Positions 1 to 64,000 of a stretch of DNA of 64,000 nt are shown here, piece by piece. Each line of letters starts with the position of its first letter. Position 1 is the stretch's first letter. The notes beneath the pieces were generated by a model. The model was not told the DNA's origin and made no database searches. It was given only the letters and a program-made list of their open reading frames with translations. The DNA is from Bacteroidota bacterium (GTDB taxonomy: Bacteria; Bacteroidota; Bacteroidia; AKYH767-A; 2013-40CM-41-45): assembly GCA_031385005.1 (NCBI GenBank), contig JANNBB010000051.1, positions 87,405-151,404 on the forward strand, in the 5' to 3' direction. A program made the translations under genes and the position numbers.

Positions 1-222
1 GCTTTTCCTAAGTGCCAATTCTCAAAACTGCTACATAATAGAAAGAAAGAAAACTACATATAAACTTCCCGAAAACTAATGCCATATTTACTTTATCTTA
101 AAATCAAGAATACACTGTTTTGTATACTTCCAGTATTGTTGAAATTAGAACGTTTAATATTTCGGCTTTTGCAAGAAGGTTTACAATGTCTCATTTTACT
201 TATTTTTCCATAACTCCCCATT

Positions 223-648
223 TCAATCTTGCGTTTCAAACCCATACCTTATTGCTGCTTCAAGTATATGAATGTTTATTTCCTTTAGAGTTTTAAACTT
301 AATACAATACCCGGTTACACTTGCCTTGCCCAGTTCTTTGCCATACGTTTTGGCTAAGTACGTCTTCTCTTTAATGCCCATAACATACACAGAGATTCCG
401 GTTGTGTTTGCACTCAAACCAATTCGATAAAACTCTCTGGTTTTTCCATCTGCATATTTTATGGTGTAGGATCCATATCCAATATTCGGATTAGAAACAG
501 TTTTATTTTCACTGTTCTTGCCATCTAAAAACCATAATTTACCGGCAGGTAATATTTGCAAAATGAGCTTGTGCAACTCTTGCATATCACTACGTTTTGG
601 TTCAGGCTGGCCGGAAATATACTTTTTGATTTGATCTTGCACTTTCAT
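223..648 (-). CDS. DUF1801 (YdhG-like) domain protein
   Basis: 141-aa ORF. The overall pattern resembles the small YdhG/DUF1801 family. No neighbouring genes give context. Confidence 0.45.
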   Translation of the reverse strand: MKVQDQIKKYISGQPEPKRSDMQELHKLILQILPAGKLWFLDGKNSENKTVSNPNIGYGSYTIKYADGKTREFYRIGLSANTTGISVYVMGIKEKTYLAKTYGKELGKASVTGYCIKFKTLKEINIHILEAAIRYGFETQD

Positions 649-721
649 ATAAAATAACGACTTGCTTAATTAACCTATTAATTCTCGCCAAATTTTTACT
701 TTAAGAATTGTATTTTACCTT

Positions 722-1222
722 TTATTGTTGTTTCAATAAAATTGCCAATAATTTTTCGAGTTCATTCAATGTCATGGTAAATCCTTGTTGGAATCCTTCA
801 AGTAAACTCTCCATTCGATCAAACGATTCATTATAAATAGAAATACTCACCTTTGTAATACCGTCTTGTTCACTGAAATTGTAATCCCATTCAGATCCCT
901 GTAATTCGGGGTTTTCATCCTTATCCGCAAAAGCACTATAAAGTTTAAAATTGGATTTAGGTGTTATTGATTTATATTCCTGAATTGACCAACGCTCTTG
1001 TCCTTCGGGGCTTACCATTGCATAAAATCTTTTTCCACCAACTTCAAAATTCAAATATTTTGTTTTCGATACCCATGGTGCAGGTGCTGACCATTGGTCA
1101 AGAATTTCCTTTTTGGAAAATGCGTCCCAAACCAGAGAAAGATTTGCGGCAAATTCTTTTGTTATAAAAACTTTTTTTGCTGTTTTGTCAACGATAAATT
1201 CAAAAATCAAATTGTTATTCAT
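722..1222 (-). CDS. SRPBCC / AHSA1 (activator of Hsp90 ATPase)-like domain protein
   Basis: 166 aa with a START/Bet v1-like fold signature ([13 protein letters not shown]...W). Size and composition are typical of Aha1-like SRPBCC proteins. Confidence 0.5.
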
Positions 1223-1331
1223 TTTTAATTTTTTTAAATAGGATTTAATAAAGTATAATTGGGAAATTTATACATCTGGTAAAAAATCTACAAGTAAATA
1301 TAAGTTCTATTTACAACTTAGAAAAATTATA

Positions 1332-3431
1332 CTATTCTGCTTTAATAAATCGACTAACAAAGGATGCTCCTGAACTCTCCAACTTCAACAAATATATACC
1401 ATTAGCAATACCTGATGTTGAAAAAACATGTGCGTTCGCGCCTGTCATTTTCCATTTTGCAACTTGAATTCCCTGCAACGTAAATAATTTTATTTCGCAA
1501 TTTTCTAAACAAGCAGAAAGAATGCTAAATTCATCTGTTACCGGATTGGGATAAAATTCAATTTTCGTTTCCTGTTTCTCATTAACAGTAGTACATATTA
1601 ATACATGCAGTTTACTCGTATCTTGATTAGTACAGCCATTACCGTCTGTGTAAGTATAAAATAAATAAAAATTACCCGGTCCTGCAAAAGCGGGATCGAA
1701 AAAGTTTCCCGGCACTACTCCTTGTCCGGAGTAAACACCTCCTGACGGTGTTCCATTCGTCAACGGAATCACCGGTGATCCATTGCAAACAGTATCATAA
1801 GGAACTGAAAAGGTTACCGTAGGCAGTGGAAGAATATTAACAGTCGTCGATGCCAATGCCGTACAGTTGGACGAGTTTCTGATAACAACAGTGTAAACTC
1901 CTGCAGCATTCATTCCAACACCTGAAATGTTCGGGTTTTGTGTTGCCGATGTGTATCCATTCGGTCCTGTCCAGTAATAGGTGTATCCACTGTATGTTGT
2001 TAAGTCAATATTTTGCCCTTCGCAAACCGGACTGTTACTCGTTGCAGCTAATGGCGGAGTTAATCCATTCACTCCTAATCGAACGGAAACTGTTCTGTCG
2101 TTGTAATTGGTTACTGCAAAATCCTGACGCGAATCGTTGTTGAATTGTCCAACTGCCACACAAGTTGGATAAGAACCCACTGAAACATCCGTTGTCCCGC
2201 TGAATCCTCCTGTGCCATCACCTAAGCGAATCGAAACGGTATTGTCGAAGTAATTCGCAGTAGCTATATCTTCGAATTCATCTCCATTAAAATTTCCTAC
2301 TGCAACATGATAGGGGCCTGCTCCTGTGCTTATCTGAATATTGCCACTGAAATTGCCAAACCCATCGCCAATACGAATAGATGCATCGTCACTCAAATAA
2401 TTCGCGGAAACGATATCCGGATTTCCGTCGTGGTTGAAATCTGCAATGGCCACGCTATTTGGATTTGTTCCAACCGGAACCTCCGTAGTTCCTGAAAAAC
2501 CACCAGCACCATTTCCCATACGAATTGAAATTGTACCTCCGGAACTAGAAGCAGTTGCCAGATCAGGATTGCCATCGTGATTGAAATCGCCTGACGCTAT
2601 TCCTGCGGGATAATTTCCTACGGAAATTGTCGTCGATCCCGTAAAAGCACCGGCACCATTTCCCCACCGAATGGAAACAGCGTGATCATTATAGTTGCAC
2701 GTCGCAAAGTCGGGTTTGCCATCGTTATTGAAATCAGTCATTACAATGCCAATCGGATTTGCTCCTACATTGACATTGGGGAAATTATTAAACCCTCCCG
2801 CTCCATCTCCTCCGCGCACGGCAACGATATTGTTTCCCTGATTCGTGACAAGAAAATCCTGCTTACCATCCAAATCAAAATCTCCTACTGCCAAAGCATA
2901 AGGATGTGAAGTAACCGCAACTTCTGTAGAGCCGGAAAACGAACCCAATCCATTTCCCATGCGAATGGAAACAGTATTGAATCCCTCATGAGCTATAGCC
3001 AAATCTTGTTTCCCGTCATCGTTAAAATCACCTACAGCAACTCCTGTCAGATTCGGATCCAATCCACTAATCTGGCTGCCGGTGTTGAATCTACCATCAT
3101 CACAAACGGATTTGTTTACTGTCAATGTAAAAGTTCGCGTAGTACTTGCACTGACAGAATTAAATGCTCTGACGGTAATGGTATATACTCCTTCCGGTTT
3201 TGCATTTGTGATGAGTACTTTTCCATTTGTAGGCCGGGCAGTCAAAATTCCGGAAAATCCTTCAGAGGCAGATACACGTATCCCTACGGTATTCGATGGC
3301 ACAGCAGATGGTGTTATTGTAGTATTTCCACTCACTGTAACATTGCCTGCAGGATATGTACCTAATGTTTGGGCTTGTGTATGAATAATTAAGAAAACAC
3401 AAATGATTGAAAAAAATATTCTTTTAAACAT
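1332..3431 (-). CDS. FG-GAP/VCBS repeat beta-propeller protein with Ig-like domain and T9SS C-terminal sorting domain
   Basis: N-terminal signal peptide (MFKRIFFSIICVFLIIHTQAQ). At least seven FG-GAP-like repeats (GDFNDDGKQDLAIA, GDFDLDGKQDFLV, FNNDGKPDFAT, FNHDGNPDL...). C-terminal 'FYPNPVTDEFSI...' T9SS CTD. Confidence 0.7.
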   Translation of the reverse strand: MFKRIFFSIICVFLIIHTQAQTLGTYPAGNVTVSGNTTITPSAVPSNTVGIRVSASEGFSGILTARPTNGKVLITNAKPEGVYTITVRAFNSVSASTTRTFTLTVNKSVCDDGRFNTGSQISGLDPNLTGVAVGDFNDDGKQDLAIAHEGFNTVSIRMGNGLGSFSGSTEVAVTSHPYALAVGDFDLDGKQDFLVTNQGNNIVAVRGGDGAGGFNNFPNVNVGANPIGIVMTDFNNDGKPDFATCNYNDHAVSIRWGNGAGAFTGSTTISVGNYPAGIASGDFNHDGNPDLATASSSGGTISIRMGNGAGGFSGTTEVPVGTNPNSVAIADFNHDGNPDIVSANYLSDDASIRIGDGFGNFSGNIQISTGAGPYHVAVGNFNGDEFEDIATANYFDNTVSIRLGDGTGGFSGTTDVSVGSYPTCVAVGQFNNDSRQDFAVTNYNDRTVSVRLGVNGLTPPLAATSNSPVCEGQNIDLTTYSGYTYYWTGPNGYTSATQNPNISGVGMNAAGVYTVVIRNSSNCTALASTTVNILPLPTVTFSVPYDTVCNGSPVIPLTNGTPSGGVYSGQGVVPGNFFDPAFAGPGNFYLFYTYTDGNGCTNQDTSKLHVLICTTVNEKQETKIEFYPNPVTDEFSILSACLENCEIKLFTLQGIQVAKWKMTGANAHVFSTSGIANGIYLLKLESSGASFVSRFIKAE

Positions 3432-3727
3432 GGCTATATTTCGAAGTCTGTTTTAATTTTATAACAACAATTTGAATGCTTGACCTTAAAAAGATTGAAG
3501 AAATCCCTTCCTTCAGATGATTTCCGTTTTTGTTGAAAGTCCTTGTCAGTAAAGGCCTACCAATAAAAGCAGTCCAAGATACGTTGTTTAACCTGAAAAA
3601 TTAATTGTACCTGAAAAATTTCTCCACCATATCTTCTTGGCATAAATCTTGTCTTTCCAGCCGAACCTTTATAAAAATCAATATTCAAATTGATTTAACG
3701 ATATTTGTACCATTCAAACTACCTAAA

Positions 3728-4120
3728 ATGAAATACCTGCCGGTAATCCTATTCCTCCTCGTTTCCGCCTCTTCCACACAGGCACAATACACCAAAGAGA
3801 AAATTTCAAACATCCTTTCAGGGGATACTGAAAAATCGTGGTCCGTTAATGGCATCAATGTCAGCCGTCCCGAAAAAGTTTTTACATTCAATAAAAACAA
3901 TACGGTAGTCATAGAAGAAACCTCAGGTAAAATTCGTAAAGAAAATTGGTCAATAAGTTCTAACGATAACATTCGATGGTTTCTGAAAGCAGGTAGTATA
4001 ACGTATGAACTGATAATCAGCTACGATAAAAAGGGCCAGCAATTTGTAAAATTGACACATGGAGAATCAGCTAACAGTGCCTCCGGCTATTATGAAATGA
4101 AGCTTACTAAAAAGAACTAA
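3728..4120 (+). CDS. hypothetical secreted protein
   Basis: The ORF track starts at 3605, but the signal peptide MKYLPVILFLLVSASSTQAQ begins at the internal ATG at 3728. No recognisable motif. Confidence 0.4.
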   Translation: MKYLPVILFLLVSASSTQAQYTKEKISNILSGDTEKSWSVNGINVSRPEKVFTFNKNNTVVIEETSGKIRKENWSISSNDNIRWFLKAGSITYELIISYDKKGQQFVKLTHGESANSASGYYEMKLTKKN

Positions 4121-4121
4121 T

Positions 4122-4670
4122 ATGACGCTCCAAAAATTTGAAAAATTCCTTACCTCATTCGGACCACTGATCGGATTTTTACTAACAGCCGCCGGCATTA
4201 TCATCTCTACTTCTAATTTTTCGAAGGAACAAAAAAGTAAGTCGGCTCTAGAATTTAAACGCGATTTCTGGTCGAAGCAATCTGATATCTACCTGAAAAC
4301 TTCTCAAGCTATCGGAACTATCTGCGCCGAAATTAACAAATCCGATCCTGCAGAATTTAACAGTGAAAAATTCAACAATTCAAAAGAAGTTTTCGAATCT
4401 CTTTACTGGGGTGAAATGAACTTCGTTCAGGACTCTATCGTAATCTCAGATATGAAATCATTCGATCAATACATCAAAGATTTTAATCCGAATATTACAG
4501 ATGTCGACTACAGACAAACACTCATTCGACTCGGAAATAAAATTATTCTTACCTGCAGAAATTCATACATGAATTCTTTCAACAATCTGCAAATGGAATC
4601 ATTTAATGGGAATGCAACTGCAACGTTGATCCAGCTGGATTCTGTTAAACCGGCTTCACTTCCTAAATGA
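4122..4670 (+). CDS. hypothetical membrane-anchored protein
   Basis: Its start overlaps the stop of the previous gene (TAATATG), so the two are likely co-transcribed. One N-terminal TM helix (LIGFLLTAAGIIIS). Confidence 0.4.
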   Translation: MTLQKFEKFLTSFGPLIGFLLTAAGIIISTSNFSKEQKSKSALEFKRDFWSKQSDIYLKTSQAIGTICAEINKSDPAEFNSEKFNNSKEVFESLYWGEMNFVQDSIVISDMKSFDQYIKDFNPNITDVDYRQTLIRLGNKIILTCRNSYMNSFNNLQMESFNGNATATLIQLDSVKPASLPK

Positions 4671-4698
4671 TTTTTAACGATCTTTTATTTTCATCTCT

Positions 4699-4756
4699 CT
4701 TTGCTGACTATGTGGTAATATACCCTCGTCGGATTTTTACCACATAGGGAGCAAAG
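4699..4756. terminator. long imperfect hairpin between convergent genes (putative bidirectional terminator)
   Basis: ctttgctgactatgtggtaa (4699-4718) and ttaccacatagggagcaaag (4737-4756) form a 20-bp inverted repeat with 3 central mismatches and an 18-nt loop. It lies between the 3' ends of the 4122..4670(+) and 4782..7025(-) genes. Confidence 0.4.
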
Positions 4757-4781
4757 GTCTGAACAGAGATATCAGAAGTTA

Positions 4782-7025
4782 TTATGGTCTCGACAATACT
4801 TTTCCAATATTATTTTCCACCAGACTAAAATCGGAAGATTCCGTGAGTCCGTCGCCGGTAAGGTCATCGATCACATAGCCGGTGTAAAATATTCCTGAAT
4901 TTGTTTTCACTTGTGTGAAATCTGTTGAGTTGATGTTCCCGTCACGGCTCACATCTCCGCTGTATATGACAAACCTTCCATCTCCCAAATCTTTGAGTTT
5001 ATTTCCAAAAGCCTGTGTGGATGCAGTAGTGAAATCATAACTCATCGATGAAGAATTAAACAAAACAGTATTCTTACTCCATGTTTCGAGTGAATTCCTG
5101 TGCTTGACAACAATGTAATACGAACCATTCAAGACAGTGGTTGGAAAAACTCCATCAGCAATCCCATTTGTACGAAGCAATGCTTTAGTCGTTGCGATGA
5201 GGGCATAAGGAGAATTAGCACCCCTGAGTTCAATGGTAACAGAATCACATGCAGTTGCATCGTTGCTTATTCCTGTATTTTTCAACGAAGCCGTCATGAG
5301 TCCGCTTCCTTTGTAAAATCCCTCGACAAAAACTTTAAGATTTAAATTTACAGCGTCATAAGTAACCGTATTGTTTCCTGATAGTAACCAAAGCTCAGGA
5401 TCGAAGGTTGCGGTTGTTGCAGGAAAATTGACAGTTGCAGTAAACACTTGTCCGGAAAAAGTGTGATTGAAAACAACAGTCGTATCAAAACCTGAAGCAG
5501 TAAAACGTATAGGCACCGGCATGTCGTAAAATGACACAGAAGTATGAGACGTTGTTTGATTGATTTTCACTACGACATCATTTCCGCTTCTGTGCCAGGA
5601 GACCTGATAAGTTGGAAACCCCTGTTTGTAATACCATTTGTCGAAAAAAGAGGTCAGACTTTGTCCACTCGTTGTTTCAAGTTGATTGATAAGATCCGGA
5701 GTCTTTGCATAGCTATAGGCGAATGCGGGATAGTTGAGGTAATTTCTGAGCGCCTGAAAAAATACCGCATCACCAAGTTTCCAACGTAGCATGTGCAAAA
5801 GATAAGCGCCTTTGTTATAGGAAAGCCGTGAACTAAAGATCCGATTAATACTGGTCGTGTCATCGCATAAAACAGAACCGCTTGCTACACTAATGATGTT
5901 GTTCTTCTTACCCAACTTCCAGTTATACCAGGTAGATGGGTTAAGATATTGTTGTGTCAATCCTTCAAAATAAGTAGCAAAACCTTCATTGAGCCAGATG
6001 TCTTGCCAGCTTCCGCAAGTTACTTTATCACCAAACCATTGGTGAGCACATTCATGTGCAATCAACGGCTGACTGAACGTATTTACAAAGCTCATTGTTT
6101 GATGTTCCATACCTCCGCCCACTCCAAACTGGCAATGACCATATTTTTCTTCGGAAAAAGGATAGATAATCGTCAGACTATCAAACAAATTTATTATCCC
6201 TTTAATTGCTGATGTTTGTGATTGAGCTGTTGTCAGATTTTCAGGGTAAACATAATTAAGAATTTCAAGTGTGTCAGTAGGGCTTAACGGAAGGTAATTA
6301 GAATAGACTGAATAATTGGTAACACCGATAGCCACGAGATATGCTGCAACCGGATAGCGGCTCTTCCATCGATAAATTTTGTCGGTGCCACTTTGAGTTG
6401 TAGATATTAATAGTCCATTGCTTGCAGCTTTGTAAGCCTGGGGCGTGGTTACTATTACATCGATAGAATCTACTTTATCGTTCAGAATTTGTTTACAAGG
6501 CCACCAATCGAGTGCACCAAAGGGCTCAGACAATGTCCACATGACCGGTGTACTGTTATGGGTAGAAGTGGTAAACGAACCAGACCCATTGTTTGGAGGA
6601 ACACCGTGATAACTTACTTTTATGGAATCCAAAACATTTATGGGTACTGCAGAAGGAAGTGTGATTTTCAGGGCATCGCCCGTTTGTTGAACAAACGATA
6701 CTGCGGCGCCATGATACCTGACAGAATCGACAACTAATGAAGTGGACAAGTCGAAGTAAATCTGATTGAGACCGGAAGTCTTTGGTACGAAATAAGAAGT
6801 TACTGAGCCCTGAATATATCTGACTGCAGGATCCACTCGCCATTCACAACGGTGATATTTCAAATCGTAATTATCAGGCACAGATGAATAGACCCCTTGT
6901 GGTGCAAAACCACTCGATTTACTTTCCATGTAGACGAGTTGATTAAATTCTTCAAAACTTTGAAGAGTTTGAGCTTGTATAAATAAAGGAAAGACGCAAA
7001 TAATAAGGTAAAGTATTTTTTTCAT
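4782..7025 (-). CDS. M1-family zinc aminopeptidase (aminopeptidase N-like), secreted
   Basis: HEXXH-18-E zinc motif (HECAHQWFGDKVTCGSWQDIWLNEGFATYFE). GAMEN-like exopeptidase motif (GGGMEHQTM). Signal peptide MKKILYLIICVFPLFIQAQ. Confidence 0.8.
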   Translation of the reverse strand: MKKILYLIICVFPLFIQAQTLQSFEEFNQLVYMESKSSGFAPQGVYSSVPDNYDLKYHRCEWRVDPAVRYIQGSVTSYFVPKTSGLNQIYFDLSTSLVVDSVRYHGAAVSFVQQTGDALKITLPSAVPINVLDSIKVSYHGVPPNNGSGSFTTSTHNSTPVMWTLSEPFGALDWWPCKQILNDKVDSIDVIVTTPQAYKAASNGLLISTTQSGTDKIYRWKSRYPVAAYLVAIGVTNYSVYSNYLPLSPTDTLEILNYVYPENLTTAQSQTSAIKGIINLFDSLTIIYPFSEEKYGHCQFGVGGGMEHQTMSFVNTFSQPLIAHECAHQWFGDKVTCGSWQDIWLNEGFATYFEGLTQQYLNPSTWYNWKLGKKNNIISVASGSVLCDDTTSINRIFSSRLSYNKGAYLLHMLRWKLGDAVFFQALRNYLNYPAFAYSYAKTPDLINQLETTSGQSLTSFFDKWYYKQGFPTYQVSWHRSGNDVVVKINQTTSHTSVSFYDMPVPIRFTASGFDTTVVFNHTFSGQVFTATVNFPATTATFDPELWLLSGNNTVTYDAVNLNLKVFVEGFYKGSGLMTASLKNTGISNDATACDSVTIELRGANSPYALIATTKALLRTNGIADGVFPTTVLNGSYYIVVKHRNSLETWSKNTVLFNSSSMSYDFTTASTQAFGNKLKDLGDGRFVIYSGDVSRDGNINSTDFTQVKTNSGIFYTGYVIDDLTGDGLTESSDFSLVENNIGKVLSRP

Positions 7026-7169
7026 AGATCCGATGAAAGGAAAATACTACGAGCAGTATTTTCTATCCCTGTAAAATAACAAAATAAAATGAGACTATAA
7101 AATTTCAAAAAAAGCGTATTAGCCAAAGCAAAAAATTAAACCAAGTTGAAAATTTCTCTTCATCCAATA

Positions 7170-10100
7170 CTACAAACGAACGTATTTGGTAATTAGTTTT
7201 TTATCGCCTTGCGTAACGGTAAGAATATAGACGCCTGAATTAATATTATCCAATTCCAATTCTCTGGATCTTCCTGTTTGCTGTATAATAATCGTTTGGC
7301 TCAATACAGTTTTGCCACTCATGTCATTAAGCAAAATAGTTGCTGTTCCCGGGTCAAGGTAATAAGATTGAATACTCAGATTTTTTGTAGAGGAAGGATT
7401 GGGATAAACCAGAAGTGAATCTCCGCATGCATCCTTATTGATATGCGCTGTAACTTTTACAGTTTCACTCTTGCAAAGTTGCCCTGCACGAACGAAGAAT
7501 GTCGTTGTCTCGGAAAGCATAGGAGTTACAAGAGAATCTCCAACACCTAAAAGATTCCCTTGAGGGGCATCATACCAGGAGAGTTGTTCGGAAGAAGAAG
7601 CAAATAGCAATACAGAACCTTGACGGCAACGGGCTCCGTCTGTTACAGAAGGTTCGGCAGAATAATTAACTTCTTCGATTGTTGCGGGAGGTGAAGAAGC
7701 TGAACAACCTTGTGCATCGACTAAGACAGTATAAATTCCCGGAGTAAGGGTTACAATTGAATTCATTGTATCTCCAACAAGAACATTATCGTTCAGCAGC
7801 CATTGGTAAGAATAAACAGGCAAATCCAATAAACTAAGTTCTGTACTGTCGCCTATACAATATTGTCGGTTTCCGTTTATGGTAACGGGTGCTGAAAGTG
7901 TCGTGCTATAAGCTTTCCCCGGTGAACCGCCGTAGCAACCGGCAAACCAATTTGCGCCATCGCCTAAGTTGCCGGATGTACTCAACAATTCACAGGTATA
8001 ACCCAATCCATCCGCCTGAAGAGGCCATGGATTTTGGTCGCTGAAATAAAAGGAGAGATATTGATTTCCCAAATAATCAAACAAGCGAATCTGATCGCCG
8101 CTATTATTCAGGCTGAAATCCATTTGTCCCGTTCGGTTAGCGACATCAGGAAAAAATGTTTTAAACTTAATTGAATCTTCTGGAACGACAAGGTAACCTC
8201 CCGGAATAATTACGGATCCTGAAGGAAAAACAAATTGGTGTCGATCTTCTTCGTCGCTGAGTTTCCAGCCGGAGATATCGATTGTAAATGTTCCATAATT
8301 ATGAAACTCAATCCAATCGTTTACATCGAATTCCGGTGCCGAGTTATAATTAAATTCACTAACAGCTAGTTTAATTGGAGCAGGCGAACCGGTGAAATAT
8401 GCGGTGATAGCATCATTTGATGTAAAATTATACGTTGTCCGAAGGTTGGTATCATTGGCAGAAATCACAACATCGGAATGCCAGTGATTGAAAGTATAAC
8501 CCGGATTGGCAATAGCAGTAATCGTCACCGGATTTCCATTGAAGTACACGCCTGTCCAAGGGTAGGATTCAGGTACAACAGTACTGATTTCAATTCTACC
8601 TGACCCTGCCGGAAATGTGTTTACTGTTAGTGTAACCTGGCCATCCAGATTAAATTCATTTCTGATATAATCTCTCATGATAGCAGGTCGTTGACTAACC
8701 CAGGACATCATGTCATTAATTCTCGTATTCCACCCACCTGTATCACTCCCCCATTTATCGAAATGCTTGGGCATATCGAATTTCATGGAGTCTCTGAATT
8801 GTTTCATAACAGCGTTGACATTGGAAGGCAGATAAATAGTATTAATTAAATCTGCATACCGGTTTATGAAATGTCTTTTAAAAACAGGATTTTTTAAAGT
8901 TGCATCGAAAATATTGGAAGTATGGCTGAACGCAACAGGATTAATGGCCTCTGATAATCTGTTGTCGTGCAAATTTCCTCTGAGGCCGAATCCAAAATCA
9001 GTGTCGATTAAAAGATATTTAATTCGTGTGTCGTGTTTCTCTGCATTCCATATTCGAATATTGTTTGTCCAGTCGCCAAGCCAATCACCGTTGTTATAAT
9101 ACGTATTGGCAATAAAATAATCTGCAAAATTTTGCAAATCGAGTTTGTCTTTTAATTGATCGTAGAAGTCTGTTGAAAGCGGGGATTCTGTAGTAGCGAA
9201 ATTATACAGGTCAAAAAAGTCTTCTGATGTACCTTCTAAAGCAAATATATCATCTCCTATTTCTTCACAAAAATCAAATTCGCCTTTTTTCAAACCATAA
9301 TTTAATTCAACCCATTTCTTATTATATTTTTCATTTAAAATGTACACCCCCCAGAAATCTCCATTAAGATATCCTACGACTGGTTCGGCGGCAACGTAAC
9401 CGGAATAGGTGTTTTTCATAATACGCTGCATCAATGCATCGCGGAAATGAACAAAGTTCCAGTCTGTCCCTGCATTTCTCAAAAGAATATTCTCAAAAGT
9501 AGTTAGGTAAGGTTTATCCGGAAGGAAGGGATAGTTCACTTCACTTAGTCCGTGCTTATCACTCAATTTTATTTCAAAACTTTTTTGAGGGCGATAGCGA
9601 GAGTAGTTTCCGTAAATTTCTATGTCGGCATTGAAATTAATTACACGGCTACCCAACTTGTCGAAGTATTCGATAGAAGCCGGCTTAGACCAGGGTTGCC
9701 AGAAGTTTGCATTATAGTAAGGAAAAATAGAATCCGCATTGGGCCCCCAGCTATAGATACCGGTATTGTAGTCCCACAGGTTCAACGAATCCGTAGTAAT
9801 ACAAAAAACAGGAAGGTGATTCGTTTCATTGATGAAATACGTATTTGTAATAACCGGACTAGGCAAAGTTCCCAATGCAAAAACTCTTGCACGAATAGTT
9901 ACGGTGCTATCCAAAGAAATTAATCCTGAATAAAGGAAGGAGGTAGAATCCGGAATATCACCATTTGTAGTATACCTGATTACACCACCGGGAAAATTGG
10001 TTGATAATCCCAAACTAAGAGTATTAGAATAGTAACCTGCACTTTTAGAGAAAACAGGAATTGTCGCATAGCCTGTATTACATGTGGACGAATTATTCGG

Positions 10101-11165
10101 CAAAAGCGGTGTTGGAGTTTCGAGATAGCACCAGTTAGAATATCCGTCAGGAACACGGGCATAAGAGTTATCTGCTTCGAGAGCCGGATATGTCACCTGA
10201 TCGTATAGGCCACCGGAAGGATTAATAAAATAAATTGTTTCTCCGGTACGCGCTAATTTGAATTTTGCATTGTAATACTCATTCGGAGGAGCGACGAACC
10301 AGACCGGAGGCGGCGGAAAAACCGAATTACTGTTTTGCATTCCCAGGAAAAGAAAAGGAATAGAAGACATGTCGGTAGGTACGGGAACTCTGTCATGTGT
10401 TTCAACAGCAAAGACATTTATGCCCTCTTTAATAATCGACTTAAAAAATTCTCTGTCGATTACGAGTGAGTCCGGACGATTGCCGGCAAACAACTGCGCT
10501 TCATGCGGTTGAGGAGCAAGTTCATCCCATACCGGTCGGCCTGTTGATGTAGTCATATTTGCCCGGGAAATTTCTACGCCATTCAAGTAAGCGACATAAC
10601 CGTCGTCGTAATCGATCATGAAGATGGCTTTCAGTATAGCGGAGGTGTCTGCGACAAAAAAAGACTGACGCATCATCACGGAAATATTCGGAGGTATTAC
10701 GGTTCCATCATCATCATCGCTAAATCCGATTCCACCGTTACCGGTATTCCATGATGCATCGTTGAATCCCGGATTCCTCCAATTGGTGTCCAGAGAAGAT
10801 GAGCCGAGTATATACTTCCAGCTACCTGTGCCATTGACCGCCATTTCATAATGATCGATTGCGAAAACATTGGTATCAGATGCAAAAACAATCATTTTTT
10901 CACCTGCCGGCAGTATATGTGAAGGGAATTTAAATAGAAATGGACGAGAAAGATCATCTGTTAAACCATAACCACTCAGATCGGCGTCCATGGTTCCTGC
11001 ATTATATAACTCAATCCAGTCATCGTATTTTCCGTTTGAATTTTGTAAAAAAGAAATATTAGATGGGGCAATTTCATTGATTTCTACTTGTCCTTTTGCC
11101 CAATTACTGGCAACTAGATTTAATACAAATCCAATAAGAAATATCTTGAGTAAAAATGATTTCAT
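7170..11165 (-). CDS. CotH kinase-family protein with two lamin-tail domains (LTD), Ig-like domain and T9SS C-terminal domain (1331 aa)
   Basis: LTD signatures at the N-terminus (VEINEIAPSN...DDWIELYNAG) and again at ~aa 905 (LAVSEFNYNSAPEFDVNDWIEFHNYG). Central CotH-like region (...LRNAGTDW...GYLNGDFWGVYILNEKY...IKYLLIDTDFGFG). C-terminal 'LLVYPNPSSTKNLSIQ...YILTVTQGDKKLITKYVRL' T9SS CTD. Confidence 0.75.
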   Translation of the reverse strand: MKSFLLKIFLIGFVLNLVASNWAKGQVEINEIAPSNISFLQNSNGKYDDWIELYNAGTMDADLSGYGLTDDLSRPFLFKFPSHILPAGEKMIVFASDTNVFAIDHYEMAVNGTGSWKYILGSSSLDTNWRNPGFNDASWNTGNGGIGFSDDDDGTVIPPNISVMMRQSFFVADTSAILKAIFMIDYDDGYVAYLNGVEISRANMTTSTGRPVWDELAPQPHEAQLFAGNRPDSLVIDREFFKSIIKEGINVFAVETHDRVPVPTDMSSIPFLFLGMQNSNSVFPPPPVWFVAPPNEYYNAKFKLARTGETIYFINPSGGLYDQVTYPALEADNSYARVPDGYSNWCYLETPTPLLPNNSSTCNTGYATIPVFSKSAGYYSNTLSLGLSTNFPGGVIRYTTNGDIPDSTSFLYSGLISLDSTVTIRARVFALGTLPSPVITNTYFINETNHLPVFCITTDSLNLWDYNTGIYSWGPNADSIFPYYNANFWQPWSKPASIEYFDKLGSRVINFNADIEIYGNYSRYRPQKSFEIKLSDKHGLSEVNYPFLPDKPYLTTFENILLRNAGTDWNFVHFRDALMQRIMKNTYSGYVAAEPVVGYLNGDFWGVYILNEKYNKKWVELNYGLKKGEFDFCEEIGDDIFALEGTSEDFFDLYNFATTESPLSTDFYDQLKDKLDLQNFADYFIANTYYNNGDWLGDWTNNIRIWNAEKHDTRIKYLLIDTDFGFGLRGNLHDNRLSEAINPVAFSHTSNIFDATLKNPVFKRHFINRYADLINTIYLPSNVNAVMKQFRDSMKFDMPKHFDKWGSDTGGWNTRINDMMSWVSQRPAIMRDYIRNEFNLDGQVTLTVNTFPAGSGRIEISTVVPESYPWTGVYFNGNPVTITAIANPGYTFNHWHSDVVISANDTNLRTTYNFTSNDAITAYFTGSPAPIKLAVSEFNYNSAPEFDVNDWIEFHNYGTFTIDISGWKLSDEEDRHQFVFPSGSVIIPGGYLVVPEDSIKFKTFFPDVANRTGQMDFSLNNSGDQIRLFDYLGNQYLSFYFSDQNPWPLQADGLGYTCELLSTSGNLGDGANWFAGCYGGSPGKAYSTTLSAPVTINGNRQYCIGDSTELSLLDLPVYSYQWLLNDNVLVGDTMNSIVTLTPGIYTVLVDAQGCSASSPPATIEEVNYSAEPSVTDGARCRQGSVLLFASSSEQLSWYDAPQGNLLGVGDSLVTPMLSETTTFFVRAGQLCKSETVKVTAHINKDACGDSLLVYPNPSSTKNLSIQSYYLDPGTATILLNDMSGKTVLSQTIIIQQTGRSRELELDNINSGVYILTVTQGDKKLITKYVRL

Positions 11166-11517
11166 TAAAAACCTTTAAAATTTTCGCGAATTAAACCCTT
11201 AACAGGCTGTACACCGCGAATATAGGGCTTTTCAGAGGGTTTTGAAAAAATACTTTTTTATACTTTATTAACCGGCTATTCTGTTTGGTAAACAGTTAAA
11301 AAAGATTGGGGAAAATGAAAAAATATCCTGTATGGAATTTTTTATGACTAGAATAAAAAAATTAAAATCTGACTAGTTTCTGGGATTATGACCGAAATAA
11401 TGACTTCCCTATAATACCAAGGAAAAGTTCAGAGACCTCCGGATAAAAAAACAGTGCTTTCGAAGAATCTAGCTATTAAAAAGATTTAAAAACGGACTAT
11501 TCGCCTGTTTAGTGAAT

Positions 11518-11682
11518 TCAGATTGCCGATTTCAGATGAATTAATAAGTCGGAATATTTTAAATTATAATAGCGCCTTTTTAATTCCGCTAACTTTTCTT
11601 CCAGCAGTAGAATTCTTCGGGTTTGATTAATTATTAATTCGTTTTTATCTGTTAATGTTTCTAGTAATTTCCGGTTATCCAT
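11518..11682 (-). CDS. small ORF (54 aa), predicted coiled-coil, unannotated in the ORF track
   Basis: My own translation of the minus strand in the ~700-bp AT-rich intergenic region: MDNRKLLETLTDKNELIINQTRRILLLEEKLAELKRRYYNLKYSDLLIHLKSAI. Heptad-like Leu spacing. No homology claim possible. Confidence 0.25.
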   Translation of the reverse strand: MDNRKLLETLTDKNELIINQTRRILLLEEKLAELKRRYYNLKYSDLLIHLKSAI

Positions 11683-11860
11683 GATAGTAGTTTTAATTCT
11701 ATGATCGTTTTTAATTCTACTGTAAAGATGATCGCTAATTCCATTTCTTTCATTACAAAACTTTAGAAATAAATTACATAACTCACATACTTTTTTAAGA
11801 GTTGAGAAAGTATTAAATGAAACTTAATTGTTTATTACTGTTGCCTGAGCGAAAGAAATA

Positions 11861-14644
11861 TTAATGATTTACATAGATTGGAATCAACTTCATTCCTTCG
11901 AAATGTTTATTTACCAACTTTAAAAAATACACACCACTGCTGATGTTATTGGAAGGAAGAATAAATTCATTGTTTTCAAATGATGACTCATAGACCAACT
12001 TACCGGTAGATGAATACAAAACAACACCGGTAGTTTCACCGGCAGGGTAATTCAGTCTGATCGTGGTAAATGTTGTAAATGGGTTCGGGAACACTGTATA
12101 ATCTAAAGATTTAGATGGCGTATTTATACCACTGCCAGGATCCAGTACTGTATAAGAATCACAAACGCTGCAATTATTGTCATCGGTAACGCAAGCACTG
12201 TAATTTCCTGTTGAAAGGTTCGTTAGAATATGAGAAGTATTTCCATTGTTCCATAAGTATTGATATGAACCCGTTCCCCCTGATACAAATATTTCAATAA
12301 AACCATCGGAACAACCAATACATCCCGTGTTGGTAACAGTTGCATTTAGTTGAAGCGGCAAAGGATCGGTGAGTGTTACGACAGAATTACTCGTACATCC
12401 ATTCGTATTAGTTGCAGTAACGTTATACGTTCCCTGACACAATCCGGTTATTGAAGAGGTAGATTGGGATGTTCCGGTTGACCAGCTATAAGTAAATGGT
12501 CCGGGACCTGTCGCTGTTGCAATTGCAGTTCCATCGCAAATACCTGAACAACTGATTGCAGTAGTCGTTGCTGAAAGCTGCACGGGAGCCGGGTTTGATA
12601 ATGTAACCTGATGCATGGCCGTACATCCATTGGCATCGGTAGAAATTACAGAATATAAACCTGCACAAAGTCCGGTAGCTGTAGTTCCGGATTGAGGTGG
12701 ATTGGTATTCCAGCTATAAGAAAATGGTGAATTTCCGCTTGCCGCTGCTATTGCAGAACCATCGCATGAACCTGAACAACCTATTGCAGTAGTAGTTGCT
12801 GAAAGTTGAGTCGATGAAGGATCCGTTAATGTAACCTGCGCTGTCGTTGTACATCCGGATGCATCTGTTGTAATAATCGCATATGTTCCCTGGCACAATC
12901 CGGATGCAATTGATCCTGATTGCGGAGGATTGGTTGTCCAATTATATGTAAATGGTGAATTCCCGGTAGCAGTTGCTGTTGCTTGTCCGTTACATGCACC
13001 GGCACAGGTTGCGTTTGTGAAAGTCGTTGCCAGTTGATTGGCAGGTGGATCCGTTAAAGTCACAAAAGCCGTCGAAGAGCAGCCATTGGCATCCGATACT
13101 GTAACCGAATAAGAACCTTGACATAATCCGGAGGCTGTTGCTGTATGTTGTGGTGGATTTGTTGACCACGAATAATAAAAAGGACTTTGTCCGGTTGAGG
13201 ATGCAATGGCAATTCCATTGCATAATCCGCTGCATGAATTGAGAGTAGAAACGGATGCCTGCGTCGAACAATAATTACCCGAAACGATTTTTGCAACGAA
13301 AATATCCAATAGTGTATCACCAAATAAATTTATTGTATCGAAATGTGTGGAATCCACAAATTCACCACAAATGACAGTGCTTCCTGAATTATCTGAACCC
13401 ACTCCCCTTCCTCGATCGTTTTCAAGTCCTCCTGCAGACCGCACCCAATTGAGTATTGAACCTGTTGAATTGTATGAAGCGACAAAGATATCTGAGTATC
13501 CGTTGGAAGTTACTGTATCCGGAGTAAATATTCCGACATCAGCGAAATCTCCGACTACAAAAATGTTTCCTGATGCATCATGTGTTACTCCTCTGCCAAT
13601 ATCATCTTCGACACCGCCACCGGAGGTAACCCACAAATTGTTTCCATTACTATCATAAGAAGCAACAAACATATCCATGTTACCACGGGAATAAGCCATG
13701 TTACTTCCGAAATGTCCGGTTTGAAATTCGCCGGTAATAATTATTTCTCCATTGATATTTTGAGTAATGTCCCAGCCCCTGTCGAAACCGGTATCGCCGG
13801 CTTGTTTAGCCCATTGCAGCAATCCGGAGGTATCATATTTAGCAAGAAAAATATCGGTATGCCCGGCACCCGTCAGACTAACGGTTGGGGAAAAATCAGC
13901 AACACCAACAAAATAACCGGTGACATAAATATAACCGTTATTATCGCTGACGATACCATAAGCCTTATCACTATTTGTCCCTCCCATTCGTCGTGCCCAT
14001 CCGAAATTTCCATTCGCATCAAATTTTACTACGGTTCCGTCGTAATCTCCGGCAGTAGTAAATAATAGTGTATTATCGTAATAAGTATCTCCTTTGGTTC
14101 CCCCACAAGCATACACATTTCCCTGCGCGTCACAAGTTACTCCATAGCCGCGAGTATGTAATTGTCCGCCTACACCCAAATTTCTTACCCAATAAACAGA
14201 ACCGGAAGTATCGTATTTGGCAACGAACATATTGTTGACGCCCAGATTACCATGAGTGACTTTCATTATTGTATCCCAGTAGCAAGTATCTTCAAATTCT
14301 CCGGCAACATAAATAAATCCATTACCATCGAGAACCAATGATTGAATTTTATCGCCACCTTTTCCTCCGGCCCGGCGTGCCCATGCTAGGCTGCCATTCG
14401 AATTGTATTTAGCAAGAAAAATATCATGAATTCCAGCTGAATGAAGTATGACTCCATTTCCGAAATCCGTATCGAATTCAATCATGCCGGCAACATAAGT
14501 GTTTCCGTATAGGTCTGTCGCCAGATCATAGCCCTCGTCGAAGCCTTCGCTTTTAATGGATTTTGCCCATTGAAAAACCTGAGCACTGTTGCTTATTGTA
14601 GAGAACAACAATAAGAAAAAAATTACCTGAAATATTTTCGCCAT
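11861..14644 (-). CDS. SBBP beta-propeller repeat plus 5x SprB-type Ig-like repeats, T9SS-secreted adhesin-like protein
   Basis: The ORF track starts at 14677, but the signal peptide begins at the internal Met (MAKIFQVIFFLLLFSTISNSAQ, ATG at 14644). The N-terminal half has YxxGxT/SxDF beta-propeller (SBBP-like) repeats. Then come five ~75-aa repeats (C.G.CNG.A.A...G.SPF.Y.W.TNPPQ....GLC.G.Y.V...D.NGC) typical of SprB repeats. C-terminal 'YTVFPNPFTTFTTIRL...' T9SS CTD. Confidence 0.7.
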   Translation of the reverse strand: MAKIFQVIFFLLLFSTISNSAQVFQWAKSIKSEGFDEGYDLATDLYGNTYVAGMIEFDTDFGNGVILHSAGIHDIFLAKYNSNGSLAWARRAGGKGGDKIQSLVLDGNGFIYVAGEFEDTCYWDTIMKVTHGNLGVNNMFVAKYDTSGSVYWVRNLGVGGQLHTRGYGVTCDAQGNVYACGGTKGDTYYDNTLLFTTAGDYDGTVVKFDANGNFGWARRMGGTNSDKAYGIVSDNNGYIYVTGYFVGVADFSPTVSLTGAGHTDIFLAKYDTSGLLQWAKQAGDTGFDRGWDITQNINGEIIITGEFQTGHFGSNMAYSRGNMDMFVASYDSNGNNLWVTSGGGVEDDIGRGVTHDASGNIFVVGDFADVGIFTPDTVTSNGYSDIFVASYNSTGSILNWVRSAGGLENDRGRGVGSDNSGSTVICGEFVDSTHFDTINLFGDTLLDIFVAKIVSGNYCSTQASVSTLNSCSGLCNGIAIASSTGQSPFYYSWSTNPPQHTATASGLCQGSYSVTVSDANGCSSTAFVTLTDPPANQLATTFTNATCAGACNGQATATATGNSPFTYNWTTNPPQSGSIASGLCQGTYAIITTDASGCTTTAQVTLTDPSSTQLSATTTAIGCSGSCDGSAIAAASGNSPFSYSWNTNPPQSGTTATGLCAGLYSVISTDANGCTAMHQVTLSNPAPVQLSATTTAISCSGICDGTAIATATGPGPFTYSWSTGTSQSTSSITGLCQGTYNVTATNTNGCTSNSVVTLTDPLPLQLNATVTNTGCIGCSDGFIEIFVSGGTGSYQYLWNNGNTSHILTNLSTGNYSACVTDDNNCSVCDSYTVLDPGSGINTPSKSLDYTVFPNPFTTFTTIRLNYPAGETTGVVLYSSTGKLVYESSFENNEFILPSNNISSGVYFLKLVNKHFEGMKLIPIYVNH
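12100..13280 (-). repeat. intragenic tandem array of five ~225-bp coding repeats (SprB-like Ig units)
   Basis: The periodicity is visible in the translation and in the repetitive antisense ORFs of the track (12448..13323). The units are diverged, at roughly 50-60% amino-acid identity. Confidence 0.6.
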
Positions 14645-15037
14645 ATTTCTTTTTTGCCGGTATACCAAAGATATCATTTTGTAGAAGTGCTTTTATTAAA
14701 TTAGTAAAAGAGTTAGTCATTTTCATTTAACCTCCCAAGAATTCCTGTTTTAGGTCTGATTTGACTGAAGCGTCAAATAACTGTTGAATTTCCATTATTT
14801 AAAATGGGACTTTATTTTACGATCTTTTTTGTAAAGTCACTTTTCTAAACCTATGGAATAATAATTTTTTAATTAACTGATAATGCATGCTTGCGGAAAT
14901 CTTTTCTTCCAAACTTTTAAAGCAGATATATCATTGATTACAATCATTGTTCGATGATCAAGCTTTACCTTAATCTTTTTCAACGAATTGATTTGTTGAG
15001 TAAGAACCTTTTTTCCTTTTTTCATAGATGTAATTCA

Positions 15038-15093
15038 TAAAAACGAGTACTATATTTTTTTGAGAAGTGACCCGGAAAATATAATACTCGTAA
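15038..15093 (-). terminator. possible rho-independent terminator downstream of the 15106..15351 gene
   Basis: Inverted repeat acgagtactatat (15043-15055) / atataatactcgt (15079-15091), 13 bp with 1 mismatch. On the minus strand it is followed by a T-run (complement of aaaaa 15038-15042). The large loop weakens the call. Confidence 0.3.
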
Positions 15094-15105
15094 GTTTTTA
15101 AATAA

Positions 15106-15351
15106 TTAAATAGTGCCTTTTACAGCTTTATCAGAACTAACCGGAATAGAAGTTTCATGTACATGCTTTGAATCTTCGCGTTCTTTCTCTGTTTCTGTAG
15201 TCATCGGCTTTCCCTTTTCTTGTTCAGTCGCGGCTGTTTTATCAGTAGTTACTTCTTTTTTTGTTTGCGGATTTTGACTGTTGTCATTTCCCATGTTTTG
15301 GTTACCAACTGGAGTTCCTGGAACTGTTTGGTCTTTTTGGTTTTCTGTCAT
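15106..15351 (-). CDS. small hydrophilic, low-complexity protein (hypothetical; stress-protein-like composition)
   Basis: 81 aa, rich in K/E/T/Q with no hydrophobic core (…KKEVTTDKTAATEQEKGKPMTTETEKEREDSK…). Probably intrinsically disordered. Confidence 0.35.
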   Translation of the reverse strand: MTENQKDQTVPGTPVGNQNMGNDNSQNPQTKKEVTTDKTAATEQEKGKPMTTETEKEREDSKHVHETSIPVSSDKAVKGTI

Positions 15352-15500
15352 TTTAAAAATTATTAAACTGGTTAACTAATTAACTATACAAATGTAGGTA
15401 CTGATCATTTTCTAAATGTTACATATTTATTAAATTACATTATATCATTCTTCTAAATATAGGCACATAAATGGGCTTTAAACCTGGGGCTACCTTTGAA

Positions 15501-15986
15501 TTACCGTTGGATTTTCCATTCTTTAAATGGCAACTTAAATCCTGCCTTATAATATTGCATAATGGTAAAAGAGATTATTAATCCCGAACAGACGCCTTCG
15601 ATTAAAGTTGCTCCTGCAGCCCTGGTTGGAGTTATTTCCTCTCCAAGAAACAGTACATTGTCTTGTAACGTCAGAATTAGATTGGGATCGGCAGAAGTGA
15701 AATAAATCCAAATGAAGAAAGAAAAAGAAGCGACACTGATTGATGTAGTCGTCATTCCCAGAAGCATTCCTTCCAAATAAGGGACGTTCAACTCGGTTTT
15801 ACTACGATAATCTTTTAGTGCCAACAGAATACCAATGAATAAGAGGAAAAAATTCATTCCCCATGCAATTCCGCTTGCGGTTAAATTGAATGTACGCATG
15901 ATCATGAAATAAATAATCAGAGCAATACATGTAATTAATCCGTAGAGAAGTCCGATTCTTCCGATTGACACGTTTAAATTTTTCAT
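15501..15986 (-). CDS. small integral membrane protein (DUF4199-like)
   Basis: 161 aa with 4 predicted TM helices. The architecture is typical of Bacteroidota DUF4199 proteins. Confidence 0.4.
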   Translation of the reverse strand: MKNLNVSIGRIGLLYGLITCIALIIYFMIMRTFNLTASGIAWGMNFFLLFIGILLALKDYRSKTELNVPYLEGMLLGMTTTSISVASFSFFIWIYFTSADPNLILTLQDNVLFLGEEITPTRAAGATLIEGVCSGLIISFTIMQYYKAGFKLPFKEWKIQR

Positions 15987-16065
15987 CGTATTTCTATTCT
16001 TAAATTATTTTTTCATTTAAAAAAAAACGCGTAAATGAAATTCCATTTACGCGCTTTTCATTCAT

Positions 16066-16905
16066 CTATTTAACAACTACATTTGTTTTTAGTCCCCATA
16101 CCTCTACCATTGCCATTTCTTTGGTTTGATTTGGGAGAGTTTTATATTCAAAAACGATTTTCTTCAAGTCTCTTTCTCCACCATTCAGGTCAATTGCCTT
16201 ACTTTCACTTCCGGCAATAATCGGAGAATTAACTTTGATGGTTTGTTTATCACCTGATTCATAAAACACATCAAGGCTAATTAATTGAATTGAAGCTTCC
16301 GAAACTTTAAATTTAATAGATGAAAATCGATCAGCGCCAATTACTACAAATTCATCGTGATCTTTTACAAAATTTACTGACCGCTCACCTATTTTATGCC
16401 ATCCTTTTTTATCGCTCATAACTAAACTTGATTCCGCAACGTCGGAAGTAGTTCCTTTTTTGGAAGCCATTTGATTCTCATCTGTATTTGTTTTTAAACC
16501 CCAGATGGTAACTTGAGCTTTTTCATCTTTAACATTTGGAAGTGTTTTATAAACGAATACAATTTTTTTCAAATTGCGTTCTCCACCGTTTAGATCAATT
16601 ACACGACTAGTTCCATTTGCTTTAATAGGTGTTCGAACAATGATGTCTTGTTTATCGCCACTTTCATAATACACTTCAAGATCCATTAGATCAATCGGAG
16701 CATCTTGTACTCTAAACTGAATTGCTGCAAAACGATCTGCACCAATAACACTAATTTCGTCACGATCTCTTTTAAAATCGACAGTAACAGTGCCAATCTC
16801 ATGCCACCCTGTTTTATCACTCACCATTACGGCCGGTGTTTGCGCTTTTGTCATTCCAATACTTGCCATTGCTGCAAGTAGAATAATTTTAGTTGTTTTT
16901 TTCAT
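16066..16905 (-). CDS. secreted protein made of two tandem ~110-aa homologous domains (unknown function)
   Basis: The signal peptide MKKTTKIILLAAMASIGMTKAQT starts at the internal ATG at 16905. Repeat 1 (DKTGWHEIGTVTVDFKRDRDEISVIGADRFAAIQF...VTIWGLKTN) and repeat 2 (DKKGWHKIGERSVNFVKDHDEFVVIGADRFSSIKF...VEVWGLKTN) share roughly 55% identity. Confidence 0.5.
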   Translation of the reverse strand: MKKTTKIILLAAMASIGMTKAQTPAVMVSDKTGWHEIGTVTVDFKRDRDEISVIGADRFAAIQFRVQDAPIDLMDLEVYYESGDKQDIIVRTPIKANGTSRVIDLNGGERNLKKIVFVYKTLPNVKDEKAQVTIWGLKTNTDENQMASKKGTTSDVAESSLVMSDKKGWHKIGERSVNFVKDHDEFVVIGADRFSSIKFKVSEASIQLISLDVFYESGDKQTIKVNSPIIAGSESKAIDLNGGERDLKKIVFEYKTLPNQTKEMAMVEVWGLKTNVVVK

Positions 16906-17163
16906 TTTAATAATTGTTAAACTGTGATTGTTATAATTTAATTTATACATACAAATATCGATCTACTTGCCTATTTAATAGTTACACAATTACTTTTTAA
17001 AATTGTATTATTCATAGATTAATTTATTTTTTGGCTATCCTTTAATTTAATATACTAAGCAGTTATCAAAACAAAGACTTACACGCCTTCCAATAGGCAA
17101 AATTTTATTTTATCGAAAAGAAAATTTATTAATTTGTTTAATTAACTGCGATAAAAAACGAAA

Positions 17164-19872
17164 TTAATAAACCACTAATTTTTTGGAGCTCTTCAGAAAC
17201 TCCCCTTGAATACTAATAATATACAAACCCGCCTTTAGATTTGCCTCTTCTTTTTCAATGGTTAATATTTCGTCACTTGAATTGGAAAATTGTTTGCTAA
17301 AAAATAAATTATCCTCCGGATTAATTATTCTAACAATAACATTATTTTCTAAGGTCCCGTTTATTTTAATATGAATACTCCCTTCCGTTGGATTCGGATA
17401 AATACTTACTTCAGCATTTTCATCTATTCCATTGTCATTTGCATACTTCATAGGTGCAATTGCAGGTTTCTGAATACTGAAATCGTCTTCGATAACTCCT
17501 GTGGAGTTCAGAAAACTGCATTGCAAAACTCCTCCTGTAACATTCAGAATTAAACTGCCATACCCTGATATAATTGATTTATACATGGCATTATGTGGAT
17601 AACCGGGGGAAGTTGCTCCGTAGGCCTGACCGGAAACACCACATACAACGTAAACGGTTCCTGGTCCTGTCCTTGTTGTTTTAGAAAAAGGACCGCTACC
17701 TGACTGAATTACATTTCCGGCCGGGTAAATTGCAGGATTGAAATTAGTTTCCAAACCGGTTTGCCCTTTCATAAAAAAACTGCGTTCATAACTATGACTA
17801 TGCCCACTTAGAACGAGATCAACTCCAAAAGATTCCAAAAGAGGGACAATGTTAATTCGCATGTCTATTAATTCTGTTTCTGTATCTGAATCATGACTAC
17901 CTTTCGAATATGGCGGGTGATGGAAAGCAACAATTGTCCATTGTTGAGTATTGTTTAACAAATCACCTTGAAGCCAGTTATACATGGCACTTGAAGAATT
18001 ATTATACGATCCATAACTATCCAGAGAAATGAAATGTATGTTCCCATAATTTGTGGAATAATATTTTTCCGTACCAGAAGTAGCTGAAGGGATTGTGAAA
18101 ATATTGAAGTAAGGAAAATTTAATCCAAGCGATGCGCTACTTTGATAACCCGACTGACCGTAATCATGGTTTCCTGGTGTAGGAAAAATCGGTGTGTTTT
18201 TAAATATTGAATTGTAGACATTGAATACGTTGTTTTGATATTCAAGATCTGTACCATTGGTATATGCATTATCACCAAGCCACATCCATCCGTTAATGTC
18301 CTGACCGGTTGAATAATTCGAAAATGAATTTCGCACTGCCAGTTGTCCCGAACTTCCATTTCCAAAATCGCCTGTCACCCAAAATTTAATAGGCGTTGAG
18401 CTTGCATTAGCCGGAGCCGTTAAAAAAGAATTATCGATACCGGATTGTAAAACACTTCCAACAGGACCAATGGAGTAATAATATTTTGTATTCGGCGAAA
18501 GTGCACTCACATTAACGGAGTGTTCAATACTTGAATTTAAATCTGTTATTGTATTGATTAACGTACTTGGAGAACTACCATATTTTACCTCGCTATTAGT
18601 AGCTGTACTTGTTCGCCATTGTATTTGAATTCCGGAACTTGTAGATACTGTCAAATATGGTCCACGTATAAGTGTTACAGTACTTGTTCCCGCTAATGTG
18701 GAAAACCAGCCGCTTGTTGAAAAAACACTCGTTCCTCCACTACAAACTGATTGAACAATAAATTCATAATTGGTACCCGGCGCTAAACTATTTAAATCCA
18801 GATAGGTTAAGTTTGTTGTAAATGGAGTAGAATAATTCGCTCCGGAATTTCTGATGCGGTATTCTACATTATAGGAAGATGCTCCTGTAACTGAATTCCA
18901 AAAGACCTGAACGGATGTTGCCGTTTTATTTCTTGTTCCAAAATAATTTACATTGGGAATGGAGCAAGAAGTAGTTGGACCTGTATAGATCGAGGTAGTA
19001 AACCAACCGCTTGTTGAAAATGCACTTACTGTTCCCCCTGCACAAACGGTTTGTACAATAAATTCATAGTTTGTTGAAGATTGAAGGCTTGATAAAATGA
19101 TAGATGTAGTACTTGTGTTGACAGGCAAAGAATACATAGCACCGGAATTTCGAATTCGGTAGGCGACTGAATACGATTGAGCACCTGAAATGGTTTGCCA
19201 AAACACATTAGCCGTTGAAGATAATAAATTTGATACTCCGAATAAATTCGAATTAGGAATAGCACATGTCCCGGCGGCTACTATATTTCCGATTAATTGT
19301 AATTCATAAGTCAGGTCACTTGAATTTGGAGAACTGTTATGCACTTCTGCTGCCACAACATTGTTGCCATTAACAAATAGAGATGCGGGTAAAAGAACAG
19401 TGAAAACCGTATTACCATCATCAGCACATCCTAAACTGGCCCAGGTGTTATAATATATGTTACCTGCCGGCATATTACTTCGATAGACCTCGACGCCATT
19501 TATATAAACGACGATACCATCATCCCTTCTGATCTTAAGCGTAAATCCTGAATATTGGGAAATGTTAGTAAGACTAACTGCTTTTCTGAAATAATAACAA
19601 TTTTTATAGCCAACAACTGATGTAGCTGGAAAATCGCCATAACCTAACTCGGCTGCTCCCGTTGACCAAAGTGCGTCACTATAGGCTAGAGATCTCCAGC
19701 CGACATCCTGATTGGAACCATTATCTAAATATTTCCATGCAGCATTTGCCGGAATTAAAACTGTTTGTGCGCTTGCTTTATATCCTAAAATAAATATACT
19801 GAATAGGACGAGAAATAAAAAAACGAAAAAAGAAAACGCGAGTTGGATTAAATAACCTTTTATCTTTTTCAT
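17164..19872 (-). CDS. calcineurin-like metallophosphoesterase (purple acid phosphatase-like) with two Fn3 domains and T9SS C-terminal domain
   Basis: Metallophosphatase motifs GDFGNG, GDNAY, GNHDY, FHHPPYS, GHSHSYER. Two fibronectin-III-like repeats (…YRIRNSGA.YS…NYEFIVQ.VC.GGT…). C-terminal 'IYPNPTEGSIHIKING…' T9SS CTD. Signal peptide/TM at the N-terminus. Confidence 0.75.
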   Translation of the reverse strand: MKKIKGYLIQLAFSFFVFLFLVLFSIFILGYKASAQTVLIPANAAWKYLDNGSNQDVGWRSLAYSDALWSTGAAELGYGDFPATSVVGYKNCYYFRKAVSLTNISQYSGFTLKIRRDDGIVVYINGVEVYRSNMPAGNIYYNTWASLGCADDGNTVFTVLLPASLFVNGNNVVAAEVHNSSPNSSDLTYELQLIGNIVAAGTCAIPNSNLFGVSNLLSSTANVFWQTISGAQSYSVAYRIRNSGAMYSLPVNTSTTSIILSSLQSSTNYEFIVQTVCAGGTVSAFSTSGWFTTSIYTGPTTSCSIPNVNYFGTRNKTATSVQVFWNSVTGASSYNVEYRIRNSGANYSTPFTTNLTYLDLNSLAPGTNYEFIVQSVCSGGTSVFSTSGWFSTLAGTSTVTLIRGPYLTVSTSSGIQIQWRTSTATNSEVKYGSSPSTLINTITDLNSSIEHSVNVSALSPNTKYYYSIGPVGSVLQSGIDNSFLTAPANASSTPIKFWVTGDFGNGSSGQLAVRNSFSNYSTGQDINGWMWLGDNAYTNGTDLEYQNNVFNVYNSIFKNTPIFPTPGNHDYGQSGYQSSASLGLNFPYFNIFTIPSATSGTEKYYSTNYGNIHFISLDSYGSYNNSSSAMYNWLQGDLLNNTQQWTIVAFHHPPYSKGSHDSDTETELIDMRINIVPLLESFGVDLVLSGHSHSYERSFFMKGQTGLETNFNPAIYPAGNVIQSGSGPFSKTTRTGPGTVYVVCGVSGQAYGATSPGYPHNAMYKSIISGYGSLILNVTGGVLQCSFLNSTGVIEDDFSIQKPAIAPMKYANDNGIDENAEVSIYPNPTEGSIHIKINGTLENNVIVRIINPEDNLFFSKQFSNSSDEILTIEKEEANLKAGLYIISIQGEFLKSSKKLVVY

Positions 19873-20086
19873 AGAATAAAGGTCATAATCAAAAAAAGAT
19901 ATTTGATTACATAATTATTTTCTCAATTTGCATAATTAATATTTAATTAGAAAAATTTAAATTTTCGTGTCTTTTATCTCTGCAAAACACAATTTTGATT
20001 AATTCAATCCTCAAAATTCATTTAAGGCACATAATTTCACGTTGAAATTTATTGAAATTTTAAGCTAGTTAAATTTACGAGTCTTT

Positions 20087-21010
20087 TTAAGAAATTTCTT
20101 TTGAAATTAAAACAGAGTATTCATTTGGAATAATTTTATTTCCGTGTTTGAGTGCATACACTTTTGTAAACTCTGCACCGAAATAAAGTATGATTGCCGA
20201 ATAATATACCCAAACCAAAATTAATATTACAGAACCGGCTGCTCCATAAACAGAAGCGACTGCAGTGCTGCCGAGATAAAATCCAATCGCAAATTTTCCC
20301 AACATAAAAAGAAAAGAGGTGAATGCTGCGCCAATTAAACAATCAATCAGAGATATTTTACCATCAGGAAGTGTTCGAAAAACGACAGTGAAAAGTAAGG
20401 TAATGATCATAAATACAAGCAGAAGATTAACGATATAAATCAGATAAATTGTATCCACCGGAAAATATTCAACTAATCGATTATTTAACAAATCCATCAA
20501 TGAGTTAACAATTAAGCCGACTAATAAAAGAAATCCAACAGAACCAATCATTGAAAAAGACATTAATCGGTTTTTAATAAACTTGATTAGTCCACGTTTA
20601 GGTTTGGCTTTGATACCCCAGATGTAATTAATAGAATCCTGAATTTCGGCAAAAACACCGGATGCACCGATTAATAAAATCAATAAACCTACAACTGTCG
20701 CAAATACGTTGTTACTTGAAAGTTTTACATTCTTAATTGTTTCTTGTATTTGTATTGCAGCATCGTTTCCAACTAAGCCATTAATTTGACCGAATAATTG
20801 TCCTTTTACTGCTTCTTGCCCAAAAAATATTCCGCTCAAGCTTATAATAATTATAAGTAAAGGAGGCAATGAAAAAATTGTATAATAGGAAAGAGCAGCA
20901 CTTAACTTAATAGCATTGTCGTTAATAAATTCGTTAAATGTTTCCTTAAAAAGAAATTTAATATTACTTAATGTCTTGCTTACATTCATCTCATAAAGTA
21001 TTGTAAACAA
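20087..21010 (-). CDS. YihY/BrkB family inner-membrane protein
   Basis: 307 aa with 6 TM helices. Contains the conserved AAALSYYTIFSLPPLL motif characteristic of YihY/virulence factor BrkB (formerly RNase BN) family proteins. Confidence 0.7.
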   Translation of the reverse strand: MFTILYEMNVSKTLSNIKFLFKETFNEFINDNAIKLSAALSYYTIFSLPPLLIIIISLSGIFFGQEAVKGQLFGQINGLVGNDAAIQIQETIKNVKLSSNNVFATVVGLLILLIGASGVFAEIQDSINYIWGIKAKPKRGLIKFIKNRLMSFSMIGSVGFLLLVGLIVNSLMDLLNNRLVEYFPVDTIYLIYIVNLLLVFMIITLLFTVVFRTLPDGKISLIDCLIGAAFTSFLFMLGKFAIGFYLGSTAVASVYGAAGSVILILVWVYYSAIILYFGAEFTKVYALKHGNKIIPNEYSVLISKEIS

Positions 21011-21040
21011 AAAAAGAACTCGGGGAATATGAATTAAGCA

Positions 21041-21928
21041 TTAATCAATAGAATGCACAAAGTCTTCCACATGTTTATTGAATACTTCTGCTCTTTCGAG
21101 GTTTGAAAGATGACCGGCTCCGTCTATAATTTCCAAAACAGAACCCTTAATTTTTTGATTCATGTATTCCGACTTGACAACAGGTGTAACCGAATCTTCC
21201 TTTCCGCAAATAATTAATGTCGGAACATCAATCCGGTCGAGCATAGAACATCGGTCGTCTCTCTTTGCCAACGCATTTAATGCACCTGAAATAACTGAAG
21301 GTGTTGTAGCCAATATTGTATCGGCAATAAATTTTACCAACTCTCTGTTTGATGTAAGGGTTTCCTTATAAAAAATTGCATTAACAAATGATGTAGAAAA
21401 CTCGGGTAATCCACCGGCATTAATTTGCTGAATAGATTTTTTTCGCTTTTCTTTTGCTTCCGCAGAATCACCGGTACATTGTGTATCGGCAAGAATAATG
21501 GCTTTAAATCGATTCGGATATCGTAAAACAGCATCCAATAAAATGTAACCACCCATAGATAACCCACAGACAACTGCCTTTTTAATTTTTAACACATCCA
21601 TTAATGCGATTAAATCATCAGCATATAAAGACATACTTGGCTCTTGATCGTTGGTAGTTGATTTGCCAAATCCACGAATATCATAAGAAATTACACGATG
21701 ATTGAGCATTAATTGCTCCATTTGAGGCAACCACATCGATTTCTCAAAAGGAAAACCATGGATAAATAGAATCGGCTGAGCTTCCTTTCCGGAATCGAAA
21801 TAACTTACATTTATTCCATTAACCTGAATCAATCTTTCTTTCATAGATTTAGTTAGAACATCCGGGGAATATGAAATATTAGGTGATAAATTAGTAGTTA
21901 AATCTGAGTTAAAACTCTCATTGGACAT
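21041..21928 (-). CDS. alpha/beta-fold hydrolase
   Basis: GxSxG nucleophile elbow (GLSMGG), HGFP oxyanion region, and a C-terminal His (GAGHLSN) consistent with a Ser-Asp-His triad. Confidence 0.7.
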   Translation of the reverse strand: MSNESFNSDLTTNLSPNISYSPDVLTKSMKERLIQVNGINVSYFDSGKEAQPILFIHGFPFEKSMWLPQMEQLMLNHRVISYDIRGFGKSTTNDQEPSMSLYADDLIALMDVLKIKKAVVCGLSMGGYILLDAVLRYPNRFKAIILADTQCTGDSAEAKEKRKKSIQQINAGGLPEFSTSFVNAIFYKETLTSNRELVKFIADTILATTPSVISGALNALAKRDDRCSMLDRIDVPTLIICGKEDSVTPVVKSEYMNQKIKGSVLEIIDGAGHLSNLERAEVFNKHVEDFVHSID

Positions 21929-21987
21929 GCTTTTTAATTTTAATATTGTAAATATAATTGATTTTTATTTAAAAACAATTCAAGCTT

Positions 21988-22215
21988 TTATTCTGCAATT
22001 GTTTTTAAACGCATTCCAAACATTCTAGCTGCGTTTTGCTCTTGCTTAATTTTTGCAGTTTCATAAGAATCAATATTTTTCAAAGGAATAAAATAATATT
22101 CCAATTTTGCCTTTTCAATATTGTATTTCTTAATAATTCGTCCTTTATCCATATCGTGTCCTGATATTACTTGTTTATCAGCATAAGTCTTTAGATTACT
22201 GTTCAAATTTCTCAT
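21988..22215 (-). CDS. hypothetical protein (75 aa)
   Basis: ORF with a reasonable codon pattern and no recognisable motif. Confidence 0.3.
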   Translation of the reverse strand: MRNLNSNLKTYADKQVISGHDMDKGRIIKKYNIEKAKLEYYFIPLKNIDSYETAKIKQEQNAARMFGMRLKTIAE

Positions 22216-22284
22216 ATACTTACTTTTATAAAAATGGTTAACTAATACTTCTTTTGAATGGAAACAACCATTTAATCATATTTA

Positions 22285-22749
22285 TTACTTTTTTACATCA
22301 TTAAAAGCCACTTCACTATATTGATCTTCCAATTGACTTAATTCATTATAGAATTCACTTTCAAATTCTCTCCAGTTTCCTTTACCATTCCGAATATAAT
22401 TGTCCAGGTCTTCTTTGCATTGCATGTTTGTAAATTTCAGTTTTTCAATTCTAATAAGCTCTTCTTCTGCTATTCTTGAATTAGAGAAATTTAAATGACT
22501 AATTAATCTGACATATTTGTAATCATTGCGTCTTATACGAGCCTTCGCTTCTTCAATAAACTTCTCATAATCGCTGTTAACGAATTTTTGAGAACTGGAA
22601 ATCTCCGGCATAGCCTCTGCGGTTTGCTTACTTTCTTTGATTGATGTATTAACTTCATGATTAATGTTTTTTCTGTTTGTTTTGCAATTTGTTAAAACAA
22701 CTCCCGCAACGACTATCGCAATTAACGGGAAAACTAAAATAGTTCTCAT
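22285..22749 (-). CDS. hypothetical lipoprotein
   Basis: Signal peptide plus a Cys lipobox-like site (VVLTNCKT). Charged coiled-coil-like remainder. Confidence 0.4.
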   Translation of the reverse strand: MRTILVFPLIAIVVAGVVLTNCKTNRKNINHEVNTSIKESKQTAEAMPEISSSQKFVNSDYEKFIEEAKARIRRNDYKYVRLISHLNFSNSRIAEEELIRIEKLKFTNMQCKEDLDNYIRNGKGNWREFESEFYNELSQLEDQYSEVAFNDVKK

Positions 22750-23139
22750 GGTGATTTTTTTTATTCCGGTTGCTTATTTCTAAAAAATTAAACTAATTTA
22801 TAGGAACCGCCTTTTATAATTTTAAATTTTTGATATTAAATCGTGTAATTCTTCTTTTGACTTGATATTTATAAATACTGATACAAATGTCCGTTACTTG
22901 GCAGAATTAACCATTATATAATTATTCAAAATATTTTCATAATTAGATAAATATTGAAAACCCTTTAAACAAAGGCATTGGGATTAGTAAATAGTCAAAA
23001 GACGGTATGGAGTAATTAATAATGCCAATAAAAACAAATTGAATTACTTCGAAAAAGCGATTTTTGTATTTCTACATCACCTGCAATTGGAATATATTCC
23101 CGTTCAACTTTAGGAATAAAAAAAGTAAATCCCGATTTG

Positions 23140-24405
23140 TTATCTCTTGGTATCTCTTGGTTTACCATGCCAGCGTTTTTCTCCTCCGGTACTTGCAGTT
23201 GCTGTTTTCTTTGGTGTATGTGAAGGTCTGCGTTGAAAAGGTTGTTTGACAACTTTAACCGGATTATGGTCGACTAAAGGGAATAATTCGTTTTCAGCAA
23301 CAGGAATTTTTTTCCCGATTAGTTTCTCTATGTCTTTTAAATATGCTTTCTCTTCTGCGTCGCAAAAAGAAAAGGCAGTGCCTTCCGCACCGGCACGACC
23401 GGTTCTTCCAATGCGGTGTACATATGTTTCAGGAATATTGGGCATTTCAAAATTAACGACAAACTGCAAGTCGTCGACATCAATACCCCGTGCAGCAATA
23501 TCCGTTGCAACCAAAACACGGGTAGTTTGCGCCTTAAAATTACTTAATGCACGTTGCCTTGCATTTTGTGCTTTATTTCCGTGAATAGCCTCTGCTTTAA
23601 TATGATTTTTTATAAGGACTTTTACTACTTTATCAGCCCCATGTTTAGTCCGTGTGAAAACCAAAGCGGTTTTTATTTTTTTATCTTTTAAAAGTTCCAA
23701 CAACAAATCCGGCTTGTTTCCTTTATCGACAAAATAAATGAACTGTTTTATTGTATCAGCCGTCGAAGAAACCGGAGTAACTTCAACTTTTACCGGATGA
23801 TGAAGTATTGTATGTGAAAGTTTAACAATCTCCGGAGGCATAGTAGCTGAAAAGAATAATGATTGCCGTTTATGAGGAAGGGTTGCAATAATTTTTTTGA
23901 CATCGTGAATAAATCCCATATCGAGCATTCGATCGGCTTCATCCAGTACAAATATCTCAATGTCCTTAAATGATATATGACCTTGGTTCATCAGATCCAA
24001 TAACCTTCCCGGCGTGGCTACAAGAATATCGATTCCTCTTTGCAATGCTGTAACCTGAGAACCTTGATTTACTCCTCCGAAAATTACGGTTGATGTGAGA
24101 GGAAGGTGTCTTCCATAAGTTTTAAAGCTTTCCCCAATCTGTATAGCGAGTTCACGTGTTGGAGTTACAATCAGGCACCGAATCTTCTTTTTCTTTTCGT
24201 TCGGAAGATGTGCATGAAGTAACTGCATAATAGGAATAGCAAATGCAGCAGTCTTTCCAGTTCCTGTCTGAGCACAACCAAGCAAATCGGTTCCTTTTAA
24301 AACAATGGGAATTGCTTGTTGCTGTATGGGTGTCGGGGTAACGTAACCTTCTTCTTTTAATGCTTTTAGAATAGGGTCGATGATGTGTAACGATTTAAAG
24401 GGCAT
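23140..24405 (-). CDS. rhlE: DEAD-box ATP-dependent RNA helicase (RhlE-like)
   Basis: Motifs: Q-motif region, AQTGTGKT (motif I), PTRELA (Ia), DEAD (II), SAT (III), [10 protein letters not shown] (VI). Basic C-terminal tail. Confidence 0.85.
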
Positions 24406-24660
24406 AGTTAATTTTTATACCGGCGTAGTTTTAGAAATCAGGTAAAATTTTGAGACCAGAATAGCCGGAGATTTAAAGTGTTGCAAGATACACTTTTAAT
24501 TAGAGTATAGATTGTACAAATAAAGAATTATACTACTGTTTTTTCAAGTTGAATTTCTTAATTTACTAACAAGATCCACATAATACAATTGAAAAAACTT
24601 TTAGTATTTTAGCGTGCCTGCAATTCAAGTTAGTAAGCAATTACCGGCCACACCTTCTCT

Positions 24661-26559
24661 ATGAAAAAAAATCGTTCGCGCTACAAATTACCCGAATCGA
24701 ATAAAGAAACACATTTAAAAGAAGGGCAAAGTGAAACTCACATCAAGTTGGTACGCCTATTTGGCTTGCTGCTTTTTTTTCTGGCATTTCTTTTATATAT
24801 TAAATCTGTTTTAAATGGATATGCCCTTGACGACTATATCGTAATCCTTAAAAACAGATTCACACAAAAGGGCTTAGCCGGTATAGGAGATCTTTTATCA
24901 AAGGACACTTTTGCTGGAATGACAGAAGATAACATCATGGGACTATCAGGAGGTAGATATCGACCACTATCACTAGTAACATTTGCTATAGAACATCAGT
25001 TTTTCGGAAATGCACCCGGCGTTTCGCATGCTATTAATGTAATTATAAATGCATTTAACAGTGTTCTTATTTTTCTCCTTCTACTGAAATTTAAAACATC
25101 TATCTCAACTAATTCTTGGCTAAAGATTTCATTCGTAGCAGCCATTCTATTTACAGTATTACCGGCACATTCAGAGTCAGTTATTAACATAAAAGGCCGC
25201 GACGATTTGCTTTGTCTGTTCTTTTTCCTTCTCGCTTCACTCCGGTTGTTCCAATACGCTTCCATCCCATCAAGCAAGAACTTGATTATTTCCTGTTTAT
25301 TATTTTTCCTTTCGCTGCTAAGTAAAGAAAACGCACTCACTTTTATTGCCATATTTCCATTGTTCTTATTTTTCTTTTCCCGGGCAGAAAATAAAATTAT
25401 TAGAAATACTACCATCGCTTATGCCTGCATCGGTATTGCATTTTTATTTTTCCGCTATATTATAACGAAAGACAACTCCGGTAATGCCAATCAAGAATTG
25501 CTTAACAATCCTTTCCTTTTTGCAACTTTATCGGAGAAGTTTGCAACGCTTTTTTTTGCAAGTACAATGTATTTTAAATTGATAATGTTTCCTATACATA
25601 TGTCATATGATTATAATTTTAACCAGTTTCCAATAATGGTCTTTAACGATTGGAGAGTATTATTTTCCATTCTCCTCCACCTGGCACTTATAACGGTAGC
25701 AATAATATTTTTCAAACGTAAATCTCTTTTTTCTTTTGGCATCTTGTTTTATTTCATCACATTTTCTATCGTGTCTAACTTTTTCTTTAATATCGGAACT
25801 ATTTTTGCTGATCGATTTATTTATATCCCTTCCTTGGGATTTTGTATTATCGTTGCGACAGCCGGGCATTGGGTTTATGATTGGCTAAAAAGAAAACTAA
25901 ATTTAAACACTTCCCGATATCTTCTTCTTGGTGGATTTACTGCGCTAGCTATTTTATATACAATAAGGATTCAAAGCAGAATAGGTGATTGGGAAAACAA
26001 CAATACATTATTTCTGGCCGATGTAGATGATGCCCCGGAAAGTGTAAAGGTGAGAATTAATGCTTGTTTGGCCTACCTTGAGCTTTCAAAAGATAAAACA
26101 GGATTCGAACGCGACTCCATACTAAACAGAGGAATTCCTGAATTGGAGAAAGCGATCTCTATCTACCCTTCATACGCCACCGGCTATCTGAATATGGGAG
26201 TAATTTATAATTGGCAAGGAGAAACCACAAAAGCTGAGGAATGGTGGAATAAAGCGCGCATGGTCGATCCAACAAATAGTAAATTAATGGAATATGATAA
26301 GGTACTTGCCTCTATTTATTTAAATAATGGAATAAAACTTGGTACCGAAAAAAAATTTAACGAAGCAGTTCGTGATTTTCTTCATGCCTTTCGTTATGAT
26401 TCATTGAATGAAGATTTATTATACAACTTAGGTGGCGCATATTATACAATCAACCGTTTTGATAGTGCCTCCCACTATTGGAATAAAGCCTTGCGTATTA
26501 ATCCTTCCAATAATAGAGTAAAAGAAGGGCTTAACGCACTTTCACACATTCAAAAATAA
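24661..26559 (+). CDS. TMTC/DUF1736-like GT-C-fold membrane glycosyltransferase with C-terminal TPR repeats (paralog A)
   Basis: About 11 TM helices. First lumenal loop carries a DD motif (NGYALDDYIVI). Conserved TMTC-type block LPAHSESVINIKGRDDLL (compare TMTC HP.HTEAV....GR.ELL). C-terminal ~180 aa soluble TPR array (…YPSYATGYLNMGVIYNWQGETTKAEEWWNKA…). Confidence 0.65.
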   Translation: MKKNRSRYKLPESNKETHLKEGQSETHIKLVRLFGLLLFFLAFLLYIKSVLNGYALDDYIVILKNRFTQKGLAGIGDLLSKDTFAGMTEDNIMGLSGGRYRPLSLVTFAIEHQFFGNAPGVSHAINVIINAFNSVLIFLLLLKFKTSISTNSWLKISFVAAILFTVLPAHSESVINIKGRDDLLCLFFFLLASLRLFQYASIPSSKNLIISCLLFFLSLLSKENALTFIAIFPLFLFFFSRAENKIIRNTTIAYACIGIAFLFFRYIITKDNSGNANQELLNNPFLFATLSEKFATLFFASTMYFKLIMFPIHMSYDYNFNQFPIMVFNDWRVLFSILLHLALITVAIIFFKRKSLFSFGILFYFITFSIVSNFFFNIGTIFADRFIYIPSLGFCIIVATAGHWVYDWLKRKLNLNTSRYLLLGGFTALAILYTIRIQSRIGDWENNNTLFLADVDDAPESVKVRINACLAYLELSKDKTGFERDSILNRGIPELEKAISIYPSYATGYLNMGVIYNWQGETTKAEEWWNKARMVDPTNSKLMEYDKVLASIYLNNGIKLGTEKKFNEAVRDFLHAFRYDSLNEDLLYNLGGAYYTINRFDSASHYWNKALRINPSNNRVKEGLNALSHIQK

Positions 26560-26602
26560 TTACTAATTAAGTTTAATACCTGATTCAACCAATCCCTTTA
26601 GA

Positions 26603-27355
26603 ATGATAAATGGTAAAAAAATTATTGTAGTACTTCCGGCTTACAATGCTGAACAAACTCTTGAGATTACATATTCTGAAATTCCATTTGATATTGTAGA
26701 TGATGTCATTTTAGTTGACGATGCAAGCAGAGATAATACAGAAATGGTTGCCAGAAACATCGGCATTAAACACATTATTCGACATGAAGTAAATAAAGGA
26801 TATGGCGGAAATCAAAAAACATGTTATGACAAAGCACTCTCTTTGAATGCAGATATCGTTATTATGCTTCATCCCGATTATCAATATACTCCTAAATTAA
26901 TCCCTTCCATTGCCTATCTGATTGCTAACGATCTGTTTCCTGTCGTTCTAGGTTCAAGAATATTAGGAAATGGTGCTTTGAAAGGGGGTATGCCACTTTA
27001 TAAATATTTTTTTAACAGGATGTTGACACTTACTCAAAACTTATTGGTTAATCAAAAATTGTCTGAATACCATACAGGTTACCGAGGATTTTCTCGTAAA
27101 GTATTACTAAGTATAGATTATCATTCCAATTCAGACGATTTCATTTTCGACAATCAAATGTTGTCACAAATAATTTATTCAGAATTCGATATAGGAGAAA
27201 TTTCCTGCCCTGCTAAATACTTTAAAGAAGCATCCTCGATTAATTTTAGCAGAAGTGTAGTTTACGGAATTGGTGTATTAACTGTATCTATAAAACACTT
27301 TTTACAGCGAATGGGATTAGCTAGGTATAAGCTATATCAAAAACGAAAAGAATAA
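26603..27355 (+). CDS. GT2-family glycosyltransferase, DPM1/polyprenyl-phosphate-hexose synthase-like (soluble catalytic domain)
   Basis: IIVVLPAYNAEQTL…VDDASRDNT (DxD region)…HPDYQY. 250 aa with no TM segments, like DPM1/GtrB catalytic domains. Confidence 0.7.
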   Translation: MINGKKIIVVLPAYNAEQTLEITYSEIPFDIVDDVILVDDASRDNTEMVARNIGIKHIIRHEVNKGYGGNQKTCYDKALSLNADIVIMLHPDYQYTPKLIPSIAYLIANDLFPVVLGSRILGNGALKGGMPLYKYFFNRMLTLTQNLLVNQKLSEYHTGYRGFSRKVLLSIDYHSNSDDFIFDNQMLSQIIYSEFDIGEISCPAKYFKEASSINFSRSVVYGIGVLTVSIKHFLQRMGLARYKLYQKRKE

Positions 27356-27436
27356 ATTAATTTCTACTATGAAAAAATTAGAACATTAAATTCGAAATCA
27401 AATAAAATCTATTCTTTCATAATACATGATCGCCAT

Positions 27437-29338
27437 TTACTTCCCAAGGAGTTTTCCGCTTTCTAGAAATCCTTGTCGAGCATTTTGATAGTCGGGATTA
27501 ATTTCCATAATCTTTCCAAATGCTTCATGCGCCTTTTCAAAATTTCCCGTAGTAAAATATAGGCCTCCTAAATTATAAAGACAGTTTACTTTGAGAGAAT
27601 CGTTACGGGAAGAATAAAATAATGCTTTATTAAAATAATAAAGAGAGGAATCAAGAATATTTTTCCTCGCATAATCCATGCCTTCGCTGAGGTATTTATC
27701 AGCAAGGAAATTGTCGAAATATTTCAGCTTGGGATGATTGGGGGTGCTCTTTCGAACCTTTTCCCAATAAACTTCCGCTTTTACTGTGCTATCGATCTGA
27801 CTATATGCGACGCCTAAGTTTAACAGTGCATCGTTATATTCAGGATAAATCTGTATCGATTTCTTCAAATAACCTATCGCTTCTATAATAAAACTATCCC
27901 TCCGTGACTTTGGTATCTCCTTGTTAAAACTATAAAAAAGGTATGCTCCTCCGGCCCCACAATTAGCTCGTGCACTATTCGGGGATTTGGAAATATCCGC
28001 TAATGTAAGCAATTGCTCATTTTTCCATTCTTCATTTCGCGTGATCGTTTTATATGACCCTGCAAGAAATAAAGGGGTAATAAGAATGATAGTCAGAACT
28101 GACTTCTTTGTATTCAAAGCCGGATGATTAATTAGCCTGTTGCCAGCCAATACAAGGAATAAGCAAAAATAGATAGAAGGAATAAATAAAAGTCTTTCCC
28201 CAAAAATCATTCCGATATCAACAAAAAGATTGCTGCCAATTGATAAGGTTATCAATAACATAATCAGACAAAACGAAAACACATTCTTCTTTCTAAAACC
28301 GGCAATTGCCGTAATAAACATTACAAAAAAAACAAAGACTGATACCCAAACCCATGGTTCATCTATATTTTTATAAGGAATTTGGTTAAACGAATAATCA
28401 TAACTCAAGGGATGCGGGAAAAATAACATCTTCAAATCGAATAATAACACATATAGTTTTGTAAAAAGAGGTTCAAATCCTTTTGCAAACAAATAAGCAT
28501 TATTAATAATTTCGGGATTAGGAGCTATTCCTCCGAAAGGAACTATTGAATTTCTAATCAGTAAATAAAAAAAAGAAACGACAAGAAATCCCCCGGCATA
28601 CTTGACGATTTCCTTTGTCATAAAATTGCTGAAGAAATATAGCATGACAGGTATTCCCAAAAGAAAGGTAAAACTATTCTCCTTAGCCGTAAGTGAGATA
28701 AAAAAGAAAAGAAAAGATAAAAACAGTTGCATATGCTTACTTGATTGAACATGTTTCCACAAATAAAACAATGATAACAATAGAAAAAGCAAGCACAATA
28801 ATTCATCACGACCTTTAATATTCGCCACCACTTCCGTATGTATCGGATGAATGGCAAATAATAAAGCAGAAAAGAAAGACAACCATACTTCCTTTAACAA
28901 ATATTTATAAAATAATAAAAACAACAATACTACAATGCATGAATATAAAAAGACATTAATAAGATGACTGATGCCGGGTTTGTTTTTACCAAAAACGCCT
29001 ATTTCAATAGAATATGTAATTAGTGATAATGGTCGCCAACCACTACTTGCCGCCGTCTTGCTTTTTACCTGCTTATATCCATAAAGTAAATCCTGACCGA
29101 TATGCTCGGTTATTCCGGCAAATCCCTTTTGTGTAGTTTTATTCTCAGTTATAAATAATGTATCATCGAGACAATAATCATTCAAACAGGTGTTCATATA
29201 AATTATCGAGCAAATAATCACCAAAACCCAAATCAAGGAATTGGAATAGTCATTAATTTTCAACGTTCTTTTATAGATCGGTGAATCTAATTTAGCTTCA
29301 GAAAAAATTTTTTTGCGTGAAATCTTTTTATTGCTCAT
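27437..29338 (-). CDS. TMTC/DUF1736-like GT-C-fold membrane glycosyltransferase with C-terminal TPR repeats (paralog B)
   Basis: Clear homolog of 24661..26559 (NDYCLDDTLFIT; FAIHPIHTEVVANIKGRDELL; C-terminal TPR IQIYPEYNDALLNLGVAYSQ…). Convergent with the GT2 gene. Confidence 0.65.
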   Translation of the reverse strand: MSNKKISRKKIFSEAKLDSPIYKRTLKINDYSNSLIWVLVIICSIIYMNTCLNDYCLDDTLFITENKTTQKGFAGITEHIGQDLLYGYKQVKSKTAASSGWRPLSLITYSIEIGVFGKNKPGISHLINVFLYSCIVVLLFLLFYKYLLKEVWLSFFSALLFAIHPIHTEVVANIKGRDELLCLLFLLLSLFYLWKHVQSSKHMQLFLSFLFFFISLTAKENSFTFLLGIPVMLYFFSNFMTKEIVKYAGGFLVVSFFYLLIRNSIVPFGGIAPNPEIINNAYLFAKGFEPLFTKLYVLLFDLKMLFFPHPLSYDYSFNQIPYKNIDEPWVWVSVFVFFVMFITAIAGFRKKNVFSFCLIMLLITLSIGSNLFVDIGMIFGERLLFIPSIYFCLFLVLAGNRLINHPALNTKKSVLTIILITPLFLAGSYKTITRNEEWKNEQLLTLADISKSPNSARANCGAGGAYLFYSFNKEIPKSRRDSFIIEAIGYLKKSIQIYPEYNDALLNLGVAYSQIDSTVKAEVYWEKVRKSTPNHPKLKYFDNFLADKYLSEGMDYARKNILDSSLYYFNKALFYSSRNDSLKVNCLYNLGGLYFTTGNFEKAHEAFGKIMEINPDYQNARQGFLESGKLLGK

Positions 29339-29570
29339 TTAATTTTTTTGTTCTTCATTTTCAAGAAACATTTCCGAAAAATTGAGAATCTTTGGGGATA
29401 ATTAAGGGGAGGGGGTTATTGAGACACCTAATTCACAATATTAATAATTTTACCAATAAAAAAGACCCGTTTACCATCTTTTTACTAAGAACAAATAAAA
29501 TTTTTGTACATTAACAGGTTAATAATTATCAATATTTTTACAACCCTAATGTTCCCCAATTTATTACCAA

Positions 29571-31895
29571 TTGATGTATTACATTTTTAAAAAAATTATT
29601 TTTGTTTTTTTGCTTTGGATATTGGCTTCCAATGGTGAAACGATTGCACAAACCTATACCATGGCTTCCGGAACAATTTCAACTTGTAGCGGAACATTTT
29701 ATGATCCGGGCGGGACTTCTAATTATGGAAACAACTTAAATATTACTGAAACTTTTTGTTCCAATGCAGGAAATTGCATTCGCATTAGTTTCACCTCTTT
29801 TAATACTCAGGCAGGAAACGATATTCTTACCATTTACGATGGTCCTTCAACAGCATCTGCTGTAATCGGCAGTTACTCGGGAAACACTTCACCCGGTGTT
29901 GTAATTTCGTCTTCCGGTTGTCTGACATTTAAATTCGTTACCAATGGAAGTAATGTTAAAGCCGGCTGGGCTGCGACTATATCGTGTGTTTCCTGTGGAA
30001 ATATTTATCTGATGAATAATAATACAGCCGTTAACACCTGTAACGGACTTTTTTATGATGATGGCGGACTTGCCGGAAATTATGCAAACAATTTAAACTT
30101 CACGAAAACATTTTGTTCTTCTCCTGCCGGAAGCTGCATTCAAATACTCTTTACAGCTTTCAATCTGAAGGCAAACGATATATTAACTTTTTACAATGGC
30201 TCAACAGTTGCCTCGCCTTTAATCGGCGCCTATACTGGTACTACCCTTCCTCCAACAATTCTTTCATCAACCGGTTGCCTGACTGTAAACTTCACAACTA
30301 ATGGCTCATCTGTTGGTTCCGGTTGGGAAGCCGTTGTTTCTTGTGAACCCTGTCCTACTCCACCGGGTGGATCAGCGACTTATACGCATCCAACTGTCGG
30401 TTTGCAAAATGCCTATGTCGGAACCAATATGGTTGCAACATGCAGTGGTACTTACACTGACAATGGTGGCGTTGGTGGAAATTATTCTGCCAACATCAAC
30501 GATGTTTATCGCACATTTTGTCCGAACCAAGCCGGAAAATGTATGCGGGCGACTTTCTGGTCGTTAGACATTGAAGGTCCTTTCGGCGGCTTTTATACAG
30601 ATTACCTCGAAATTCTAAACGGCCCGACTCAAAATAGCCCTCAATTCGGTACGGGTTCTATCTGGTACGGAACCGCTACCACCTATCAAGCGTGTATGAA
30701 TGCCGGATTAGGACCTTATGTCTCAACGGATCAAAGCGGTTGCCTTACTTTTATTTTTAATTCTGATGGATCTGTTAATCAGGCCGGCTGGGTTGCAACT
30801 TTGGATTGTGTGCCTTGTTCGAACGGCCCAAATGGAACAGACAATAGCGATTGTATTACTCCTACTGCAATCTGTACGAATCAAAGTTTTACCGATGCCA
30901 GCACAGGTCCTGGAATTGTTTCAGATGGCGGAGGTGGTTGTGTATTAGCAGAAAATTTCTCGAACTGGTATCGAATACTGATCAACACCTCAGGAACATT
31001 AGGGTTGAATATCGTTCCCAATAATGTCAATGATGATTACGATTTTGCACTATATCAATCGGCAACATGTGCCGGATTAGGAGCACCCGTTCGATGCTCT
31101 TATGCTGCGAACACAGGTAATACGGGAATGGACAATGCACTTAACTTATCTACCAATACAGCTATCTGCGGAACTCCAAACAATGGTTCGGATATCTCCG
31201 AAGATGTTTGTGGAAATGCCTGGGTAAACACACTGCCTGTTATTGCCGGCCAAGCATATTATTTATTGGTAAACAAATGGTCGCCCGGTGGAAGTGGATT
31301 TACTTTAAACTGGGTACTCTCCGGAGGAGCATCATTGAATTGCGCAGTTCTACCTGTGGAATTGTTGTCCTTCGATGGTTATCCGGATGATAAAAAAGTT
31401 ATTCTCACCTGGACAACTGCCAGCGAAATCAACAACAGTTATTTCACCGTTGAAAAAAGTGCAGATGGAAAACATTTCGAACCTTTTCAGATTGTTGAAG
31501 GTGCTGGAACGAGCACGGTAATCAACAACTACTCAACTGTTGACTTATCACCATTACCGGAAATCTCTTACTATCGCCTCAAACAAACCGACTACGATGG
31601 CATGATTTCCTATTCAGAGATCATAGTTGTTCAAAGTAATGTTACTGATGTCTTCTATGCAATTCCAAATCCCGGTATTGATAAAACCAAACTTGTTTTT
31701 AGCTCGTCAGAAAAAGGAGATCAGAATTTGACCGTTTATAGTATGCAGGGGTTTCCGCTTTTCAAAGACAAAGTTGATGCCGATCGCGGAATTAATTTTT
31801 ATGATCTTGTTCTTCAGGATTTCGAAAAAGGAATTTATTTTATTATTTTGGATGATAAAAAAACGTTTAGGAAAATTCGATTTGTTAAACTATAG
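29571..31895 (+). CDS. secreted protein with four CUB-like domains and T9SS C-terminal domain
   Basis: Four repeats of C..G.F.D.GG...Y.NN…C…I.F..F…DIL.IYDG…SGC.TF.F..NGS…GW…C. C-terminal T9SS-type domain (…YYRLKQTDYDGMISYSEIIVV…). Confidence 0.55.
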   Translation: MMYYIFKKIIFVFLLWILASNGETIAQTYTMASGTISTCSGTFYDPGGTSNYGNNLNITETFCSNAGNCIRISFTSFNTQAGNDILTIYDGPSTASAVIGSYSGNTSPGVVISSSGCLTFKFVTNGSNVKAGWAATISCVSCGNIYLMNNNTAVNTCNGLFYDDGGLAGNYANNLNFTKTFCSSPAGSCIQILFTAFNLKANDILTFYNGSTVASPLIGAYTGTTLPPTILSSTGCLTVNFTTNGSSVGSGWEAVVSCEPCPTPPGGSATYTHPTVGLQNAYVGTNMVATCSGTYTDNGGVGGNYSANINDVYRTFCPNQAGKCMRATFWSLDIEGPFGGFYTDYLEILNGPTQNSPQFGTGSIWYGTATTYQACMNAGLGPYVSTDQSGCLTFIFNSDGSVNQAGWVATLDCVPCSNGPNGTDNSDCITPTAICTNQSFTDASTGPGIVSDGGGGCVLAENFSNWYRILINTSGTLGLNIVPNNVNDDYDFALYQSATCAGLGAPVRCSYAANTGNTGMDNALNLSTNTAICGTPNNGSDISEDVCGNAWVNTLPVIAGQAYYLLVNKWSPGGSGFTLNWVLSGGASLNCAVLPVELLSFDGYPDDKKVILTWTTASEINNSYFTVEKSADGKHFEPFQIVEGAGTSTVINNYSTVDLSPLPEISYYRLKQTDYDGMISYSEIIVVQSNVTDVFYAIPNPGIDKTKLVFSSSEKGDQNLTVYSMQGFPLFKDKVDADRGINFYDLVLQDFEKGIYFIILDDKKTFRKIRFVKL

Positions 31896-31968
31896 TTTGT
31901 TGGATTGCGCTAACTTAAAAAAGAGAACAAAGAGCAACCGATTTGAATTTGGCTAAAACTGTTAAGTA

Positions 31969-33540
31969 TTAATACTTAACTAACTTTTGAGTATTGAATA
32001 GTTTTCCATTTGCAATTACCCTTACAAAATAAAATCCAGTTGGAATATCCGCTTTTATATTTAACAACGAAGCGGAAGGGTTTGAAGAAGCAAAAACAAT
32101 TTGACCAATATTATTAATGATTTCTACACCAGGGTTATTCACCCATTCACCGAAGTCTATAATGAAATCATCCTTTGAAGGATTGGGGTAAATAGAAAAG
32201 TCTGTAGTAGCCAAATTATTGTTTCCGGAGAGACATGAATTCGGACAAATCGTATTAAAAGAAGCAAAAGAGTCAATGAGCGTCCAGTTCATATCAGACC
32301 ACGCTGAATCGTCAACTTCAATACATGTGAGGTTTGGATTATTGTTAGCGGCAAAATATTGAAAAAAAGTATTGTTGCCATTTTTTACATTTAAACAAAA
32401 AAGATCGTTGCCGGTGCAATTCAACATTCGTAATACACTATTCTGCGCCAAATTTAGTCCTGTGAGTTGATTGTTGGAGCAATAAAAATTTCCAAGAACT
32501 GCATTGTAGGAGACATTTATACTTGCAAGTTGATTGCTATCGCATCTTAAATAAATTAAATCCAAATTTTGACTTGGATCTAAACTATTCAACAGGTTTT
32601 CTTCTAGCGACAAACTGTACATCTGGGTGTTTCGGGAAATATCAAGAGCGGTCAACAGATTAAAACCACATCTTAAATCACGCAGATTAATATTATGAGT
32701 AACATCTAAAGCCGCCAATAAGTTATGACTACAATCCAAATGAGTTATATCGGAATTCCGGGTTAGGTCTAAGCTTTGTATGTTATTATTGTAACAGCCT
32801 AAGGTGATTAATAGTGGATTAAATGATACATCCAAATTATTGAGTTGGTTGTAATGACAGTGGAAATGCTTTAAGCCCTGACATACAGAAACATCTATGT
32901 TCGTTAGTAAATTATTACCAACATTCAGTACAGTTAATCCGGAATTGCCAGACAAGTCTAAATTGGTTAGTTGATTGTAATCGCATCTCAGATAGTTCAG
33001 AGAAATATTATTAGATAGATCTAAAGTTGTTAGCTGTGAATTATAACAAAGCAATGTTTCAAGAGATGGGTTTTGTGAGAGATCTACTGTACTTAATGGA
33101 TTATAGCTACAATTCAAAGTAGTTAATGCTGCTAGAGCAGAAATATCTAAAACAGAAAGAGCATTAATGTCACACTGAAGAGAAGTTAGTAAGATATTTT
33201 GCGAAATATTCAAATTTGAAATTTGATTAGCCCTGCAATCCAAAGAGGTTAAAGCAGTATTTTGTGAAAGATCCAGATTAGTGAGGATGTTATTGCTGCA
33301 ATTCAAAGAAGTAAGAGCAACAAAATCCTGTATTCCTGTTAAATCTGAAATATCAAATGGATTGGCCACATTTAATACAGTTATTGTATCGGTTCTAGAT
33401 GTACTGATAAAGCCATCAGGCACACCCGTGTCGATGCCCCAAAGTATAAGGGTTTTTTCAAATGCGGAATCCGGAATTGCTGTGAATTGAGCTTGTACAT
33501 TCACATAAATGAATGTTAAAAGAAAAGTTAAATACTTCAT
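31969..33540 (-). CDS. leucine-rich repeat (LRR) protein with T9SS C-terminal domain
   Basis: About 18 tandem 22-aa LRRs (LTSLDCRANQISNLNISQNILLTSLQC…). Signal peptide MKYLTFLLTFIYVNVQAQ. C-terminal 'IYPNPSKDDFIIDF…' CTD. Confidence 0.7.
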   Translation of the reverse strand: MKYLTFLLTFIYVNVQAQFTAIPDSAFEKTLILWGIDTGVPDGFISTSRTDTITVLNVANPFDISDLTGIQDFVALTSLNCSNNILTNLDLSQNTALTSLDCRANQISNLNISQNILLTSLQCDINALSVLDISALAALTTLNCSYNPLSTVDLSQNPSLETLLCYNSQLTTLDLSNNISLNYLRCDYNQLTNLDLSGNSGLTVLNVGNNLLTNIDVSVCQGLKHFHCHYNQLNNLDVSFNPLLITLGCYNNNIQSLDLTRNSDITHLDCSHNLLAALDVTHNINLRDLRCGFNLLTALDISRNTQMYSLSLEENLLNSLDPSQNLDLIYLRCDSNQLASINVSYNAVLGNFYCSNNQLTGLNLAQNSVLRMLNCTGNDLFCLNVKNGNNTFFQYFAANNNPNLTCIEVDDSAWSDMNWTLIDSFASFNTICPNSCLSGNNNLATTDFSIYPNPSKDDFIIDFGEWVNNPGVEIINNIGQIVFASSNPSASLLNIKADIPTGFYFVRVIANGKLFNTQKLVKY

Positions 33541-33626
33541 TGTAGAAAATTTTTATAATTAAAGATACATATATTTACATAAATAAAACGGAGTTTATGT
33601 TTTTTCGAATTCTTGCTAATTCAAAG

Positions 33627-34046
33627 ATGACCAATCAGATTTTCCCTTTCAGACTTTTAATTTGCCTTTGTTTGCTATTGTTTGTTTTAAAGTCAAATTC
33701 GCAAACAAATGGTAGCGCTTTAAACAACACCTACGTTTCTTCCTATTTAGATTCAAAAAAAATACTTGGTATTTGGAGTTTGGTCGATTCTATTGGTTAT
33801 GATATAGAATTTATCGATTCCGGATATGAGATCGAATTAAAAAGTAACTATTCTCACAAATATTATTTTTCTAAAGATTCTACTGGTCATATGTCCTCTT
33901 CGGGCTATTATCCCCAATGGCCACCACCGGGCTGCGATTTAGTACTTATTTCCAACGATACTCTGAAAATCACTTATTCGCCATTTTTTGAACCGGGTCC
34001 AAGTTTTTTTTATGTTAAAAAGAATAGACTAATAAAAAAGAAATGA
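33627..34046 (+). CDS. hypothetical secreted protein
   Basis: Signal peptide MTNQIFPFRLLICLCLLLFVLKSNSQ at the internal ATG 33627 (the ORF track starts at 33597). Confidence 0.4.
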   Translation: MTNQIFPFRLLICLCLLLFVLKSNSQTNGSALNNTYVSSYLDSKKILGIWSLVDSIGYDIEFIDSGYEIELKSNYSHKYYFSKDSTGHMSSSGYYPQWPPPGCDLVLISNDTLKITYSPFFEPGPSFFYVKKNRLIKKK

Positions 34047-34723
34047 AAATTGCATTGACAATAACAATAACGTTAATGACAGTTTTTGCCAATGGGCAAG
34101 TTAACCAATATTTTATTGAGGAATACCCACAAGATACTTTTCCATGCGGTATTCCATTTTGTGTAAGTTATTCACATGAAGAGCAAGTTGATTTCGGCGC
34201 CATCTATCATACCGACACAATAGAAGGAGAACTTCAGGATATTTTTGAATCAAATGAACTCTTTGAAAGAGATAGCATGCGTCTATTACCAAAAGATTTT
34301 GTCAAATTACATTTATTACCTCTAACAAAACTATTAGACTCTACGGATTCTAAAAATAAAGACTCCACTCCCGGTGAATCGCTTGATGAATATCTGAAGG
34401 CTGATTTCTATGCCCGGCAATTAGTCGTTAAGACAACTATGTACTATGGTGTAATTTATGAAAGAATTTTTGCCGAAGGACTACGCAGTTCAGAAAAGTT
34501 TCTCAGTACCTTTGATATTAGTGGAAATTTTATTTCAAGAATAAAAATTGCTTCTTTTATATTCAATGGAACAGGTTTTAGTTCATCAGGCCAAAGAGTT
34601 CCCTGGTTTCCGCTTGAATACGGTTGCATCCAAAAGGACTTGAAAATTAAATTCATTTCGCAAGAACACGGAAACAAGAATTATAAAATTGAAGCAAACG
34701 GTGAAATAATCGAAATAAAATAA
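34043..34723 (+). CDS. hypothetical secreted protein
   Basis: 4-bp overlap with the upstream gene (ATGA). Signal peptide MKIALTITITLMTVFANGQ. Confidence 0.4.
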   Translation: MKIALTITITLMTVFANGQVNQYFIEEYPQDTFPCGIPFCVSYSHEEQVDFGAIYHTDTIEGELQDIFESNELFERDSMRLLPKDFVKLHLLPLTKLLDSTDSKNKDSTPGESLDEYLKADFYARQLVVKTTMYYGVIYERIFAEGLRSSEKFLSTFDISGNFISRIKIASFIFNGTGFSSSGQRVPWFPLEYGCIQKDLKIKFISQEHGNKNYKIEANGEIIEIK

Positions 34724-34775
34724 TTTTGATTCGATTCTTAAATACATCAGGTATTTTGTATCTTTAATAAAAAAA

Positions 34776-35564
34776 ATGAAAAACAGTTATTTGATTTTCC
34801 TACTTGTATTATTTTTTACATCGGTTTATTCTCAAAATTCTAACTACGAATTTTCAGGCAGGTACACACCGGTTATTAAAAAAGAAATGCTGAATGATGC
34901 TATGTATATAAGTGAAATTACACCTGAAATCGGTCGCTATTTTATGTTACCGTACAAATCTCAAGAAAAGCTGAATCAACTATTAAGAATACAAAAATTG
35001 GTAAATTATAATCAGGAGAGTTTTTACAAAGTTATAGATTATGTTTCTTTTAATATCACAACAACTATTAAAGGCAAAACTTTTACGTCTGAAAGTTTAA
35101 GTGAAAAACTAACATTTTTCCAAAAAAATATTTTATATCATGCTGATTTAGGAAGTGAAATTCAAATGAATATAAAATTTAAATTTAAAAATCAGTTTTA
35201 TGATAATTCTGAAATTTCAAATACAATTCAAGAAGGAGAATATTCAGTAACAGTAGTCCCTGAATCTGAAGCGGAATTTCCTGGCGGACTCAAACAGTTA
35301 CCATTTTATTATTTTGAAAGCGTAATGAATAAAGTGCATGATAAAGGCCTGGCCGAAAAATTCCGTAATGCCATAGTAGAGTTCACAGTTAATGAAGAAG
35401 GCCAAATCGTTGATGCAAAAATTACACGAACATCATCAGATATTAAAATCGACAAATTATTAATCGATGCCACATATAAAATGCCAAAGTGGATTCCTGC
35501 AAAAAACTCAAAAGGAATAAAAGTTAAACAAGCTTTCAACATTCCTTTTGGTGGCGGATGTTAG
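34776..35564 (+). CDS. secreted protein with TonB C-terminal-like domain
   Basis: Signal peptide. C-terminal ~90 aa (AEFPGGLKQLPFYYFESV…GLAEKFRNAIVEFTVNEEGQIVDAKI…) resembles TonB_C / energy-transducer family domains. Confidence 0.4.
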   Translation: MKNSYLIFLLVLFFTSVYSQNSNYEFSGRYTPVIKKEMLNDAMYISEITPEIGRYFMLPYKSQEKLNQLLRIQKLVNYNQESFYKVIDYVSFNITTTIKGKTFTSESLSEKLTFFQKNILYHADLGSEIQMNIKFKFKNQFYDNSEISNTIQEGEYSVTVVPESEAEFPGGLKQLPFYYFESVMNKVHDKGLAEKFRNAIVEFTVNEEGQIVDAKITRTSSDIKIDKLLIDATYKMPKWIPAKNSKGIKVKQAFNIPFGGGC

Positions 35565-35750
35565 ATTTTGATTTTAAAAATAATTCTGCAAAAGTTTACG
35601 CGCAAATTTCTATCCACACTACAAGCAATAATATTTAGGACAGATTTAAAAACTTTCACTTTTTTGGTAATGAATTTGTCAGAAGATGCCATTTCGCTAC
35701 TTTATAAAAAGTAATTATGTAACTTTCAAAAATAAATTAACTATTAATAG

Positions 35751-37136
35751 ATGAAAATAAATCTACTAACTGCAATACTAATCTCATTCTTTTCACAAGC
35801 AGATGCACAATTTTGTTTTAGTCCGATAACTGCATATCCAGCAGGTGGTAATTCGGGATCGATTTGTACAGGATATTTCAATTCGGATAGCATACTTGAT
35901 CTTGCAGTAGCAAATCGTTCAGGAACTGTTTCAATTTTAACGGGAAATTCCGGCGGTCTTTTTAATGCTGCTTCAAGCTTTAATGTTGGATATCTGCCTT
36001 ATTCCATTTGTTCCGCTGATTTCAACAACGATAACAATGCAGATATAGCAACTGCCAACAGAGGGCCCTGGGACATATCCACTTACAATGGAAATGGAAT
36101 GGGCACTTTTGTTACCGGTATTTCAATACCAATGGCTAATCCGACAGCAGTAATAACTGACGATTTTAACCTTGATGGAAAAGCTGATTTGGCTTTTGCT
36201 CATTATGGTCTAGTCTTAATCGCCTTGGGTGATGGCACCGGAAATTTCAGCACACCACATAGTACCGCATTAAGCAGTATGATAAACTGTATTACATCGG
36301 CTGATTATAATAATGATAGCATTCCCGATATTGCAGCTTGTGAAGGGGGAACTATTGATGTAGTCATTTTACAAGGCGATGGTTTAGGCGGATTAACCAC
36401 AGTCAATACGCTTCCTGTTGATACCGCTCCGATTGCTATAATAAATGGTGACTTCAATAACGACGGCCTTATAGATTTGGCGACAGCAAATGTGAAACTA
36501 AATACTCACGGAAGTGTTTCTATTTTTCTAAACACCGGCACCGGAAATTTTGGACCGGCAACAAATTTTTCATTAGGAATAAATACCAAACCTGTATCCA
36601 TTTGTACAGCCGACTTCGACGGCGACAATAAACCGGATCTTGCTTTTGGCACCATTGCAAATAACAGCACACCCTATGTTACGCTTATGCAAGGAGACGG
36701 ATTTGGCAGCTTTGGAATTCCTATGAATATAGCTGTTGACTCCTTTCCGACTTCAATCGCTAGCGCCGATTTTAACAGTGACGGAAAAATGGATCTGGCG
36801 CTGGTTTGTGTTTACAACAATGCGAGCATTGGCAATGTAGATGTTTTATTAAATTGTACGCCTACCGGAATTTCTGAAATGGAAAATGATAACCACACAC
36901 TTTTAGTTTATCCAAATCCGCATGAAGGAATTTTCTCCATTCAGATTAACACAGATGTTTTGATCGTTGGAGACTTGGAAATTCTAAATATAACCGGCGA
37001 AAAAATGTTATCAGTTCCTGTTTCTGAAAATAAAAATTCTGTTCTGATAGATTTAAGCAATCGACCTAAAGGAGTATATCTGGCAAAGTTAAAAACAGCA
37101 GACCGTATAGTAACCAAGTTAATAAATCTGCAATAA
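35751..37136 (+). CDS. FG-GAP/VCBS repeat beta-propeller protein with T9SS C-terminal domain
   Basis: Repeats ADFNNDNNADIA, DDFNLDGKADLA, ADYNNDSIPDIA, GDFNNDGLIDLA, ADFDGDNKPDLA, ADFNSDGKMDLA. C-terminal 'LVYPNPHEGIFSIQI…' CTD. Confidence 0.7.
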   Translation: MKINLLTAILISFFSQADAQFCFSPITAYPAGGNSGSICTGYFNSDSILDLAVANRSGTVSILTGNSGGLFNAASSFNVGYLPYSICSADFNNDNNADIATANRGPWDISTYNGNGMGTFVTGISIPMANPTAVITDDFNLDGKADLAFAHYGLVLIALGDGTGNFSTPHSTALSSMINCITSADYNNDSIPDIAACEGGTIDVVILQGDGLGGLTTVNTLPVDTAPIAIINGDFNNDGLIDLATANVKLNTHGSVSIFLNTGTGNFGPATNFSLGINTKPVSICTADFDGDNKPDLAFGTIANNSTPYVTLMQGDGFGSFGIPMNIAVDSFPTSIASADFNSDGKMDLALVCVYNNASIGNVDVLLNCTPTGISEMENDNHTLLVYPNPHEGIFSIQINTDVLIVGDLEILNITGEKMLSVPVSENKNSVLIDLSNRPKGVYLAKLKTADRIVTKLINLQ

Positions 37137-37324
37137 TTTTTACTCTTATGAATTATTAATGCTACGCCGTATTAATCTGATCGGAATTTTAAGTTCCATC
37201 CTTTTGTTCTGTTTTTAATGATTCTTAAGCCAACTTTTGTAGTTTCTGCATAGAAAAAACAGAATTATAAACACTTTTTAGTACTTTTTTGGCTTAAGAT
37301 TCTTAAAATTGCACAAAAAACTAC

Positions 37325-39001
37325 ATGAGCACCGAAAAAGGCCCCAATTTCCTTGAAGAGATAATTAACGAAGACATCAAAGCAGGTAAACACAATGGAA
37401 GGGTGCTTACACGCTTTCCTCCGGAACCGAATGGCTACTTACATATTGGTCACTGCAAATCCATTTGTTTGAATTTTGGTCTTGCGAAAGAATTCGGTGG
37501 ACAAACCAATTTGCGTTTTGATGATACCAACCCTGAAAAAGAGGAAACAGAATATGTCGATAGCATAAAAGAAGACATTCGATGGCTGGGATTTAATTGG
37601 TCTAATGAATTTTATGCCTCTGATTATTTTCAAACACTTTATGATTTCGCTGTAGCGCTTATCAAAAAAGGACTTGCTTATGTTGATGATTCTACCGCTG
37701 AAGAAATTGCGGCCACAAAAGGCACTCCAACAGAACCCGGCAAGGAAAGTCCGTTTCGAAACAGAAGCATAGAGGAAAACACGGATCTCTTCGAACGCAT
37801 GCGTAAAGGAGAATTCAAAGATGGCGAAAAGGTATTGCGGGCAAAAATTGATATGGCTTCACCGAATATGCATCTTCGTGATCCATTGATGTATCGAATT
37901 AAACACACTCCTCATCACCGTACCGGAGATAAGTGGTGTATTTATCCTATGTATGATTTTGCGCACGGCCAATGCGATTCGATTGAAAAAATTACTCACT
38001 CCGTTTGTACATTAGAATTTGAAGTTCATCGTCCGTTATACGAATGGTTTATTAAACAACTCGATATTTTCCCAAGCAAGCAATATGAATTTGCGCGCTT
38101 AAATTTGAATTATACAGTAATGAGCAAACGAAAGCTTTTGCAGTTAGTGAAAGAAAATCATGTAAACGGCTGGGATGATCCACGTATGCCTACGATCAGT
38201 GGGTTAAGAAGACGTGGTTATACTCCGGAAAGCCTTCGTTTATTTTGTGACCGCATCGGTATTGCTCGTAGAGAAAATGTAATAGATGTGGGGTTATTGG
38301 AATATTGCATTCGTGAAGATCTAAATAAGAGAGCCAATCGACTCATGGTTGTTTTGGATCCGGTAAAATTGATAATTGATAATTATCCGGAAGGAAAAAA
38401 TGAATTACTTGTTGGCGAAAACAATCCGGAAGTAGAAAACAGTGGCGAACGCGATCTTCCTTTTGGACGCGAATTATGGATAGAAAGGGATGATTTCATG
38501 GAGTTACCCGGCAAAAAATATTTTCGTTTAGGCCCGGGATTAATGGTGCGTCTGAAAAGCGCATACATCATTCGCTGCGATTCGTTTCAAAAGGATGATG
38601 CTGGTAGGATTACAGAAATTCATTGCACTTATTTTCCGGAAAGCAAATCCGGAAATGATACCAGTGGAATAAATGTAAAAGGAACCATTCATTGGGTGAG
38701 TGTTTCTAATGCCATATCCTGTGAAGTGAGATTATACGATCGTCTCTTTAAAGTTGAAAACCCTTCATCAGAAGAAGGTGATTTTAAAGATTACATCAAT
38801 CCGAAGAGTGTAGAAATTGTTTCTAATGCCTTTGCTGAGCCGTCCTTAAAAAATACAAAACCCGGTGATAAGTTTCAGTTTATACGAAAGGGTTACTTTT
38901 GCACGGATAAAGATTCAACAGCGTCCAACTTGATTTTTAACCGCACCGTTTCATTAAAAGACTCCTGGGTTAAACAACAGCAGATTGTAAGTTTTGAGTG
39001 A
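37325..39001 (+). CDS. glnS: glutamine--tRNA ligase
   Basis: Class I HIGH motif ([12 protein letters not shown]) and KMSKS motif (VMSKRK). Length and overall pattern match GlnRS. Confidence 0.9.
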
Positions 39002-39377
39002 TAAAATAATTTATAGGATTCATAAACCGGTATATAAAAGATGGTAGTTTTCTATTTACGACCAAAATGAACTCTTGTTAAATCGTCTTGTAAAAACTCC
39101 AAAACGTCCGTCCCGCCTACCTTTTCGAAGGTGTTACTATTAAATAAACATTCAAATCAACCAATCTTTTAAACCATTAACATTGGGTATTTGTCCACTT
39201 ACTCAATTCATGTTGAACAATGAAAGAGTTATAGCTTATCTTTACTCTTGAAATAGAAAAAAAACCGGAAAGTTTGAATTCCGTCAACTATAAAAAATGA
39301 AAACCTTAATTCAAAACGGAATGTAAGCGTAACAAGAAAGAAAAGTTGCTGCTTAATTTTTTAGAGGCTGGGTTTTA

Positions 39378-39420
39378 AAGGCCGACAGAGGTAACCTCTA
39401 TCGGCCTTTATGTTTTTTTT
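39378..39420 (+). terminator. rho-independent terminator
   Basis: aaaggccgacagagg-taac-cctctatcggccttt stem-loop (14 bp, 1 G-U) followed by atgtttttttt. It lies 377 bp downstream of the glnS stop. Confidence 0.5.
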
Positions 39421-39589
39421 AACTTACGTTATACCATCTTTTCCATTATTTTTATTGCATTTTCAAGTTTTAAATAAAATCTATTGAAAATCATTTTGAA
39501 AAAACAAGTCCTTTTATCTAAAATTGATAAACCTTCTTTCTTTTTCTGAATTAATGCATTAGATTTGAATATTACAATATTCTCATGTT

Positions 39590-40333
39590 ATGCTTTCCTG
39601 TACAATAATAGATGATGATGAATTTTGCCGCGAGGCATTGAAAGATCTTCTGGAAGAACATTTTCCGGAAATCCACATTATGGAAGTAAAGAGAAATGGC
39701 GAGGAAGCCATAAAAGCTCTTAAAAAAAATCAACCGGATTTTGTTTTCCTGGATGTAGAAATGCCTGATATGACAGGTTTTGAAGTACTCACAGAATTAG
39801 GTGAAGTCAATTTTGAAGTTATTTTTACTACTTCACACGATAAGTATTCTATGCAGGCAGCGAAGAACAGTGCGTTGGATTATCTCATGAAGCCGATTCA
39901 GTTGAATGACTTAAAACTTGCCATTCGAAAAGTAGAACGGAGACTAAAGCCCGATGCAAAAGTTATTGAAATGCTTTTAAAATCGATTTCCGGGATCAAA
40001 AACAAAATTAAACGGATTGCCTTACCAACAATGGAAGGATTGATCTTTGTTGAAGTAGATGAAATTATGCATTGCGATGCAGATGATAACAATACGATGA
40101 TACATTTTAAGAATGGAACGAGGATGTTAATTACGAAGACTCTCAAGGATGTAGAAGCCCTTTTGATAAGCGATGATTTTTTCAGAATACACAATTCCCA
40201 TCTCGTAAACATAAATCACATTCGAAAATATGTGCGAGGAAATGGCGGACATGTTGTTATGAATAACGATAAAACGTTAAACGTTTCCAGGGCGAAAAAG
40301 GATGAGTTTATCGATAAGATTTCTCATCTTTAA
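39590..40333 (+). CDS. LytTR-family two-component response regulator
   Basis: Receiver domain (acidic pocket IIDDDE, phospho-acceptor FLDVEMPDMTG, TSHDKY) plus a C-terminal LytTR DNA-binding domain (…DFFRIHNSHLVNINHI…). Confidence 0.75.
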   Translation: MLSCTIIDDDEFCREALKDLLEEHFPEIHIMEVKRNGEEAIKALKKNQPDFVFLDVEMPDMTGFEVLTELGEVNFEVIFTTSHDKYSMQAAKNSALDYLMKPIQLNDLKLAIRKVERRLKPDAKVIEMLLKSISGIKNKIKRIALPTMEGLIFVEVDEIMHCDADDNNTMIHFKNGTRMLITKTLKDVEALLISDDFFRIHNSHLVNINHIRKYVRGNGGHVVMNNDKTLNVSRAKKDEFIDKISHL

Positions 40334-40437
40334 ATTTTCTTTCCGAATTTTATTCCTGCTTAATCTTTATATTATCTGCTAATTTTTTATTAATTTGCCC
40401 GGATACAAAATAATTTCATTACTTCAAAAGCGAATGA

Positions 40438-41703
40438 ATGAATATTGATACAATTACAGATTTACTCAAGCGAGTAGAAATCTTTGTCGGAATTCCTGCT
40501 GATATTTTAAATGAGTTTGCAACCCATTTGGAAGTTACATTGTTTCAAGGAGGGACTTCTATCATTAAAAAGGGAGAAGAGGGTAATGCCATGTTTGTAA
40601 TCGCGGGAGGAAAAGTGAAAATCCACGATGGAGAACATGTTGTTGCTACGATGGAGGCAGGAAATTTCTTTGGCGAACTCTCATTACTCGATACTGCTCC
40701 AAGATCCATGTCCGTAACTGCTATTGATGATATTAAAATACTTTCCATAAGTCGCGAACTTTTTTACAATCTTTTACAAAGTCGGCCGGAGGTAACAAAG
40801 AAAATAATAAGCACCCTGACAAGTCGCTTACGAAGACAAAATGAAAATATCATCAATCAATTAAGAACACGAGAAGCAGAATTAACCCGATTGGTAGATG
40901 AACGAACCAAAGAATTGGTTATTAAGAACGCCGAAATCACAGTAAAGAATCGTGAGATTACAGATAACGTCAATTATGCAAAACGGATTCAAGCTGCAAT
41001 ATTGCCTGATTTAAGTACCGTTTATAAATCACTTCCAAAATCATTTGTGCTTTACCAACCAAAAGATATTGTGAGTGGGGATTTCTATTCATTTTTTTCC
41101 GGGAATAACTCATGCATCATGGTTGCTGCAGATTGCACCGGACATGGGGTAACGGGCGCTTTTCTAAGTGTCGTTGGAAATTCTTTACTTAAACAGATTA
41201 TCAATGAGAGAAAAATCGAAGACCCCGGAAAAATATTGGATAGTCTGAATGATGAAATAATAAACACCCTGAATCAAAGAAACAGTGATTCGACAGATGG
41301 TATGGATGTTTCGATTTGCTTCATTGACATTAATAATAGAAAATTAAAATTTGCCGGAGCAAACAGACCTTTATGGCTAGTTCGTAAAAATGAACTAATA
41401 ATTTATACACCTAATAAATATCCGGTTGGGGGATTACAAATAGTTCATGAAGAAAATTTCAAGACTTATGAAATTGAATTAAGAGAAAATGATAGTCTGT
41501 ATATTTTTTCGGATGGATATGCAGATCAATTCGGTGGTGACGATGGTAAAAAACTGATGACAAAAAAATTCAAAGAAATTTTACTCTCTATTCAGCACTT
41601 GAATATGTTTGATCAAAAAGTTCATTTAATTGATGTATTTGAAAAATGGAAAGGTAAAAACGAACAAGTAGATGATGTTTTAGTAATAGGAATCCGTGTT
41701 TAG
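40438..41703 (+). CDS. cyclic-nucleotide-binding domain fused to PP2C/SpoIIE-type Ser/Thr phosphatase
   Basis: cNMP phosphate-binding cassette (FGELSLLDTAPRSMSVTA). Coiled-coil linker. PPM/SpoIIE domain (AKRIQAAILPD…DCTGHGVTGAF…FSDGYADQFGG). Confidence 0.7.
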   Translation: MNIDTITDLLKRVEIFVGIPADILNEFATHLEVTLFQGGTSIIKKGEEGNAMFVIAGGKVKIHDGEHVVATMEAGNFFGELSLLDTAPRSMSVTAIDDIKILSISRELFYNLLQSRPEVTKKIISTLTSRLRRQNENIINQLRTREAELTRLVDERTKELVIKNAEITVKNREITDNVNYAKRIQAAILPDLSTVYKSLPKSFVLYQPKDIVSGDFYSFFSGNNSCIMVAADCTGHGVTGAFLSVVGNSLLKQIINERKIEDPGKILDSLNDEIINTLNQRNSDSTDGMDVSICFIDINNRKLKFAGANRPLWLVRKNELIIYTPNKYPVGGLQIVHEENFKTYEIELRENDSLYIFSDGYADQFGGDDGKKLMTKKFKEILLSIQHLNMFDQKVHLIDVFEKWKGKNEQVDDVLVIGIRV

Positions 41704-41948
41704 TTTCAATCACTATTGCAAAGACGCTTTTCAAAATTGACCTTGTTTTCTTTTTTAGTAGATAAATAAATAAAAAATTGCCCTGTTAATCTTTAAGCTT
41801 TTTTTCAAAAAAAACATAAAAACTTATGGGTAAAATGTTAATTCTAAAAAGAATCCATTTTTAGGTCATTTTCGTCCCTTTTCATTGCCATTATATTTTT
41901 TTATCAGAGGTAAATGTCCTTAATTGCATCACTCAAAAACCAACCCCT

Positions 41949-42842
41949 ATGAAAACTAAAAACCTATTAATTCTTAGTATGTGTAGCTTATTAACTATGT
42001 TTATTAGCTGTAGCAAAAGTGATGATTCATCTTCGACGCCGGCACCGAATCCGACACCTTCCTCCGGACTATTGACAGCCAAAATCAATGGTGCTGCATG
42101 GGCTCCTTCTGCAGATTCGGCAACTGCATCATTGATTAATGGAGAAATTAACATTACAGGTGTAGCTCGTGATGGAAAAACAATTACGATTACATTAACC
42201 GATACTGTCACAGGCACCTATGATTTAGGAAATAGCGGTATGCATGCAGGTGTGTATCAAACTTCACCAAGCGCTTCCTCTTCGTATAATTCAAATTATG
42301 GTCCTTGGGATGGAACCGTAAACACCCTGACTATTGCAAGTATTGATAAGACAAATAAAAAAATGACAGGAACGTTTTCTTTCAAAGCTTATAATTTTTC
42401 TATAAACGATTCGATTACAATATCCGAAGGTGCATTTAACAATCTGCCATATGTAACTAGTATTGGCGGAACGGGAAATAATACTTTTTCTGTAGATATT
42501 AATGGAACTCCTTATGTTCCTACATTAATCTCCGGAGTTGTTTCAGGCGGCAATATTAATATTGTTGCAAGCGCCAATTCAGGAAGCCAGTCGGTAGGTA
42601 TTTATGTACCGGAAACTATTACACCCGGCACCTATACCTTTGCTCCTTTTGGAACTTACAATGCGCAATACAATCCTAACTCAAGTACATTTTTGCTGGT
42701 TGATAATGGAACTATTACTATAACGCAACACAACACCGTATTACAAAAGATTGTAGGAACATTCAGTTTTACTGCATCAGAGTTTGGAGGAGGGACAGCA
42801 ACAGCAAATCTGACAAATGGAAGTTTCACAATTTTTTATTAA
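41949..42842 (+). CDS. hypothetical lipoprotein (Ser/Thr-rich)
   Basis: Lipoprotein signal (LLTMFISCSKS) followed by a PT-rich linker (SSTPAPNPTPSSG). Confidence 0.5.
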   Translation: MKTKNLLILSMCSLLTMFISCSKSDDSSSTPAPNPTPSSGLLTAKINGAAWAPSADSATASLINGEINITGVARDGKTITITLTDTVTGTYDLGNSGMHAGVYQTSPSASSSYNSNYGPWDGTVNTLTIASIDKTNKKMTGTFSFKAYNFSINDSITISEGAFNNLPYVTSIGGTGNNTFSVDINGTPYVPTLISGVVSGGNINIVASANSGSQSVGIYVPETITPGTYTFAPFGTYNAQYNPNSSTFLLVDNGTITITQHNTVLQKIVGTFSFTASEFGGGTATANLTNGSFTIFY

Positions 42843-42905
42843 TAAAACTAATACCCTTAACGTTGACTTTTTACCGGGTCATTATAACTAAAATAATTTA
42901 CTTAT

Positions 42906-42940
42906 CGCCACTTTGAGAAATCAGAGTGGCGTTTTTTATT
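42906..42940 (+). terminator. rho-independent terminator
   Basis: cgccactttga-gaaa-tcagagtggcg hairpin followed by ttttttatt, 64 bp after the lipoprotein stop. Confidence 0.55.
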
Positions 42941-42976
42941 GGTTTTGTATGCTTTATATAAAAATACCAATCAGAT

Positions 42977-44308
42977 CTAATACCCGAATAATATTTTTCT
43001 AATACGGATACTTTGTAAATATTTAAGAAACAATGTATCAAGAAAATTAATTATCTGCATACCAAAAGTGTAATTTCTTAATGCATGATATAAATAATAA
43101 GAAGCATAGATAATATAAAATGGTTCCAGTGTTATTGTTCGAAACCTATTTTGTACATACCAACATGTAGAGAAAATCAACATGGTAACGAATAAATAAA
43201 AGATACAGGAATGCTCTGCAAATTTTCTTCTACAGCATTTAAAGATAAAGAGATAGCCGAAATAATAAAATGGTGCACAGAATATGAAGGTAGAAATCCA
43301 GTTCAAGAAACTATAATGTCTGAATGAAACACCGGGAATAATAAATAATGCAATATCATACATTTTCATTTTAATAAATTTCCCGGGATTTAATGATATC
43401 CATTTTATTGCATCTTTGTAAAACTCCTTTTGCTTTAGTCTTTGCGGCAAGTGTAGAATAAAATCATAATGATTCTTTGATCCATTGAAATATCCCGCAT
43501 GAACGGTAATATCTTTCATTCGTTCATAATCAGGTGTACCTGACTTGGGCACATCTACAATAGTTTTATAACCGGCCTCCGTATTTCCCAGATAAAATTG
43601 ATATCCGGCTCCATTACTGGAAACAACATATGAACCGTTTGTTTTATACTGATATACCCCATACGGAATTGAAAAAATAATTGCTATCAGTGAAAAAATG
43701 AAGCTATGCAGAATTGTTCTTTTACTTAATCCATGCATATGAAAATACATTAGTGGAATAAATAAACTGAAAATCAAAATATGGGATTTAGTGAGGTATG
43801 CCAATGAAAATAATACTGCTGCTTTCACGGTATCTATGATTCGTGAATATTTTACCGAACTCAATAAATAATAAATCGACATAATCAGCAGACTCTGAAA
43901 AATGGATTCCTGAGAAAATGTGTGTACATACCAAATCGTCATAGGAAAAAATGCAAAAATGAGCGAAGAAAATAATGCCAGGTTCTTATCTCTGAATAGA
44001 ACAAAAGCAATTCTAAATATGTATAACCCGCTGCATGCCGAAAGTAGAATTTGAAATAATATAAGATAAAAAGCCCATTGTTCATGAAAGAGAACCTTAA
44101 ACAATCCGCAGACGATGGGAAATAAAGGAGAAGCAATAAATCTTCCGATATCAAAATTAAAATTTCCTTTTACTACTTCATCTGCAAAATTTACCAGCCA
44201 TAAGCTATCGCATTGCAAATTGTAATTATTAAAAATACCGGAGATATTTACATAGAGTAGCCGTGTAAGGAGGTGCACAAAAAAGAGAAGAAACAATGTT
44301 CGTCTCAT
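42977..44308 (-). CDS. polytopic membrane protein, possible GT-C-fold glycosyltransferase (GT39/GT83-like)
   Basis: 443 aa with ≥10 TM helices, an acidic motif in the first loop (CDSLW…FADEV) and a large periplasmic loop. Assignment to GT-C is an inference from topology only. Confidence 0.35.
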   Translation of the reverse strand: MRRTLFLLFFVHLLTRLLYVNISGIFNNYNLQCDSLWLVNFADEVVKGNFNFDIGRFIASPLFPIVCGLFKVLFHEQWAFYLILFQILLSACSGLYIFRIAFVLFRDKNLALFSSLIFAFFPMTIWYVHTFSQESIFQSLLIMSIYYLLSSVKYSRIIDTVKAAVLFSLAYLTKSHILIFSLFIPLMYFHMHGLSKRTILHSFIFSLIAIIFSIPYGVYQYKTNGSYVVSSNGAGYQFYLGNTEAGYKTIVDVPKSGTPDYERMKDITVHAGYFNGSKNHYDFILHLPQRLKQKEFYKDAIKWISLNPGKFIKMKMYDIALFIIPGVSFRHYSFLNWISTFIFCAPFYYFGYLFIFKCCRRKFAEHSCIFYLFVTMLIFSTCWYVQNRFRTITLEPFYIIYASYYLYHALRNYTFGMQIINFLDTLFLKYLQSIRIRKILFGY

Positions 44309-44540
44309 AAGGGAGAATTAAAATAATTGAATAATGAATAAAACAGCTACATAAAAAAGCTCTATGAACATATCCATTATTGATTCAGCCCGATTCACGT
44401 TTTACGTGAATCAATAGAATTCATAAGTGAGTGAGTAATTTTTGTATTTGAAAAAAATCTAAAAAATGAAATTATTCGTTTCCATAAAAGAAAAACACAT
44501 TCAAAATAGATCCAGATGAGTCCAAACCTAATGGACACCT

Positions 44541-45329
44541 TTATTCCATATCATCTTCATCCATTTCTCGGATTGTAGCATCGGCTGTTTTAATAGAATT
44601 TGCAGTAAGCTCCATTATTTGCGACAACTCCTGTTTGGTTAAGTCTCGCCATTTACCTGGTTCAATGCCATCAAGAAGAATATTCATAATTCGAATACGC
44701 CTTAATTTTTCGACTTCATAATTTAAATATCCACACATTCTTCGAATCTGGCGGTTTAAACCTTGTTTTAATATTATGCGAAATTCGTAGTTGCTTTCTT
44801 TAGTAACAATACACTTATCAGTAACAGTATCCAGAATAGGAATGCCATTCGACATTTCATTAATAAAAGTATTTGTAATGGGTTTATTTACTGTGACGAG
44901 GTATTCTTTTTCGTGATTATTTCCTGCGCGTAAAATTTTATTGACAATGTTTCCATCTGAAGTTAATAATATCAACCCTTCCGATGGCTTATCCAATCGA
45001 CCGATAGGAAATATCCGCCTTGGATGCCCGATATAATCGATGATATTGTTTTGAATGGTTTTCTCAGTCGTAGAAATAATTCCTACCGGCTTATTGAATG
45101 CAATGTAAACAGGACTTTCAGTTACGGATATTTGCTTCCCGTCAACTGCAAGTACATCTTCCTCTGAAACCTTCTGACCGAGTACTCCTGTCAAACCGTT
45201 TACAGTCACTCGCCCCTGTTCAATTAATCTATCGGCTTCCCTTCTTGAACAATGACCGGTATCACTGACTGCTTTATTCAACCGCAATGTGGTTGCATTC
45301 CCTTCTTCCATTTTATTAATTTGAATCAA
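44541..45329 (-). CDS. rluF: RsuA/RluB/RluF-family rRNA pseudouridine synthase
   Basis: N-terminal S4 domain (LRLNKAVSDTGHCSRREADRLIEQGRVTVNG) and a catalytic Asp motif (GRLDKPSEGLILLTSDG). Confidence 0.7.
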   Translation of the reverse strand: MIQINKMEEGNATTLRLNKAVSDTGHCSRREADRLIEQGRVTVNGLTGVLGQKVSEEDVLAVDGKQISVTESPVYIAFNKPVGIISTTEKTIQNNIIDYIGHPRRIFPIGRLDKPSEGLILLTSDGNIVNKILRAGNNHEKEYLVTVNKPITNTFINEMSNGIPILDTVTDKCIVTKESNYEFRIILKQGLNRQIRRMCGYLNYEVEKLRRIRIMNILLDGIEPGKWRDLTKQELSQIMELTANSIKTADATIREMDEDDME

Positions 45330-45417
45330 TTATGAGTGTTTCAAAATCCGTATTTTATTTCCAACAAGATAATTTCCTTATACCTTCTTAATATTCAAAA
45401 ATTCTAATTGCTTTCGT

Positions 45418-47016
45418 TTACTCAAATATAATTAAATAAAGTTGATCTTCTTTAATCGTATCCTTCTTTGCATTCAGATCATTGGAATACGAATATGCTC
45501 CGATAAAATAACTTCGATCACTGGTTTTATAACCCGAACCCGGGAAAATTATATTCGCAGGGAAATCCGGAAATATTTCGGTTATGTTTTTACTTATTGT
45601 ATCTGTATTAAATCCGATTTTTTTAGCTTTGATAATAGAAAATTCTTTATTCATTTCATTTTTGTCATTATACAAGCAAAAACCATTTTGTCCTGAGTAG
45701 AATTCGGACATGGAATTAGTATAGTAATTATTCCAATTCGATGAGTTGCTCATTGTATCCACAGTATATTGTTCTTTTTCCGGTGAGTAATTAAACCAAA
45801 TGCCTGGATCGCTTTTAACTGAATGATTATTGGCTGAATTGATTGCTAAAGCCACTCCTGCTAATAGAACCATTCCAGCAATACCCAAGGCCGGCGCAAT
45901 AATCATTGGCATGCCACCATTTGGTCCCGGACTATTATACATAGTAGGTATTTGTTGAAGCGAATAGAATTTAATCCAACCGGCTGAATAACTTCCATCC
46001 TCATCAACACTAAATCCAATCGGGAAAATGGATGAATTATTGAGTTTCTTTTTATTATAAAACCCCTTTATATATTCCGGGTTTGGTGTGTTATTTTTAG
46101 CTAAGTCAACTTTAAAATTAATCAAATCGATTTCGGCGAAAGCAACTGACCAGTTGTCTGGGTCTGTTTCGTCAATTTTGAGTCCACTGTAATAAATCTT
46201 CTCATCGCTAAATATATGCTGAACCTTGCACTTTGAAAAAACCGGTAGATCCTCTGTAATCTCCAAAAAATCTTTATTAACAATATTATACTTAACAAAA
46301 ACGGTTTTTAAGTATTTCTTTTTTTTATCCCCCGCATCTTCTAATATATTACATAAAAGAAATACATCCATTTTTTCATCATCAAAAATTACATCGATAA
46401 TATTACACAGTCTGTCCTTATATGTTAGATTTAAAGTATCAATAGAGGTCATATTTCCATTTTCCTCCAGGATTCTAAACTGAAGACTCTCTGAAATAGG
46501 ATCGACAAAATCATTATTATATGTCAGCAACGCTTTTTGTTTGCTAGTACCTACATAAGATTCGAAAACCGGATGATCGTTTTCGAGTTTTTTAAATTGT
46601 TTAGAGTGGCTGATAAAAAATACTTCTTTTCGTTCATTGTGAAGAATCCCATCTGCGCCAATGTAAGCGGCAATTCTGAAAACATCACCGCCCATATCAC
46701 TTTTTTCATCTTCCATAAAATAAAGCATCCTACCCAGACTAAAACAATAGTCCTCCTGAGATGAATAAGATGTTTGAAGTTTACGAGGACCGTGTATCAA
46801 TGTTCCTGTCGAGTCGTAATGAAAAACAAAATGTGTAAATCCCGATTCATTATAGCCCTTATCTGCAACAATACAAAACATGTTTTCGCTTACCCAGGAT
46901 ATCCGGGCATAAATGAAATTTTTATCGATTTCAATTGGAATAGCTACATATTGTTGTCCGATTACATCTGAAACTAATAAAAAACAAAAGCAGAAAATAT
47001 TCTTGATTCTATTCAT
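45418..47016 (-). CDS. hypothetical secreted protein (532 aa)
   Basis: Signal peptide MNRIKNIFCFCFLLVSDVIGQ. No motif recognised. Confidence 0.45.
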   Translation of the reverse strand: MNRIKNIFCFCFLLVSDVIGQQYVAIPIEIDKNFIYARISWVSENMFCIVADKGYNESGFTHFVFHYDSTGTLIHGPRKLQTSYSSQEDYCFSLGRMLYFMEDEKSDMGGDVFRIAAYIGADGILHNERKEVFFISHSKQFKKLENDHPVFESYVGTSKQKALLTYNNDFVDPISESLQFRILEENGNMTSIDTLNLTYKDRLCNIIDVIFDDEKMDVFLLCNILEDAGDKKKKYLKTVFVKYNIVNKDFLEITEDLPVFSKCKVQHIFSDEKIYYSGLKIDETDPDNWSVAFAEIDLINFKVDLAKNNTPNPEYIKGFYNKKKLNNSSIFPIGFSVDEDGSYSAGWIKFYSLQQIPTMYNSPGPNGGMPMIIAPALGIAGMVLLAGVALAINSANNHSVKSDPGIWFNYSPEKEQYTVDTMSNSSNWNNYYTNSMSEFYSGQNGFCLYNDKNEMNKEFSIIKAKKIGFNTDTISKNITEIFPDFPANIIFPGSGYKTSDRSYFIGAYSYSNDLNAKKDTIKEDQLYLIIFE

Positions 47017-47227
47017 CGATTAAGCATAAATTAGATTCAAACAATATAAACAAATTAAAAATTAGCAAAAAATCGATTATAAAATAAAAATAGCTGATTG
47101 GTAATTAGCGAACAATGATAGAATTAAAAATCCTGTATTTTCCCATTTTTCGATTAATTTCACCATATATTTTCTCCTATTGAAAGCATTCAATTTTATT
47201 ATACCTTAGTAACATAAAAATCAGCAA

Positions 47228-49147
47228 ATGAAAAACATGTTTAATTTCAGTGGTAAATTAGTTAGTTGTTTACTTATTCTTATTGCATTCGTTATCCCGT
47301 TTAAGTCCTTTTCACAGGCCGATTTAACCTTAACAATAAATGAACTACTAACTTGGCAACCATCTGTCACTAATCAGAATAATATTTCATATACGGATCT
47401 ACATCTAAGAACACACACGAAGAATTTTCAAATTATTACTGGACTCGATTCCAATGCAAAAATTCTCTACTGTCCTGACGGAATGGACAACTTCGGTCCC
47501 TATATCGATTCTGCTAATCAGTTTAATCTTTTTAATTTTTCTCATTGGCAGTACATTGATATTCTTGCATGGTTTGGCGGAAGTGCTAGTTCGCCAATAA
47601 TCATTCCGTCTAAAGCATGGATTGATGCGGCGCATAAGAATGGCGTAAAAGTAATCGGTACAGTATTTATGGCACCCGCTGTATTCGGTGGTTCACAGGC
47701 AGCGGTTCAGAGTTTTCTCCAACAAGACAGCATCGGAAATTTTATTGCTGCAGCAAAATTAATTGAAATCGCCAATTATTATAATTTCGACGGTTGGATT
47801 CTTAATTTTGAAACGAGCGTTAACAATGCCACAGGAACATTAGCTACTTCTTTTGTAAATAAATTTGATAGTGCCTACTCAGGTGAGTTTATCTGGTATG
47901 ATGCTATGTTAGCAAATGGCACTATTAGTTATCAGAATCGTTTAAATGCAAACAATGCATATTTTTTTCAACACTCAACAGGATTATTTACTAACTATAA
48001 CTGGACTCTTGCCTCAACAGTTACAAGTTCAAATACCTATGCAACAGGATTGGGGAAAAGTCCGTTTGATGTTTATACAGGTGCTGATATGTGGCCAACG
48101 CGACCTGCTCAACCTGCCTTTACCAATTATACCTGGATTGATCGAATTATTACAAACAATGTAGCTAAGACTTCCATTGCTATGTTCGCAATGAATTTTA
48201 CTTTTAATTACGGACCCTTTTCTAATTTCAATAACGACTCTTCCGATTACAATAACTTTTATTCTGCTGAACGAAAAATTTTTTCCGGTATCGACGAAGA
48301 TCCTTTTACTGTTGATGCACAATGGAAGGGTCTGGTTAACTATATTCCGGTTCGTACAACAATAACTTCACTTCCGTTTCAAACAGATTTTAATACCGGT
48401 CACGGGTTTAACTACTATGAAAACGGCAGCATCTTCCGACCGGGTTCATGGCACAATATGTCACATCAGTCTATTTTACCGTCCTGGACATTTTATAAGA
48501 ACGGTTTAAATACGAGCTACGATTTCAATGATGCTTACAATGGCGGTTCGTCCCTTTCAATAACATCGAGTGCTGCTGATACAGATACAATGCCATTATT
48601 TTCCACCGTTTTTACCACATCTTCAAATGTATTATCGACTGAAATTGCAATCAAATCCGCTTCCGTTTCTTCTATTGATTCAATTGCTCTCGAACTTAAA
48701 ATGAAAAACAATATGCCATCACGAACAACTGTTTTGCATCCGGTGTTAAATGGAAACTGGGAAGTTCTCACAGGTAATATTTCCAATACAGGTTTAACAG
48801 ATACCATTATTGCTGTTAACTTGATTATTTTTTCTTCGGGAGGATATAATTTAAATGTGGGAATGCTCAAAGTTGACAGCAATGCCATCAACTCTGTTAG
48901 CAGCATCGATAAACAATCCTCTGCTTTCAGCATTTTTCAGGATACATCTGACGGACTTATTGAAATAAGAAATGTGAGCAATCTGGATGGTCAAATAAAT
49001 ATATTTGATTTGAAAGGAAGTCGGATTATATCAGAAACGATAAATAAATTTTCTATTCGACAAATTACGCTTCGCGGAAACAGTGTTTATATTTATGAAA
49101 TCGTTGCGGGAAAAGAAGTCAAGCAAGGAAAAATATTTGTACATTAA
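47228..49147 (+). CDS. GH85-family endo-beta-N-acetylglucosaminidase (ENGase) with T9SS C-terminal domain
   Basis: GH85 signature blocks WQYIDILAWFGGS…IIPSKAWIDAAHKNGVKVIGTVF and the catalytic block FDGWILNFET (N..E). Signal peptide. C-terminal beta-rich sorting-type domain. Confidence 0.65.
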   Translation: MKNMFNFSGKLVSCLLILIAFVIPFKSFSQADLTLTINELLTWQPSVTNQNNISYTDLHLRTHTKNFQIITGLDSNAKILYCPDGMDNFGPYIDSANQFNLFNFSHWQYIDILAWFGGSASSPIIIPSKAWIDAAHKNGVKVIGTVFMAPAVFGGSQAAVQSFLQQDSIGNFIAAAKLIEIANYYNFDGWILNFETSVNNATGTLATSFVNKFDSAYSGEFIWYDAMLANGTISYQNRLNANNAYFFQHSTGLFTNYNWTLASTVTSSNTYATGLGKSPFDVYTGADMWPTRPAQPAFTNYTWIDRIITNNVAKTSIAMFAMNFTFNYGPFSNFNNDSSDYNNFYSAERKIFSGIDEDPFTVDAQWKGLVNYIPVRTTITSLPFQTDFNTGHGFNYYENGSIFRPGSWHNMSHQSILPSWTFYKNGLNTSYDFNDAYNGGSSLSITSSAADTDTMPLFSTVFTTSSNVLSTEIAIKSASVSSIDSIALELKMKNNMPSRTTVLHPVLNGNWEVLTGNISNTGLTDTIIAVNLIIFSSGGYNLNVGMLKVDSNAINSVSSIDKQSSAFSIFQDTSDGLIEIRNVSNLDGQINIFDLKGSRIISETINKFSIRQITLRGNSVYIYEIVAGKEVKQGKIFVH

Positions 49148-49193
49148 AAATTGATCTACTTGGAATACACTATGAATTGAAAACGCATACCGA

Positions 49194-49937
49194 TCAGGTA
49201 AGTTCATCAATAATTTTCCTGACTTGTTTGATTACATCAGCATCGGTAACGTCAAATGTAGAATCATCATTTATTTGTACTCCCATAACAACAGAAGAGT
49301 GCTTGTGTGAATTTTCGGAATTTTTTTTCTTTTTTCCTGACAGATGGATTGCAGTTACTCCGGAAGTACATATAGCTGCTACATTTCCCGGATTTATTCC
49401 GGCTCCGGCAATAATTTGAATTTTATTTTGCGATAGTTTTACTAATTCCGAAATTAATTTTAATCCGACAAATGCATCAGATGCCTGGCCGGATGAAAGT
49501 AGTCTGTCTACTTTTAATTCCAACAAACGATTAAAAGACTCATAAGGATTCGCGGCTAAATCGAAAGCCCTGTGAAAGGTGAAAGGAAGAGGATAAGATA
49601 CTTCAAGCAATTCTTTTGTTCTCTCCATATCAATCTCCAGATTAGTTGTGAGTATTCCGGAAACTATACCGGCAGCTCCGGCATTTTTAAAAAAGATAAT
49701 TTCCTTCAACATCATTTCGAATTCCATTTTCGAATAATTGAAATCTCCTTCGCGAGGACGAATCATGACAACAACTTCCATTCCTATATTTGAAACTGCA
49801 TCGAACATAGCCGGGGAAGGTGTGAGACCTCCCAGCCGGAGGGCTGAGCATAATTCTATTCTGTCTGCTCCACCTTGTTTTGCCGATTGAACAGATTCAA
49901 TATTTCCACAGGGAACTTCTAAAATCATTTTCATCAT
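49194..49937 (-). CDS. cutC: CutC-family protein (copper homeostasis protein CutC, TIM barrel)
   Basis: N-terminal signature LEVPCGNIESVQSAKQGGADRIELCSALRLGGLTPS, with length and pattern as in CutC. Its start overlaps the upstream gene by 4 bp (ATGA). Confidence 0.7.
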   Translation of the reverse strand: MMKMILEVPCGNIESVQSAKQGGADRIELCSALRLGGLTPSPAMFDAVSNIGMEVVVMIRPREGDFNYSKMEFEMMLKEIIFFKNAGAAGIVSGILTTNLEIDMERTKELLEVSYPLPFTFHRAFDLAANPYESFNRLLELKVDRLLSSGQASDAFVGLKLISELVKLSQNKIQIIAGAGINPGNVAAICTSGVTAIHLSGKKKKNSENSHKHSSVVMGVQINDDSTFDVTDADVIKQVRKIIDELT

Positions 49938-50911
49938 TTATAATAACTCTTTCCGTCTTCTAAATTATTTTTATTTACAGGACTGTAGATAGCAAAATTG
50001 AATCCCGGTTGCAAACAATAAGCACCATATTCACCTTTTTTGTTCAAAGCAAGAAAGCCAACCTGTAAAGTTTTCGATCGCTCCGGCTGTTTCTTAACAA
50101 TACGTTCTACAGCTTCTCTGCAGGCGTCTTCGGGAGAATGGCCTTGTCTCATCAGCTCGACAACTAAATGCGAGCCGCAGATTCGAATTACCTCTTCACC
50201 TACTCCTGTTGATGTTGCGGCACCGACTTCATTATCGACATACAATCCCGCACCAATTATGGGAGAATCACCCACACGTCCGTGAAGCTTATAAGACATG
50301 CCACTTGTTGTACATGCGCCGGAGAGGTTACCTGATGAATCCAAAGCAATCATTCCGATTGTATCATGATTTTCAAAATTAACAATAGGTTTATATTCAG
50401 ATTTTTTTAACCACTCCTTCCAGGCTTTTTCGGATTCCGGAGTAAGGAGTTTTACTTTTTTGAAACCGTTATCTAAAGCAAAATGAAGAGCCCCTTCTCC
50501 TACGAGCATCACGTGTGGCGTTTTTTCCATTACCATGCGAGCGACAGAAATAGGGTGCATAATATGTTCGAGAAAAGCAACGGAGCCGCAATTTGAATTT
50601 TCATCCATGATGCAAGCATCCAATGTAACACGACCGTCTCTGTCAGGTAAGCCGCCATAACCAACGGTATTGACATTCGGGTCGGCTTCGGGGATTCGCA
50701 CACCGGCCTCAACAGCATCGAGTGAACGACCTCCTTTTGACAAAATCTTCCAGGCCTCTTCGTTGGCGGGAACACCGTGATTCCATGTAGAAATGACGAT
50801 TGGTTTTACTGCATCCGTGGTAGAAATGGTTTTTCCGGTGAGCGACTTTATGGAAAGTACAGAGGCGGCTAATGTGGTAATTTTTATAAAATCACGGCGA
50901 CTTGTGGACAT
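49934..50911 (-). CDS. N4-(beta-N-acetylglucosaminyl)-L-asparaginase / isoaspartyl peptidase (Ntn-hydrolase, Asparaginase_2 family), Tat-exported
   Basis: Twin-arginine signal (MSTSRRDFIKITTLAASVLS). Motifs HDTIGMIALD, GAATSTGVGE, GRVGDSPIIGAGLYVD typical of glycosylasparaginase / plant-type asparaginases. Confidence 0.65.
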   Translation of the reverse strand: MSTSRRDFIKITTLAASVLSIKSLTGKTISTTDAVKPIVISTWNHGVPANEEAWKILSKGGRSLDAVEAGVRIPEADPNVNTVGYGGLPDRDGRVTLDACIMDENSNCGSVAFLEHIMHPISVARMVMEKTPHVMLVGEGALHFALDNGFKKVKLLTPESEKAWKEWLKKSEYKPIVNFENHDTIGMIALDSSGNLSGACTTSGMSYKLHGRVGDSPIIGAGLYVDNEVGAATSTGVGEEVIRICGSHLVVELMRQGHSPEDACREAVERIVKKQPERSKTLQVGFLALNKKGEYGAYCLQPGFNFAIYSPVNKNNLEDGKSYYK

Positions 50912-51135
50912 AGTGGGTTAATTTATCTGTTTTATGAATACACAAACTTAAGATTTATCCTGATAAATATTCAATTTATTGAGTATCGTAATATATGTTG
51001 AATGGGTCTAATTTTTTTCCAATTTAACTTTCCTTTTAAATAAATTTTATATTTGTAAAGCCATTACACACATCAAAAACCATCGTTTCGGTTGCACAGA
51101 GAATAAATCAATTTAAACTCCTAAAACACAAAATC

Positions 51136-52665
51136 ATGAAAACATTAAAATTATTATTATCGGGATTTTTATTAATATTTTTCTCCTGTAGTCAAGAAAA
51201 ATTGGATACAAATCCGGTTAGTCATGATGTATTGGTATATAAAAACATTTTACAACCGGTACCTGATAAGGATGCATATTCGCCGGATAAAATAAAACAA
51301 ACGGTCATCACTGAATTAAACAACAATAATGATTTTCGATGGTCAAATTTCGATGTACATTTTATTTGGAGTGCAGCACAAGTTACCAAGTTAGTTGCAA
51401 TCGGTTATATGCCGGTTGATTTTAAAAATATTGATGAGAAAATTCATAGTATAGATATTTCTTCAGAGGCATGGAAGTCGGTACATGATGCGTTGATTGA
51501 AACAGTATTAACTGATTTGAATCAACAAGGAACCAAAAAACTAGAGAAAGAGGACATCCTGTATGAAGACGACAACGTGCTTCCCATTATTATTTTTCGT
51601 CTGACAGACAAATATGCAATAACGCATTTACAAAATTTAAAAAATGTACGTTACGTTGAACCGTATGGATACTGGCCGGACGATCAAAGCCGATCGACTT
51701 CCGGTTGCAGTGCTTCGACTACTGCTCTCAATGCAAGTGATTATTCTACAATATTACCGAATTGTATTTTACCATGGAATTATACAAACCTGAACATTCC
51801 TTCGGCTTGGAATATTGCTACCGGTGAAAACATTCAAGTCGGAGTAATTGATGGAGGAATTAGTAGTTCACAGACATTATTGAACGGACAATTTAACTCA
51901 GGTTATTCCAATAATGCACGAACAATAACTACCGATTATACTTACGGCACTTCCGCATTTACTTCTTGTACGCATGGCACTTCCATGTGTGGTTTGATTG
52001 CCGGACCCCGTAATGACCAAAACGGAGTTACCGGAGTAGCTTATAAATCCAATCTACATTTCATTCATGGTTGTGAAGATGTAGTATTGGATCAATCGAG
52101 TGAATTAAGCGGTGTAAAAAATGCACTTGTTAAAATGGGGAATTTGCCCAACCTGCGTATTATTAGCATGTCGATAGGCACACCTTTTTATAGTGGAGTA
52201 CTAAACGATGGGGTTAATTATGCTTATGGAAAAGGAAAAATGATTTTTGCTGCAGCCGGAACATCTTTTAGCTGGACTAGCTGGTGGGGAGTTGTTTATC
52301 CGGCTGCTCTCGCAAAATGTATTGCTGTTACAGGAGTTAAAGAAAATGGAAATACGTGTTCAAGTTGCCATGAAGGTAGCCAGGTAAAATTTACAATTCC
52401 AATGGAGAGAAATACAAACAGTAACAGAAATAGTCTGTCATTACCTTATTCAGGTGTAACATCAACGTATATCGGTGGTTCATCATGTGCTACTTCAACG
52501 GCTGCCGGAATTGCAGCATTAGTATGGTCGGTAAAACCGGCTTTGACGCGTTCTCAGATTTTAGACTGCCTTAAAAATACAGCACAGTTTCCCGGAGGTG
52601 TAAACAATCATGGTTATGGGAATATGAATGCTTTAGCGGCGGTTACCCTGGCGCAAACACTATAA
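51136..52665 (+). CDS. S8-family subtilisin-like serine peptidase (lipoprotein)
   Basis: Catalytic triad contexts VGVIDGGI (Asp), THGTSMCGL (His), GGSSCATSTAAGIAALV (Ser). Lipoprotein signal LLIFFSCSQ. Confidence 0.65.
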   Translation: MKTLKLLLSGFLLIFFSCSQEKLDTNPVSHDVLVYKNILQPVPDKDAYSPDKIKQTVITELNNNNDFRWSNFDVHFIWSAAQVTKLVAIGYMPVDFKNIDEKIHSIDISSEAWKSVHDALIETVLTDLNQQGTKKLEKEDILYEDDNVLPIIIFRLTDKYAITHLQNLKNVRYVEPYGYWPDDQSRSTSGCSASTTALNASDYSTILPNCILPWNYTNLNIPSAWNIATGENIQVGVIDGGISSSQTLLNGQFNSGYSNNARTITTDYTYGTSAFTSCTHGTSMCGLIAGPRNDQNGVTGVAYKSNLHFIHGCEDVVLDQSSELSGVKNALVKMGNLPNLRIISMSIGTPFYSGVLNDGVNYAYGKGKMIFAAAGTSFSWTSWWGVVYPAALAKCIAVTGVKENGNTCSSCHEGSQVKFTIPMERNTNSNRNSLSLPYSGVTSTYIGGSSCATSTAAGIAALVWSVKPALTRSQILDCLKNTAQFPGGVNNHGYGNMNALAAVTLAQTL

Positions 52666-52694
52666 TTCAATTTAAGTAAAGTTCCTGTTTACTT

Positions 52695-52733
52695 AAAAAG
52701 GCATCATGAAATAAAAATCATGATGCCTTTTTA
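52695..52733. terminator. bidirectional rho-independent terminator between convergent genes
   Basis: Perfect 10-bp stem ggcatcatga / tcatgatgcc (52700-52709 / 52718-52727) with loop aataaaaa. It is flanked by aaaaa upstream and ttttt downstream. Confidence 0.65.
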
Positions 52734-52783
52734 CTTAATTAATGTTACTTGTAATTTTTATCTATAAAGTAACTTTAGTAACT

Positions 52784-54394
52784 TCAGTTATTTTTTACAA
52801 CCTTAAAAGTTTGTCGTTGATTATTAGAAATGACATCCAGTATATACATACCTGTAGTCCACTTTGCGCCTAATTCAATTACCGCTTCCGAAGTTGTCCG
52901 TTCTTCAACTAATTTACCTGTGAAGTCAAAGACCCTTATGAATATCAATTCACGATTAACATTTAAATTTTGAAAAAGTGTAAATGAATCGCTGAATGGA
53001 TTTGGAAAAACATTCGTTGATCCAAGAACAATAGAAGGATTAATTTGATCTGCTTCATCGGCACGCAACTTCGTAGGGAATCCCAATTGTATGAACTTTT
53101 CAAGGCCGATATCCAAATTAGATCCATTAAATTCTGTTAGGCCTACATAAACACTGTCTGCATCAAGTAAAATTGAATTGACTTTATTTTCTGTTGTAGA
53201 TAGATCGTATCCTGCTTCGCTCCAGCTTCTTAATCCGGTTGCTTGTGAAACTCTTGTGACAAACCACTTGTGATCACCCAGTAAAGCGCCAACATTATTC
53301 GTTCCGCCGATGTAAATATCCCCGCTTGCTCCTCCCGTAATTGCACATTCAAGAGATTCATCAATAGTCGTGCTGGTGTATGGAATATCATCCGGGTGAG
53401 TAAAGTAAATAACAGCACCTGTGGACCTATCCAGTTTATTTACAAATATCCGGCTCGTTTCATTTGAGGGTGAAACGTTATAAAAATCATAACGCACACC
53501 AATAAATATCGGATTCCAAGCCGGATCAAATAAAATAAATTGAGCTCTGGCACCGCAACATCCACCGGCAGTAGCGACATGCCTGTTCCATTGATGAACA
53601 CCTGCGGAATTAAATTTGGTTGCAGAAATATTGGCAGTAGTAAGTCCAAAACCATAAACTTCTCCAAAGACATATACATTTTGGGAAGGATCAATAGCTA
53701 GTTTATAAACCTGATCTCTTCCGCCCAATAATCCTTCACCGTAAGTGATGGCCCAGACTAAAACTCCTGCGCTATTCAATTTAACAATGTTCATATCCGT
53801 TTCATGTTCCGGAACATTTCCACCGATATAAATATTTCCGGATGCGTCAATGACGACATCGCTTGCTTCAAATCCGGTTGTGTGATTGTACTGAAAGCGC
53901 AGACTTCCATTCCCCTGCTTATACTTTGCGGCATATAATCCGGTAGTTTTTACTCCGCCGATTACGGGATCTCCGCTAGTTGTAAGTCGTAAGTTGGCGA
54001 CAGTGCCTGCTGCAGTCGCTGACCATTTGTGTTTTAATGCGGGATTAAACTTCATCAATACCGTGTCTCCACTAACGCTGCAAACAACATATGTGTTTGG
54101 GTTATCGTCTTGTGCAATAAATAAAACCGGACCCGGAAGAACAATATCGGAAAGCTTCGAACTCATAAGGTTTCCCGCACCATCATAACAACGTTTTATT
54201 AAACGCTGCCCACCGGTTAAATCAGTAGTCGCTGTGATACAAAATTGTCCGGCATCGTTTCTAATAACTTTGAGCGTTTTGTCGTTAGAAAGGCCATTGT
54301 AAAATCTTCCCCAATCAAAATAAAGGGCACTGGAGTTCTGCGAAAGCAGCGTAAAGAGAACAACTGTTGCTAATTGAATAAATTTTGTTTTCAT
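52784..54394 (-). CDS. beta-propeller (SBBP-like) repeat protein with T9SS C-terminal domain
   Basis: Signal peptide. Repeated GxxYVxG/…DxxGNIY… units. C-terminal 'VFPNPFSDSFTLF…' CTD. Confidence 0.55.
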   Translation of the reverse strand: MKTKFIQLATVVLFTLLSQNSSALYFDWGRFYNGLSNDKTLKVIRNDAGQFCITATTDLTGGQRLIKRCYDGAGNLMSSKLSDIVLPGPVLFIAQDDNPNTYVVCSVSGDTVLMKFNPALKHKWSATAAGTVANLRLTTSGDPVIGGVKTTGLYAAKYKQGNGSLRFQYNHTTGFEASDVVIDASGNIYIGGNVPEHETDMNIVKLNSAGVLVWAITYGEGLLGGRDQVYKLAIDPSQNVYVFGEVYGFGLTTANISATKFNSAGVHQWNRHVATAGGCCGARAQFILFDPAWNPIFIGVRYDFYNVSPSNETSRIFVNKLDRSTGAVIYFTHPDDIPYTSTTIDESLECAITGGASGDIYIGGTNNVGALLGDHKWFVTRVSQATGLRSWSEAGYDLSTTENKVNSILLDADSVYVGLTEFNGSNLDIGLEKFIQLGFPTKLRADEADQINPSIVLGSTNVFPNPFSDSFTLFQNLNVNRELIFIRVFDFTGKLVEERTTSEAVIELGAKWTTGMYILDVISNNQRQTFKVVKNN

Positions 54395-54661
54395 GTTTTT
54401 GATTTTTTTTGGTTAATAAAAATAAATAGAACGAAAATATTGCAAAGAAGAGTTATACTAATTTCTTTTACTCTGATAAAAAGGATTTTAAAAATTCTGA
54501 AAGCATTAACAAGTTACTAAATGTTTTGTGTGTTTTTCAAAATAATGTTAGATACCGTTTTTTTTATAAGTCAAGCCTCTATTGTTAAAAAAAGTTTCGA
54601 AAAAATGTGTCTTATTTGAACAATTTTTCAATGCCCTTTTTATATTGATCTTTTTCGTTGA

Positions 54662-57532
54662 TTATTTGACGACTTTAAAAGTATTGTTTAAATCGCCCTT
54701 TTGTATGTTAAGGAAATAAACTCCTACAGACAATTCAGTAGTGTTGATTTGACATTCGTTCAATTCATTGCCAAGATTTCGGGAAAGGATTTTTCTTCCA
54801 TTGATATCGAATAGGGTAATAATTGAAGCGGCATCGTTACTGTTTTTAATCTGAATAAAAATATTGTCTTTAAATGGGTTGGGAGATACTTCGGCAATCA
54901 ACTCCTTTTCATTTTGCACTTCAGTTAACTCATCAACTTTCAATGCGATGATTGGAGTACTGACGATATTTATGGTATAATCTTCAACTTCACCATTAGC
55001 GAAAACCAAGCAGGGAGATGAAATGGAAGTTCTACTCATCATGACTCGCATACGAGTAGTTGTCAGTGCTGCCGATGAAGGGATAGAAAATGTTTTAGAA
55101 AGATTCCCGGAACTTGAGCTGGATGTATTCACAATGTTTTCGCCGGCATCAGCGAAATCTCCATCACCGTTAAAATCGATATATATTTTCCAGCGTTCTT
55201 TATATGAACCTGAGCTAAATCCGGCACTATATACAATAGTATTATTGGTGCCGCGAACTAAGTTTGTTGACAATCCGGTATTGATATAACCACCGGCATC
55301 GGAAGCAGAAACTCTGCTAATTGCTCCCAGTTGAACTAAATCAATCCATTCACTCAGGTTATTGTTTCCCTTTGCATTGCAATAGGCAGGTGTTGATACC
55401 AGTAATGTTTTCACTGTTTGTATAGCGGAGAATGGCCCGACTCCTGAGGAGCAACTTGCACTTACCTGATATTCATAAAAAGTATTCGTAATCAAGCCCG
55501 ACAGAACAATACTGTTTGAAGTAACATTTGAGTTTATCCAGATGAGTGCACCTTGTATGCGGTATTGAACAGAATATAAAAATGCGCTTGAAACAGTGGG
55601 CCATGTCAAAGTAAAGCTTGTTGTTGTAATGGCGGAAGCAACCGGAGAAGGTGTTCCGCAAATCTCTTGAGTAGTGAAATATTCAGTAGATGAATACGTC
55701 GGACAATTTGCTTCCCGTACCCTCCAGTTATAGGCAGTATTGGATGTTAGGGAATTAAATAAATATGTTGAACTTCCCGAGACTAGTATGTCAACATCCC
55801 ATACAGATGTTGAAGCTAATTTTGTGGCCACATAATAATCCGCAGCACCACTGATAGCTGACCAATTTAAGTTTGCAGAATTAGTTGTTATACCTGTTGT
55901 GTTTGTTCCAATTGGAGCCGGACAAGTGTACTGAATCGTTATCGTATCTCTTCTAACACAATAGCCATTGTCTGTTCCAACTTCGAAGGATAAAAGAGTA
56001 CTGATGGGAGTAGCCGGATCGATAGAATAATTAAACAAATCGTTCTGTGTCTGAAAAATGGTTAGTCCCGAAATAACTTTAGGAGCATCAACACTTGTAA
56101 CATAAGCCGAAAGCGGAGTAAGAGAAACAGTATATACTGCCGGATAGATTCCATAATTTTTTAACATGAAGGGAACGGTACCCGTTACAGCGGAAATACT
56201 TGCCGGTGCAGATGTAGTAACAACTCCATAGCTGGTAGAAACTTTTAGTAAATTCTTATTCATGACAACCATTGAATTACATAGTGGAATAATTCTGGAT
56301 GCGGCAGGATAGAATCCGTCAGTTGATGTACCAACCTCAGGAGTGAATCCATAAATTTTTCCTTTTGTTATTTGCTCTGCATAAGCCCAGTCTTCGGCTA
56401 CACCGCTGGCAATATAATTTAAAGTCGTTGTTGAATTACCGGACACGAAATTATTGTCGGCTGTCAGGAAAGAAGAAAGCTGACTGAACAAAGGTATTTC
56501 CGGATTGTTATTGACCGATACATAGGAATAAGGATAAATACAATAATTTCCATAGGAGTGACAATTAAATTGAGACACAAAATGACGTGAGTTACAGAAA
56601 TTTTTCAGCGCATTATTTTCAGGTTCGGAAAATGGTGCACTACCTCTGTATGTTTCCGAGCTTGTGGAAGTAGACGAGCCATTATTTAATCCCCATCCAT
56701 AGCCATAGTTTCTGTTGTTATCTACTCCAAAAGTTCCGTCGCCATTGTTGTGTCTGTTTTTACGCCACATGCTTCCTCCCGTACCGTTAACAGTCGCATT
56801 GTAAACATAACCATCCGGATTTACGCAAGGGACACAATAGATTTCAGTACTGTTAATCAATGTTTGTATTTCTTTGTCGGTGCTATAATTCTCCAGAATA
56901 TGCCACATAAAGAAAATCAGTTGTGTCATGCTAATGGGTTCACGTGCATGATGAACAGCATTGAGATAAACTTCAGGTTCGTTTTCATCGACATCAGCAT
57001 TATCACTGATTCTGACCATAAAAAGAGATCGGCCTTGCTCTGTTGTTCCAATGACGGATTTAACCGTAATTAAATCCGGGTAGAGGGCACGCATGTCATC
57101 CAACTCATTCTGCATTTCCTGAAAAGTAAAATGACGGGCAACACCACCGACTGTACCGTAAGTGCCGCCGGTACCAAAATTAACGGGAGTGGGGACAGAA
57201 ATAGCACGTTGAACGGGATTGGCTGCTGCTTTTCTATCGACTTCCGCGTTGAATGCCTCAATGTTTTTTTCCAGATCTCTGATCAGGTATTTTATTTTAA
57301 CTCCTTGCTGTCTCATAATTTTAATATCGTGGTCTGATACTTCAGCAATCAGTATATCATTTTCATAATGATAGTGATCCATTTCCAGGCCGGATTGAAG
57401 AAGACTCTTCAATTGGACATGGTTGATGGTTGTTTGAATGCGATGATACTTTTGGTTTTGGGCCAATGTCGGATTGTTTAATAATCCTGCTGCGAAAAGG
57501 ATGAATAAAAATTTTGTAACTGTTTGTTTCAT
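54662..57532 (-). CDS. M14-family zinc carboxypeptidase with Fn3 domains, GEVED domain and T9SS C-terminal domain
   Basis: The likely start is the internal ATG at 57532 (MKQTVTKFLFILFAAGLLNNPTLAQ). M14 zinc-binding region (LNAVHHAREPISM). Two Fn3-like repeats. GEVEDY motif. C-terminal 'VSPNPFKDNIFIQIKN…' CTD. Confidence 0.75.
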   Translation of the reverse strand: MKQTVTKFLFILFAAGLLNNPTLAQNQKYHRIQTTINHVQLKSLLQSGLEMDHYHYENDILIAEVSDHDIKIMRQQGVKIKYLIRDLEKNIEAFNAEVDRKAAANPVQRAISVPTPVNFGTGGTYGTVGGVARHFTFQEMQNELDDMRALYPDLITVKSVIGTTEQGRSLFMVRISDNADVDENEPEVYLNAVHHAREPISMTQLIFFMWHILENYSTDKEIQTLINSTEIYCVPCVNPDGYVYNATVNGTGGSMWRKNRHNNGDGTFGVDNNRNYGYGWGLNNGSSTSTSSETYRGSAPFSEPENNALKNFCNSRHFVSQFNCHSYGNYCIYPYSYVSVNNNPEIPLFSQLSSFLTADNNFVSGNSTTTLNYIASGVAEDWAYAEQITKGKIYGFTPEVGTSTDGFYPAASRIIPLCNSMVVMNKNLLKVSTSYGVVTTSAPASISAVTGTVPFMLKNYGIYPAVYTVSLTPLSAYVTSVDAPKVISGLTIFQTQNDLFNYSIDPATPISTLLSFEVGTDNGYCVRRDTITIQYTCPAPIGTNTTGITTNSANLNWSAISGAADYYVATKLASTSVWDVDILVSGSSTYLFNSLTSNTAYNWRVREANCPTYSSTEYFTTQEICGTPSPVASAITTTSFTLTWPTVSSAFLYSVQYRIQGALIWINSNVTSNSIVLSGLITNTFYEYQVSASCSSGVGPFSAIQTVKTLLVSTPAYCNAKGNNNLSEWIDLVQLGAISRVSASDAGGYINTGLSTNLVRGTNNTIVYSAGFSSGSYKERWKIYIDFNGDGDFADAGENIVNTSSSSSGNLSKTFSIPSSAALTTTRMRVMMSRTSISSPCLVFANGEVEDYTINIVSTPIIALKVDELTEVQNEKELIAEVSPNPFKDNIFIQIKNSNDAASIITLFDINGRKILSRNLGNELNECQINTTELSVGVYFLNIQKGDLNNTFKVVK

Positions 57533-57689
57533 AAAAATAAGTTTTGAATATTTTGTAACCAATATAAATAATTTGTTTCAATTATTAAAATGTTTTTAAA
57601 TTAAAATTAGCGAATCGAGAGGATTACCATTACAAAGAAACCCATAGAGCCACCTAATAAAAAACATTAAAAATAATGTAAAGAAAAAA

Positions 57690-57736
57690 GCAAAAAAAAT
57701 CCGCGAACATTGCCAATATTTTGCCATGCTCGCGGA
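57690..57736 (-). terminator. rho-independent terminator downstream of the 57756..59153 gene
   Basis: atccgcgaacat / atgctcgcggat inverted repeat (1 mismatch) with a 15-nt loop. On the minus strand it is followed by T8 (complement of a8 at 57691-57698). Confidence 0.45.
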
Positions 57737-57755
57737 TTGTATAAAAAAGACTTTT

Positions 57756-59153
57756 TTACTCTATAACCATTGGATAAGAAACAGCTTTTTGTCCATTCAC
57801 ATTAACCTGAACAAAATAGTAGCCACTTGATAAATTCAGATTACTGTTCTTAACAAGATTGTTTCCCATAGGCATTTGTTGATCAAGAATAGTAGCGACT
57901 TTCTTACCGATTAAATCAACGACATCAACAGTTACTTGGGAAGAATGTTTTAATTCAAAAGAAAGCATCCAATAACCGGAATTCGGATTTGGAAATAAAT
58001 TACCGGCTGTAAAACCATTTTCAGGATTATTTATCCCTGTAAATGTACTTACATTTAAAAGTAGCGTCTGATCGTTTGAAAACGTATTCAGGTTATGCAA
58101 CTCTGTACCATGGAAAGCGACAGTATAAGAAGCAAGACGAGCTTGAGAAATGGTAGGAGTCCATGAAAATACACCTGTAATTGAACCGGGAACATTATTT
58201 TGCAGTGTCCAAACAGCAGGATTATTAGCTAACATCAATGGCTCACCTTGTGCAGTCAGATTTAACGGATCGTTATCCATATCTGAAGCAGTAACAGTAA
58301 GGTTAAAAGGAACATTTGGATTCAATATCATGGCGAAGTTTCCTTGCCCGTTTACCGGCCAGGAACCATTGTTAAATACAATGTTGTGCCAGTTAGTCGT
58401 ATCATCTACAACAATAATTTGCATGTCTCTTCTGATTTCGCCGATTTTCACACCTCCGCGATATTCTTCAACACGGAATGATGCTTCCCAGAAACCATTT
58501 GAATCCGGCATCCAGGTTAATTCACCTGTTAAAGAATTTAATGTAAATGGATTTAATGGGTCTGCATGAGGAAGCGTGTATCCTGCAACAGTATCGCCAC
58601 CCCCACCCAATGGTGTCTCTAAAAGCCAGGCAAGGGAATCTCCATCAGCATCGAAAGGGAGGGGATTGTACTGAAATAAAGAATATTTCTGTGCAAGAAA
58701 AACAGGTGCGTTTAAGAAAACCGGCGTTGAATTAAATCCTGCACCATCTACAGTAACCTCTGTCATAAAATGCATAGATTCTCCGGCCGGAGTTGACATG
58801 TTAAGAATAGCAGCATTGCGGCAACAATCTTCCCATGAAATAGTGTATTGTGCATTTGCAGGTAAATCAATGGTATCAACATAAGAATAAACCTCTACTC
58901 TATTGATATATACACTGGCTCCATTATGATTGGAAGTAATGGATGAATCGTATCCGGTCGTAAAGTCCTGAATACGCAACGTTGCAGTCGGATTCATTGG
59001 AATACCAACTGTATCCCGATAAGCCGTTAATGTAATTTCATAAGTTAATCCACTAATTTGTCGGGCTGTAATCTGACCGCCCATAAGATGTGATGCTGTT
59101 ACTTGCGAAACCAGCAAGAATAACAAACCGGATAAGAATAAAATTTTTTTCAT
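57756..59153 (-). CDS. hypothetical T9SS-secreted protein
   Basis: Signal peptide MKKILFLSGLLFLLVSQVTAS. C-terminal 'LFPNPNSGYWMLSF…YFVQVNVNGQKAVSYPMVIE' CTD. Confidence 0.5.
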   Translation of the reverse strand: MKKILFLSGLLFLLVSQVTASHLMGGQITARQISGLTYEITLTAYRDTVGIPMNPTATLRIQDFTTGYDSSITSNHNGASVYINRVEVYSYVDTIDLPANAQYTISWEDCCRNAAILNMSTPAGESMHFMTEVTVDGAGFNSTPVFLNAPVFLAQKYSLFQYNPLPFDADGDSLAWLLETPLGGGGDTVAGYTLPHADPLNPFTLNSLTGELTWMPDSNGFWEASFRVEEYRGGVKIGEIRRDMQIIVVDDTTNWHNIVFNNGSWPVNGQGNFAMILNPNVPFNLTVTASDMDNDPLNLTAQGEPLMLANNPAVWTLQNNVPGSITGVFSWTPTISQARLASYTVAFHGTELHNLNTFSNDQTLLLNVSTFTGINNPENGFTAGNLFPNPNSGYWMLSFELKHSSQVTVDVVDLIGKKVATILDQQMPMGNNLVKNSNLNLSSGYYFVQVNVNGQKAVSYPMVIE

Positions 59154-59302
59154 GGTTATAGATTAAGAGGGTTTGGATTTTGTCTATCAAAAGTAAAAAA
59201 TAATACATAGAAAACAATCAATTCCCGGCCTTGGTAAAATATTTCTGAGGATAAGGAAAATGCTTCAAAAAAGGCAAAAATAAACACCAAAAAGTATTAG
59301 CA

Positions 59303-59346
59303 TAAAAAAGGCCGAAATCGAAGTATTAATATTCCGATTTCGGCCT
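59303..59346 (-). terminator. rho-independent terminator downstream of the 59367..61409 gene
   Basis: Perfect 12-bp stem aggccgaaatcg / cgatttcggcct with a palindromic 14-nt loop. The minus-strand T-run is the complement of aaaaaa at 59303-59308. Confidence 0.6.
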
Positions 59347-59366
59347 TATTCAAAAGTATTTTGTGG

Positions 59367-61409
59367 TTATTCTTTTACCAGTTTAGCAGTGAAAACTTTA
59401 TTTTCTGTTGAAACCGTACAAATATAAATACCGGCAGGAAGTTCACTTATGTTGATAATTTCTGTCGATTGAATTTTATTTTTTCTGAGTACAATTTTTC
59501 CATCTAATGACGATATTTTCAAGCTTCCAATTTCATTCAGATTTTTTGAAAACTCAAATCTGACAAGATTGCTTGCCGGATTCGGGAATATTGAAACCGG
59601 ATAAGAAGTCGCATGTGATAAAATTCCGGTTTCCAAACGTATTGTGTTTACGGTAGTATTGGTAATGATAGGAATGTTCAAATCAAAAATAATTCCTGCG
59701 CGGTTATAAATGGACGTACCGGCTGAAAGATTTGATTTAGCCGTCAAAGCATAACTTACAAAACCATTGCTTCCCGCCATGTCGCTGCCGCTGTCCGGTA
59801 ATTGAATGTTGTAAAATGTAAATGTTGCTATGCCATTTCCATCCATTGTCATATTCATGGTATGTGATGAACCAAGCAGTCGGAATGAAAGCAGATCAAG
59901 GCCGCTGTCGATTGTGTCTTTCACAACAACATTAGAAGCAGTGGCATTCCCCGTATTCTGGAAGTGGATGGTATATTGAATTTCTGTACCGGCTGCAATG
60001 TCTCCTGCGGGTACTGCTGCTTTTTCATTCGGATCCCAGGCCAGTGTAACCAACTGATGCAGGTTAACGGTATTATTTGTGGGTATTGTATCGTTTATTG
60101 GTCCAATTGTCAATGTTGAATATAGTGTATCACCCAATACTGCCGAGAGCGATGGCATAAGTTGCAGCATAATAAATCCATGTTGTCCGGGAGCAAGATT
60201 CGAATATGTCCACTGAATGAGTTGACCGTTTTGAACAGCAGGCGCAGGATTTGAACTTACGAAAGAATAAAGCGAATCCATCAAAAAGGAAATAGTGTCG
60301 CTTTCCGTTGCTGTTCCATTATTCTGATAACTGATTGGCATGGGCTCTTGTTGGCCTGGCTTAGCTCCCCAATTCGGACAAGTAACTGACACCTCATGGA
60401 TATTCGGAATCATTTGCAAACCGAAATTTAGATTCGATGTGGGTTGTGTTTGTGGGTTGCAACTAATTGGATTTGGAGTAGTAAAATTCCAATAAGTAAT
60501 TCCGCTGGTTGTCATCGTATAAGTAAGAGTAGAGTCGAAGTAAAAGAAAGCATAGTTTCCTACCGCATCGGTTGAGACAAAATAATTACCCGGATTCAGG
60601 TTAATAACCCGATTGGCAATACCTGTTTCATTGGTGTCTCGAATTCCATCACCATTGAGGTCGTTAAATATGGTGCCTGTTAAATAAGAAAAATCAACTG
60701 CAGTTCCTGAGCAGGCGCCAAAATGAAATGCGAATCCCGAAGGCATATTGCACGACAAACTCACAGGAAAAATAGTTGCAATAGATGGATATGGATATGC
60801 ATTGGCCCAGTTACAAGCGGTATCACCTAAAACAAGAAAATCCAGATTCGTAGAACCACGCAGACCAATTTGGGTACTTAATGGGGCTGTTGTTAACGTA
60901 TTGTTGCCGTAAATAAAGCGCATACAATTGGATCCTTCTTCCAGCCACAATTGAAAGTTGACATCACCACTGTTTCCGAAATAAGAATAATGCAACCATT
61001 GGACTATACAAATTCTGTTTGGAGCTGTACCAATTGTGGCAAACTGTAAACTTGCTGTTGTATCGTAATGGATGAGGTCGGCACCAAATGGAGCAATAAC
61101 ATTGTTATGTGTTCCTGATAGAATGGAATAAAACGAGCCCGTACCCGCCGAATCCAGTTCAATGTAACCATTCGTATTTATTGACATGTAATCATGTGAA
61201 GCTCCTCCATAGTTAAAAGTAAAACCAATTGGAATTCCCTGATAGGATACATCGTCTACAAATTGGGCATCGACAGTAGTGCCCGTAATTACAGAAAACG
61301 AATCCAGTGAAGCAGTAAATGGAATTGCAGCTACCTGAGCATTAGTGTTTGTTGTAAACACATTTAAAACAAATAATAGAATTAAATTAATGAGTAATAT
61401 TTTTTTCAT
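59367..61409 (-). CDS. hypothetical T9SS-secreted protein (Ig/CARDB-like beta-sandwich repeats)
   Basis: The signal peptide begins at the internal ATG 61409 (MKKILLINLILLFVLNVFTTNTNAQ). C-terminal 'IFPNPASNLVRFEF…YICTVSTENKVFTAKLVKE' CTD. Confidence 0.5.
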   Translation of the reverse strand: MKKILLINLILLFVLNVFTTNTNAQVAAIPFTASLDSFSVITGTTVDAQFVDDVSYQGIPIGFTFNYGGASHDYMSINTNGYIELDSAGTGSFYSILSGTHNNVIAPFGADLIHYDTTASLQFATIGTAPNRICIVQWLHYSYFGNSGDVNFQLWLEEGSNCMRFIYGNNTLTTAPLSTQIGLRGSTNLDFLVLGDTACNWANAYPYPSIATIFPVSLSCNMPSGFAFHFGACSGTAVDFSYLTGTIFNDLNGDGIRDTNETGIANRVINLNPGNYFVSTDAVGNYAFFYFDSTLTYTMTTSGITYWNFTTPNPISCNPQTQPTSNLNFGLQMIPNIHEVSVTCPNWGAKPGQQEPMPISYQNNGTATESDTISFLMDSLYSFVSSNPAPAVQNGQLIQWTYSNLAPGQHGFIMLQLMPSLSAVLGDTLYSTLTIGPINDTIPTNNTVNLHQLVTLAWDPNEKAAVPAGDIAAGTEIQYTIHFQNTGNATASNVVVKDTIDSGLDLLSFRLLGSSHTMNMTMDGNGIATFTFYNIQLPDSGSDMAGSNGFVSYALTAKSNLSAGTSIYNRAGIIFDLNIPIITNTTVNTIRLETGILSHATSYPVSIFPNPASNLVRFEFSKNLNEIGSLKISSLDGKIVLRKNKIQSTEIINISELPAGIYICTVSTENKVFTAKLVKE

Positions 61410-61625
61410 GGAGAGAGTTTTTTCATTGTGATTTGGTGCATCGAAAGTGCAAAAAATTTGCACACTATGAAATAGCTATACACTTATTTCAATTAAAAGA
61501 TCGTTAATTTGTTTTTTCGCCTGATTACTTGCCTAATTCAACAAAAAAGCTGGCATAACGCGAAGAAGATCGTTTATGGAATAGAATTTCGGGAATAATT
61601 TACTACCTGATAAATTTTTTCCGTT

Positions 61626-63092
61626 TTAATTTTTATTCTCCGGAATCCTTTTTAATGTCTCCAGAAAAAATCCCCAAAACTTTTGTACGGAACTAATCTG
61701 AACTTTTTCATCGGGAGAGTGTGCGCCGCGAATGTTTGGGCCGAAAGAAATCATTTCCGTATCGGGATAATTCGCTCCTAATATACCGCATTCCAATCCG
61801 GCATGACAGGCACTTACCAAAGCTTCTTCTTTATAGCGTTCTTTATAAAGTTCGCTCATGATTTTTACAATCGATGCATCGGGGTTAGGCGTCCAGCCGG
61901 GATAAGAGCCACCATAAACTACCCGTGATCCGATCAATTCAAATGTGTTCTTTATGCTATTCGCCAAATCCATTTTTTCTGAATCGACAGAGCTGCGGGT
62001 TAGACACTGAATGGAATATTCTCCGTCCTTGACCAACACACGTGCAAGATTGTTGGATGTCTGTACCAGATGCAAAATATCCGGACTCATTCTATATACT
62101 CCGTTTGCACAGGCAGCAATGCTTTTAAGGAATTTACTTTGAAAACCTTTTTGTAAAACACGTTTTTTCTCTTCTACTCTTTCTATTCCAATAGTAAGTT
62201 TAGGGTCAGTAGTTTTGTTTTCGGCTTTAATTTCAAGAGCCAGTTTTTCCATTGCCGATTCAAAAGCATCCTCTTCTGCTTCCGGCAGAACGATTTCAGC
62301 GATAGACTCGCGAGGAATTGCATTACGTAAACTTCCTCCATCGATGCTGCCAATTTGTATTCCGAATTTTTCAAAACACATGGTCAAAATGCGATTCATG
62401 ATTTTATTCGCATTCCCTCTTCCTTTGTAAATATCCATTCCGGAATGTCCTCCTGTAAGTCCGGTGACTTCAATTTTATAAGCGACAGAATTTGGCGGAG
62501 CGGCTTCCAGTGTATAGCTTCCTGTTGCAGTGACGTCAACACCTCCGGCACAACCGATGGTAAGTTCATTATCATCTTCCGTATCAAGATTCAATAATAT
62601 TTTTCCGTTTAAAAGTCCGGCTTTTAAATTGAGCGCTCCCGTCATACCTGTTTCTTCATCAATCGTAAACAATGCCTCGATTGGAGGATGTGCAATTTCT
62701 TTTGAAGCCAATACAGACATAATTGTTGCAGCGCCAATTCCATTATCTGCTCCCAGCGTTGTTCCTTTTGCTTTCACCCAATCATCTTCTACGAACATTT
62801 CAATTCCTTGTGTATCGAAATTAAAATTGGTCGTTGCATTTTTCTGATGCACCATATCGAGGTGACTCTGAAGAATAATTGTTTTCTTTTTCTCCATGCC
62901 GGCGCTTGCGGGCTTTTTAATGATGACGTTTCCAACTTCATCTTTACTTGTCTCCAATCCCAGCTTTTTCCCGAATTGCATCATGAATTCAATGATACGT
63001 TCTTCCTTTTTTGAAGGACGGGGAACAGCATTGATCTCTGCAAAGTGAGTCCAGATTTCTTTTGGCTCTAATTCATTAATCTTTTTTGACAT
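61626..63092 (-). CDS. pepD: aminoacyl-histidine dipeptidase (M20C, PepD-like)
   Basis: N-terminal PepD signature (LEPKEIWTHFAEINAVPRPSKKEERI) and the HLDMV metal-binding block. 488 aa, typical for Xaa-His dipeptidase. Confidence 0.75.
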   Translation of the reverse strand: MSKKINELEPKEIWTHFAEINAVPRPSKKEERIIEFMMQFGKKLGLETSKDEVGNVIIKKPASAGMEKKKTIILQSHLDMVHQKNATTNFNFDTQGIEMFVEDDWVKAKGTTLGADNGIGAATIMSVLASKEIAHPPIEALFTIDEETGMTGALNLKAGLLNGKILLNLDTEDDNELTIGCAGGVDVTATGSYTLEAAPPNSVAYKIEVTGLTGGHSGMDIYKGRGNANKIMNRILTMCFEKFGIQIGSIDGGSLRNAIPRESIAEIVLPEAEEDAFESAMEKLALEIKAENKTTDPKLTIGIERVEEKKRVLQKGFQSKFLKSIAACANGVYRMSPDILHLVQTSNNLARVLVKDGEYSIQCLTRSSVDSEKMDLANSIKNTFELIGSRVVYGGSYPGWTPNPDASIVKIMSELYKERYKEEALVSACHAGLECGILGANYPDTEMISFGPNIRGAHSPDEKVQISSVQKFWGFFLETLKRIPENKN

Positions 63093-63371
63093 AATCTATT
63101 GGAGATATTTAAATCAAAACAAATGTGTTTCGCTTTGATGCTGTAAAAGTAAAAAAAGAAAGCTGTGATTGCTCTTATTAAACTTCTCAATTTGAATAAA
63201 TATATCAAAATTGTAATGAAAACAGCTGAAAATTGAGTTGTATGTGAATGTAGCCAATGAATCCAACCATCAACGATTAAGTAGAGGAAATTCTCATTGG
63301 TAAATCAAGCAATAAACCCTACTTTTATGGACCTGTGTAATCGTCCTAAACGGACATCCCAACTTACTATA

Positions 63372-64000
63372 ATGAATAGAAATTACTCTAAACGCATACT
63401 GATGTGTATGCTGCTTTTACAAGCAACCTTCCTGACGTCTATCGCTCAAACCACCACTAGTCTGTGGCAGGAGATATCCGATTTAAAATCCGTTCACATG
63501 GGTGAGCGTTCAAGTTTACCTACAGTTTATCGTGCATATCATCTCGACTTACAAGCGATGATTGCTACCTTGAATACTGCAAAAGACGAAAATCTACCGG
63601 GCGCATTAATGAATGGACCGGTTATTTCCCTTCCCATGCCGGATGGAACTTTTTCCAGATTTCATGTGGCTTATACGGAAGTAATGCCTCGTGAACTCGC
63701 CGATCAGTTTCCGACGATTCGAACTTTTATTGCAAAAGGAATAGATGATCCTTACGCTGTAGCCCGTCTTGATTACACCCAATGGGGATTTCACAGCATG
63801 ATCATGTCACCAAAAGGTTGGACGCTTATCGATCCTGCTTCTTTGAACAATACAGGCGACTACATTTGCTATAACAGAAGCGCCTCTGTTCCGACGCAGG
63901 GTTTCGTTTGTGAAGTACAAGGCAAAACGGGAATTAAAAACAACGATACAAAAAACAATATTGCTTTCAGAAGCAACGGAGCCACGTTAAAAACATATCG
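63372..64000 (+). CDS. secreted protein, 5'-partial in window (runs off the 3' end; possibly a metallopeptidase propeptide/N-domain)
   Basis: ATG at 63372 followed by a signal peptide (MNRNYSKRILMCMLLLQATFLTSIAQT) and an open frame to the window end. It is absent from the ORF track because there is no stop. Function not supported beyond 'secreted'. Confidence 0.4.
   Translation, partial: MNRNYSKRILMCMLLLQATFLTSIAQTTTSLWQEISDLKSVHMGERSSLPTVYRAYHLDLQAMIATLNTAKDENLPGALMNGPVISLPMPDGTFSRFHVAYTEVMPRELADQFPTIRTFIAKGIDDPYAVARLDYTQWGFHSMIMSPKGWTLIDPASLNNTGDYICYNRSASVPTQGFVCEVQGKTGIKNNDTKNNIAFRSNGATLKTY

Follow-up and report, generated by a model that had tools for sequence, protein, structure and literature searches.

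Gene organization of the locus

Here, we describe a locus of three genes, A, GT2, and B, found in a 64,000-nucleotide stretch of Bacteroidota DNA (hereafter, the window). The features are as follows.

24661..26559, + strand: gene A, 632 aa, TMTC-like GT-C glycosyltransferase; 11-TM domain (aa 1-443) and TPR array (aa 444-632)
24829..24834, + strand: codons of D57-D58 of A (DD motif, TMTC motif M1) in the first periplasmic loop; putative catalytic/acceptor-binding acidic pair, based on alignment and topology
25990..26559, + strand: C-terminal TPRs of A (aa 444-632), 4-5 TPR-like repeats made of about ten helices, from Pfam and model; predicted periplasmic from topology
26603..27355, + strand: GT2, 250 aa, TM-less DPMS/PpgS-like family-2 glycosyltransferase; putative undecaprenyl-phosphate sugar synthase
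27437..29338, - strand: gene B, 633 aa, second TMTC-like GT-C with TPR array; old paralog of A

These are the three open reading frames that a first-pass annotation of this DNA had proposed, and all are present as described there (632, 250, and 633 aa). GT2 starts 43 bp downstream of A on the same strand, and B is convergent with this pair, with 81 bp between B and the GT2 stop. The best explanation of the layout is an operon of A and GT2 (proposed here) with B outside it; the whole reading to which this belongs we regard as evenly balanced. Except for one spurious antisense frame, no further ORF of at least 80 aa was found in or immediately flanking the A-GT2-B region, and promoter and terminator scans returned no more sites than in shuffled sequence. 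A and B share 35% identity over 595 residues (E 7e-94). A recent duplication was rejected: in a neighbor-joining tree the two fall in different clades, B not being the sister of A, and the closest relative of A has GT2 but no B.

Fold, topology, and motifs of A and B

The AF2 model of A is of high confidence and matches yeast Pmt4 and Pmt2, STT3B, and PglB; the best GT-C structural matches are thus all protein glycosyltransferases, and ArnT is not among the top 60. It has the GT-C membrane fold, and the first loop on the extracytoplasmic side bears an acidic motif. AF2 helices combined with a positive-inside count give 11 TM helices, a basic N-terminus, and K/R residues in the short cytoplasmic loops. 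In this predicted topology all recognised motifs lie in outer loops, a 61-residue outer loop (270-330) carries the DUF1736 match (282-343), and the TPR array, because it comes after TM11, is on the same outer side as the DD loop. TMTC proteins are described as having eleven TM helices, a cytoplasmic N-terminus, non-cytoplasmic TPRs, and a DUF1736 loop between TM7 and TM8 (PMC7801869), and A shows each of these. The TPR array of A matches Pfam TPR_1, TPR_2, and TPR_11, with model helices at 447-631, and TPRs of B are also matched in Pfam. Profiles, structure model, and topology therefore bear out the earlier proposal of GT-C membrane enzymes of TMTC/PMT type with a periplasmic TPR array.

The sequence hallmarks named for this assignment hold for the most part. 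Both proteins have the DD motif (within NGYALDDY of A and NDYCLDDT of B), C-terminal TPRs, and the ...H.E.V.NIKGRD(D/E)LL block; the HP.H.E motif is found only in B (HPIHTE), A having LPAHSE. The LLFAIHPIHT of B is almost identical to the LLFAVHPIHT quoted for human TMTC3. Against Pfam TMTC_DUF1736 (PF08409), A and B score 21.1 and 22.9 bits, both below the gathering score of 27; the profile is nevertheless matched at E<=1e-3 by 37 of the 47 homologs in our alignment A1 (30-58% identical to A; best E 7.6e-10), and one relative (L146) scores 27.7 bits.

Seven TMTC motifs, M1-M7, have been defined as DD, SHKSYRP, RxD, KE(T/Q)xxT, DW, PxxP, and ERxxY (PMC7801869, Table 4). Aligned to these, six are recognisable and invariant in the family of A: M1 exactly (D57-D58, invariant across A1), M2 as YRP (Y100, R101, P102) with its HK replaced by GR, M3 as R180-D181 followed by D/E182, M4 as K222-E223...T227, M5 as D317-Y318, and M7 as (D/E)384-R385. 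No counterpart of M6 (PxxP) was found in the alignment. All invariant columns of A1 are common to A and B. We consider it very probable that A and B are lipid-phosphate-sugar-dependent GT-C transferases.

GT2 as a candidate donor synthase

GT2 matches PF00535 with 66 bits and keeps, in a GT-A GT2 catalytic domain, the metal-binding D..Q of DXDxQ. It had been described as a TM-less GT2 with DPM1/GtrB-type DxD motifs. No hydrophobic TM segment is present, and alignment and model show DPMS-type polyprenyl-phosphate features, but the second "DxD" reads HPD (H90-P-D92, aligned to DADLQH of Pyrococcus furiosus DPMS). The best NCBIfam matches are PpgS, a haloarchaeal Dol-P-hexose transferase, and AglJ, none of which comes near its cut-off: the mycobacterial polyprenyl-phospho-GalNAc synthase PpgS, the first of them, gives 46.7 bits against an equivalog cut-off of 370 (profile positions 3-170 of 226), and ArnC gives 24.2 bits against 529. 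GT2 is thus an ortholog of no named enzyme, PpgS included. PpgS is itself a short TM-less GT2 whose product is consumed by a GT-C enzyme.

With a profile of the GT2 family, the best PDB match is P. furiosus DPMS (E 2.1e-11; next match 4e-6). GT2 retains the DPMS metal ligands D91/Q93 (its D92/Q94) and has H90 where DPMS has the sugar contact D89, the first DXD aspartate. R119, K134, and N138, invariant among orthologs, align with the Dol-P phosphate ligands R117, R131, and S135, so that two of the three are kept (R117/R131 as R119/K134). In the GT2 model, two amphipathic helices (132-149 and 215-237) occupy the positions of DPMS interface helices IFH1 and IFH2, which flank an acceptor loop in that class of enzyme; residues 203-214, a loop that links strand and helix, are modelled with low confidence. 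The C-terminus of GT2 falls where the TM domain of DPMS starts, and DPMS without its TM domain is still active and membrane-bound.

Linkage of GT2 and GT-C genes in other genomes

A GT2 ortholog (56-71% identical) adjoins the TMTC-like gene in 12 of 80 TMTC-like loci; the other 68 have no adjacent GT2. The gap is 0-40 bp, or the genes overlap, in Chitinophagales, Bacteroidales, and Chlorobiota MAGs, and the tight A-GT2 spacing is also seen in a relative 59% identical to A. The linked TMTC-like genes are spread over at least four clades of their family, the pairing occurs in several orders, and GT2 orthologs are about 75% identical across the phylum. Distantly related lineages thus retain the proposed pairing of a donor synthase with a GT-C gene as an operon.

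With GT2 taken as the starting point, a GT-C or GT-C-like gene lies within 4.5 kb in 21 of 38 well-flanked loci, 15 of them Pfam-supported, where "GT-C-like" includes, with reservation, the L081- and L156-type membrane families whose GT-C similarity in profile comparisons is weak (65-83% probability). A large polytopic neighbor is present in 16 of the 38 loci, against 16% expected (P 1.6e-4). The recurrent operon, together with the occurrence of GT2 orthologs beside other GT-C families, supports a role in supplying a lipid-phosphate-sugar donor, and on balance GT2 probably makes the donor of A and B.

Context of the locus in the window

The window contains 11 ORFs with T9SS C-terminal sorting domains, so the cargo-dense neighborhood from which substrates had been suggested is real, but the link is not conserved elsewhere, and T9SS cargo as substrates is not supported. 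An HMM built from these domains finds them in 19 of 603 ORFs near other TMTC-like genes; across the TMTC-like and GT2 neighborhoods of other loci, the share is 3-4%. T9SS cargo as a conserved partner is rejected, the density being specific to this window. S/T-rich linkers, also expected in the cargo, were not found; S+T reaches a maximum of 0.30-0.50 per 30 residues and is 16-22% overall. None of the 39 window proteins scanned matches Pfam GtrA, and with no such flippase gene nearby, the "three-component" set that had been envisaged is incomplete as a system of GtrA/B/C type. The window has no LFG-like genes. Its third GT-C (42977-44308) is not of the PMT_2 type found with GT2 elsewhere.

Proposed mechanism and its alternatives

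The trio is likely a system that decorates something with sugar outside the cytoplasm. Our specific proposal, a two-step glycosylation by A and GT2 with B as a second transferase using the same donor, is one that we rate about as probable as its negation. GT2 would sit on the cytoplasmic face of the membrane through its two amphipathic interface helices and load undecaprenyl phosphate with one sugar taken from a nucleotide sugar; this carrier is expected (rather than a dolichyl one) because the host is bacterial. Judging from the GT2 sequence, the sugar is probably not mannose, since both sugar-contacting DPMS residues are replaced. The lipid-phosphate-sugar would then be flipped to the periplasmic face by a protein whose gene was not found in the window. 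There, A and B may hold it with their conserved periplasmic-loop residues (DD, YRP, RD, KE..T, DY, and (D/E)R) and pass the sugar on to an acceptor bound at their TPR arrays, an activity that we infer from the fold, topology, and motifs described above. That the acceptor is a protein we propose tentatively, at slightly less than an even chance; by homology with TMTC and PMT, Ser/Thr residues of particular periplasmic or surface proteins would be the most likely sites. If so, the client sets of A and B would differ.

The same chemistry with a non-protein acceptor is the alternative that survives best, although we consider it rather unlikely. Here the undecaprenyl-phosphate sugar would serve lipid A or LPS core, exopolysaccharide, or peptidoglycan, as with ArnT/GtrC-type enzymes, and the TPRs would dock on export or assembly machinery. 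Eight loci have a cassette in which the GT2 ortholog is joined by a PAP2 phosphatase and by a PMT_2 GT-C that resembles ArnT, a gene set that recalls lipid A remodelling systems, and 26 of the 47 aligned family members match PMT_2, a Pfam family that includes ArnT-like enzymes. The TPR arrays match BcsC, PgaA, and PilW-type scaffolds in NCBIfam; as such arrays also occur on polysaccharide-export scaffolds, they do not prove a protein acceptor. On the other hand, the DUF1736 loop and the specific motifs belong to the TMTC enzymes, which O-mannosylate proteins, the structural matches of A favor protein glycosyltransferases over ArnT, and there are no LPS or EPS genes flanking the locus.

A second alternative, which appears improbable, takes GT2 as a cytoplasmic enzyme whose acceptor is soluble or of another kind (a GpgS-like enzyme, or a glycosyltransferase for a cell-envelope polymer), beside A and B incidentally, with their donor coming from another synthase. 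Glucosyl-3-phosphoglycerate synthases are the top Foldseek matches of the GT2 model, and GpgS is level with ArnC, DPMS, and GtrB (TM-scores 0.65-0.72); Foldseek does not separate these, whereas in the family-profile search GpgS drops out and DPMS is best. The lack of a TM segment, the DXD altered to HPD, and the generic JGI label of the orthologs ("glycosyltransferase involved in cell wall biosynthesis") would agree with an unrelated GT2, and a TMTC-like neighbor is found in only 6 of the 38 well-flanked GT2 loci (32 without). Incidental adjacency is, however, hard to reconcile with a tight or overlapping operon recurring in several clades of distant lineages, with repeated adjacency to different GT-C families, and with the kept interface helices and DPMS lipid-phosphate ligand positions.

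It is very unlikely that the highly conserved GT2 and the TMTC-like GT-C are the missing initiating machinery of phylum-wide Bacteroidota protein O-glycosylation, placing the first conserved hexose from Und-P-hexose directly on D(S/T)x sites. According to published reports, the enzyme that adds the core glycan to proteins is still to be discovered (PMC12871550; PMC6120980), and a PMT/TMTC-type monosaccharide transferase would, if this were true, account for the failure to find a PglL-type oligosaccharyltransferase. A component of the LFG-type general O-glycosylation system would be expected in or beside the glycosylation locus (a Wzx flippase and several glycosyltransferases) and in every species known to glycosylate D(S/T)(A/I/L/V/M/T) sites, and in the current model a preassembled core glycan is transferred as a unit. 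The TMTC-like family is moreover patchy and occurs in multiple copies, as many as five paralogs standing in tandem in L044, which fits client-specific enzymes better than one essential enzyme. Finally, that A and B are catalytically dead TPR scaffolds is scarcely credible despite the sub-threshold DUF1736 scores and the missing M6, since every counterpart of a catalytic, metal, or phosphate ligand of TMTC is invariant in the 47 homologs at 30-58% identity to A, indicating selection on an active site.

Comparison with known systems

Among the closest known systems are TMTC1-4 of animals (CAZy GT105), which O-mannosylate cadherins, transferring mannose from Dol-P-Man to Ser/Thr in folded domains. 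They share with A and B the 11-TM GT-C domain with N-in/C-out orientation, the DD (loop 1), YRP, RxD-like, KE..T, D-aromatic, and (E/D)R motifs, the DUF1736 loop between TM7 and TM8, and a non-cytoplasmic C-terminal TPR array. They differ in their dolichyl phosphate carrier (undecaprenyl phosphate is expected here), in having M6 and the HK of M2, and in a much longer TPR array (about 4-5 repeats in A/B); A and B score below the Pfam family cut-off, and the bacterial gene is operonic with a putative donor synthase.

Actinobacterial O-mannosylation by Ppm1 and Pmt (GT39) follows the same logic, i.e., a GT2 polyprenyl-phosphate sugar synthase feeds a GT-C that glycosylates secreted proteins (PMC5882110), and the PMT fold is the best structural match of A. 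In contrast, Pmt has a MIR domain in place of TPRs, belongs to another GT family, works in a Gram-positive envelope, and transfers mannose, which the GT2 system probably does not use. Streptococcal O-glucosylation likewise combines a GtrB/DPMS-class Und-P-sugar synthase with a GT-C, PgtC2, acting on extracytoplasmic protein segments (PMC12041528). That GtrB has TM helices, unlike GT2, and PgtC2 has no TPRs and is unrelated in sequence to A and B at the level tested; its substrates are disordered Ser/Thr-rich tails of membrane proteins, none of which is evident near A-GT2-B. In GtrA/GtrB/GtrC-type systems and ArnC/ArnT (PMC11127046), a cytoplasmic GT2 also makes a lipid-phosphate-sugar for a periplasmic GT-C, and ArnC and GtrB are close structural matches of GT2; the acceptors there are O-antigen or lipid A, whereas our locus lacks a GtrA-like flippase gene and GT2 lacks the C-terminal TM hairpin.

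A-GT2-B is thus plausibly a member of a known mechanism and ordinary in kind; as it stands, it is a homology-based prediction that adds no new principle. The first-pass annotation knew of no role for TMTC-type enzymes in Bacteroidota, and our literature searches turned up no paper that gives a bacterial family member a function. If the proposal is true, a family so far studied in animals only gains bacterial members whose donor pathway is defined and whose operon is open to genetics, and the locus would offer a simple system for target choice by TPR-bearing GT-C enzymes. The bacterial family is very common in environmental bacteria, databases already label its members by homology, and the membrane domain alone retrieves about 16,000 cluster representatives at E<=1e-10.

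Gene organization of A, GT2 and B

The three ORFs around which the first-pass annotation had proposed a polyprenyl-phosphate-sugar-dependent protein O-glycosylation module are present in the window exactly as described:

24661-26559 (+), A, ORF of 632 aa, TMTC-like GT-C membrane protein
26603-27355 (+), GT2, ORF of 250 aa starting 43 bp past A, family-2 glycosyltransferase
27437-29338 (-), B, ORF of 633 aa, second TMTC-like GT-C protein, convergent with GT2, stops 81 bp apart

Given the 43-bp gap, A and GT2 probably form one operon. A and B are evidently paralogous (35% identity across 595 residues, E 7e-94). The motifs quoted in the annotation do occur in the three proteins, except that A reads LPAHSE where B has HPIHTE, and the second acidic motif of GT2 is H-P-D, not D-x-D. 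The B segment LLFAIHPIHT is near-identical to LLFAVHPIHT of human TMTC3 (TMTC3 sequence from PMC7801869). An antisense 139-aa ORF (24996-25415, -) lies entirely within gene A; its translation is low-complexity and Lys/Arg-rich, and it is almost certainly spurious. Scans for promoters and terminators yielded no excess of sites over shuffled sequence.

A and B belong to a large TMTC-like family

The C-termini of A and B give strong Pfam TPR matches. The DUF1736 identity proposed earlier holds at the level of the family: A and B themselves score 21.1 and 22.9 bits against TMTC_DUF1736, under the 27-bit gathering score, so that neither passes the Pfam membership rule taken singly, but 37 of 47 aligned family members match DUF1736, and 26 of the 47 match PMT_2 (E ≤ 1e-3). 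By these profile searches the family as a whole, unlike A or B singly, does belong to DUF1736. It is also very large: a search with nothing but the 455-residue membrane domain retrieved 15,940 cluster representatives at E ≤ 1e-10 and still 2,308 at E ≤ 1e-30, and the more than 2000 relatives found with it are almost all in Bacteroidota metagenome-assembled genomes (MAGs), named "DUF1736 domain-containing", "glycosyltransferase family 39", "tetratricopeptide repeat protein" or, by JGI, "protein O-mannosyl-transferase".

The alignment of the 47 members has 34 invariant columns, which we checked against the table of seven TMTC motifs given by Eisenhaber and colleagues (PMC7801869). M6 (PxxP) was not found in this alignment; the other six have recognizable counterparts.

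TMTC motifs (PMC7801869) and their forms in the A/B family, numbered as in A
M1, DD in TMTCs: D57 D58
M2, SHKSYRP in TMTCs: GGRYRP, with R101 and P102 invariant and Y100 nearly so
M3, RxD in TMTCs: R180 D181 (D/E)182
M4, KE(T/Q)xxT in TMTCs: K222 E223 N..T227
M5, DW in TMTCs: D317 Y318
M7, ERxxY in TMTCs: (D/E)384 R385

For A, AlphaFold gives a confident model (pLDDT 89.5, pTM 0.87), in which ten short helices come after eleven long ones in the membrane. Lys and Arg abound in the N-terminus and in the short loops placed on the inner side, and the conserved motifs all fall within loops assigned outside. Coming after the eleventh helix, the TPR array would lie outside and is predicted to be extracytoplasmic, facing the periplasm as the first-pass annotation had supposed; the predicted topology is the one deduced for TMTCs (PMC7801869).

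GT2 resembles dolichyl-phosphate mannose synthase

GT2 is a plain PF00535 protein with no hydrophobic segment. Its best NCBIfam matches, polyprenyl-phospho-GalNAc synthase PpgS, a haloarchaeal dolichyl-phosphate hexose transferase and AglJ, are all lipid-phosphate glycosyltransferases, with GT2 far under every equivalog cut-off. The GT2 family is strikingly conserved, with more than 100 clusters at 73-83% identity to GT2 from Bacteroidota, Ignavibacteria and Kapabacteria. The fold alone is not decisive, since the GT2 model (pLDDT 87.5) matches GpgS, ArnC, DPMS and GtrB to a similar degree (TM-scores 0.65-0.72). The family profile, unlike the fold, decides for DPMS over GpgS: searched against the PDB, its best match is Pyrococcus furiosus DPMS (E 2.1e-11; next 4e-6), and GpgS is not among the matches at E ≤ 1e-3.

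We interpreted the GT2-DPMS alignment with the published structural work on DPMS (PMC5526996). GT2 retains the DPMS metal ligands D91 and Q93 as D92 and Q94, and the invariant R119, K134 and N138 of GT2 align to the lipid-phosphate ligands R117, R131 and S135. The DPM1/GtrB-type assignment of the earlier annotation is favored by the best profile match and the kept metal ligands, but not by the second motif, HPD. In place of the mannose contacts D89 and H94, GT2 has H90 and Y95, which argues for a donor sugar other than mannose. In the GT2 model, predicted helices 132-149 and 215-237 sit at the positions of the DPMS interface helices, with a low-confidence loop ahead of the second, and the GT2 sequence stops at the position where the membrane domain of DPMS starts; DPMS stripped of that domain is reported to stay active and membrane-bound (PMC5526996).

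Genomic linkage of GT2 and GT-C proteins

Of 80 genome loci viewed from the side of the TMTC-like genes, 12 have an adjacent GT2 ortholog (56-71% identical). GT-C precedes GT2, with 0-40 bp gaps or overlapping codons, in the window and in Chitinophagales, Bacteroidales and Chlorobiota MAG loci; other linked loci have the reverse order. A convergent second TMTC-like paralog recurs at four loci. A relative 59% identical to A keeps the A-GT2 operon and lacks B; one 51% identical has no GT2 nearby. A rough neighbor-joining tree spreads the linked TMTC-like genes over at least four clades and does not place A and B as sisters. One Bacteroidetes MAG locus (L044, 2052-11659) carries five tandem TMTC-like paralogs on one strand, which suggests that client specificity diversified within a single genome.

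Seen from GT2, no more than 6 of 38 metagenome loci with good flanks have a TMTC-like neighbor, and a GT-C or GT-C-like membrane protein lies within 4.5 kb at 21 of the 38 (15 with Pfam PMT_2 or DUF1736 support). In 16/38 loci the gene directly next to GT2 encodes a large polytopic protein, where 16% would be expected from these loci themselves (P 1.6e-4); excluding SulP-like transporters among these leaves 13/38 (P 0.006). In a 4.7-Mb genome, GT2 is convergent with a PMT_2 gene. A lipid-phosphate-sugar synthase would be expected to accompany several unrelated GT-C families, as GT2 does.

Eight loci (L102, L104, L127, L129, L132, L136, L141 and L143) hold GT2-PAP2-PMT_2 cassettes, in which a PAP2-family phosphatase and a PMT_2/ArnT-like GT-C lie on the GT2 strand, often with overlapping genes; these possibly mark a lipid A or LPS dephosphorylation-and-glycosylation module using the same donor synthase. 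On the Bacteroidales-type contigs L118, L138 and L140 (about 7800-14700), downstream of GT2 and on its strand comes a protein of ~2000-2270 aa with CHU_C-associated Ig-like domains, a giant surface protein and candidate client; L138 and L140 also have a TMTC-like gene ~1.2 kb upstream of GT2.

Proposed mechanism and alternatives

The analysis shows the fold, topology, motif conservation and synteny; donor synthesis, flipping, transfer and acceptor in the following reading are inferred. [quoted passage not shown] We give this reading as a whole about an even chance. No GtrA-type flippase gene is encoded near A-GT2-B in the window.

The main rival keeps the chemistry and makes a glycan or lipid A the acceptor, as the PAP2/PMT_2 cassettes around GT2 elsewhere hint; we regard it as possible, if rather unlikely. 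We doubt a smaller rival, that GT2 is an unrelated neighbor of A and B. That A and B are dead scaffolds is scarcely credible, as their active-site residues are invariant.

The families closest to periplasmic transfer by A and B with GT2 as donor synthase are animal TMTC1-4 (GT105), actinobacterial Ppm1/Pmt (PMC5882110), streptococcal GtrB/PgtC2 (PMC12041528) and the GtrABC and ArnC/ArnT three-component systems (PMC11127046). The proposed mechanism is a known one, and homology-based database labels for these proteins already exist. One preprint places GT105 in prokaryotes "to a limited degree"; we found no functional study of a bacterial TMTC-type member in the literature, in line with the earlier remark that TMTC-type enzymes are not known to have an assigned role in Bacteroidota. 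That GT2 and the TMTC-like enzymes together are the undiscovered initiating enzyme set of Bacteroidota general O-glycosylation seems improbable to us, the family being patchy and multi-copy.

T9SS cargo and other genes of the window

T9SS cargo had been suggested as the substrate. The neighborhood is indeed rich in it, with 11 ORFs carrying T9SS C-terminal sorting domains in 64 kb (spans 1332-19872, 29571-37136 and 52784-61463), among them:

7170-11165, CotH-kinase/lamin-tail protein
29571-31895, protein with two CUB domains

The others include FG-GAP proteins, a SprB-repeat protein, an M14 carboxypeptidase with a GEVED domain and a purple-acid-phosphatase-like protein. However, this richness is local to the window, much denser than near related genes elsewhere (19/603 ORFs around TMTC-like genes, 24/586 around GT2 genes), which leaves the link unsupported, and the S/T-rich linkers ascribed to the cargo are absent from the window's cargo proteins.

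A third GT-C of the window, a 443-aa PMT_2 (ArnT/PMT-like) membrane protein (42977-44308, -), is convergent with a DUF6252 lipoprotein (41949-42842, +) named earlier as a possible substrate. It is of a different type from the PMT_2 proteins that accompany GT2 in other genomes, and might share a lipid-phosphate-sugar donor with A and B. A further cluster looks like an N-glycan or glycopeptide breakdown set:

47228-49147 (+), GH85 endo-beta-N-acetylglucosaminidase
49194-49937 (-), CutC
49934-50911 (-), Asparaginase_2/glycosylasparaginase-type protein

Two further genes of the window are:

39590-40333, LytTR-type response regulator
40438-41703, following it, protein with cyclic-nucleotide-binding and SpoIIE-type phosphatase domains

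A 7TMR-DISM/SpoIIE protein is encoded directly past the A-GT2 operon that holds the closest relative of A.
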